Part shown: positions 1-56,770 of the stretch, one piece after another | Layout: every line of letters begins with the position of its first letter | Position numbering within the stretch: position 1 is the stretch's first letter | DNA from: Macrostomum lignano | Taxonomy: Eukaryota | Direction of reading: 5' to 3' | NCBI GenBank assembly: GCA_002269645.1 | Contig: NIVC01004173.1 | Location: forward strand, 1-56,770 | DNA: 56,770 nucleotides | Position numbers and translations under genes: made by a program | The notes under the pieces: generated by a model | Told to the model about the DNA's origin: nothing | The model's input: the letters and a program-made list of their open reading frames with translations, nothing else | Database searches by the model: none

Positions 1-1596
1 TCTACCAAGACCTGCTCAGGAGCTTTGCTTCGCTGTTAACTGGTGCTAGAGCGCTTTCTCGGAGATAGCTCTCAATGAGTCTAACCAGTGGCTCAAAAAG
101 GTTCTAAGGAAAAATTCAGACAAGCAGGCCTGCATTTGTTAATATAGAACGCGGAGGGTGGAGCGTTTGGCATTCTGTGCTTGACCATGGAACTGCCAGC
201 CGAAAAGTGCGGATAATGATGCACAACAGATATTGATTAAACATTGGGGGGAGAAAGTAGCTTGTACGAAGCGCCAACAGTTGCCTCAAGCCACCAGTGA
301 CAATACCATGCCAAATTTGGGCTTTGTGCGCACAAGGCTGCATGTGAGGAGGGTTCAGCTCGGGACATGGGGTCCGCGAAACCCTCATTCCTCCTGCATC
401 GAGCCTCTCCCCATGTGTCATTCTATTTTTAGACTAAGAGAGAAAAAGGGGGAAAGGGGTCCAGAGAGTGCACAGGGGAGGAGTGTGGCTAACTAGACTT
501 TGCGTACACTGAGCGGTCATACGCGGCAGGCAGGCAACAACATTACAGGCAAGCGCCAAATTTGGCGGCTTCCACTAACTAACCCTAAGGCTAGGCAAAC
601 TTCCTAATTTCCTATGTTAAAGAGTCTCATTATGATGACTCGATTGCGCCATATTGTGCAACTTCTGAGTGCTGAGGAAGGCTGCTTAGAGTGCATGGAG
701 GCAGCAGAAAATTCCTATTCCAGTACTAGCAGCAGACAGCAGTGCCTAAGATGTGACTGCGGCCCTATGCTTGCAGCAAAAGGCTGCGGCCACATCACTT
801 GAGAAGTTTTGGCCATAAACAGTCTAAGTTGACTTAATTTTGTTTCAATAGAAAGGACTTTTCTGCAAGAATTTTTGCAAGTTCTAAGATTTCTTTAAGT
901 GTTTGAATTGAAATCCTACTTGTTTTTTAATATGAATTGGTTTAAATAGGAGGTAAAATAGTATTATGGTTTATGGCTATCAATCAAATAATTTCTCTGT
1001 TTATTGGCCATACACCTTGCAGTTTCTAATGAATAGACAAAGCAGCATTCCTATATGCAATTGTCTGATTAAAGCAACATATTGAATGACAATAATAATT
1101 TTTTTTTCTAGCATACAGGCCACTTTCCTGAGTATAATTTATAGAAATATTCTACAAAGTCCTAGATAGGCTAGTCATTTGCTCATCCTCCAATGAATGA
1201 AGACATTTAAAATTAATTCCAAATATTTAGTAGTGAAATAATTTCAATGCTATAGGTTTTATTAATATGAGAAAATTAAATTTCAAATGCACATTGCTTT
1301 TTTTACTAGAATCTTTAAATTCATTTTGAAAAATAACAATGCCATTTAGAATGCAAAGTTGTCTGTTTTTTGTTAATATTGTATACTATATATTTTTAAA
1401 CATAATATTTGAAAGTTTGTTTTAGTAAGATTTTCTTAGAAACATATGCATTGTATACTATATTATTAAGCTATCTTTTTACACCACATTTAGGAGGCTA
1501 AACTTAAGGGTCTCATTTTTGTTCAGGGCAGCCAGAGCTGGTATCTCATCTCATGTAGTTTAGGTCTGGCATCATTTGTAGTTCAGATTTAGTATC

Positions 1597-1880
1597 TTGT
1601 ATGTGACTCAGACAGGCTGGTGTCTCATGGGTTCAGTGCTGGCTGGTATCTTGCAGGTCAGAGCTGGTATCTCATGGTTTCAGTCCTGGCTGGTATCTCG
1701 CACGTCAGAGCTGGCTGGTATCTCGCAGGTCAGAGCTGGTCTCATGGTTCAGTGCTGGCTGGTATCTCGCAGGTCAGAGCCGGTCTCATGGGTTCAGTGC
1801 TGGCTGGTATCTCGCAGGTCAGAGCTGGTCTGTCATGGGTTCAGTGCTGGCTGGTATCTCGCAGGTCAGAGCTGGTCTCA
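1597..1880. repeat. ~44-bp tandem minisatellite (CTCATGGTTCAGTGCTGGCTGGTATCTCGCAGGTCAGAGCTGGT), probably intronic
   Basis: Unit starts at 1741 and 1785; explains the repetitive ORFs 1597..2208, 1620..1901 and 1835..2137. Confidence 0.9.
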
Positions 1881-1920
1881 TCAGTTCGCGGCTTCTCCTA
1901 GGCCATTCGCCATCACTTAC

Positions 1921-2184
1921 TCTCCGATTGCTTCGCTCCCCGGACTGTGTCAGCAAGGCTTCAAAGCGCCCCGCCGCTACAGTGAAACGCTGGTTGATGC
2001 CGGCCTCCCAAACCGCGAATTCAACGTGTCGACGCCTGCGAGCTTCAGAAGATTCCGCTGCTCTTTTTCTAGCCTCGGCCAGTGCAGCCGCCTCTGCTGC
2101 AGCTGCAGCTTCATCCGCTTCGTCTTCTTCCAACTGATTGTTGGCAATCGTGGCATTGTCCTGCGTAGTGCCTTGGTGACTCAT
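1921..2184 (-). CDS. First coding exon of an unidentified gene (acidic/Ala-rich N-terminus, helical segment)
   Basis: TTTCAAG directly before ATG 2184; open frame MSHQGTTQDN...ERSNRR; phase-0 GTAAGT donor at 1920; downstream exons not identified. Confidence 0.55.
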
Positions 2185-2779
2185 CTTGAAATCCAGTTGA
2201 AAAGCTAGGTGGTAATATTTGGTTGGAAATTTCTGGAAGCGTCGCAGTGAATAGGCTCTTATTGTAGGGATTGCGCTTCAACCTTTTCTCCCTATCTGTC
2301 CAACTCTTGCCCCAAGCTGCTCCAGATAGATCCCCGCCACTTTGGGAGCGAGGGGAGAGGAAAGGTGGGCGTGTTGCTATGCAATAACGACTGTTTCTCC
2401 TCCCCCCACTGTTCCATTGTTCTTTCTCAACATTCCCATCTGCATCTCTCTCTCTTCTAGCCTTCCCCTCTCTATATATCCCCATCCTGTATTTCCCAGA
2501 CTAATGCTGCTTAACTGTACACAGCGGATGGACAAATTTGTTTTTCTTTCACTAAGCACTGGAGACTTGAAAATGAGGCTGGAATGGGCCAAGCCAGGTC
2601 GATTCATTTAAAAAGAAACAGCTCTGGAAAAATAGGCTGAAAGATGTTCGATAAACAGCGGAACCCATATTTGGACAAATGCTTGATTTCAAAACACACT
2701 TTAATCCATTCTGTCTATAGACTCCATATTGTCATCTGTCATGCACATACGAGCTGAATAGTTTAGTTTTGATTTATTG

Positions 2780-3096
2780 CAGGGGTCGGCAAACTTTTTT
2801 ACCCTAAAGGGCCAGATAGAAAACCTATAGCGCTTAACTGCGGGCCGCAATAGGGAGAGGAGAGATAATAGAAAAGAGAGATGGTGGAAAGAAGAGGCAA
2901 GGGAATAAAGGAGAAGAGAGGAAAGACGAAATAGAAGAGAGAGAAGAAAAGTGAGAGGAGAGAGGAGGAAGAAGAGGCGAGACTGGAGAAATGAGAGGAG
3001 AGAAGGGAGAGGAGAGACAAACCCTGAGCAGGCCGGATTGCTATTGTGAAGTTTCAAAGGACCCGAGAACCGGATGTGGCCCGCGTGCCGGAGTCT
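2780..3096 (+). mobile_element. hAT-like non-autonomous element with internal GA-rich microsatellite
   Basis: Starts CAGGGGTCGGCAAAC; first ~70 bp match the reverse complement of ~11940-12005; right end degenerate. Confidence 0.6.
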
Positions 3097-3416
3097 GAGT
3101 TATTGCAAAGCAGCCCAGTGATTAACGCGCACCTGACTCACGCGCTACAGTCCCCAGGTTTGAGTCCTTACGCGGCCGCATTAACTCGGGGCTTGTGCAC
3201 GAAAATTGGCCCCGGGAGCTTTCTAATGATGTTTAGAAATTCAGGGCGTGTGCTTGTTCTGTGGGGGGGGGGCACAACTGATGGGCTGCGAGTCGACTGT
3301 CGCCTTGTACGAGTATTTACGTAGCACTAATTAGAAACTGTAAGAAACTGAAACCTTACAAGCTTCGCGCATCAAAACAAATACTCGTTGCTGCCAAAGC
3401 CAGTTAGCCGGCACTG

Positions 3417-3608
3417 ATGGAGCCGGGCCAGACTCCCAAACCGGGCGTTGTTCCGCCGCCGAAACTGCACGCAGTTGTCTACATCTGCGGCGACTGTCAT
3501 AAGGAAAGCGAAATCAAAGCCAAGGAGGTGATCCGCTGTCGGGAGTGCGGCCATCGGATTATGTATAAGAAGCGCACGTCCCGAATGATTGTGTTTGACG
3601 CGCGTTGA
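3417..3608 (+). CDS. POLR2K: RNA polymerase I/II/III shared subunit RPABC4 (RPB12), no intron in the CDS
   Basis: YICGDC...[25 protein letters not shown] is the RPB12 zinc ribbon and C-terminus; AATAAA at ~3725 and ~3775. Confidence 0.97.
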
Positions 3609-4214
3609 ATAACTAAGAAAATCATTTTGCTTGCTTAGTTTACTGTTCTGTGCACTTGCATTTGATTTGTTGTCTAAATAATGGTTTGTATTTTAGGTAA
3701 TACCGCTGAAAACTGTTTGAATGTAATAAATTTATTTGGCTATGTTTGGTTTCAATTTTTATTATTAAAATGAAAATAAAAGTTCCGCTTTACTTGCTGT
3801 TTCTGTGGTTACTGTACTGTTACCATGGCTCAGTGTCTTGCACGACTGGATATAATTAGTATTCGTGTGATGTTTTGTTTTCGAAATTCATTTTGGAGTT
3901 GCTTATTGGAAATCATTCAGTCAAAAAATATCTAAAAACTAAATCTGATCTGGATGGTTCGCAATTTTACCATAATTTGTACCGTTATGTACATTGATAT
4001 TTCAAAGCGGGTTAACTTTAACAAGATCAATAATCCAACATTATTTTATTAGTTCACTAAATGTACGTGAATTACAGTACAGTTCAACAACTACAAAGTT
4101 TCTGAGTTAGATGTAAGCAACAGAACAGTTTTTTACTATCGGTTATGATACTACGAGATGATACTCGTACATGTAGAACAAGTGTTCGAAATATCTGTAC
4201 GCACATGTATAAAC

Positions 4215-5531
4215 CAAGGACCACTAGAAGTTACCGTTGTATCAGGACGCAACCCTCGTAAATATTGCAAAATTATTTGAAGGCCCGCTTGTTTGCATTG
4301 CAGCTGAACTTTAAATGCTCATAACTCCCTAAACTCCGGACTGGTTGCACTTAAAAAGATATTTTTTTCGCCAGGTTGCTCAAAATTTTGTTTTCTTTAA
4401 TATGATGCAAAGTTTGGCGCTATATATCTACATGTAGGAGCGGCGGGCGTACAGTAAAGTAACGGCAATACACAATATTTCATTGCATTCAAAATGAATA
4501 AAGTTTCAGTTACTTCAATTATTGCCTCCTAGTCTCGATAAAGTAGCAGACCATACTTTATATCCCCCAGTTTGGAAGCTTTATAAAGCAGATAATCTGT
4601 ACAGAGTTGAGTAGGCTGCAAAGGCATTATACACTTCACTATCAAAAACCAGTATAATCAAAATCAGGAAGGCATAATATTTCCGAAATCTTGGTATGAG
4701 CTGCATAAAATGCAGTCATATTTGCGAAGGACGGCTGCACCTAAAACTTGCTGCGTAATTTGCATTTTGTTCTGTGTAGCCTATAAGAGTTTACGTTCCC
4801 ACGCGCCTGTTCTGCAGTGTTTAAAATAAAAGGAGAGACAGTGGAGGCGCTCACTTCACTTTTCTCTCGCCCGCATCTGCGGGCCTAAAGGCATGGCCAT
4901 TGCCTCGGCTGGGCTGTAGGCCGCAGCAGCCTGGGCCCAGAAAACCGTGCTTCGAGTTCAATTCTTTGTTATCCGACGTGAGCAGAAGGTGCAGGCAGGA
5001 TGGACACAAAATCCTACCTGTTACACTTGGTACACCTGCCCAACAAGGACTCCAACATTCAAATGACAACTGCCATGACAGCAAAAAAGCTAAGGCTAGG
5101 CCTATAAGTTAGTAAAATAATATACTTGTTAAACTACTTTTTTGTTGATAGTTAATTAGTTAGAAGCCCATCTGATCCTTTTCTCAAGCTTTGTCGAATT
5201 AGTAGTTCTAGCACTTAGCAGTATATGTCAACTGTCTGCATAAAACCTTGGCTTAGGAAATTCTAAAACGAGTTTCATATAGTGATATAATTACTTTAAA
5301 ATTAATTTGCATCTAGATTTAATAGATTAAAGCCTAAATAAAGTATAAATACACCTATTTATGGAGCTTCTGAGGCTCAAATGTAGTGCATGTTTCTTTA
5401 AAACAGTCAAGTAGAATACTTTTTTGAAGGCAAGTACCGATAAATACACGTAAACAAGCGGGCCTTCAAATAATTTTGCTATATTTACGAGTGTTGCGTC
5501 CTGATACAACGGTAACTTCTAGTGGTCCTTG
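4215..5531. mobile_element. Non-autonomous TIR DNA transposon (P- or hAT-like), 80-bp TIRs, 8-bp TSD
   Basis: 4215-4294 is the inverted copy of 5452-5531 (2 mismatches by eye), starting CAAGGACCACTAG; GTATAAAC at 4207-4214 and 5532-5539; no transposase ORF. Confidence 0.85.
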
Positions 5532-6810
5532 GTATAAACATGCATTATAAAAATAATTCGGAGTGAATTAATATAAAAACACGCACTATACGAGCTTTTG
5601 CTTTGCAGTTTATTCAAGATGGGGAATTTCCATTGCCTAATCGACTGACTGTATTAAGTAAGTATGATTTATTTGTCCTTGGTGAATACGTAATTACACC
5701 TCAAGATTACAATAAGATTAATTTGTTTAAGTATAAAGTAAACAAGCAGCTTGTTTTACATGTTAAAAAACACGTCTATTGCTGAATTTAAACTTTTTAC
5801 TATTAAATTTGTTATAGCTTTATATTGCTAGATACGCTTCAGATATTTAACTTTTCTAAAAATATCGAATTCGCATTTGCCATGCAATTATGCATCTACA
5901 TGACATGATTAGATCTAGGTTAGTAGGTTTATTGCATACTCAACAGTTTACCAATCTAACAGATTTTGTCTGAGACAGTCAGTATTAGAATTAATTAATA
6001 AATGCATTTTACTACGTTTCTATATCATTCTAGGATAATGTGCCTTTCGTCCGAGTATAAAAATGTATTAATAGCAATATTGTCGCGCTGATTTTACCAG
6101 TTGTTATGTTCCTGCTTCTAGGCTTTAGAAATTGTTTCTTGAGCGGCTGTTTCAATGGCTTCCTAATTGTCATTCTTAATTAATATAATCAGCATATCTA
6201 TTTGAAAACCTGTTTTTAGCAATTTTTTAAAATACATACATATTTTTTTACTTTTTCTGGATGCACTTACTATGGTGGTACTTGCATATTTAGAAATTAA
6301 AACAGTTTGTATTGCAGTATTATTTTATGTTAAACCGAATTTTAAAATGAACATATCTAAAAAATATTTAATATCTAATCACCTTTATTTTAGAAGGCAT
6401 AAATACAATGGATGATGTACATTGTCCATATAAACTTGTCCAAATCATCAAAAGGTTTATGATTTCCAGACAATTGTTTTTATTGTTTCTATTGAGTATT
6501 GTTAATATGAATTCCAAGTAGATAATTTAGTTTGAGGAATCTGTACCTTAAATTTATTTTAAGCTAGTTAAGACGTCCATTACCAAACCTGTAAGACCAA
6601 GTTAATATGGTTCATTGAATTAATTTATTCAGCCATTCTGCCAGAAACGAAAAAGCTAACCTTTAATTAAGCTTGCTGATCTATTAGTAATAAACTGGAT
6701 TGATTCCTCAATTTGTTTTTTTAACAAAATATTATGTTTCTAGTCATTTGAATTTCATTCTTTATACAACAAATAGCCGACAAAAATACATGCATGATCC
6801 CCAACCAACA

Positions 6811-9800
6811 ATGGGAAAGAAGAAAAAGGGAGGCGGCAAGAAGTCTAAGAAGTCTTCGCGCGCCCAATCTGGCGCCACTGGACAGGCTGGCGCGGGCGCC
6901 AAATTGGCGCCAGCATTGCCAGACAAGCGCGAACAGGAGGCCAAACTGCGCCAATTGAAGGATCTCCAACGTCGAGTAAGCGGACTTCAGAGACGCTGCG
7001 ACGAGTTGGAACTGTTGAACGACCAATTGAAGAGCAAGCGGGTGACGGTGTCGGGCGACATGGAGGAGATCACAGAGTACCTGCGCGACCGGGTGAGCGA
7101 GAAGACGAACACCTGCGCCGAGCTGCAGGAGGAGCTGCGCGCGCTTCAAGAGGCCTACGAGAAGGATCAGAAATCCTACGAGGAGAGAATGGAGAAGCAG
7201 AAGAAAGAATTTCGGGACACGAAGGAGCAGCTGGAGCAGGACGGGTTCACGCTGCGTGAGTTGAATTGAACGAAATTAAATTAACTTCAGTTACATGCGT
7301 TGTAGCGCTCTCCATCTTTTGGCGCCCTCTTGAATTAAATTCATTTCGCGCCCTCGTGAAATTCAATTTTAGCGCCCTCGTGAAATTCATTTCGGCGCCC
7401 TCTTGAAATTCATTTTGGCGCCGTCCCTACACTTATTCAATATTTCGTCGCCCTCTTGACATTCATTGTGACTTCCTTATAAGAATCATTTTGACGCCTT
7501 CTCGACACCCAATTTGGCGCCTTCCCGACACTCATTTTGGCGCCACATCCACTAAGTTTGGCTACCATTCACATGCAAGTTACAAAAGTATCTGTGAATT
7601 GTTAACAGCTTGCTGTACGCCGATCCCAACCGCAGAGAGCAAGCTGACCACCCTGGACGAGTACCGGATCCAGAAGGAGGAGATGCACGAGAAGTTCCAA
7701 GAAATGGACGAGAAAATGAAGCGCCAGGAGGAGATTCACAAGGAGGAGATCTACCTACTGGAGAGGGAGACAGTAGTGCAGAAAGACTCTCTGCGCAAGG
7801 AGATGGTCGAGAAAGTGAACGATGTGGCCAGCGAATTCCGCAAGGTGTCCAACAGGCAGATGGCAGAGACGACCCGGAAGACGATCGAAGAGAACGCGGC
7901 GCTCAACAGGCAGCTGGGCTCGCTCAGCGAGAAAATCACCGGCCTGATTGAGGAGAACGACAAAGTCAAGGCCAAGGAGAAGGAGCAGCAGCGGGAGATC
8001 GAGGTGCTGGAGTCCATCGAGAAGGAGATGCTGGCCAAGACTGCCAACTCGTTGAAGGTAAACTCGATCGCCTTCCAGAGTCACGGACGGACAAGAAATT
8101 AATTTGGGTTTTACAATTACTTGTGTGCTTTACTGATTCAATAAGAAGCCTATGCTCAAGTACTAGCGGAGGTTAACTAAGCTTTCCGCATAATATCTAT
8201 AAATTTGAAGGTCATTTGGCTCTCACTGGAAGTCAAATTTTCACTGACAGTCAATTGTCATTGACAGTCAAATTGGTCACTGACAGTCAAATTGGTCATT
8301 GACAGTCAAATTGGTCACTGTTAGTCAAATTGGTCACTGTTAGTCAAATTGGTCACTGTTAGTCAAATTGGTCACTGTTAGTCAAATTGGTCACTGACAG
8401 TCAAATTGGTCACTGTTAGTCAAATTGGTCACTGTTAGTCAAATTGGTCACTGATAGTCAAATTGGTCACTGATAGTCAAATTGGTCACTGACAGTCAGC
8501 TGTGTTTAAGATCAGTCTTTGAAAGGCAGAAAAGCATTACAACTCTGTCGAATACTTCAAAGTTATACAGTCGATTCGGTGTTTCCCATAATTATTAACA
8601 GCAGAGTTTGGGAGAACTTTTGCTTTAAAAATGCAACAGAAAGGATGCTAAAAAGGTGGCTAGCATTGTATAAACATAAAACTACAAGCCAGAATGGTTC
8701 AGAAGAAAATATTCGCACCAGATAAAACCTTTAGCTCGTAAACTAGTTAATTGGAATAGCTCGGCTTCAAAGCGGCCAGCAGGTCCCGATCAGCCGAGCC
8801 GAGCTCCTGCTGGCTAAAGTTGAACAGCTCCAGTTTGTCGCTAGGAAGCCGCTGTCTGAGCTCGTCAAAGAACGGGTGCGCCAGAGCTCGCAGCGGTGCC
8901 AACCGGCTGCCAGGCTGGTAGGCGAGCAGGCGGCACAGCAGGTCCAGCAACTCGGGCGGTGTACCAATCGGGAAGCTCAACTGCGGGTCAGGGGCCACCT
9001 GTGGCAGCGGGAACTTCTCATATACTGGATTCATAGCCAGCAGGTCGCGCTTGGTTGGCGTGCCCAGCACCCGGATGATGGCCACCAGCTGGTCCAGCGA
9101 GTTGTTAGCCATGAACAGGCAGTGGCCGATGCACAGCTCGGCAAGCACGCAGCCGACTGACCACAGGTCGATGGCACAGCTGTAATTAGTAGAGCCGAAC
9201 AGCAGCTCGGGAGCTCGGTAGTACCTAGAGCTGATGTACGCCACTCCGGCTGCGGCGGCCGCGTTGGCGCCGCTGCCTTCGGCAAGTTCGCCGGGCAGCG
9301 GCAGCTCCTTGGCCGAGCCGAAGTCGCACAGGCGCAGGCGGCAGTCGGATTCGTCAACGAGAACGTTCGGGCTCTTGATGTCCCTTGGGAAGGAAAGTAA
9401 TCCGGTTCCAAGACACTATAATGCTGCAGTCACGTGTTAGGCCTTGTTTTTAAGGCCTAACGCCAGCCCCACATGTCCCCTTTTTTTTCTGGGCCAGCTT
9501 CCCAGATCCTCAGTTGCTGGGCCAGCCTCCCAGATTCCCAGTTGCTGGCCCTGCCTCACAGGTCCTCAGTTGCTGGGCCAGCATCCCAGATCTCCAGTTG
9601 CTGGGCCAGCCGGCCAGATCCCCAGTTGCTGGGCCAGCATCCCAGATCCCCAGTTGCTGGGCCAGCCTCCCAGATCCTCAGTTGCTGGGCCAGCCTCCAA
9701 GATCCCCATTTGCTGGGCCAGCATCCCAGATCCCCAGTTGCTGGGCCAGCCTCCCAGATCCTCAGTTGCTGGGCCAGCCTCCAAGATCCCCAGTTGCTGG

Positions 9801-12800
9801 GCCAGCCTCCAAGATCCCCAGTTGCTGGGCCGGCCGGCCAGATACCAGTTGCTGGGCCTGCCTCTCAGGTCCTTAGTTGCTGGGCCAGCCTCCCAGACTC
9901 CCAGTTTCTAAGTCTGACGCTGTTCCAGATGGTCATAGCTGCTCCGTCATCAGCCGCTCACCTGTGGCAGATGCGATGCGAATGCATATAATTGATAGCT
10001 CGCAGAAGCTGGTAGGCAAAGATTCGCACTTTGAGCATGGAAGGCAAAGTCTCAGCTTTCCTGTATCTTGCCAGCAAGTCTAACAGACTCTCCGGGAAGA
10101 GCTCAGTAACCAGGTGCAAATAGAGCTTCGGGCTCTTGATGTCCCTTGGGAAGGAAAGTAATCCGGTTCCAAGACACTATAATGCTGCAGTCACGTGTTA
10201 GGCCTTGTTTTTAAGGCCTAACGCCAGCCCCACATGTCCCCATTTTTTTCTGGGCCAGCTTCCCAGATCCTCAGTTGCTGGGCCAGCCTCCCAGATTCCC
10301 AGTTGCTGGGCCTGCCTCACAGGTCCTCAGTTGCTGGGCCAGCATCCCAGATCTCCAGTTGCTGGGCCAGCCGGCCAGATCCCCAGTTGCTGGGCCAGCA
10401 TCCCAGATCCGGCCAGATACCAGTTGCTGGGCCTGCCTCTCAGGTCCTTAGTTGCTGGGCCAGCCTCCCAGACTCCCAGTTTCTAAGTCTGACGCTGTTC
10501 CAGATGGTCATAGCTGCTCCGTCATCAGCCGCTCACCTGTGGCAGATGCGATGCGAATGCATATAATTGATAGCTCGCAGAAGCTGGTAGGCAAAGATTC
10601 GCACTTTGAGCATGGAAGGCAAAGTCTCAGCTTTCCTGTATCTTGCCAGCAAGTCTAACAGACTCTCCGGGAAGAGCTCAGTAACCAGGTGCAAATAGAG
10701 CTTGCCCGGGTCCATCTTGCCCCGGCAGTAGTAGTGGTAGCGCAGTCGCACCAGATTCTCGTGCTCACCAAGTGCGTACAGAGTGCGCAGTTCCCGATTT
10801 TTGTAGCGCGGATCCTGCAGCACCCGCTTGAGAGCCACCGACTCGCCTGACTCGGACAGGCGGCCTCGGTACACGGAGCCGAACGTGCCGGATGCGATTG
10901 GCCCCTTGATGAATGAAGTTTAGAGCGCCTGCGCTATATGGTGATGCAGTTACTCGTAATACCAGGCGCCAAACGATCGTATTCCATTTTATTTTATTTT
11001 ATCCAATTCAAATTGGCGCCAAACACTGGGACTGCTAAATTGTCGTTTATAGTATTCCGAAAACAGCTTTAAAAACAAACACAATTAATAAAATATTTAG
11101 CTGTGTTAACTGCTTAACGATTGTTTATTTAACAATACCGTTTTGGCGCCAAATTTGAACTAGATTGAATTTTAACGAACGCCAAAACGAGAAAAATTCC
11201 ATTTTTTAGAAAGTACAGAAGAAAATTGAGTCTCTAGTTAACAGGGGTCAGCAAACTCCGGCCCGCTCAGTGCTTATATCTCTTCTCAGCGCTCTTCTAT
11301 CTAATCTCCTCTCTCCTCTCCTCTCCTCTACTCTACTCTTTCCTTTCTCCTCTCCTCTTCTCTCCTCTTCTCTACTCTACTCTACTCTCTCCCCTCTACT
11401 CTCCCCTCTCCTCTCCCCTCTCCTCTCCTCTCCTCTTCTCTCCTCTCCTCTTCTCTACTCTCCTCTTCTCTACTCTACTCTCTCCCCTCTACTCTCCCTC
11501 TCCTCTCCCCTCTCCTCTCCTCTCCTCTTCTCTCCTCTCCTCTTCTCTACTCTACTCTCTCCCCTCTCCTCTCCCCTCTCCTCTCCCCTCTCCTCTCTCC
11601 TCTCCTCTCCTCTTCTCTCTTATCCTCTTCTCTCCTCTCCTCTTCTCTACTCTACTTTACTCTCTCCCTCTCCTCTCCTCCCTGCTCCTCTCCTCTACTC
11701 TACTCTCTCCCCTCTCTCCTCTCCTCTCCTCTACTTTACTCTCTCCCTTCTCCTCTCCCTTCTCCTCTCCTCTCCTCTCCTCTCCTCTCCTCTCCTCTCC
11801 TCTCCTCTCTCCTCTTCTCTCCTCTCCCAATTCATCTCTTCTTGTTCTTTCCTCTCGTCTTCTCTTTTCTCGTTAATTCCCTCGCTTCAAGCCTCTTTCT
11901 CCCTATCTCCCCCTTCTTTATTCCCTCCTCTTCCCTCCTCCGGTCCGCAGTTATGACCTAGGTTCTCTATCTGGCCCTTGTGGTAAAAACGTTGGCCAAC
12001 CTCCGCTCTAGTATTTCATGTCGTTATTCGGGCAGTTTTACGCATTGTAAATGCACAACTCGACTCAATGCGAAATCGTACACTACTCGTACATGCAAGT
12101 CGCTTACCGTAGACACAGTCAGTTCAATTTGTCTATAAGACTGTCTCTGGATCGGATCAAAAGCCGGACAAGCCATGACGGAAACTTGCAACTGTTTTTT
12201 TTGTCGGCTGTGCGACGAGCGCGTCTTCTCGCCGTCGAATTGGTCGTCATAGCTGATTAAGGACATTTCTTGCTTCTTGTTTGCGAGTCCCAAGTCTTGG
12301 TTCAACAAAAAAGTGCCTATTTAACTTCGATTTGGTTCAGCAGGCGTTCTATTGAAGCCAATTGTTGGGTCCTGGCGTAGAATTTTATAACTTTGGGGTG
12401 GTTGGGTTTGGGGGGTTTGTTTTGGGTTTTATGACCCCCCTTCCTCAAACACCCATTTATAGTGAATGTACAATGCAATGTACATTTAGAAATAGCTTCT
12501 TAGTACATCTCGTCTAACAAGTTTTTCTGTACAGTTTTCACGTTGATTGATTGTAAATTTCTTTGTAATTAATTATCTGCAATACCTCACCAGAGCAGAG
12601 CTTGCTGCCTAGTCAGTTTTACATCAATTTTGAAAACCCCCTCTGAGTCTGTCATTGGAATACAGACTGCTACAAACTATACATGTACAATAGTTTAACT
12701 GAAGTGAACTGAAGTTTTTTTTAAGTGCCACTTGGTCTGGTTTTTCACTGGACAGACAATACGAGCGTTGTAATGCGATGTAAAAGATGGTTATTTTGGT

Positions 12801-13928
12801 TGATGCTGCTCGGCAGGGAAGAGCAAAAGGTCGCGGCTCCCGACCGGTACTGGCCCCGGGTCGCCCACCATCACTAAACCCGAAAAATCACAACTCCGAA
12901 AAGCATTGTCCATCATAGGCTCGATATATCATAGCACCGAAAGTGCTAGCGGGTTTGTCGTTTGTGATATTTACGGTTTGTGATATTTCGGGTTTTTGAT
13001 ATTTCGGGTTTGTGATATTTCGGGTTTGTGATATTTCGAGTTTGTGATATTTCGGGTTTGTGATATTTCGGGTTTGTGATATTTCGGGTTTGTGATATTT
13101 CGGGTTTGTGATGCCCTCTGGCCCATTCTATGTAACCTCCAAAGACGCAGCCTCTGCATTGATAATAATCTTTTTAAGAAACAATTTTTTTATCTCCTTT
13201 TTTTTTAATCGCAGACAATCCGCAGCCTCGCCGACGCGTGCCGCGACCGCGACACTCAACTAATCGACATGGAGGAGCGAGCCGAGGCTGGCGACTCCGT
13301 GCAGTCCGAGCACAGCCTGCTCGGCGCCCAGGCCGAGTCACAGTCCCAGGAGCTAGTTGCTATGCGCACCGAGACATCCAACCAGCTAACCGAACTGGAC
13401 CGCCTGGCCGAGCTGGCCCGCCAGACCGCGCGCATCCACAGGCGGTTCCAGCGCCTGCTGCGCCAGTCGGAACGCGCCGTGTCTGACGCATTTTCAACTT
13501 TAACGCCGGACGAAGAGATGACAGAAGCTGAGGCGGTCATACTCCGTCGCAAAATGTTGGTGAGCCTGCTGGAACTGCTGCACATGGCGGCCAGGGTCGG
13601 CCTGGGCCCTGAACCGGCCAGTCTCGGCCGCGCTGGCCAGCCGGGCACGGTTGAGCGGAAACCGTTGCGAGCGTCGTCAGCTTCCGGCGGTGCGCCTTCG
13701 TCCGCTGGCAAACGCGGCAGCGGCGGCGGCCTGGTCAGCGAGCGCCTCAGCGAACTCGGCCTGGCCCCGGCAGCCGCCGCCACAAAGCGCAGCGGCGGAG
13801 GCGGCGGTGGCGTCTCCTCCCGGACGGAGTTCGTGGCCGAGAAGCTGGCCACCCAGCTGCCGCCAGGCGGCCTGCTGGAGCCGCTGATCCTTCGCCGCGG
13901 CCGTCCAGTGCCCGCTGGCATCTTCTAG
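6811..13928 (+). CDS. CFAP157: Cilia- and flagella-associated protein 157-like; exons 6811-7255 (alternative in-frame ATG 6790), 7636-8057, 13215-13928
   Basis: Exon 2 SKLTTLDEYRIQKEE...VNDVASEFRKVSNRQMAETTRKTIEEN resembles human GKLAALEEFRLQKEE...[27 protein letters not shown] (from memory); GT-AG sites join in phase 1 then phase 0; exon 3 TIRSLADAC matches IILMLTKKC. Confidence 0.85.
7310..7560. repeat. Degenerate ~27-bp repeat (TTGGCGCCCTCTTGAAATTCAT-like) in CFAP157 intron 1
   Basis: Recurrent GGCGCC plus GAAATTCA motifs. Confidence 0.6.
8251..8498. repeat. 19-bp tandem repeat AGTCAAATTGGTCACTGTT
   Basis: Unit starts at 8342 and 8361. Confidence 0.9.
8747..10987 (-). CDS. Divergent GSK3/shaggy-like kinase nested antisense in CFAP157 intron 2; exons ~10904-10537, [10144-9962 duplicated chimeric exon], 9383-8747; putative first exon 10987-10963
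   Basis: ASGTFGSVY, VALKRVLQDPRYKNREL, HR|DIKSPN, CDFGSAK, YISSRYYRAPELLFG, LDQLVAIIRVLGTPT, ALAHPFFDELR; phase-2 GT-AG intron at HR|D; 5' end needs a 1-bp correction. Confidence 0.88.
9490..9905. repeat. 27/28-bp minisatellite CCCAGATCC(C/T)CAGTTGCTGGGCCAGCCT in the kinase intron (shorter copy at ~10250-10480)
   Basis: Direct reading; explains ORFs 9444..9911, 9473..9991 and 9514..9876. Confidence 0.92.
11242..12005 (-). mobile_element. Second copy of the hAT-like element with a large CT-rich microsatellite
   Basis: Left end CAGGGGTCAGCAAACT; right end GTTGGCCAACCTCCG followed by CTCTAGTA (CTCTAGTT lies 2 bp left of the left end, so the TSD is imperfect); homologous to 2780-3096. Confidence 0.65.
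12865..13115. repeat. 16-bp tandem repeat TTTGTGATATTTCGGG with an inverted copy at the left end (MITE/foldback-like)
   Basis: Units at 13025 and 13041; CATCACTAAACCCGAAAAATCACAA at ~12870 is the inverted unit. Confidence 0.65.
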
Positions 13929-15120
13929 AGGAAGGACTACAGTAGATGGGCTTCTCGTTTAATTTTCTTGCAAAAAGCGCTTAGTCTACTTTCTTTTGGG
14001 CATATGAGCGCGCATGGCTATCTAAATTTATCTGAATTCTCCGTTAGAATTTCAAATTTCAGTAAGAGAAGAAAAGAAACAGATAAAGAGGCTGGATAAA
14101 TTAACCGACTTGATGTCGTTGTCGTCACAATGTACATTTTGGGGAAGACAATAAATTGGGGGTAGTTTTTTATTTCACCTCAGCGCGCAAATTTATTTAA
14201 CAAGACGCCAAACAGACGCCCAAATCGAAAGTAGTATTTTCTATTATTTGGCCTTGATGACTAAATTCCAACTGTAACACACTTCAATCCTGTTTGCTCC
14301 ATTGTTTCCAATGGTTTTCTTTTCATTTTTTTACAAAACTCTTAGACCTCCCGTCTCTCCGTGTGTCCGTCACGTTTCATTTTGCTTGCTTTTTTGTCGA
14401 CTTGTCCAAATGGGCCTTTTTTATTTTGTTATTTTCGTGTGAAAAAAATTCAAAAGTAACGAATTTGCTTGCGTCACTAAGATCAAGAGTGGAGGCTGTT
14501 ACGCGTATATATTCTAACGTATTTTGTTTTCGTATTTTTTACTCCGTCCTTTCTAACTATATTACTTCTATCATTCCGTTAAGTAGTACGTACGGTATGA
14601 TGCAGATGTATACTTTAATATGTGCTTGTCAGAGAGAGAACTGCCACATTCAAGCAGATTTCAAACTATAATTTGTCAATAATTTTGGGTTTTAAATGTC
14701 AGAAGCACCACCAGGTATAATAATTACAGTTTGCCTCACTGAAATGAATGCTTCATTCACTTTAATCACTGTCACGGAAAAATATAGCTGCATGCATGGA
14801 TGAGGCCCTGGAATATAATGGGAACACGATAACTGGCTGTGGCAATTTGATTGCTCCAAATTAACAGATAAACATAATAACCCTAACCTAAACCTTATCC
14901 TAAACTTGAGTTTATAAAACTCAACCTTAACTAAAGCCCTCAGCCCTAACCTAAAACCCAAACCCCAGCCTAAACCCCAACGCTCACCCTACTAACCTAA
15001 AGTGTCAATTGTCGTGGACCCAAAAATAATTTGTTTGCGTAATATCTATAATGGCGAATTACTTTTAGGCAGCCTAATTTTATTGACTCATTAATTTTTC
15101 AAATTTATCAATCTATAGAT

Positions 15121-16025
15121 TTATGACGCGGACAGAAAGTTGGTGTTAATCAAGTAGTGCTCGTAGCAGCAGGCCCTGACGATGCCCGACAGGCCTTCAA
15201 AGAATACCGACTGCGGATTCCTGTGCGAGTGCCAGACGCGAAAGCCGAGATCAAAGAGGCGCCGCCACACTCGCAGAAATTTCGCATAGTCCGAGCCTTG
15301 GCCGCGCATCTCGGCAGTGTGAGACTCGAACATCAGCTGCTTGACCCGCCTCAGGCAGCCTTCACTGATGGCCCGGTCAAGACTGTCCCACTCCCAGTAT
15401 TCGATGTCCACTTTGACGATGTCCACTTTGCCGTCACTGAAGCCGAGATCCGCGAACAGCTCGCACAGTGTGCGCATCCTCCAGCCTGAGCTCCCCTCGC
15501 TGCTCTTGTTGCCCCAGAGGCCCACCTGGTAGAACCAGGCGGACCGGCTTCGCTGGTGATCCGGCACCGGCATGCTGGGTCGAACATGTACACCTTGCAG
15601 CCGAACCGGCCCGACAGTTCGTCGTCGTAGCTCCAGACGTTGTTGATGCCGAACGAGAACGCCACGCAGGACTTGCCGATGTTGAAGGGCTCGCTGATGC
15701 AGACATCCCAGCCTCCATCCAGAGCGTCTCCAACTCGGACACTGGTTGGACAGGCGATCTGTAGCTCGTCAGTCACGTTGAAGTAAAGATTCTCAAGCTC
15801 AACAGCAGACAGCTGATTTAAGTTTATATTGCTTAGCGCGGGACCTTTGTGCGACCTCGGGGTCGGAGCTGCAGCTTTCGACTGGCCAACATTAATGTTT
15901 CCAATTCCTGCGATTCTGTGACTAATAGGAAAGTTGTTGAATATGCGAATGACAGCGACTGACAGAAGCAGCAGCAGCACTATTGCTGCAGAGAACAGCA
16001 ACTGAAAGCGTTGCACCAGAGGCAT
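15121..16025 (-). CDS. METTL24-like (Methyltransf_22/FkbM-related) membrane-anchored protein, intronless, 1-bp frameshift at ~15578
   Basis: N-terminal hydrophobic anchor; DGGWDVC...SFGINNVWSYDD...GCKVYMFDP, continuing in the other frame SMPVPDH...VDIVKVDIEYWEW...VKQLMFESH. Confidence 0.8.
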
Positions 16026-16489
16026 TTTCGAGTGAATGATAAATTTCAAAGAAAGCTTTCCGAATGATGCACTATTCAATCGAACGTATTTGTAGTGAAC
16101 AGGACTTGGATTTTTCACCTTGTTTATTCAGGCAACGTGGTATCCCAGAGCCTATAATGACCTGAAACCAAATAACTTCTCAAACCCGATCCATTTACGA
16201 GCTAAATTGGAAATTGAATAAATAAGATCGCAAATGAATTGTCAGTGGTACAGCTGAGAACATAATCGTTAGAATCCTGCTTTTTCTTTTGACTTTTGCC
16301 GTTGCAACGTAAGTGATATGGCGCCTGCATGAGTATGTAACGTGAACAGAGTGTTGGAATTACGAGCATAGTACTCGTAGTAGCAGTCTATACGGTATAT
16401 TCTGCACTGGATTATTTGAAGTAATGGATTTTAGATATATTTAGACGGCAAACTTTCTAAGGACACAGGGCACTAACTTAATTAGGCAA

Positions 16490-17160
16490 CAGACTAGCTA
16501 TCTGAGAGGACATGACCTCAGACAAATTTATGCAACAGGCTATCTGAGGACATATGACCTGAGAGACAAATTTATGCTACAGGCTATCTGAGGACATGAC
16601 CTCAGAGACAAATTTACGCTACAGGCTATCTGAGGACATGACCTCAGAGACAAATTTATGCTACAGGCTATCTGAGGACATGACCTCAGAGACAAATTTA
16701 TGCAACAGGCTATCTGAGGACATATGACCTGAGAGACAAATTTATGCTACAGGCTATCTGAGGACATGACCTCAGAGACAAATTTATGCTACAGGCTATC
16801 TGAGGACATGACCTCAGAGACAAATTTATGCAACAGGCTATCTGCATGAGGACATGACCTCAGAGACAAATTTATTCTACAGGCTATCTGAGGACATGAC
16901 CTCAGAGACAAATTTATGCAACAGGCTATCTGCATGAGGACATGACCTCAGAGACAAATTTATGCAACAGGCTATCTGAGGACATGACCTCAGAGACAAT
17001 TTATGCAACAGGCTATCTGAGGACATGACCTCAGAGACAATTTATGCAACAGGCTATCTGAGGACATGACCTCAGAGACAATTTATGCAACAGGCTATCT
17101 GAGGACATGACCTCAGAGACAAATTTATGCAACAGGCTATCTGAGGACATGACCTCAGAC
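16490..17160. repeat. 42-bp tandem minisatellite with internal inverted repeat CTGAGG-ACATGA-CCTCAG
   Basis: Units at 16581 and 16623. Confidence 0.93.
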
Positions 17161-17341
17161 AACCAATGCAGTCAACAAATTTTGTCAGAAAAAATATTTG
17201 AAGACACGGAAAAGCAAATGCAAAGGCATGTACATTCTCTTCGCCTTGAATTTGTTAATCGCAAGATATCCCTTACCACTGAGCGGCTCTGCCCCTGTCA
17301 AATGGGGTTTTACCGTAGACAATACGAGTAGTAATAATACT

Positions 17342-17434
17342 ATAATTGATTACACCTGCCCTAGTTGCAGGGCCAGATGTGCAACCAACAGCTCAGCCGC
17401 AGCTATTGCGCGGCGCATCTTGAAGGCTGCGTAC
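17342..17434 (-). mobile_element. 5'-truncated SINE (3' tail only)
   Basis: Reverse complement matches ~24170-24253. Confidence 0.7.
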
Positions 17435-18989
17435 ACTGTCACAATCTAAGGCCTTGATTTCACTGTACATATGAAGGTGATCCGACACACCATTATCTAC
17501 ATGTATTTATAGAGCTATTATCTGTATGGAGTACATGTGAAATAATGCAACGCAAAGCATTATTAGATTTTGCAATAAAACATAGACGAATCAGGAGACG
17601 CGGTGATACGCTTCTGAGAAAGCGCTGCTGCTGTCTTTCGCTAAATTCTCCTCATGGAATCTGTGCCTTACAATCGCGGCTGATGAAGAACGCGCGTGTC
17701 TCAATAATTCAAATTCTTATAAATCATTTGTCTACAATATTTTTTTAGATTACATGCATGACCGCATTTTTTGCATTTTGCAATTTTTGTTGTGAGTACA
17801 GCCGAAATAAGCTGTATATGTACATGTACATGTAAGTCATATGCAGCTGTATGCATGGCCGTACCCTCATCAAAACCAGCCATCCAACCATATCCCGGAG
17901 CGATCCAAAAATACTTGTGGTTTTTATATATTCCTTGCCCACAGGTGAGTTAATTAGTCGGCCAAAGTGGCGACAAAGGACCACTAGACTTTCCGGAATA
18001 ACTTCTACATGTAGGGTGGTCCTTGATGGCGGCGACTAAATGGACATATCGAAGAAAAGAAAGTTGATGGCTCCATCATGTAGAGATTTTTTATTCGGGA
18101 CTATATAATACTGCACATTTAATCGAAAACAAATGCAACAAACAAATGAGGGCTCCAAACGGTGCAGCTGACTGCGTAGTAGCAAACTATATAGCTTAGA
18201 GTAGCTTAGATGAGAGACTATATAGCTTATCCATTATGCTGCTAATGTACATGTTAACATATTGTAACATGTACATGTACATAATTTTCAGTCAGGCTGC
18301 AGTTTTTTGTTTTAGATCCGGTACTTAGATCCGCCGTACTTATATTTATTCAGCGTTTTCTCTTGTCGAAAATCACGTAACTATACCTAGATGAAATATT
18401 ATAACGGTACAAGTATTTCCTAAAGTAACGTGAGTTGCGTGGTTAGCTAAGGAACACAATTTTTTTCAAATGTCAAGTATACACATGTATGTTTTTGCAT
18501 TTTTTTGGACGGCAAATTATATTCGACTTTATAATAATTATTATATTAGAATTTATTTTAGATTTTAGTTACTTTTTGTTAAATCTACTGACTAAAATAT
18601 TTTTGAATTCATAATTATCCTAGAAACTGATCTACATTCAGCAGTAAGACTTTGAAAAGCTTTCACGGAAGTTCAGAAAATAATACACTCGTGGCACATT
18701 CAAAACTCGAAACATGGTGCGAATTCAGGACTCAAATATTTATTTTAAATCAAATTCAATATAATAGATTTCATAGCATTACGAGTCTACTTTAGTTAGT
18801 GACTATTGACGTTAAGGTACCATTTACTGTATGTCTTGAATTGTGGCTTGTAAAAATTAGTAAAAGACATAGTCATGAATGCAAGTTACTATTTTTGTTT
18901 AAAAACGTTTTAGAAAAATATTCATAATACTTTGCTCCTGCATTGTGTAACGAACTGAATACCGTGGAGCCTGTTTTTGAGGTAAGGTA

Positions 18990-20216
18990 GCACGCTTTAG
19001 CAGGCAGAGAAATACAAAAGTTAAAATCAACATAGATTATAATTAATTCTTTCTACCGACGCGTTTTGGACCAACAATGGCCATCTTCAGGGTCTGGTGT
19101 ATTTTTAACTCACACAACAACTTTATAAGTGAACAAATGTTAACTGTACAGTCCAAAAAGCAAGTCATGGGCAGAATTTTCCAAAAATGTTAAGCATAGA
19201 TTGCAAGTACATTGTTCAGACTTGTGCCTTTACTTAGAATACCTTGAGCAAATGGCCCGCACCACTATGGGAGAGCTGAATATTCAGATTAGGTTTTTGG
19301 TCTTTAATGTACATGGATTCAAGTATGTTGAGCCTAAAATCAGTTTTACACCGATCAATAATTTTAAATTGCTGAGTTTGCTCAATTTCGCAACAACTGT
19401 TGCAACAGAGCAGGTGGTCTTGGATAGCCGACCTTTTCAACCAATGCTCTCTGACTCTGGTGTACAGGTGCCTTTTAGTTTTACCTATATAGGTAATGTT
19501 CTGGTCAACAGAACAAGAGAACTTATACACAACACCTGCCGCCAGAGCAAGAGGAACATGGGATTTCAGTCTACTAACGTATTGGCCAACCTTAGTAGTG
19601 CGGAAAACAATCTTAATAGGGGTGTTAAAGAATTTACGGAAGCTTTCTCAATTTTCTTCTTCAACAGGTTAGAGCAGTTGCCATAGAAAGGCAAGACCAT
19701 GGTCGGGCAAGTTTTTAACACATCTTTATCAGAAGCAAAACTCGGTTTGTTCGTCATTTTATTAGAGATGAATCTATTGATTTCACTACAAATGACATTC
19801 TTGGGAAATTGATTCATTCTCAGAATTTTGGTGAGATTGTTAACTTCAGTGTTGAAATTGGTCCAAGAGCTGCAAACCGTGTAGGCCCTGTGCAACAAAC
19901 AACGAATCAGGCCAACTTTCCACTGTCTGGGACACACAGCTCCAAAATTAAGCATCAAGTTCGTGAAAGTGGGCTTGCGGTAAACTTTAGTGGAAACCGA
20001 ATTACTGTGGATGTCAACGTCAACATCAAGGAAAGGGAGTTTCTTGTCACCAACTTCAACCGTGAACTGGATGTTTTTGTGAGTGGAGTTCAGAGCAGCA
20101 AGAAACTCTTCATGATCCGATCCCCCTTTGAAAATGGCAAAGGTGTCATCAACGTAGCGCTTGTAGAATCTAGGAGCACATTGCAGGGTCAAATTTAGCA
20201 AGAAAGTCATTCTAAA
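18990..20216 (-). mobile_element. 5'-truncated Penelope-like retroelement: RT C-terminal half plus GIY-YIG endonuclease, 1-bp frameshift at ~19620
   Basis: YKRYVDDTF...IQFTVE...LPFLDV...VYRKPTFT; then TTKVGQY...VVYKFSC...YIGKTKRHLYTRVREH...LESMYIKDQKPNLN; stop at 19234. Confidence 0.92.
19047..19100 (-). ncRNA. Degenerate type I hammerhead-like motif in the Penelope 3' region
   Basis: Minus strand ACC-CTGAAGA-TGGCCATTGTTGGTC-CAAAACGCGTC-GGT: CUGANGA core, stem II, ACGCGT palindrome, GUC site; the GAAA box is altered. Confidence 0.6.
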
Positions 20217-21167
20217 AAAACAGGGTCCTGTTTTTGAATTCTCAGCCGAAAGTGCCAAATCAGAGCAGCAATCTCATGACTCATGAGTGAATCATTGACA
20301 ATTTATTATATATTAATTAATATTGTTCGTTAAAACAAAACTATATTATAAAACAATTACGCAACATTACATAAATAAATACAGTAGAAAGTACAATAAA
20401 AGAGAAATACTATAGAAATACTATAATATAAATATAGCAGAGATAAAGTAAATACAAAATTCTTTACTTTTAGATTAGATACGCAGATATATTACAATTG
20501 CAAAAGTTATTCTCTTTTAGATTCTATTCTAATCTAACATCTACTCTAGTCTAGTCTACTCATCAAGCATTTTGTAGTTTTAGAGCATTTTTGAAACCAT
20601 TCTATTGAAAAAAATTATGAAACTTACTTTTGGAGACTCTGCATTGAAATATATTCAGATTTATAATAACAAGTCTTAAACTATTCTTGAATAAGGCAAA
20701 GTTTATATATTTGGTTATTTTCAAGTATTTAACTATTTTAAAATACTTTATAATTTATTTTAGAATAAAACATAACTCATTAAAAGACTCATGCATGAGA
20801 AGACTTCTATGATTACAATGTCTTTCTATCAGAGAAATAGACTTATTATAGTCTTTGACATTGAGTTATAGTTGAGTTGACAAATATTTATAGACTATCA
20901 TATTGTTAGTTCTTTCTACCTTTCTATTCCTATGAAATCAAGGTATTCCCATGGGAATTCCTGTTTAGAAACTTTACCCTCCTTAAAAACTCTCATGTTA
21001 ATAATGATAGGTTTTAGATATAGCTATGAATTTGGATATTGTAGAATCTGATAAAAAAAATTGAATTTAGCAAGAAAGTCATTCTAAAGGCACAACACTG
21101 ATTACACTGTAAGAACAGCATGCAAGTCTATAAATAATTAGATTCGAAATTCTACTTTCAGATCGAG

Positions 21168-23795
21168 ATGCCTCTGATGTATGACCGACCGAAAATGTCT
21201 CAGGCGATGTACCAATCGCTGAAGCGGCACATCGTCCGCCAGCGCAAGAAGGACGCCGACATGAAAATGCTTGACGCCACCAATCAGCGGCTGCGAGCAG
21301 AGCGGGAGGAACTCCGCAGGCAGACGCTGCAGTCGTTGAGAAAGACCAAAGATGAGGTTGGGAGCCTGCAAGCTTTTAATTTGTCATTCTAAGAGAATTT
21401 GGGAAGGTGAGCAACTGAATATCTGGGAGGCTGGCCCAGAAACTGAGGACTGGAAGGTGACCCAAAAAATGAGGATCTGGGAGGCTGGCCCAGAAACTGA
21501 GGACTGGAAGGTGACCCAAAAAATGAGGATCTGGGAGGCTGGCCCAGAAACTGAGGACTGGAAGGTGACCCAAAAAATGAGGATCTGGGAGGCTGGCCCA
21601 GAAACTGAGGACTGGAAGGTGACCCAAAAAATGAGGATCTGGGAGGCTGGCCCAGAAACTGAGGACTGGAAGGTGACCCAAAAAATGAGGATCTGGGAGG
21701 CTGGCCCAGAAACTGAGGACTGGAAGGTGACCCAAAAAATGAGGATCTGGGAGGCTGGCCCAGAAACTGAGGACTGGAAGGTGACCCAAAAAATGAGGAT
21801 CTGGGAGGCTGGCCCAGAAACTGAGGACTGGAAGGTGACCCAAAAAATGAGGATCTGGGAGGCTGGCCCAGAAACTGAGGACTGGAAGGTGACCCAAAAA
21901 ATGAGGATCTGGGAGGCTGGCCCAGAAACTGAGGACTGGAAGGTGACCCAAAAAATGAGGATCTGGGAGGCTGGCCCAGAAACTGAGGACTGGAAGGTGA
22001 CCCAAAAAATGAGGATCTGGGAGGCTGGCCCAGAAACTGAGGACTGGAAGGTGACCCAAAAAATGAGGATCTGGGAGGCTGGCCCAGAAACTGAGGACTG
22101 GAAGGTGACCCAACAACTGGGGATCTAGGAGGCTGGCCTAGCAACTGAGTATCTGGGAGGCTGGCCCAACAACTGAGGATCTGAGAGGCTGGCCCAGCAA
22201 CTGAGGATCTGGGAGGCTGGCCCAGCAACTGACACTTTGGGAGGCTGGCCGAGCAACTGACACTCTGGGAGGCTGGCCCAGCAACTGACAGTCTGGGAGG
22301 CTGACTCAGCAACTGACACTCTGGGAGGCTGGCCCAGCAACTGGGGATCTGGGAGGCTGGCCCAGAAACTGAGGACTGGAAGGTGACCCAAAAAATGAGG
22401 ATCTGGGAGGCTGGCCCAGAAACTGAGGACTGGAAGGTGACCCAAAAAATGAGGATCTGGGAGGCTGGCCCAGAAACTGAGGACTGGAAGGTGACCCAAA
22501 AAATGAGGATCTGGGAGGCTGGCCCAGAAACTGAGGACTGGAAGGTGACCCAAAAAATGAGGATCTGGGAGGCTGGCCCAGAAACTGAGGACTGGAAGGT
22601 GACCCAAAAAATGAGGATCTGGGAGGCTGGCCCAGAAACTGAGGACTGGAAGGTGACCCAAAAAATGAGGATCTGGGAGGCTGGCCCAGAAACTGAGGAC
22701 TGGAAGGTGACCCAACAACTGGGGATCTAGGAGGCTGGCCTAGCAACTGAGTATCTGGGAGGCTGGCCCAACAACTGAGGATCTGAGAGGCTGGCCCAGC
22801 AACTGAGGATCTGGGAGGCTGACCCAGCAACTGACACTTTGGGAGGCTGGCCGAGCAACTGACACTCTGGGAGGCTGGCCCAGCAACTGACAGTCTGGGA
22901 GGCTGACTCAGCAACTGACACTCTGGGAGGCTGGCCCAGCAACTGGGGATCTGGGAGGCTGGCCCAGCAACTGACACTTTGGGAGGCTGGCCCAGCAACT
23001 GACACTCTGGGAGGCTGGCCCAGCAACTGACACTCTGGGAGGCTGGCCCAGCAACTGGGGATCTGGGAGGCTGGCCCAGCAACTGACACTCTGGGAGGCT
23101 GGCCGAGCAACTGACACTCTGGGAGGCTGACTCAGCAACTGACACTCTGGGAGGCTGGCCCAGCAACTGGGGATCTGGGAGGCTGGCCCAGCTACGGAGG
23201 ATTTGGGAGGGTGGCGGTAGCGTAGCCTGAGCATTCACCTCTGGCCCAACACCACGTGTCCTGTACCCGCTGAAAGGTAGAGCGACTCCAAGGCCGCCTC
23301 GAAAAACTGCGCAAAGAGAAGAGCAAGCTGTTCAGCCGCTTCAAGGAGGTCTTTGCCGAAGAGTCAGTCCAGAAGGAGCGCCAGAAGGAGGTGCAGAGCC
23401 ACTTGCCACACCTGCAGCAGCAATTCCAGCAGCAGCAGCAGCAGACAAGCCTTTACCTGCAAGATATGCGGCACAGCCAGCCTCCGCCAGCTTCATCTTC
23501 GACCAGGTTGGGTAAGCGGGCAGCCCGCAGTCCGAGCCCCGTGGCAGGCGTTCGTCAGGCGAAAGCCGCCGCGAATACAGCCGTGTTCTCTCAGCAGCAT
23601 TCTTCGGCATTAAAATCGGCCACTACCGGACATCTGCAGCATCCGCTGTCGGCCTCCTATAGGGGCTCCATCACTACTGGACAGTCGGCTCAGCAGATGC
23701 AGTTTCAGATGCAGCAGCAGCCGCAGCAGCGCCATTACGGAGCACCGGCTTACCCCCCAGGCTACGGCGGTGACGGTTTCAAGCATCCTTTTTGA
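21168..23795 (+). CDS. GPS2: G protein pathway suppressor 2-like; exons 21168-21356 and 23277-23795
   Basis: MPLMYDRPKMSQAMYQSLKRHI resembles human MPALLERPKLSNAMARALHRHI; phase-0 splice gives KTKDE|VERLQGRLEKLRKEKSKLFSRFKEVF; Gln/Pro-rich tail. Confidence 0.88.
21410..23215. repeat. Intron-filling minisatellite with a 54-bp dimeric unit and a 600-bp higher-order duplication
   Basis: Translates as (MRIWEAGPETEDWKVTQK)n; block ~22107-22360 recurs at ~22707-22960. Confidence 0.95.
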
Positions 23796-23955
23796 CGATT
23801 AAAATGAGGCTTCAAGCTAATAAGTAGCTGTTGAGAACTTTTTTGATTTTTTATTAGAATTCATTGAAATCCTGAGCATGTCCGGGCGATATGTAGCGAA
23901 ATCGAATAAAATCTAATAAGTGAAATAATTAGTATATTAGAATAATTTGGTAACA

Positions 23956-24253
23956 GGGGGTTATAGCCCAGTGATTAGAGCGTCGGAATTACGATTGAAA
24001 GGTCGGGGGTTCGATTCCCGACCCACTCGGAACAATTTGTGTCCTTGAGCAAGACACTTAACTCTGCATTGCTTCAGTTCACCCAACTGTAAAATGGGTG
24101 CCAGCATTAGCTGGGGTAATTGAGGCTGTGTGTGGCGATCCCCCAGTCCTTGGACTGAACAGCCGTACGCAGCCTTCAGATGCGCCGCGCAATGGCTGCG
24201 GCTGAGCTATCAGTTGCACATCTGGCCCAATTGGGGCAGGTGTAATCAATTAT
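23956..24253 (+). mobile_element. tRNA-derived CORE-type SINE
   Basis: A box TAGCCCAGTGATTAG, B box GGTTCGATTCC; GTGTCCTTGAGCAAGACACTTAAC...CTGTAAAATGGG resembles the MIR CORE; two further copies in the window. Confidence 0.85.
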
Positions 24254-25401
24254 CATTGGTTTACAAGTCTACGAGCGTATTTATGAAAATATTTAAATCA
24301 GGGGGGTTTAGGGTGGATAATTAAGAGGGGTGCAGTGCGCGACTGAGGAAACAGGCGAAATTAAAGAGCCAGTTAGAAGGCGTCTATCAAATGACAGGGC
24401 GCCCACCAAGACACCAAATATTGTCGCCCTTTGGACGGCCTCCTCCGATCGAACTGCATGCCCCACTGGATCTATAAAGAGTAAAGACAGGCTTTACTAT
24501 TTAGATTTAAAAAGTAATGGCATGCATGATTTCGATTTGAAAGCATGACTTTTACGAGCGTTTACGTAATTCTGTAATTGACTGACTATATATTTTACAT
24601 TTGTGCTAGTTCACCGCTCGTGAATTTCTAAGAAAGAATTCATTGTTTATGTGCTATTACAGATTTCCTATAAGTGCTATATTCAAGTGGTCACTATCTC
24701 CGACGTCTTCCTAGACAAAAATTATTCCTCAAGAAGGTGCTATTTATTATCTTAGATAATGCCCGATTTATGAGTTGGAACTAATAAAGAACTATTATTT
24801 TTGAAAGTACAGTATTCAACACATTTTCATTGTTTCTTATTGTCAACGCATTTCCCTATATTTCTACTATCAGTAGAGCATCAAATAAAAGTTTTTATAA
24901 TTAATATCATACGCGTAATATCCTGGTATAGGTATAGTATCGAAATTTGTATCTATTAATCTATCAATGCGGTTATTCATAGCTGAACATACTATAAATA
25001 CAAGGTTACTGTAGCGTTTCATTGCTTGTTAATCTTTTCAGCCACTAAATGCCCGATCTAGTATCACAATTTACATACAATGATTATGAGAATTCGTTCA
25101 TTTGTAGACTTTTTGTAGAAATTTTAAATATTAAAAACCTTTTTTCTACTCTCTAAATGTATAGTAGCTAGACAAAACTGCCAGTTTTTTATTCATGAAC
25201 ATATATTCCTGATCAGTGTGCTTATTATTGTTATTACCTTATTCTATCAGATAGCTACTATAAGTAGCTAAATTTTGGTTGAACCTACAAAATCGATTTA
25301 ATAGCTGTTTGCTTTAAAATATAAATTTTTTTAACGTACACTCACTAAAGTTGTGCGGTGTCCAATTGCTGTTTTTAATTAAACAGTGAGACATCAATCA
25401 C

Positions 25402-25455
25402 CTGCAGGCAGCCTCTGGTTCATTCTTTTCATCTGCAATAGCTCGTACCGCTTAA
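25402..25455 (-). CDS. Possible 54-bp symmetric phase-1 exon (KRYELLQMKRMNQRLPA), host gene unknown
   Basis: CATTCAG acceptor, GTGATT donor, open frame; the intronic-type minisatellite lies just upstream. Confidence 0.3.
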
Positions 25456-25479
25456 CTGAATGCAGACACAGGTGCCCAG

Positions 25480-25670
25480 ACACTGGGGATCTGGGAGCCT
25501 GGCTCAGCAACTGAGGATCTGGGAGGCTGGCCCAGCAACTAAGGATCTGGGAGGCTGACCAGCGACTGGGGATCTGGGAGGCTGGCCCAGCAACTGACAC
25601 TCTGGGAGGCTGGCCCAGTAACTAAGGATCTGGGAGGCTGGCTTCCAAGATCCGGGAGGGTGGCGGCCAT
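25480..25670. repeat. Short array of the 27/28-bp minisatellite family
   Basis: CTGGGAGGCTGGCCCAGCAACT units; ends GGGAGGGTGGCGG like the GPS2 array. Confidence 0.85.
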
Positions 25671-26159
25671 ATATAGTTCACAAACATACAAGCCTCTTTG
25701 CACATCAAAATATACGTAATTTGGTCCTTAATTTTGCAAATTAGATCACCAACAAAGGAAGCAGTCTTGGAGAAATTTGTACTTTTAAGTACTATCTATG
25801 ATGACGGGTTTAGGGGCGTAAATAGGAATTATAATTCCGAATGTACTTATATTTCACCGCGGCAAAAGTAGCGATGCATTACATACCATTTTTTGAGAAA
25901 CTTTGAATTTTGATGACAAAGTTTATTTGGCAATAAGATAAATTCAGCTGGTAATTGCACCATGATATTAAAGTAGAAATGCAATTTTACTAAGCTAATA
26001 AAATGCTGTCCAAAGTATGCAAGATGAAAACAGTTAAGTATGTAGCCTAACATACATTTTGATCTTTGTTAAGGATTAAGGAAATCAAATTGGAGGGTCT
26101 GAAGAAACAGTTAAAAGAACTGGATTATGGAATGGATATTTTTCTTGTTTACAATGTGA

Positions 26160-26888
26160 TGAGGGGATCTGGATTCCTATTGATTATGATGGGATTATGG
26201 AATCTGGATTTCTATTGATCATAGTGGGATTAGGAGATCTGGATTCCCATTGATCATAATAGGATTGGGGGATCTGGATTCCCATTGATCATAATAGGAT
26301 TAGGGGATCTAGATTCACATTGATCATAATAGGATTAGGGGATCTGGATTCCTATTGATTATGATGGGATTAGGGGATCTCGATTCCTTTAATTATGATC
26401 GGATTAGGGGATCTCGATTCCTTTAATTATGATCGGATTAGGGGATCTGGATTCCATTAATTATGATCGGATTAGGGGATCTGGATTCCTTTAATTATGA
26501 TCGGATTAGGGGATCTCGATTCCTTTAATTATGATCGGATTAGGGGATCTCGATTCCTTTAATTATGATCGGATTAGGCTATCTAGATTCCTTTAATTAT
26601 GATCGGATTAGGCTATCTAGATTCCTTTAATTATGATCGGATTAGGGGATCTGGATTCCTTTAATTATGATCGGATTAGGGGATCTCGATTCCTATTGAT
26701 CATAATGGGATTAAGGGATCTGGATTCCTATTGATAATAGTCGGATTAGGGGATCTCGATTCCTTTAATTATGATCGGATTAGGGGATCTGGATTCCATT
26801 AATTATGATCAGATTAGGGGATCTTAATTCCTTTAATTATGATCGGATTAGGGGATCTGGATTCCTTTAATTATGATCGGATTAGAGC
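26160..26888. repeat. 34-bp tandem minisatellite GATTAGGGGATCTGGATTCCTTTAATTATGATCG
   Basis: About 20 degenerate units, read directly. Confidence 0.9.
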
Positions 26889-26914
26889 TTCCACAAATCA
26901 AACCTCCCCAAAGC

Positions 26915-28314
26915 CTAAAAGTCAGCCTTAGTATAAGCGACTAAACAGAACTCGCACAGGTCGGCAAGCCTGTTGGCGGCCTCCTCGCTCAGCAGGCAGC
27001 GAAATCGCGGATTGGCCAGCCGGTCTCGGGTCGGCGCCGCGGCAGCCAGGAAGCCCAGGCGGACCAGATCGACCAGGCAGGGCAGGGCGGCGGTGGCGTC
27101 GAAGACCTGCGACTCTCGCGAGATCACCCGACAGATGTTCAGCAGGCGTTCCAGCGGCACCGGTCGGACGGCCAGGGCCTCCATAGCGGCGGCGGCGGCT
27201 ACTGCAGCCGGCTTTTTCTGCTTCTTCCGAGGCTTCTGCCGGCGACCGGAGTTGAAGGCGAACATTCGGCGATCGTGAGAGGGTGGCACGCGAGTGCACA
27301 GGAAGGCGGCCAGAAGGAGGAAGCGGCTGAGCAGCGGCAGGTCGGCAAACTGCTGCTGCTGCTGCTTCACGCCCCCGACGCCAGTCAGCGCAGCCGACGC
27401 GACTGGAGACGTAAGCGGAGTCAGCAGGCCGCGCAGATGGGAGCACAGGATCGCTTTGATCTTGCCGCCACCGCTACTAGCGGAGCAGGCGGACCGGCAG
27501 GAGGCGACGGCCTCAGCGATGAGTGCGGGCTGCCGCGTCATCGGGAAAGCGATGTCGACGGCCATCTGGACGATGGGGTCGCGGTCGCCGCCAGGTAGGC
27601 CAGCTGACACAATGTCCACCAGCTGCGGCTTGGTGTAGGCCGGCAGGTGGAGGCTGCGGGGGCAGATGCGATTTGGGATTTGGGATAGCTGGCTCACCGA
27701 CTGACGATCTGAGATGCTGGCCCAGCAACTGAGGATCTGGGAGGCTGGCCCAGCAACTGGGGATCTGGGAAACTGGCCCCCAGCAACAGAGGATCTGGGA
27801 AACTCGCCCCCAGCAACAAGCAAACAAACCAATAGGCAGAGGCGGCGGCCGCGGCGGCGCAGCCCCTGGCGTAGCTGGTCCAGGGCAGGCGGCCAACCAG
27901 CAGCAGGCGAGCGCCAGTCAGCTGCCGGATTCTCATCAGGGCGGCCAGTATTTTGCCGTCGGCGGACTCGGCCAGACGCTCGGCATCGTCCAGAGCGAGC
28001 CAGTCTCCGGGCCGGAGGCAGCAGCCGAGAGCGCTGGCCCAGTCGTCTGCGGGATCAGGCCTCCTGGAGCAGCCATCCCCGCTGGAAGCCAGGTGAATGA
28101 TGAAGTCTACCAGCTTCCTGACGCTGCCAGCCGACTCGGTGCAGGTGAGCCGCAGGTGAGGCAGGCCGGATAGCGCAGCCTCGGCCAGAAAGGTCTTGCC
28201 GCAGCCCGGCGGGCCCCACAGGTGTACAAAGGACACCGTGGACTCGGGAGGCTGTTCCAGCAATCGGCGAAGCTGAGCAAACTCCACTTCGCGACCAACA
28301 ATGCGAGTTTTTGC
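26915..28314 (-). CDS. ORC5: Origin recognition complex subunit 5; exons 28314-27830 and 27653-26915; ATG exon not found
   Basis: GREVEF...Walker A GPPGCGKT, LALDDAERL; C-terminal LPLLSRFLLLAAFL...DRRMF...PLERLL...LVRLGFL...RFRC matches the ORC5 C-domain; 176-bp phase-2 GT-AG intron containing the minisatellite. Confidence 0.88.
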
Positions 28315-28682
28315 CTGCAATATGTGCACGATTGGGAGGATATTATGCAGTTTTTATTGATTCTTTCGGAATACTGTATATCTGCTTATTTATTTTTCTA
28401 GTCTAGATCTAATTATGAGACCTCTGTAATACAACATTTTCCTAAGGGACTCAAGCTAAGTCAATTGACCAACTATATACACTTTATGTGCAAGCAGTGC
28501 AAGCTCATTTAATAGTATAAATTATAAAGCAGCAGAGTCAGTTGAGACTCCAAATTTCTCATTTGCATTAAGAAACCCACGCATTGGATATAGAATAAAG
28601 AAATCTAAAGCTTAAGGCTAAAGGTAGGCCTAACAAAAATGAGAATTTACTAGGATTTATAACTTTCCATTTTTTTAAATTG

Positions 28683-30043
28683 TGAAATACAATGGGTTTT
28701 CTTGGGGTGGCCTGGTAGGTCTTTGAATCCCACCGCTGCCACCAGTGAAGTACAGTGGGGTTTCTTCCCGGTTTAGGCCCTTGCGGATTACCTTAAGTCT
28801 CGAGCCTCTTCAGAGGGAAGTTCTCTCAAATCTCAGTAGCGTAGGTAATGCTGCCACCAGTTCCTTCAGGTCTCGGCCTTCGGTGAGGTGAGCTTCCCGT
28901 CGGAACGAAATAACGAAGTCAACGAACTCAGCACAGCTTGCAGATTTGCAGATTAATGAACAAGGCGTCCTGATCAGCAGATCCCCGCCGGGCTCAGGGG
29001 TGACTGGGAAGGCAGTGTTAGCCTCCCTTAGGCTTGGGCTTTAGTGGGGTCTCAGTCAGACCAGTACAAACGGATTCAGTACGCAAAGGGCACTTAGTTA
29101 GACACTGACGCACACGGGATCTTAGTGAATTCTCCTCAGATAAGAAGCCAAATCCTTGACGGAAACAAGGGGAGAGGGGTCCTATTTATAGCCGGGAAAC
29201 ACCCACGCACAAGACCTCGTGACTTGTTCTATTTTTAGAACTGACGTCACTTGAGGTCTCGGGGCAGGGTCTCAGTCATACATGCGCAACAGTCGGCCGA
29301 GTCGGCCGATCCGGCCGACCGATTTGGCGGCCAACCAAGTAAGTCGCAAAAATGCCCACCTGAAAAAATAACCAAATAGTAGTACTAAGTAGCTGACGAG
29401 GCATTTTGGATTAATAACACAGTCATAGTTACTCCTGCCGTTTACCTAAAGTTGCGTTAATTTTGCTTTAGGTTTTTTTTACATGTAAGTCGCATTTTTG
29501 GCCAAAAACTACGTCGCATTTTTGTTAAAACTAAGTCGCATGGCCGACCGAATTTCGGAGGTTGCGCATGTATGGTCTCAGTGCGCGCAAGACCTCGTGA
29601 CTCGTTCTATTTTTAGAACTGACGTCACTTAAGGTCTCCGGCCAGAGTACACGCGGCTGTGACTCAGTTGCTATTTTTAGCAACATGAGTCACTCCTCTC
29701 CTTAGAGAAGGGAGGGGTCCGAAAGCACGTGATTCTCCCGGTAAACAGGGCCAACGAGTGCAGCAAACATGTTTACTGCACTTTAGGACTCGAAGAACGC
29801 AGAGTCTGTCATGTGACTTGCTCACATGACAGGGGAAAACGGGACGGGAATGAAACAGACAGCCCACAGCAGAGAAGCTGAGGGCTGAGAACAGAGACGC
29901 AGAAGGGCAGAACAGGCCAAGGGCAGCAACAGACGGGCCAAGGGGGGCGGGAAGCTGACCAGCGGCAGACAGCAACCCAGGGCGAGGGCGAGGGAGACTG
30001 CTGACAAAGTGGGACGCCTAACATCAACTAGCGGATCACTACA
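28683..30043 (-). mobile_element. Solo LTR (TG...CA, 4-bp TSD ATTG), about 1.05 kb without the nested MITE
   Basis: ATTG at 28679-28682 and 30044-30047; minus-strand TATAAATA at 29183-29190; repeated enhancer-like blocks. Confidence 0.72.
29277..29574. mobile_element. 298-bp MITE with 14-bp perfect TIR and 8-bp TSD (hAT-like)
   Basis: CATACATGCGCAAC / GTTGCGCATGTATG; GTCTCAGT at 29269-29276 and 29575-29582. Confidence 0.9.
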
Positions 30044-33000
30044 ATTGTAACTTAGACAAAAAACTAGCTGTAAAATTTACAGTTAGGGCTTATCACATAC
30101 AAGTGTTATCAATATTAGTACCTATATTATAGGCTATAACAAAACAGTTTGAAATTTGATAACTTTATTCCTGCTTTATACTTTTAGCATTGCTATTTAA
30201 ATATGATCCATAAATATATATATTACTCTAGAATTTACATATAGACAATAAGATAAAGATAAAGATCTACTGAATATACTAAATATAGGACACTCACTTT
30301 GTACACTTTTATGCACAATGCAAAAAAGCTAAAGTATTATAGAACTAAAATAAAATTGTCTTTATGCCACTTATGCACTGCTAAATACTTATTAGGCCTA
30401 GGCCTAGCCTATTCTAGATTTTGACAATATTTATGATTGGTATTTTAGATGAACTAGATAGATAATTTGCTGATTAGTACAATCATTCAATATGTTTATA
30501 GGTATATATTTTTGTAGATATTAAGAGTGAGATGATAATTTGAGTATTTTTGCCTACTTTTAACATGTATAGTTTGCACATATATATTCTATCATGTCAT
30601 GTCAATCACCCTTTTTGATCTAGTTTCTAGCTAATTTTTATGTTCTAATTATAGACAAATACTATAATTTTATACAATAAAAGCTCTGATTTCAACCAAT
30701 AATACTAAGTTTCTTTTTTATAAGGTTTGCAATGGCAATTATCTAGGACAAAATATTTTTTATCTCTTTGACACTAGCTCTAGATTTTGGTATTAACTTG
30801 TCATAGGCCCTAACTTCTTCATGGCCCTTTGCATTAGGTCTAGATGTAGTAATATTAATCTTTTGCCTTATTGTAGCGCATGGCTTAGGTGCCCCAGACA
30901 CCCACCCTTACTGTGCCGCAATGGCACCTAAATAAAGATGTTAGACAGAGGGGAAGCACTTAACTTTGCCATATTGCACCCAGTGGGAGATTTAGGGGGA
31001 AAGCACACAAGGCAGATTTTTTTATATAGAAAAAAACACATTATAATGTATATGTACATTTTTGTCTATATCCCACTTCACTATACTACACTACACCTGC
31101 TGCCTTTTATTGCTTTGCCACATTGCGCCATGCCAGGATATACTTTATAAATCAAGTGCGCATAACAAAAAATATTTCACCAAGAAAGGCACACATAACA
31201 GTGGATTTTTTTGCCAGAAAAGTATGTATATCATTGGATTTAAATGTAAACAAGGGTAACACTAGCACCAATATTAATTTACTGAAGCTCCCTTATTGCA
31301 AAGAAAAATTTTAATGAAGTTTTGCATATATGTACATTTATTTTTTTTACTTTATACAAAATGCATTATTTGTTTTACCTAAATGAATTTTACCTTGGGT
31401 GCCATGCCACGCCGCACTATGCCAGGCTGATCTATGCAAGATACTGTTTACTAAAATGCCTATGCACTGTAATTGGGATCATTTGCATTTGTCTACCCAA
31501 TTAGGCCTAGGTCCTAGCTTATCTAAATTGTACTTGTGTTGTGTATTTGATGCTACAATATGAAATTATTGGGATAAGGCTAAAGAGGTTGGTTGCATTG
31601 GCATAGAGCCCAGTATTCAGGAAGTCAATTTTATTTATTGTTTTTTAAAGGCAATTGTTATTGTTACAATGATGATACAAATAAAAAGCAATGGTTATTT
31701 TTACAGTTAACATATAAAATGGTGCATGACTAAGATGTAAGACTACTTATATACTAAGACTGCCACAGCTAGGCCTATTACTAGCTATTGGTATTGAAGG
31801 CTAGGTTTTTTAAGGTTAGAAATCCAGTTGCTAGCTGGCTTTTAGGACTCAAAATCTAGTTGCCAATAGCTATTTTTGGTTGCCCATTGGCAACTAGCCA
31901 AATTCTTGAAGATAGATATTTCTAAGGCTATGTTTAAAAGGCAGAAATTTGTTCTCTTAACTCTAAAATTGCTATCAATATGGCAAACAATAACAAACCA
32001 ACAATTCCATCATATTGATTCATATGCCTATGGCACTTTTTATTAAATTTACAAAATCATTTTTTGAAATTGGCAACTGGCTTGTGGAAAATGAAGTTGC
32101 CAGATTGGCCTCTAACGCCAAAAATCCAGTTGCAAATGAGATTTTCAAAGGGCCAAAAAACCTTGTATAGCCTAAAAAACCCAGATTGAGAGGGAGCTAC
32201 CAATCTTCTAGCATTGCTATTCCTCTCACAGGTTCCTTTCTTGCAACCCAACCTTATCCTGCTGGCTCCCCTATCTACTCGTCTCCTTTTAGCACTAGGG
32301 GGCCTATCCAATAACATTACATATTAAGCCAAATTTCTCCTCTAGCTCCCTCAAGTGTGGTCTTGGTCCTATACCCATAAAAAACATAAATTAAATGACA
32401 ATTAACAAACTTTCACTGCAAAAAATAAAAGGTTCTTAAGTTTAAAAAATAAAGAAACATATTATTTATATACTAGGCCTATAGTAACTTATAATAGTTC
32501 TTGTTACCAACAGCTAGCTTTAAGCTTACTTATATAATTATTAACTATTAATGTAAATGAACTTTCTTCTCTATGATTGTAAAAATAGCCATTTTGCTTC
32601 TTACATATGATGACCATAAAAATAGCAGTTTTGCTATTTAAATTATATCTATATGGTTAGCCCCCTCCCTACATTAAGTTAAAACCTTAAGCCTAGACAG
32701 TGTCTTATGTGTTGACTGTAAAAAATGGTTTCGCTATTTATATGGTCACCATAGCATAACAATAACAACTGCCTTTTTTAAAACATTCTGCAGTTCAAGT
32801 TAAACAAATTTGCATAAGCCTGTTTGTACTTGATACAATACATCTTGGGTTTTACACATTTTATTATGCAATACAAGTTGTATCCTACATGTAATCAATT
32901 TTTACTTTGCATTTGTGCGGCATACTAACTGGCTAGGGCCTAACGAAAAACTGAAGCTAGCCTATCTAAATTGCAACTAGAACAAGAACGACTAGGGCCT

Positions 33001-34672
33001 ATTAGGCCTAGGGCCTACGGCCTAGTATTAGTATTTCTAGGGCCTAAGCGAATTTTTTTAAGTAAGCTAAATGGCTAGTTTAAAAAAGAAAGGTTATGCA
33101 TGTATGGACCAAAGCCTATCTTTGTAAGAACAAAAAACATAGAGTTTTTTACTTTAAGAGCAGGGCTGCATTCTGCATTATAATAACATGACATCAGTAT
33201 TTTGAAGTTCAAGCAGCACGCACGCATTGCAAATTCGATTTTTAATTGTTAGTAACGTGCAGTTAAATGAAGGACTCATTAAAAATTGTTTAAAAAACTG
33301 TCCTAGATTCTATCAGAGCTTGATAATTCACTCATTATTTTTCTATTTTTCCTAGCCGTATTAATGTTGCTGTTGCTAATAAAAACTTAGCATTTTGTGC
33401 TTCTTTTAAAATCTGGTTTTTCGATGACCTGCGAGAACTCAGTTGACCGTCGTCATGGTCAAACTGTGGCACAGTTGCGCATTTTTCGTCAAGCTTTTGT
33501 TCATTTGCTAAGTGAAATGGAGGCCTACTTAAATTACCCATTCATCTGGAGCATATGATTATCAAATATCAAATAATTGCGTTATAGGTCTAGAATAGAT
33601 AGTAAGAAAGGCTTACTATGTATGCACATGCTAGTAATAAATTGGGATTGGGAATTGTCCATGAATGCTTATAAAATTTTCTACATCAGGATCAGATTGA
33701 TAAGAGTAGCAAAATATGCACATGCACTTAACTACAGTGTAGGCTATCATAGTTTGCAACATCAATTAAGGCATCAAGGTATAGGCCTAGTGTATACTAT
33801 GTATGTATACAATTCCAAACTTATAAATTCTAAGCATAAGCAGAGAGGGCTACAGTGACAGAAATAGATAGATAGCTATATTGCTACATGCTAATACTTA
33901 TATTGCATGCAATATGTTGTCTATGATGCCAAGCCAGGCTAGTCAACTAGGAAAGTACATTTTCTAGGTCACTAGGTGACTAGGTCTAGACTCTTAGAGT
34001 TTTTTAAATTAAATAAAATGAAAGTTGTAGTCTAACAGGGGAAGGGGGCTACTCAATAAATATGTGCAATTTATATCAGTTTGGATATATTTTTTGTTTG
34101 TTTGTTTTTGTTGTATACTACTTGTACTTAATCAAATTTCTTTATTTGTATTCTTTGTCTTTTGGGATAAATATCTAGCTAACTAACCTATCTTAATAAT
34201 GCTAAAACAAAAACTATTAAGTAATATAAAGACTAGAAGTTTATAGTTTGTTACTACTAGCAAAATGTTGGCTTACAAATATTGGCTCATACAAGGTGAG
34301 ATGAGTATGTTTATCTTATCTACTACAAAAACCCCATAAGTCATGCCCTTAATATACATATAGGGGTGCAATATATACTGTCTCATTGCTTTCTACTTAT
34401 GACAATAAGAACTAAGGTTGCTATAAGTAGGCCTAAGCTTAAAATTATCTAGTTATCTAGTCTGTTTAAAATTACACTGTCTCATGTCTGTTTTAACTCA
34501 TGCCTTATGATAATAATAATATTAATATCAATTAAGTTAGGCCTGTTCAAGGCTATTTTATGTTATAATGTAATGATTTAAGTTTTAATGTCTAGAAGAG
34601 TTTCATTGCTGCTCCTGCCATTTACCCAATTTAAACTTTGTTTTCCTCCACTCTCTCTTATGCAATATTGCA

Positions 34673-35040
34673 ATGCCGTCTCCAGCTGCGCCACTGCTAA
34701 TGCGCCTGCTAGCCTGCTCAGCATCTGCCGCGGTGCGCGCTGGCGCCTATGTCCACGAGGTGATGCGCAGTGGCGAGCTCGGCATCGTCATCAAGGGCCA
34801 CAATGATCTGCAGACGCAGGCAGATCGAGGCGCCCAGCGGCTCATCACGGCCAACCTGCGGGCCGCCTTCCCTGGCCTGACTGTCATCGGCGAGGAGGAG
34901 GAGGACCCTGCAGCGGCGCCGCTTGGCCCTGATGAGATCGTTGAACCTCTGGACGAAGTGCTGCAGCAGTGTCACAGGTGTGCCAGGGCTGAGACTCGTG
35001 GCATTTCTGGACTTAGGGGAACTAACTAACTAACTAACTG

Positions 35041-35088
<48 letters not shown>

Positions 35089-35089
35089 C

Positions 35090-35131
<42 letters not shown>

Positions 35132-35132
35132 G

Positions 35133-35203
<71 letters not shown>

Positions 35204-35215
35204 GACTAACTAACC

Positions 35216-35250
<35 letters not shown>

Positions 35251-35259
35251 CAACTAACC

Positions 35260-35294
<35 letters not shown>

Positions 35295-35336
35295 CAACTA
35301 ACTAACTGACTAACTAACTAACTAACTAACAAACTG

Positions 35337-35383
<47 letters not shown>

Positions 35384-35590
35384 GACTAACTAACTAACTA
35401 ACTAACTAACTGACTGACTAACTAACTGACTAACTAACTAACTGACTAACTAACTGACTAACTAACTAACTAACTAACTGACTAATAACTAACTAACTAA
35501 CTGACTAACTAACTGACTAACTAACTAACTGACTAACTAACTAACTGACTAACTAACTAACTAACTGACTAATAACTAACTAACTAACTG

Positions 35591-35641
<51 letters not shown>

Positions 35642-35667
35642 GACTAACTAACTAACTAACTGACTAA

Positions 35668-35712
<45 letters not shown>

Positions 35713-36817
35713 GATTAACTAACTGATTATCTAACTAACTGAATGACTAACTAAATAACCAACTAAAAGAAATACATAAAAACCAACCCACCCTCTGTGT
35801 ACTGCAGATGCCCCGAAAAAGTACAAAACGTTCGACCCGAAGATCTAACAGTCTGGGTCGATCCACTCGATGGCACATCGGAATTTGCCGACAATCTACT
35901 CGACAATGTCACCGTGCTGATTGGAGTGGCACTGGAAGGTCAAGCTGTTGCCGGGGTGGTGTACCAGCCTTATTATCGCTACCTAACCGACCCCAGTCAG
36001 GCTGGCCGGCTGGTCTGGGGCCTGGACGGTCTGGGCATCTTCGGCATGGGCTCGGACTCGCACCGCCCTCTGCCCACTGGTCGCGTAGTTGTCACCACGC
36101 GCAGTCACGACAGCGATACTGTCACGGCCGCCGTGACTGCCTGCGGTCCTACTCAGGTAGTAGTGCAGTCAGTGTCTCCTCAGCACTGTGTGTTAGGCTC
36201 TCCTTTGCCCTCTGTGTGTGTCACCCTTTGCCCTCTGTGTGTGTTACCCTTTGCCCTCTGTGTGTGTTACCCTTTGCCCTCTGTGTGTGTTACCCTTTAC
36301 CCTCTGTGTGTCACCCTTTGCCCTCTGTGTGTGTTACCCTTTGCCCTCTGTGTGTGTTACCCTTTGCCCTCTGTGTGTGTTACCCTTTGCCCTCTGTGTG
36401 TGTTACCCTTTGCCCTCTGTGTGTGTTACCCTTTGCCCTGTGTGGGCTACCCTCCGCTGTCTCCAGTATTACCCTCTGCCTACCTATCCCTCCGTCGCCA
36501 TCTATAAAACCCAGACCCTCCGAGTCGGAGGCTGCGGCCACAAGGTGCTGCTGCTGCTGGAGCGGCGGGCTCACCTGTACATCTTCGCCTCGGCCGGCTG
36601 CAAGAAGTGGGACACCTGCGCTCCGGAGGCGTTGCTGCGCGCAGCCGGCGGTCGCTTGACCGACATCTTCGGTCGGCAGCTGCGCTACGATCCCGGAGTT
36701 GAACGGCCGAACAACCGCGGCGTCCTGGCGGCGATGCGGGTGGAAGATCATCAGCGCTGCGTCGAGGCCATGCCCGAAGATGTTCGACAGAAGCTTCAGG
36801 GCCCGAAGCAGAGCTGA
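34673..36817 (+). CDS. BPNT1: 3'(2'),5'-bisphosphate nucleotidase 1; exons 34673-34977, 35808-36156, 36515-36817
   Basis: DLQTQADR, VIGEE, VWVDPLDGT, VVTTRSH, LRVGGCGHK, KKWDTCAPEALL; phase-2 and phase-0 GT-AG junctions join in frame. Confidence 0.95.
35021..35765. repeat. (TAAC)n microsatellite filling BPNT1 intron 1
   Basis: Direct reading. Confidence 0.97.
36190..36440. repeat. 23-bp tandem repeat CCTTTGCCCTCTGTGTGTGTTAC in BPNT1 intron 2
   Basis: Units at 36361 and 36384. Confidence 0.92.
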
Positions 36818-36939
36818 TGGCCTGGCTGCATAGTGCAGTGTTTGCGCTGTCTATGGAGCACTCACAGCTTCCAGACATGTGCCACCAGAGTTTTCATTCT
36901 TCTTCATAGTGGGCCTACAGATTAGCTGTTAATGAGTTA

Positions 36940-36956
36940 TTAGTTAGTGGGCTAGC

Positions 36957-36996
<40 letters not shown>

Positions 36997-37027
36997 CAGT
37001 TAGTTAGTCAGTTAGTTAGTTAGTTAA

Positions 37028-37066
<39 letters not shown>

Positions 37067-37067
37067 A

Positions 37068-37114
<47 letters not shown>

Positions 37115-37115
37115 C

Positions 37116-37158
<43 letters not shown>

Positions 37159-37189
37159 CTTAGTTATAGTTAGTTAGTTAGTTAGTTAA

Positions 37190-37226
<37 letters not shown>

Positions 37227-37227
37227 C

Positions 37228-37258
<31 letters not shown>

Positions 37259-37277
37259 CAGTTAGTTAGTTAATTAA

Positions 37278-37310
<33 letters not shown>

Positions 37311-37341
37311 CAGTTAGTTAGTCAGTTAGTTAGTTAGTTAA

Positions 37342-37386
<45 letters not shown>

Positions 37387-37403
37387 CAGTTAGTTAATTA
37401 GTC

Positions 37404-37442
<39 letters not shown>

Positions 37443-37443
37443 C

Positions 37444-37478
<35 letters not shown>

Positions 37479-37479
37479 C

Positions 37480-37534
<55 letters not shown>

Positions 37535-37535
37535 C

Positions 37536-37590
<55 letters not shown>

Positions 37591-37659
37591 CAGTTAGTTA
37601 GTCAGTTAGTTAGTTAGTTAGTTAGTTAATTAGTTAGTTAGTTAGTTAGTTAGTTAGTC

Positions 37660-37690
<31 letters not shown>

Positions 37691-37725
37691 CAGTTAGTTA
37701 GTTAGTCAGTTAGTTAGTTAGTTAG
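36940..37725. repeat. (GTTA)n microsatellite, reverse complement of the intron-1 array
   Basis: Direct reading. Confidence 0.97.
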
Positions 37726-38259
37726 CCCTGACTTTCTCTATAATTGTTAAGTAGATGCAGTTAGGGATGAAACTAATATATTTTCGGGCACACATATTTC
37801 CTGAATCAGCAGTCCGCCATGCATGCAAATATTTTTTCTAGTAATTATCTTCAGCTCCATGTACAGTACAGTACGACTTACAAAGATGGCTTTCCCTATC
37901 TGCCTTCCTGTGAATTATTATTAATTATTTTTTGTTTTTGCTTGCGCAGCGGTCAATTATAAAAAAGGCCTGAAATATAAAAAATAAGTTTTCTATATTG
38001 CATTGATTGCTTGTTTGTTGACTGACAATTTATAAGATAGTAAAATTGAAACTTGCTTTATTCTGTTAACCGTATAGTTGTATTCACCGAAGTTAAGCAA
38101 CGTTGGGTTTGGTTTTCATTGCATAGGCATTGATTGCATAGGCTTAGGGGCAGGCTCTCACTTGTTTGCGGGAGCGCGGTTTGGTTCGCCGGTGGCGGCC
38201 AGACCTACATGTACCTCGATCTCGCTGGGCTGGCCCGGCCCCCAATGGTAGACCCTGAC

Positions 38260-38614
38260 CAGGGGCGTCGCCATGGATTTTATGGTCGGAGGGGGGACAA
38301 AGCCAAAAATTCCACAAGTACACGCACATGACTAAATTCCTACATATCCAGTATTATGAGAATCGTGTTGTCAGCGCTCATTTTGGCGCCGCAGACACTC
38401 ATTTTGGCGCCGTAGGCATTTCTTTTTTAGCGCTGCAGGCACTCATTTTAGCGACATAGGCATTAGACGAAGGCGCTAAATTTTGACGCCCTGAAGAGAA
38501 ATTATTGATTACCACAAGTCACAAGGCGGGTTGGGGGGGACAAAGCATTGGCAAATGTCCCCCCCCCATAGCTTTTACTGGGAGGGGGGACATCCCCCGG
38601 TGGCGACGCGCCTG
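38260..38614. mobile_element. 355-bp hAT-like MITE with 8-bp TSD
   Basis: CAGGGGCGTCGCCA / TGGCGACGCGCCTG ends; ACCCTGAC at 38252-38259 and 38615-38622. Confidence 0.85.
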
Positions 38615-38730
38615 ACCCTGACTGATTGGTAGCTGACGCCCGTGAATGGTGGTCCCTGAGGAGACTGCGAATCCACAAGCGGTGCCATAGCCTTGCCAAT
38701 AATAATTGAGCTTTGCAGTTAAAAATAATG

Positions 38731-39024
38731 ATAATTGATTACACCTGCCATATAGTTGCACAAGGTGTGCAACCGACAGCTCAGCCGCAGCTACATGTAT
38801 TGCACGGTGCATCTGAAGGCAGTGTGCGGCTGTTCGGGGGTCGCCACACCCTCAATTACCCCAGCTAATGCTGGCACCCATTTTACAGCATGGTGAATCG
38901 AAACAGTGCAGAGTTAATTAGTGTCTTGCTCAAGGACAAATTGTTCCAGTGGCTTTGGGAATCGAACCCCTGACTTTCAAATTTTGAGTCCGATGCTCTA
39001 ACGTAAACACTAGGCTACAACCCC
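38731..39024 (-). mobile_element. Full-length CORE-type SINE copy
   Basis: Reverse complement aligns with 23956-24253 (tRNA head, CORE, CAGGTGTAATCAATTAT tail). Confidence 0.85.
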
Positions 39025-39560
39025 CTTTCGCAGTTAGGACACCCAATCACCTATGAAGGCATATACGAACCCCGCCGAATGGTTAGCCCACCGGAGACTC
39101 CCATAGGGACCAAAACTTGAGGTGGCGGCCCGAGATTAGGCCCCTATGGTGGACCAATCCACTATTCTCAGAGGTGTATAGTCCTTGAACGGGCTGATGC
39201 ATGGGTCGTCCAAAAGCGACCTATTGCGCCGTCAGCGACATCAGCTGACAGGCTAAATCGACATTGCGCGCGCCGAATCGCTCTGCCCTACTAGCGCTGC
39301 CATTATTAATTGTTTCAGAAAAATTAGTAGGTCAGCAAGTCCATCTTCTGAAAGTAAAATAATAATGTTTTCGGAAAGATTTAATATTCTATCTACAGTT
39401 AAATCGTGCGCACTCGAGCCTGGAATAAATTTCAAATTATTTAAGATGCCTGACGAATCTGGTGTTATTCGAATCAACAAATTTTAATTACAACAGTCTG
39501 CAACTCAATACTGCGTACTCTGACACAGTATTAAGTTATTTCTAATTCCCCAGGTACAGC

Positions 39561-39620
39561 ACGAGGTTGTGGCGCTTCTAGCTTTGAGTCTGGCTGCTTT
39601 AGTGCAGAGTGCCTTCTCTG
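39561..39620 (+). pseudogene. Inactivated duplicate of the signal-peptide exon
   Basis: Copy of 48603-48660 with ATG changed to ACG and a 2-bp insertion; GTGAGT donor retained. Confidence 0.75.
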
Positions 39621-39720
39621 GTGAGTTTTTAACACAGACATAAGTACAGTCTGACCCACACTGAAACTATAGCTGACCCATATTGGAAAAGCCTGGATTT
39701 AAACTTCTTGAGTTTGTTAG

Positions 39721-40222
39721 AACAGTCCAATCCTTATGATAGCAGTCTGACAACCACTAGAGCAGTCTGACACACACTAGAGCAGTCTGACACACACTAG
39801 AGCAGTCTGACATCCACTAGAGCAGTCTGACACACACTAGAGCAGTCTGACAACCACTAGAGCAGTCTGACAACCACTAGAGCAGTCTGACACACACTAG
39901 AGCAGTCTGACAACCACTAGAGCAGTCTGACACACACTAGAGCAGTCTGACAACCACTAGAGCAGTCTGACAACCACTAGAGCAGTCTGACACACACTAG
40001 AGCAGTCTGACAACCACTAGAGCAGTCTGACACACACTAGAGCAGTCTGACACACACTAGAGCAGTCTGACAACCACTAGAGCAGTCTGACACACACTAG
40101 AACAGTCTGACACACACACTAAAGCAGTCTGACACACACTAGAGCAGTCTGACACACACTAGAGCAGTCTGACACACACTAGAGTAGTCTGACACACACT
40201 AGAGCAGTCTGACACACATACA
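39721..40222. repeat. 20-bp minisatellite AGCAGTCTGACACACACTAG (copy 1)
   Basis: 20-bp periodicity; second array at 48781-49420. Confidence 0.95.
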
Positions 40223-40716
40223 ATCGCGACGAGTCTGCCCATGCTGGGCCAACTACTACCATCTACCAACGTCGAGAGGTCTTCCTTGAGCGTCTCGAGC
40301 AGTACTTCATCTGCAAAGAGGTGAAGGATGAGGCAAATGTGGTTACTCTGATCCAAGGTAGGAACACTTCGTTATATAAGGATCACGTCGATCTGAGAGG
40401 AGGGTTACATCACACTGTGGAGGCTGTGCCAGACAGGCCAAGTGGCGCAGAAGTCTTACGCTGACCTGAGGAAGCTGCTGACAACGCACTTTGCACCAAA
40501 GCTTTCGGAGCTGGCTGCAAGGTTCCGTTTCCAACAACGAACTCAGCAAGCAGGCGAGAGCTTCACTGCATTCATCGCGGGGCTCCAGGCTCTGTCAGCT
40601 GACTGCAACTTCGGTGTGTCTCTAAATGAGCGGCTCCGAGACCAACTTGTGTTCGGCCTTCGAAGTGACGCCTTCCGAGCCAAGCTGCTGGAAGTGGTTG
40701 AGCCGACCTTCGAATC

Positions 40717-43700
40717 TGTGAATTGGCTGTCTTATACCGATTTGAACTATACTGCTTTGTGCGTTTGGCTGCTCAATTTTAGCTTACCACTATAGACCCT
40801 TTCCTCCACTGAACTGATCGATTTCTGTTTATACGTACAGTACTTCTTCGCAATGTACATCGTTCGTCCTAACTACATGTACTCAGTTCTATAATACAAT
40901 ATAAAGGACCAACGCGTCAGTTAAAAAACGCTGTTTACAACTTGCGGCTCAAGCCAATTCAATCGCTTCGTCTCAATCTCAATTCATCACAATGGCGACG
41001 AGGACTTTTGGCCAAATTCCAGAACTTTCAGCTGAATCAGACCTTGAAATCTACGCTGAGCGCATGAACCAATATTTCATATGCAACAAAGTTGAGACTG
41101 CCGAGGCCAAGCGTGCTATCTTTCTTACTGCCATTGGTGAGAAGTACTACAAATTGCTTCGCGACTTGTGTCAGCCACAGAAACTGACTGAAAAATCCTA
41201 CGAAGATCCGCAGGACATACTAAAGAAGCATTGCTCGCCCGAACCTTCGGAGATCGCCGCACGTTTCAAATTTCAGCAACGTCTTCAGCAAGATGGTGAA
41301 TCTTTCGCTAATTTCTTGGCAGGGCTGAAAAATGCTGCAAACCATTGCAAGTTTGGCGAATCCCTTCAGGAGCGACTTCGAGATCAGTTTTTGTTCGGAA
41401 TGAGAAGCGACAATTTCCGCTCTAAGCTACTCGAGAGTTCGGATCATTCGTACGCTGGGCTGATCAAACTGGCCTTGGACCTCGAAGCTGCTCACAAATC
41501 TTCAAGCGAGATGGCGCACACTTCAGAAACCAATCGAGTCAGCGCGAATCCATCAGTGGCACGCCCGAGAGCACAGTACAACATCAGCCAACACTCTGGT
41601 CCCGCTGGATCAGCATCCAAGCCAGGCACCTGCGACAGCTGTGGAGGTCCACATTCGCGTCAGAACTGTAAATTCCGTAACTCGAAATGCCATGCTTGCG
41701 GGAAGGTTGGCCACATTAAGAAGGTTTGCAGGTCAGCAAAATCTGTGAAACTCCTGGAGGAGAATGAAACCGGGTCTCAGTACGACGAAGAAAACTACGA
41801 GGAAGAGCCAATATTTCATGTCTCAATGACTTCCAAGTCCCCGATTCTGGTGCCTCTGCAAATCGAGGAAGTGCAATCTCATTTTGAGCTGGACACAGGA
41901 TCTGCTGTAAGTCTCGTTCCCAAGGCATTCTATGATAGCCATCTGTCTCATCTGCGACTGCATCCGTCCAAGACGACTCTGCGAACCTACACGGACCAGG
42001 AGTTCTCTCCGATCGGAGAAGTAACAGTGAAGGTCACTTACGAAGGGCAGGAAGCTTCTCTGCCGCTACTCGTGGTGTCTGAAGGCAGCGCTCGACTCCT
42101 GGGACGCAACTGGCTAACCGTCATCCGCCTAGACTGGCCTCGCTTGACAGCACCCGTCAACTCGTTGATCGCAGCACCTAATGATATGGCTACTGAGCTG
42201 GTCCGTCAGTTTCCGGATGTCTTCGCCGAGGGTCTCGGTAAGTATCGCCTCAGTGAAGTCGACCTTCATTTACAAGAAAATGCTACGCCAAGGTTTTACA
42301 AGGCGCGACCGATTCCCTATGCTCTGCGTGAGACCGTCGATTTAGAGCTTCAGCGCATGGAATCAGAAGGGGTCATCACTCCAATAGCGACTTCTCAATG
42401 GGCTGCCCCGATTGTGCCAGTAGTAAAGAAGGACGGGTCTGTACGAATCTGCGGAGATTACAAGTGCACATTCAACCAGGTCGCAAAGCAAGAGCACTAC
42501 CCGCTGCCGAGGATCGAAGATTTATTTGCGAGACTGGGTGGCGGCCACAAATGGAGCAAACTCGACCTGGCAAAGGCATTTCTGCAGCTCCCAATATCAG
42601 AAGACAGCAAACAGTACCTCGTTATCAACACTCAACGTGGACTGTTCAAGGTGAACCGCCTGCCATTCGGTATCTGCTCGGCCAGTGCAATTTTTCAACG
42701 CATCCTTGACAGTCTGCTCGGGCATCTCAACGGCGTCCAGGTTTATCAGGACGACATCCTGGTTACCGGGTCTTCACTGGCGGCTCACAAAGAAAATCTG
42801 CTGCAAGTCCTGCACAAGCTTCAAGAGGCCGGACTGCGTCTCAACGTCGCCAAGTGTGCTTTCTTCCAAGACTCCATCGACTATCTGGGCCACCGAATTG
42901 ACCAACACGGGCTGCGGCCGCTCGAGAGCAAGGTCGACGCCGTTCAGAACGCGCCGGCTCCGAAAGACGTATCTCAGCTGCGATCCTATCTGGGAATGCT
43001 GACGCATTACGCCAAGTTTCTTCCCAATTTGGCATCAGTCGTGGCGCCGCTTAATCAGCTCTTGTCGAAGGGCGTCAGCTGGCTTTGGAGCGACCGCGAG
43101 AACGAAGCCTTCCAAGCATCGAAGCGAATGCTGCTCGAATCAAAAGCTCTGATGCACTTTGACCCAAATCTGCCGATTCGTCTCGAGTGCGACGCTTCCG
43201 CGTACGGCATTGGCGTGGTTCTCAGTCACCGGGTGGGCGGTCAGGATCACGCGATCGCATTTGCTAGCAAGTCGCTGACTTCAGCCCAGCGAAACTATTC
43301 TCAGCTGGATAAGGAGGCACTAGCCATAATCTACGGTGTCCAACGCTTCCATCAATTCCTCTATGGTCGGCACTTTACGATTGTCACTGACCATCAGCCT
43401 CTGCTGGGATTGCTGGGCCCAGACAAAGAGATTCCGACACGTGCGGCTGCCAGGATGCAGCGATGGGCCATCCGTCTATCTGGATACCGGTACGCCATGG
43501 AGTTCAGGCCCACCCAGAAGCACAGCAATTGCGACTCTCTTTCTCGATTGCCTCTAAAAGGAAACTTTATTGAAGAAGAGGCGGTGCACTCGCTCACGCT
43601 CGAGGAGGACTCTTCCATTGCTGTGACTGCGGCTTTGGTCGCCAAAGCAACTCTGGCTGACCCTATACTGTCCAAGCTGCTTCGCCTTCTGCAATCCGGA

Positions 43701-45564
43701 GAGCGACTATCCGGCAAAGAATTTCCAGAGTTCGCTCATCAGCAAAACGAGATGACCATCGAAGCCGGCTGCTTACTCTGGGGGACTCGCGTTATAATCC
43801 CGGAGTCCCTGCGCAAGGCCGTCCTACAGGAACTCCATTTGGCTCACACCGGTGCCAGTCGCATGAAAGCCCTGGCACGCAGTTTTGTTTGGTGGCCAGG
43901 GCTGGACAAGGACTTGGAGCAGTTGGCTAGAACATGCGAAACCTGCAAGGCTCACCAGTCTGATCCAGCCAAAGCTCCGGTGCATCCTTGGATATTTCCC
44001 AGCGAACCTTGGAGCAGAATTCACTTGGACTTTGCTGGTCCTGTTAATGGGCGAGTCTACCTGGTCATCACGGACGCTCACAGCAAATGGCCCGAGGTTC
44101 GTCTAGTCAAGGATACTTCAGCAGACAGCACCATCGCACATCTCTGTGAAATCTTCAGCCGTCTGGGCCTACCAAGAATTATTGTCTCCGACAACGGGCC
44201 TCAATTCATTTCCAGGGAATTCGCGAGCTTTACACGCAGCAACGGCATTCGGCATGTCACGTCAGCGCCTTACCATCCTGCTACAAACGGTCAAGCTGAA
44301 AAATTTGTACAAACACTGAAGCTGCACATCAGGAAATCCGGTCACTCCGCCGCTGCTTTGCAACGCTTTCTCTTCGCCTACAGGGTAACGCCGCATTCGA
44401 CTACAGGCACCTCTCCCAGCGAACTGCTTCTGGGACGTCGGCTGCGCTCCAGACTGGACCTTCTGCGGCCATCTCTAGTAGACCAAGTGTGCGATCGGCA
44501 AGAGGCTGCCGCTGAGTCCCAGCGCCGCACCCGGTTCTTCGGGGTCGGCGACAATGTTCGAGTGAAAGGATTCGGCAAGGAATCCGGCTGGCTGCCTGGA
44601 GTGGTCGTCGCGGCGTCGCAACGGAACTACGATGTTCGAGTTGGCACCAGCATCGTCCGGCGGCACGTTGACCAGATGCTGCCTGGTTCGGCGCAGCCTC
44701 CGCCATCCGCCGCTGACTCTCAACACCTCGGCACCAGCATCTCGACTCCATCGTCGGCGCCTCCGGCTCTAGATGTTCTGAGCCCCGCGGCTGTCTCCGA
44801 GCCCGCTATCCAGCCACCATCGGAGGAAAGAGCCGCGGTCCCCGCAGGCCCGGCAGACAAGGCGGCAGCCGCGGACGCGGACGTACCTGACCAGTTGCCA
44901 GAGGGTGCGACCCGACGATACCCGCCTCGAATTCGGTCATGTCCAGAGCGACTTCAAGTGGGGGTGTGATGAGTGACTGTGCGGAAGCTGACAATGATCT
45001 TGAACTGACTTTTCGCAAATTCTCCTGTCTTTCATGCAACCCATTATTACGTATGTTTCTCCAATACAAATTATTGATTCACTACTAATTCTAGTTTTCG
45101 ACAATGCAATATTTCGCTATTTTGTTCGACACAATTTTATTTCCTTACTTTTTATCTGCTCTGCAATTGTGTTTGCTAATTCGATTGTTTTCCAATACTA
45201 CAATACTACATGTACGCTATCGTCGATTCGCTTTTCGTAAAAATTCATCTCATTGATCCCACTTCCCCTTGGGGAGGGAAGTGTGAATTGGCTGTCTTAT
45301 ACCGATTTGAACTATACGAGCGTACTGCTTTGTGCGTTTGGCTGCTCAATTTTAGCTTACCACTATAGACCCTTTCCTCCACTGAACTGATCGATTTCTG
45401 TTTATACGTACAGTACTTCTTCGCAATGTACATCGTTCGTCCTAACTACATGTACTCAGTTCTATAATACAATATAAAGGACCAACGCGTCAGTTAAAAA
45501 ACGCTGTTTACAACTTGCGGCTCAAGCCAATTCAATCGCTTCGTCTCAATCTCAATTCATCACA
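40717..45564 (+). mobile_element. Element A: intact Gypsy LTR retrotransposon (Mag-like); LTRs 40717-40991 and 45282-45564
   Basis: TG...CA LTRs, identical by eye except an 8-bp indel; GAATC TSD at 40712-40716 and 45565-45569; PBS-like TGGCGACGAG at 40993; PPT GGGGAGGGAAG. Confidence 0.97.
40992..44969 (+). CDS. Single-ORF Gag-Pol polyprotein (1325 aa)
   Basis: CX2CX3HX4C plus CX2CX4HX4C knuckles, LDTGS protease, YQDD RT, CDAS RNase H, HHCC plus DDE integrase in Gypsy order; no stops. Confidence 0.97.
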   Translation: MATRTFGQIPELSAESDLEIYAERMNQYFICNKVETAEAKRAIFLTAIGEKYYKLLRDLCQPQKLTEKSYEDPQDILKKHCSPEPSEIAARFKFQQRLQQDGESFANFLAGLKNAANHCKFGESLQERLRDQFLFGMRSDNFRSKLLESSDHSYAGLIKLALDLEAAHKSSSEMAHTSETNRVSANPSVARPRAQYNISQHSGPAGSASKPGTCDSCGGPHSRQNCKFRNSKCHACGKVGHIKKVCRSAKSVKLLEENETGSQYDEENYEEEPIFHVSMTSKSPILVPLQIEEVQSHFELDTGSAVSLVPKAFYDSHLSHLRLHPSKTTLRTYTDQEFSPIGEVTVKVTYEGQEASLPLLVVSEGSARLLGRNWLTVIRLDWPRLTAPVNSLIAAPNDMATELVRQFPDVFAEGLGKYRLSEVDLHLQENATPRFYKARPIPYALRETVDLELQRMESEGVITPIATSQWAAPIVPVVKKDGSVRICGDYKCTFNQVAKQEHYPLPRIEDLFARLGGGHKWSKLDLAKAFLQLPISEDSKQYLVINTQRGLFKVNRLPFGICSASAIFQRILDSLLGHLNGVQVYQDDILVTGSSLAAHKENLLQVLHKLQEAGLRLNVAKCAFFQDSIDYLGHRIDQHGLRPLESKVDAVQNAPAPKDVSQLRSYLGMLTHYAKFLPNLASVVAPLNQLLSKGVSWLWSDRENEAFQASKRMLLESKALMHFDPNLPIRLECDASAYGIGVVLSHRVGGQDHAIAFASKSLTSAQRNYSQLDKEALAIIYGVQRFHQFLYGRHFTIVTDHQPLLGLLGPDKEIPTRAAARMQRWAIRLSGYRYAMEFRPTQKHSNCDSLSRLPLKGNFIEEEAVHSLTLEEDSSIAVTAALVAKATLADPILSKLLRLLQSGERLSGKEFPEFAHQQNEMTIEAGCLLWGTRVIIPESLRKAVLQELHLAHTGASRMKALARSFVWWPGLDKDLEQLARTCETCKAHQSDPAKAPVHPWIFPSEPWSRIHLDFAGPVNGRVYLVITDAHSKWPEVRLVKDTSADSTIAHLCEIFSRLGLPRIIVSDNGPQFISREFASFTRSNGIRHVTSAPYHPATNGQAEKFVQTLKLHIRKSGHSAAALQRFLFAYRVTPHSTTGTSPSELLLGRRLRSRLDLLRPSLVDQVCDRQEAAAESQRRTRFFGVGDNVRVKGFGKESGWLPGVVVAASQRNYDVRVGTSIVRRHVDQMLPGSAQPPPSAADSQHLGTSISTPSSAPPALDVLSPAAVSEPAIQPPSEERAAVPAGPADKAAAADADVPDQLPEGATRRYPPRIRSCPERLQVGV

Positions 45565-48500
45565 GAATCCCTGCAAGAGAAGGCGATGTCGCTGGAGTCA
45601 GCTGAGCGTTCGTCCCTGGAGATGGCACAAAAGGCAACACCGCAGTCTGCGGCCAATCTGCAATTTTTCGGCAAGAGAGAAAGCCGCAAGCAGGCGACAT
45701 CAGCGCACCACAGAGGGCATCGGTTCAGCGGTGGCAACCCCGGCAGCGGCAACGGCGGCTGCGGCAACGGCGGCTGCGGCAACGGCTGCGGCAACGGCGG
45801 CAGCGGTATCGGCGGCAGCGGCATCGGCGGCAGCGGCAGGTCCTCTGCCCAAGATCGAGGACCTGTTTGCCAAGCTGGGAGGCGGCTGCAAGTGGACAAA
45901 GCTCGATCTGTCCAATGCCTTCCTGCAGCTTCCGCTCGCCGAAGTCAGCAAAGCCTTCGTCACGATCAACACGCCAAAGGGACTCTACCAGTTCAATCGC
46001 ATGCCTTTTGGCATCAAGTGCGCCACTGCGATCTTCCAACGGACGATGGACACTCTGTTAGGAGGTCTCGACTCTGTCCAGGTGTTTGTCGATGACATCC
46101 TGGTCACCAGCAAGACGATGCAGCAACATAAGAAAAACCTGGAAGAAGTTCTGCAGCGCCTCCTTGAGTCGGGACTCAGGCTGAACAAGCAAAAGAGCCC
46201 GTTCTTCACGGACTCTGTCGAGTATCTGGGCTACCGCATTGACGCATGTGGACTCAGCCCGCTGACGGACAGGGTGGCCGCAATTCAAGACGCCCCGGCG
46301 CCGAAGGACATCAGCCAGCTGCGCTCGTTCCTCGGCATGCTGACTCAGTACGGCCGGTTCCTGCCTAACCTGTCCACCGTAGTAGCGCCGCTCAATCAGC
46401 TGCTGGACAAGGACGTTCGCTGGACGTGGGACAAGCCGCAGCAAACCGCCTTAAGCTAAGCGTCTGCTGCTCCATTCACCGGTGCTTGTGCACTTCAACC
46501 CGGATATGCCGCTGCGGCTCGAGTGTGACGCTTCACCATACGGAGTGGGCGTGGTGTTGTCCCATCGCATCAACAACAAAGACTGCGCAGTGGCATTCGC
46601 TAGCCGCACCCTGAACGCAGCACAGCGGGGCTACTCGCAGCTCGACAAGGAAGCGCTGGCCATAATGTTCGGGCTGCACCGCTTCCATCAATTCCTCTAC
46701 GGCCGGAGATTCACGATAGTCACTGATCACCTGCCGCTACTCGGGTTACTGGGCGAGCGGAAAGGCATCCCGGCACACGCTGCAGCCCGCATGCAGCGGT
46801 GGGCGATCCGGCTGGCGAGCCATGACTACACGCTAGAGTTTGAGCCGACGGAGAAGCACGCCAACTGCGACTCGCTGTCCCGGCTGCCATTGCCGCAGCA
46901 GTTCGAGGAGGAGACAGCGGTTAACTCGCTGCTGATGGACGAGGGCGCAGGTTCGGCCGCCACTGCAGCGACGGTGGCGCGGCTCACCAGGACGGATGCG
47001 GTGCTAGGTCGCGTGCTGCGCTGCCCGCAGACGGGTTCGACTATCTGCGCCGACCTGACCGACTTCGCCAGGCGCCAGAGCGAGCTGTCCATTGACCAGG
47101 GCTGCGTGCTGTGGGGCGTTCGAGTTGTGGTGCCAGCCGCCCTGCGATAACAAGTGTTGAACGAGCCGCACCAAGCCCACCCTGGCATCAGCCGCATGCG
47201 CGCCCTCGCGAGAAGCTACGTCTGGTGGCCAAGTATTGACAAAGACCTGGAGGCCGCAGTAAAAGCCTGTCGCACCTGCCAGCTCAATCAGGCGGATCCA
47301 TCCAAGGCCCCGGTGCAGCCATGGCCATTCCCGACTGAGCCATGGGAGCGGTTGCACATCGACTTCGCGGGACCCGTGGAAGGCCGCACTTACCTGGTCC
47401 TGGTCGACGCGCACAGCAAGTGGCCAGAGGTGCACAGGATGAGCAGCACCACTGCAACTGCGACGATCAGCTGCCTGGGAGAAATCTTCGCTCGTCTCGG
47501 CCTACCGAGAAGCTTGGTGTCGGACAACGGGCCACAATTCGCTTCGGCCGAGTTCGCTGAGTTCGTCAGTTCCAACGGCATCCGGCACATCTTCTCGGCG
47601 TCATTCCACCCGGCGACCAATGGCCAGGCCGAGCGCTTCGTCCAGGTGCTGAAGCGGCATTTGAGTAAGTGCGGTCACCCCGATGAGCAACTTCAACGAC
47701 TGCTGATGGCCTACCGCAACACTCCGCACAGCGTCAGTGGCACCGCGCCGAGTCAGCTGCTCATTGGCCGCCAGCTGCGCAGCCGGCTGGATCTCCTGAC
47801 ACCATCGTTGACTTCGGCCACGCAACAGCGACATCAGCTTCAGCAGCAGCGGCCAGTGCGCCAGTTCCAGCCTGGAGATCGCGTGCTCTACCGCGATTTC
47901 AGCACTGCTGCTCGTGCAGGAGAAAGCAGTCGCTGGGCCGAAGGTGTCATTGTCAATGCCGGCACTCGCAACTGCACAGTCGATTCCGGACGCGGCGTAC
48001 AAGCGCGACACGCTGACCAGCTGCTGTCGGCTCCCGCTGGGTTGGCCGAATCGAACAGCAGCACAGCCCCGGCCGAGGACTGCGCGGCACCTGACGCTGG
48101 CGGCACGTCGGCCTCGCCGCAGGCAGACACTGCTGACGCTGCTAACGAGTATCCCGGCGCTACCCGAATCGAGTTCGAGCACCACCTGACAGATTGATGC
48201 TGCAGTGAGGGCGTTAACTAAGGGGGAGGTGTGACATCGTGACACGTTGAACTTTGTTATGGGTTGCATGCACTGAAGTGTTGACTCACGGCGATTGCTA
48301 TTGACCAGCTTAATGATTTGAATGGTATTGTATTCAACACCCACCCCATGCGCACGCTTGAATTTGTCTGCAGCCACCACCTCATTGCTAACTAATAAGT
48401 ATTGTCAGCCTAGCTCTCAGCCTTTCTCACTCCTGCAATTATACACTACTGCCTCAGTTACAATATTAAAGATATCGCAAAAAGTATATTAATAAAATTG

Positions 48501-48780
48501 GCACCTTGAATCGTTGATCCTCGCTGACTACTTCGGAGTTTATTGATCAAATTCTAGTACTCTGACACAGTATTGAGTTATTTCTAATTCCCCAGTTACA
48601 GCATGAGGTTGGCGCTTCTAGCTTTGAGTCTGGCGGCTTTAGTGCAGTGTGCCTTCTCTGGTGAGTTTTTAACACAGACATTAGTACAGTCTGACCCACA
48701 CTGAAATTATAGCTGACCCATATTGGAAAAGCCTGGATTTAAACTTCTTGAGTTTGTTAGAACAGTCCAATCCTTATGAT

Positions 48781-49420
48781 AGCAGTCTGACAACCACTAG
48801 AGCAGTCTGACAAACACTAGAGCAGTCTGACACACACTAGAGCAGTCTGACAACCACTAGAGCAGTCTGACACACACTAGAGCAGTCTGACACACACTAG
48901 AGCAGTCTGACAACCACTAGAGCAGTCTGACACACACTAGAGCAGTCTGACACACACTAGAGCAGTCTGACACACACTAGAGCAGTCTGACACACACTAG
49001 AGCAGTCTGACAAACACTAGAGCAGTCTGACACACACTAGAGCAGTCTGACAACCACTAGAGCAGTCTGACACACACTAGAGCAGTCTGACACACACTAG
49101 AGCAGTCTGACATTCACTAGAGCAGTCTGACACACACTAGAGCAGTCTGACAACCACTAGAGCAGTCTGACAACCACTAGAGCAGTCTGACACACACTAG
49201 AGCAGTCTGACAACCACTAGAGCAGTCTGACAACCACTAGAGCAGTCTGACACACACTAGAGCACTCTGACACACACTAGAGCAGTCTGACACACACTAG
49301 AGCAGTCTGACACACACTAGAGCAGTCTGACACACACTAGAGCAGTCTGACACACACTAGAGCAGTCTGACACACACTAGAGTAGTCTGACACACACTAG
49401 AGCAGTCTGACACACATACA
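48781..49420. repeat. 20-bp minisatellite (copy 2)
   Basis: Same unit as 39721-40222, longer array. Confidence 0.95.
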
Positions 49421-51279
49421 ATGGCGACGAGTCTGCCCATGCTGGGCCAACTACTACCATCTACCAACGTCGAGAGGTCTTCCTTGAGCGTCTCGAGCAG
49501 TACTTCATCTGCAAAGAGGTGAAGGATGAGGCAAATGTGGTTACTCTGATCCAAGGTAGGAACACTTCATTATATAAGGATCACGTCGATCTGAGAGGAG
49601 GCTTACATCACACTGTTGAGGCTGTGCCAGACAGGCCAAGTGCCGCAGAAGTCTTACGCTGACCTGAGGAAGCTGCTGACAACACACTTTGCACCAAAGC
49701 TTTCGGAGCTGGCTGCGAGGTTCCGTTTCCAACAACGAACTCAGCAAGCAGGCGAGAGCTTCACTGCATTCATCGCGGGGCTCCAGGCTCTGTCAGCTGA
49801 CTGCAACTTCAGTGTGTCGCTAAATGAGCGGCTCCGAGACCAACTTGTGTTCGGCCTTCGAAGTGACGCCTTCCGAGCCAAGCTGCTGGAAGTGGTTGAG
49901 CCGACCTTCGAATCCCTGCAAGAGAAGGCGATGTCGCTGGAGTCAGCTGAGCATTCGTCCCTGGAGATGGCACAAAAGGCAACACCGCAGTCTGCGGCCA
50001 ATCTGCAATTTTTCGGCAAGAGAGGAAGCCGCAAGCAGGCGACATCAGCGCACCACAGAGGGAATCGGTTCAGCGGTGGCAACCCCGGCAGCGGCAACGG
50101 CGGCTGCGGCAACGGCGGCTGCGGCAACGGCGGCTGCGGCAACGGCGGCTGCGGCAACGGCGGCTGCGGCCACGGCGGCTGCGGCAACGGCGGCTGCGGC
50201 AACGGCGGCTGCGGCAACGGCGGCAGCGGCAACGGCGGCTGCGGCAACGGCGGCTGCGGCAACGGCGGCTGCGGCAACGGCGGCTGCGGCAACGGCGGCT
50301 GCGGCAACGGTGGCAGCGGCAACGGCGGCTGCGGCAACGGCGGCTGCGGCAACGGCGGCAGCGGCAACGGCGGCAGCGGCAACGGCGGCAGCGGCAGGTC
50401 CTCTGCCCAAGATCGAGGACCTGTTTGCCAAGCTGGGAGGCGGCTGCAAGTGGACAAAGCTCGATCTGTCCAATGCCTTCCTGCAGCTTCCGCTCGCCGA
50501 AGTCAGCAAAGCCTTCGTCACGATCAACACGCCAAAGGGACTCTACCAGTTCAATCGCATGCCTTTTGGCATCAAGTGCGCCACTGCGATCTTCCAACGG
50601 ACGATGGACACTCTGTTAGGAGGTCTCGACTCTGTCCAGGTGTTTGTCGATGACATCCTGGTCACCAGCAAGACGATGCAGCAACATAAGAAAAACCTGG
50701 AAGAAGTTCTGCAGCGCCTCCTTGAGTCGGGACTCAGGCTGAACAAGCAAAAGAGCCCGTTCTTCACGGACTCTGTCGAGTATCTGGGCTACCGCATTGA
50801 CGCATGTGGACTCAGCCCGCTGACGGACAGGGTGGCCGCAATTCAAGACGCCCCGGCGCCGAAGGACATCAGCCAGCTGCGCTCGTTCCTCGGCATGCTG
50901 ACTCAGTACGGCCGGTTCCTGCCTAACCTGTCCACCGTAGTAGCGCCGCTCAATCAGCTGCTGGACAAGGACGTTCGCTGGACGTGGGACAAGCCGCAGC
51001 AAACCGCCTTAAGCTAAGCGTCTGCTGCTCCATTCACCGGTGCTTGTGCACTTCAACCCGGATCTGCCGCTGCGGCTCGAGTGTGACGCTTCACTATACG
51101 GAGTGGGTGTGGTGTTGTCCCATCGCATCAACAACAAAGACTGCGCAGTGGCATTCGCTAGCCGCACCCTGAACGCAGCACAGCGGGGCTACTCGCAGCT
51201 CGACAAGGAAGCGCTGGCCATAATGTTCGGGCTGCACCGCTTCCATCAATTCCTCTACGGCCGGAGATTCACGATAGTC
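49421..51279 (+). mobile_element. Element B copy 2 (no element A; truncated in RNase H; expanded 15-bp repeat at ~50082-50397)
   Basis: Near-identical to 40223-40716 plus 45570-46720; empty GAATC site at ~49910; shares the same RT stop. Confidence 0.92.
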
Positions 51280-52129
51280 CGTGTCCGTGACGACGGATCT
51301 TACCAGTGTCTGGCCGGGAATAAGCTGGGCGTGGCCGCTTCGAACCTAACGGTAAGTTTGGAAAATTGGAAATTTCATTAATAGGTCGACAAGTAAACCG
51401 TAAGCGATCCCATCAGATCCTCAGGTTAATCATCCCAGGATCCTCGAGGTTATTCCTTCCAGGATTTCGTACTATATATTCTCATTATTCCCATTTTTAT
51501 TCTCTAACTAATTCCCAATCAATGCCTGCAGTTCCTTCGCCCTGCCATGCTGGGCCAGTTTCTTCAAGAGCCGAGTGCCACGGTGCGGCGGCGGCTTGGA
51601 AGTCGGCTGGCATTGCCCTGCGTGCCGCCCATAAATTTCCCCGACGCCCCGGTAGTCTGGCATCGGATTGCAGATGCGGACGGCGCCCAGCCGATGGTGA
51701 TTCAACGGTCTAATCGAATCAACATCGACCCGTGAATGGCAACCTGCTGTTTTCTAACATTCACCTGTCCGACAAGGCAACCTACCGATGCAGCGTGGAG
51801 AACAGGATTCTTAGACGGGCTGTTCAAGGTCGAAGCTACCGGCTGGATGTGATCAAAGGCATCACATAGGCTGCTGCTCAGCTCATGGCGCAGAAACCCT
51901 CTTTTATAACTGCTCTCGCGAACAGAACTCTCGATTTGTTTTGCTTCTTCTCCGGCTTCCCGACGCCCAGCATCCAGTGGAAGAAGGATTCGACTGAGGT
52001 CTCTTCGGGGGAGCGGCTGCAACTGCTGGACTCTGGCGCCCGCCTGCGGCTCATCGATATTGACCCGGATTATCACGCTGGTGAGCTCGCCGCGGCCAGC
52101 TCTGCTGCCCCATCCTCGAGCTGGAGCGC

Positions 52130-52670
52130 TCCCAGATCCTCGGTTGCTGGGCCAGCCTCCCAGATCCTCGGTTGCTGGGCCAGCCTCCCAGATCCTCAGT
52201 TGCTGGGCCAGCCTCCCAGATCCTCGGTTGCTGGGCCAGCCTCCCAGATCCCCAGTTACTAGGCTAGCCTCCCAGATCCCCAGTTACTAAGCCAGCCTCC
52301 CAGATCCCCAGTTACTAAGCCAGCCTCCCAGATCCCCAGTTACTAGGCCAGCCTCCCAGATCCCCAGTTACTAGGCCAGCCTCTCAGATCCCCAGTTACT
52401 AGGCGAGCCTCCCAGATCCCCAGTTACTAGGCCAGCCTCCCAGATCCCCAGTTACTAGGCCAGCCTCTCAGATCCCCAGTTACTAGGCCAGCCTCCCAGA
52501 TCCCCAGTTACTAGGCCAGCCTCCCAGATCCCCAGTTACTAGGCCAGCCTCTCAGATCCCCAGTTACTAGGCCAGCCTCCCAGATCCCCAGTTACTAGGC
52601 CAGCCTCCCAGATCCCCAGTTACTAGGCCAGCCTCCCAGATCCCCAGTTACTAGGCGAGCCTCCCAGATC
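52130..52670. repeat. 28-bp minisatellite family array in the Ig-gene intron
   Basis: CCCAGATCCCCAGTTACTAGGCCAGCCT units. Confidence 0.93.
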
Positions 52671-54994
52671 GTCAGGTGCCGGGCCCCGCCAGCCCAAATC
52701 CTCAGCATGGACTACTGCAGCAAGACACTGCACTCGATTTTCTTAGAAAACATCCGGAGGCCGGCAAGGAACGCCTATTTGTCCCATCGCCAGTGCATTT
52801 AGTATTGCGCCTCCGCCAGATTCTCGCAGTTGCTCCCAGGTCCATCGCCCAGTCAAGTGCCCTTACCCAGAATCGCTACAACTACCTCCATAAAATTGAG
52901 TCGCCATAAAATCCCCAACCCTTTTGTCACGGCAACCGCAGGTGTTTACCAGTGCACCGGCGCCAATGAGGGAGGCTTCAACGACGCCGGCACCTACCGC
53001 GTACGAGTGGCCAGCGAGCCCTACTGGATTCAGAAGCCAGCTGACGTCTCCGTGCCCGAAGGCGGCAGCCACACGTTCCGCTGCGAGGCTGGCGCCGCGC
53101 CCGGCGACCCGAAGTGGCTCATCAACGGTGTACCGGTCAGCGGGTCCGACAGCCGCTTCTCCCCGGTCGGCAGTGAGTTTCAGTTTAGCAATCTCACGGT
53201 GAGAGACTCGCTCGTGGTGCAGTGCAATGTCAGCAATAGGTATGGATACGTATTCACCAATGCCTACCTGAGTGTGCTGCCGCCGTCAGCCACTTCGGAC
53301 ACAAAAGTGCCATGGTTCACTATTAAGTACTACTGGCTACTGTTGAATTACTTCGCCACAGTGTTTATCCCTTAAGCTGGATGCTGGTTGTTGCCTTCTA
53401 ATCAATTGTGATTTGTGATATGCGTATTTTTAAGCATGAATTAGCGCTGACATCTAAAGTAGCGATTTTTTGTTCAACACTTTGGAAATTATAATTTTAA
53501 TTCATGAGTCGAAATTATTATTATTTCAAATTTACAATTTCGATAAAAACTACAAATTAATTTTATCGCGACTTACAATTGGCGATGAGTAAAAAGATGA
53601 ACAAATTAAAATATTTCATAACCAAAAGATTACAGTTTTGATAAGTTATTAATCGCAATTAATATGCTCGTTTTTTAAGTAATATCGTTTCTAATTAAAG
53701 AAATTTATAAATATAAATTTGATAGATTTTTTATTTAGTTATAAATATGGAATACAGAATCCCGAGTTTTGCCAATCCCGAGATCCCGACGAATTGGACC
53801 GGGATCCCGGGATCCCGCGGGATCTCGAAAAGGTTTCTCACTTTTGTTGGTGCAATTTTGGTTTACAAAGCTATCTAATCTGATTTTAAAGGGCTTTCAA
53901 TGATAAAGTACAGCAGAATAAAATATTTTGCAAGCAAGAAACTGGCGGTGAGTTCTGAATTGGAGTGTGATGTACAGGCTGGCGTAATGGACGTGCTTTT
54001 TTACATGCCGGTATCAGCTCAGGAAAATCAAATTTGATTGTGATGTAACCTGGGGAATGATAGCTTTCAGAACTATGGCGCGAGGTACTGATACCAGGTT
54101 AGAAGGGATCAGAACTGACCCTCCGAGGGCACCCGCTTTAGATGGAGAACTGGTTGTGATCCGATAGCAAAGTCCCGACTCCCACTGTTCTAATCACAAC
54201 TACGGCCTGGAGTTTTAAAGGTAGGGACTGCTTAAAGTAGTTCTGCCACCAACCCAATTCTGGGCATCTAAGGGGTGCCTTGACAGTGCTAAGAATGAGG
54301 TCTTTCGCATAGGGGGCTTCTGATCTGCGCAAGGTCGAGACTCGAGACTTCCTGACTTTAGCTGGGTTTGGGATAGAGAGAGAGCTCAAATGAACAATGA
54401 TTTGACTTGGAATTGTTTGTTCGTTTACTTGGCCTTTTTAGCGCCACCTAAATGTTCAATAAATATGTGTGTATGCATCGGATAATATTCCTTACTGAAA
54501 GTTTTGTAGCTAAATATGCACTAAAACAATTCGAGATTTTATCTTTATGCATGGTTAAAATATAAACGTGCTATTAAAACTCGGCATTATCGAATTGGGT
54601 GTCAGTATAAATCTTTGCTTGTTTATTTTATAAATTTGTCGCTAACTAGTTTTTCATTCATTTAATTACAATCCAGCGGCGCCAAAATGTGTGCTGGGGG
54701 TGCCAAAATCACTGCCAAAAGGTTTGACAACTTTCTACTTGCCTATACTTTGTCCCAAAATTCATTCCTAGTCACGCGAGATGCATGAATTTAACCATCA
54801 GTTGGTCAGTCGTGTATTTGTCCAGCATTGAATATCACAGAGAGGCAAACAAACAATGCTGCATTGAAATCCTATTCCTAGCTATTAAATATCAAGAAAA
54901 ATCACGTGGCTTGTACTGTGCTCAATTCATAGCCTCACATAAAACGCGTTAAAATCTCCTGCCAAATTCATAACTCGCGAATCTGCCAAGAATT

Positions 54995-56770
<1,776 letters not shown>

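Follow-up and report, generated by a model that had tools for sequence, protein, structure and literature searches.

The signal-peptide exon that lies between two tandem retroelement copies in the DNA analyzed here (the window, a stretch of 56,770 nucleotides whose encoded proteins matched Macrostomum lignano best in protein searches) is likely to have reached its position through a local tandem duplication at the DNA level rather than by being captured into a mobile LTR. It probably represents the native first coding exon of the adjacent, broken neuroglian-like gene, and we are highly confident of the core claim that combines a native exon, a local event and no capture. The evidence was drawn from the window itself, from protein searches, and from contigs of four of the 24 listed runs (X1, X2, X7 and X11), which were aligned to positions 45850-48780. 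These runs belong to four different studies, X11 being RNA by guess; the best DNA run may be the source of the assembly, and three studies remain even then.

From left to right, the locus consists of a first exon block, a 20-bp array, a first copy of retroelement B (B1) in which element A is nested, the B LTR, a second exon block, a second array, a second copy of B (B2), and Ig exons (Table 1). B2 is joined without a gap to the second half of an Ig exon at 51280. The features that the initial annotation had read from this region, namely the PPT, the TGTGAC at 48230 directly behind it, the CCCCAG acceptor, the ATG exon at 48603-48660, the GTGAGT, and the array ending in CATACA at the PBS of B2, were all confirmed. 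Its further statement that the same exon-minisatellite-PBS block precedes B1 in an inactivated form was also borne out, with the ATG lost, two bases inserted in the exon and the PBS mutated.

Table 1. Features of the duplicated locus, with positions numbered from the first base of the window
Feature	Position	Strand	Remarks
Inverted repeat with 12-bp arms, across the left edge of the duplicated block	39502..39537		11/12 in copy 1, 12/12 against copy 2
Exon block copy 1: acceptor, inactivated signal-peptide exon 39554-39620, start of intron 1	39515..39740	+	222/229 identical to copy 2
20-bp minisatellite copy 1, abutting the PBS of B1	39741..40222	+	array 39741-40218, 23.8 units
B1: decayed Ty3/Gypsy internal region without 5' LTR, interrupted by A	40223..48229	+	PPT 48220-48229
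Element A: complete Ty3/Gypsy element in the gag of B1	40717..45564	+	LTRs 40717-40991 and 45282-45564; target duplication GAATC
3' LTR of B, about 250 bp	48230..48479	+	right end putative, from contig depth, loose ends and the P0129 fit
77-bp locus-specific flank, LTR to exon block	48480..48556	+	putative host DNA; contig depth
Exon block copy 2: acceptor 48590-48595, exon 48596-48660 with open signal-peptide frame, donor GTGAGT, start of intron 1	48557..48780	+	11/19 to neuroglian signal peptide
20-bp minisatellite copy 2, ending in CATACA at the PBS of B2	48781..49420	+	array 48781-49416, 31.8 units
B2: lesions as in B1, cut off inside RNase H	49421..51279	+	sequence comparison
Remainder of neuroglian-like pseudogene	51280..53375	+	end of Ig1 51280-51351; Ig2-Ig3 51532-52080; Ig3 end-Ig4 and hydrophobic tail ~52935-53375

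The intact exon encodes MRLALLALSLAALVQCAFS plus one G. The block of copy 1 begins sharply at 39515, and the 222 identical positions come from an alignment of 229 bases with 48557-48785. Both 20-bp arrays end in CATACA immediately before the PBS/start codon. Acceptor, donor and the array-bearing intron are all retained around the exon, and the intron loss that would be the sign of an RNA intermediate was not seen.

Comparison with M. lignano neuroglian (P0001, PAA80574.1; the cluster member P0006 carries the name Neuroglian in UniRef) indicated where the exon comes from. P0001 starts with MRLVLVTLQLAALLQYANT and P0002 with MRLILATLLMAALLQYANT, to which the exon peptide is identical at 11/19 and 10/19 positions, respectively; the best 19-mer elsewhere in either protein reached 6/19. 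These matches were attained by 5 and 46 of 200,000 shuffles, and by 538 and 3073 of 200,000 in a stricter shuffle confined to the core. Residue 20 is V in both proteins, which fits the terminal G of the exon. The Ig exons, 2.6 kb downstream of the exon, showed 64%, 60%, 31% and 77% identity to P0001 in four blocks, so that the exon sits upstream of the very gene it resembles. The homologous signal peptide and Ig1-Ig4 domains place the gene in the neuroglian/L1 family.

The gene at the locus differs from neuroglian: it is a diverged paralog whose sequence closes with a hydrophobic tail behind Ig4, and it has suffered a deletion, a frameshift and a stop. Neuroglian/L1 proteins possess further Ig and FnIII domains, a membrane span and a cytoplasmic tail, as does P0001; none of these was found in the paralog, and no cognate match to P0001 beyond residue 430 was present in the window, the frame ending after Ig4. 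Residues 26-97 of P0001 likewise had no cognate match in the window, as expected if the joint between B2 and Ig1 is a deletion. The frameshift lies near 51730 and the stop near 51867. The idea that the downstream frameshift rescues splicing of the exon to the next acceptor was rejected, since that frame stops after 79 residues. The gene is a pseudogene, and no functional product is predicted from the locus. An intact paralog of the Ig gene was looked for and none was found: among 577 candidate proteins of 257-2000 aa there were two matches, both full neuroglians, and among 19 candidates of 80-256 aa there were none, which is weak evidence for the lack of an intact copy. A search with the exon frame against 1.84 billion representatives returned one match, which involved a region of a repeat protein distant from its start and was rejected as chance. 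The short hydrophobic tail after Ig4 could point to a four-Ig form that was once GPI-anchored, an arrangement that we take to resemble insect hemolin.

Pfam searches found RT, RNase H and integrase in Gypsy order in both A and B1. Element A has LTR ends TG..CA, a PBS, a PPT and a target duplication, and B has a PBS, a PPT and an LTR start, in keeping with Ty3/Gypsy elements; the integrase of B shares 92% identity with a protein of M. lignano. Their similarity to K02A2.6-like proteins and the serine-tRNA-type PBS are, we assume, leads to the Mag clade, for which A and B are candidates only. The LTRs of A are identical at 275/275 bases and differ only by an 8-base indel, the corresponding site in B2 is empty, and a single open ORF of 1325 aa runs from 40992, the exact protein of which was not found in the protein collection. 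Element A is a very young insertion, present in B1 only, that arrived after the duplication. The domain order of A and B is that of the M. lignano Ty3/Mdg4 (Gypsy) families, which account for 129 of the 137 consensus families and include 78 Mag families, according to the available part of the repeat study PMC12801592. The canonical heat-shock element pattern given in that part is absent from the LTRs of A and B, and six short A/B motifs were not found in five of five of its supplement files, where the consensus sequences are apparently those of six curated families only.

The two copies of B share their damage. When compared with P0009 and P0129, both B1 and B2 change frame within gag and again between RT and RNase H, both lack the protease region and the beginning of RT owing to a gap, and in both the array is joined to the PBS. 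These shared lesions indicate that the duplication took place after decay, at the DNA level. Over B1, B2 and the exon block, 23 of 1845 compared bases differ (1.2%).

At the edge of the shared deletion, gag contains a GGCAAC/GGC repeat, of about 7 units in B1 (45733-45838) and 21 in B2 (50078-50396). The proteins P0008, P0128, P0129 and P0130 represent B-family copies in which gag, protease and integrase still share a single frame but RT and RNase H are missing, and joints from 46536/46566 to ~47550 in the aligned contigs correspond to an internal deletion; such internally deleted copies are possibly a non-autonomous lineage.

In order to place the right end of the B LTR, the B-family protein P0129 (PAA75747.1, a partial gene model) and contig depth were used. 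P0129 reads ASLNKVIT before MATSLP, and the array reads LEQSDTHT. The last five codons before its start codon need 8 base changes to fit the array or an end at 48569, as compared with 3 at 48465-48479, where the fit is better than at any other of the 27 CA-ending positions (6 changes at the runner-up); this fit is moderate evidence, depends on one gene model, is equaled with 3 or fewer changes at 58 of 56,755 window positions, and rises to 8 changes for the full 8 codons without gaps. Summed contig depth, which is a rough reading and no copy number, was 17.7, 7.5, 13.0 and 1.5x that of the junction contig in bin 48398-48495 (X1, X2, X7 and X11, respectively) and 1.29, 1.26, 1.48 and 1.14x in bin 48496-48593, for which the locus together with copy 1 predicts 1.38. 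The implied depth edge falls within 48418-48493 in X1, X2 and X7, its place varying with the plateau assumed, and X11 hardly shows the step. The bins internal to B were at least 4.6-6.6x higher than the depth just 5' of the exon block. Taken together, these two comparisons suggest that the 3' LTR of B would end at 48479, with a length of 250 bp against 283 for that of A, and be followed by the locus-specific flank. The initial annotation had proposed CTAGTACTCTGACACA (to 48569) as the LTR end, a placement that disagrees with the single-locus depth of bin 48496-48593 in all four runs and with the better fit of the P0129 codons at 48465-48479. No significant likeness was found between the LTRs of A and B (184 of 300 shuffles as good).

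The presumed LTR end had also been said to resemble both the minisatellite unit and the sequence at which the duplication starts. The first likeness was upheld, at 13/20. The second, a 13/13 match of GTACTCTGACACA to the start at 39515, does not count as independent evidence because this 13-mer is itself the first 13 bases of the duplicated block. Decayed array units were detected around the exon at 39488 (14/20), 39641 (15/20) and 48681 (16/20), and none of 54,619 background positions reached 14/20. With the LTR end placed at 48479, GTACTCTGACACA would not be LTR sequence, and it is probably one of several such decayed units. The initial annotation had offered, as one of two readings, a recombination driven by microhomology that put the host exon under an LTR promoter. 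As a local recombination that left the exon downstream of an LTR, this reading is correct in outline, but microhomology at the LTR end lost its support because the LTR would end about 77-90 bases earlier.

The order of events that we consider moderately probable, judged from the arrangement of the sequences, would begin with the insertion of the Ty3/Gypsy element B, in sense, into intron 1 behind its minisatellite. Element B would then have decayed, and a deletion would have removed the rest of the intron together with the 5' LTR, so that the array came to abut the PBS. In a third step, a head-to-tail duplication of 9 kb (4.2 kb before A was present) may have copied the exon, the array, B, its 3' LTR and the 77-bp flank, creating a new joint at 48556/48557. 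Finally, A would have inserted into B1, and a deletion would have fused the RNase H of B2 to the Ig1 exon. The outcome of this last stage can be seen directly, as B2 is joined to the middle of the Ig1 exon and A is present only in B1. The true 5' LTR has perhaps left nothing but its last 3-4 bases, and its almost complete loss is the reason why the exon looks LTR-like. The decayed array unit at 39488 suggests that the DNA left of copy 1 is native. A similarity between 39380-39514 and 48440-48556 that had been spotted by eye was not significant (121 of 300 shuffles as good), and a longer comparison was marginal (8 of 300 shuffles).

The main alternative, again a local history, which we consider unlikely though worth weighing, is that B inserted upstream of the exon, its LTR lying natively 116 bp before the exon, and that a duplication linked the array of the intron to the PBS and so produced a tandem unit consisting of B, LTR, flank, exon and array, which unequal exchange raised to three units before deletions trimmed both ends. 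The inverted repeat at the left edge, which is perfect against copy 2 and resembles a fold-back repair footprint, suggests that the edge at 39515 and not the 48556/48557 joint is the new junction, which speaks against the preferred order of events. Divergence is also higher in the exon block (7/229) than it is in B (16/1616; Fisher p 0.018), as later exchange within the array would give, and this excess is not predicted by a single duplication; divergence also differs between the gag and RT of the B copies (p 0.02). However, insertion upstream requires an additional event as well as deletions that trim the two ends, and to the left of the 39515 edge there is a decayed array unit. Moreover, the window holds 34 such inverted-repeat sites, giving a chance of about 2% at a given point, and the folding energy is ordinary (z -0.48). 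The intron-1 insertion that we prefer and this upstream insertion are both local histories without capture.

The other reading in the initial annotation, that B captured the host first exon and its array into a composite LTR of 1.19 kb (48230-49420) that is carried to other loci, is very unlikely. The block does have the outline of a long LTR, starting with TG behind the PPT and ending with CA before an intact PBS. Depth in the exon bin 48594-48691 was 3.9, 2.8, 1.6 and 2.5x the junction depth (X1, X2, X7 and X11), above two local copies in three of the four runs, and that in bin 48692-48780 was 1.95 (X1), 2.06 (X2), 5.78 (X7) and 0.99 (X11), the X1 and X2 values matching two local copies, in exon bins that overlapping contigs and array-like units can inflate; one or two further copies of the exon may exist elsewhere. 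The contig listing behind these values left out 185 loose ends and 658 pieces. Nevertheless, the exon lies at its parental neuroglian-like gene with acceptor, donor and intron kept, and neither copy of B is a whole unit, B1 having no LTR part on its left and B2 no PPT or 3' LTR. In all four runs the flank just before the exon has the depth of one locus, and P0129 has a different sequence before its start codon, which indicates that the exon is not B-family-wide. Ordinary short LTRs in other B copies, which the initial annotation had named as evidence against capture, are indicated indirectly. There is likewise only a slight chance that the locus is a snapshot of the birth of a composite LTR, in which the middle B of a three-unit array, with one such block on either side and copied in trans by active relatives, could spread the secretory exon and a promoter to a small number of other loci. 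If the composite block occurred at other loci with target duplications of its own, it would be an LTR element distributing a promoter and a signal-peptide exon, a route to new secreted proteins.

LTR, flank and exon were bridged across 48479-48557 by single contigs in all four runs (X1 48323-48646, X2 48309-48665, X7 48327-48706 and X11 48369-48638, with 0, 0, 2 and 3 differences, respectively), and the junction tested is no assembly artefact. That the tandem layout as a whole is an artefact of assembly, a concern raised by the initial annotation and favored by the repeat-rich region, by bridging at one of four junctions and by the lack of a piece spanning the whole stretch among the contigs listed, is extremely unlikely given that bridging and the differences between the copies in bases, in array length and unit order, and in the presence of A with its target duplication.

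The locus was also compared with two known systems. Shared-LTR tandem retrotransposons, as described in the portion of McGurk and Barbash 2018 (PMC5932611) available to us, have an internal-LTR-internal layout, arise by LTR-LTR recombination and are open to unequal exchange. The present locus is like them in its head-to-tail arrangement with one LTR between two copies, but 941 bases of host DNA (48480-49420), comprising the flank, exon block and array, follow the LTR and there is no second LTR at the locus; therefore, LTR-LTR recombination alone cannot make it. In LTR-mediated retroposition, according to the portion available of Tan et al. 2016 (PMC5131818), part of the internal ORFs gives way to sequence copied from mRNA, and the joints show microsimilarity. 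The locus shares with these cases host gene sequence between pieces of an LTR element; it differs in that the exon still has intron sequence on its flanks, is not within the ORFs, and is at its own gene instead of inside an element away from the parental gene. The 13-mer that was put forward as microhomology at the LTR end opens the duplicated block, and the depth and P0129 data would place it outside the LTR. The portions seen of the literature on host exons inside LTRs and on M. lignano minisatellites yielded nothing on this locus. On the reading preferred here, the locus records an ordinary series of events, in which a gene copy in a flatworm genome rich in repeats was destroyed by nested insertion, duplication and deletion. 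It calls for caution, as what looks like a long LTR may be host DNA that happens to lie between a PPT and a PBS.

Several other repeats were noted in the window. A dispersed 127-base repeat, SINE-like by eye, occurs at 38900-39027 and 23955-24075, 78% alike and on opposite strands. Related arrays of 28- and 54-bp units, found on both strands at 9489-10481, 21421-23191, 25474-25642, 27676-27818 and 52129-52670, form a dispersed minisatellite family, the last of which sits in an intron of the neuroglian paralog. Two 28-bp arrays (9430-9960 and 10190-10530) with identical flanks, in a protein-kinase-like gene on the minus strand (8747-10919), reflect a small local duplication. An AACT array (35020-35766) and an AGTT array (36935-37725), about 750-790 bases each, make up a long inverted pair that encloses exons of a gene that is presumably inositol-monophosphatase-like.
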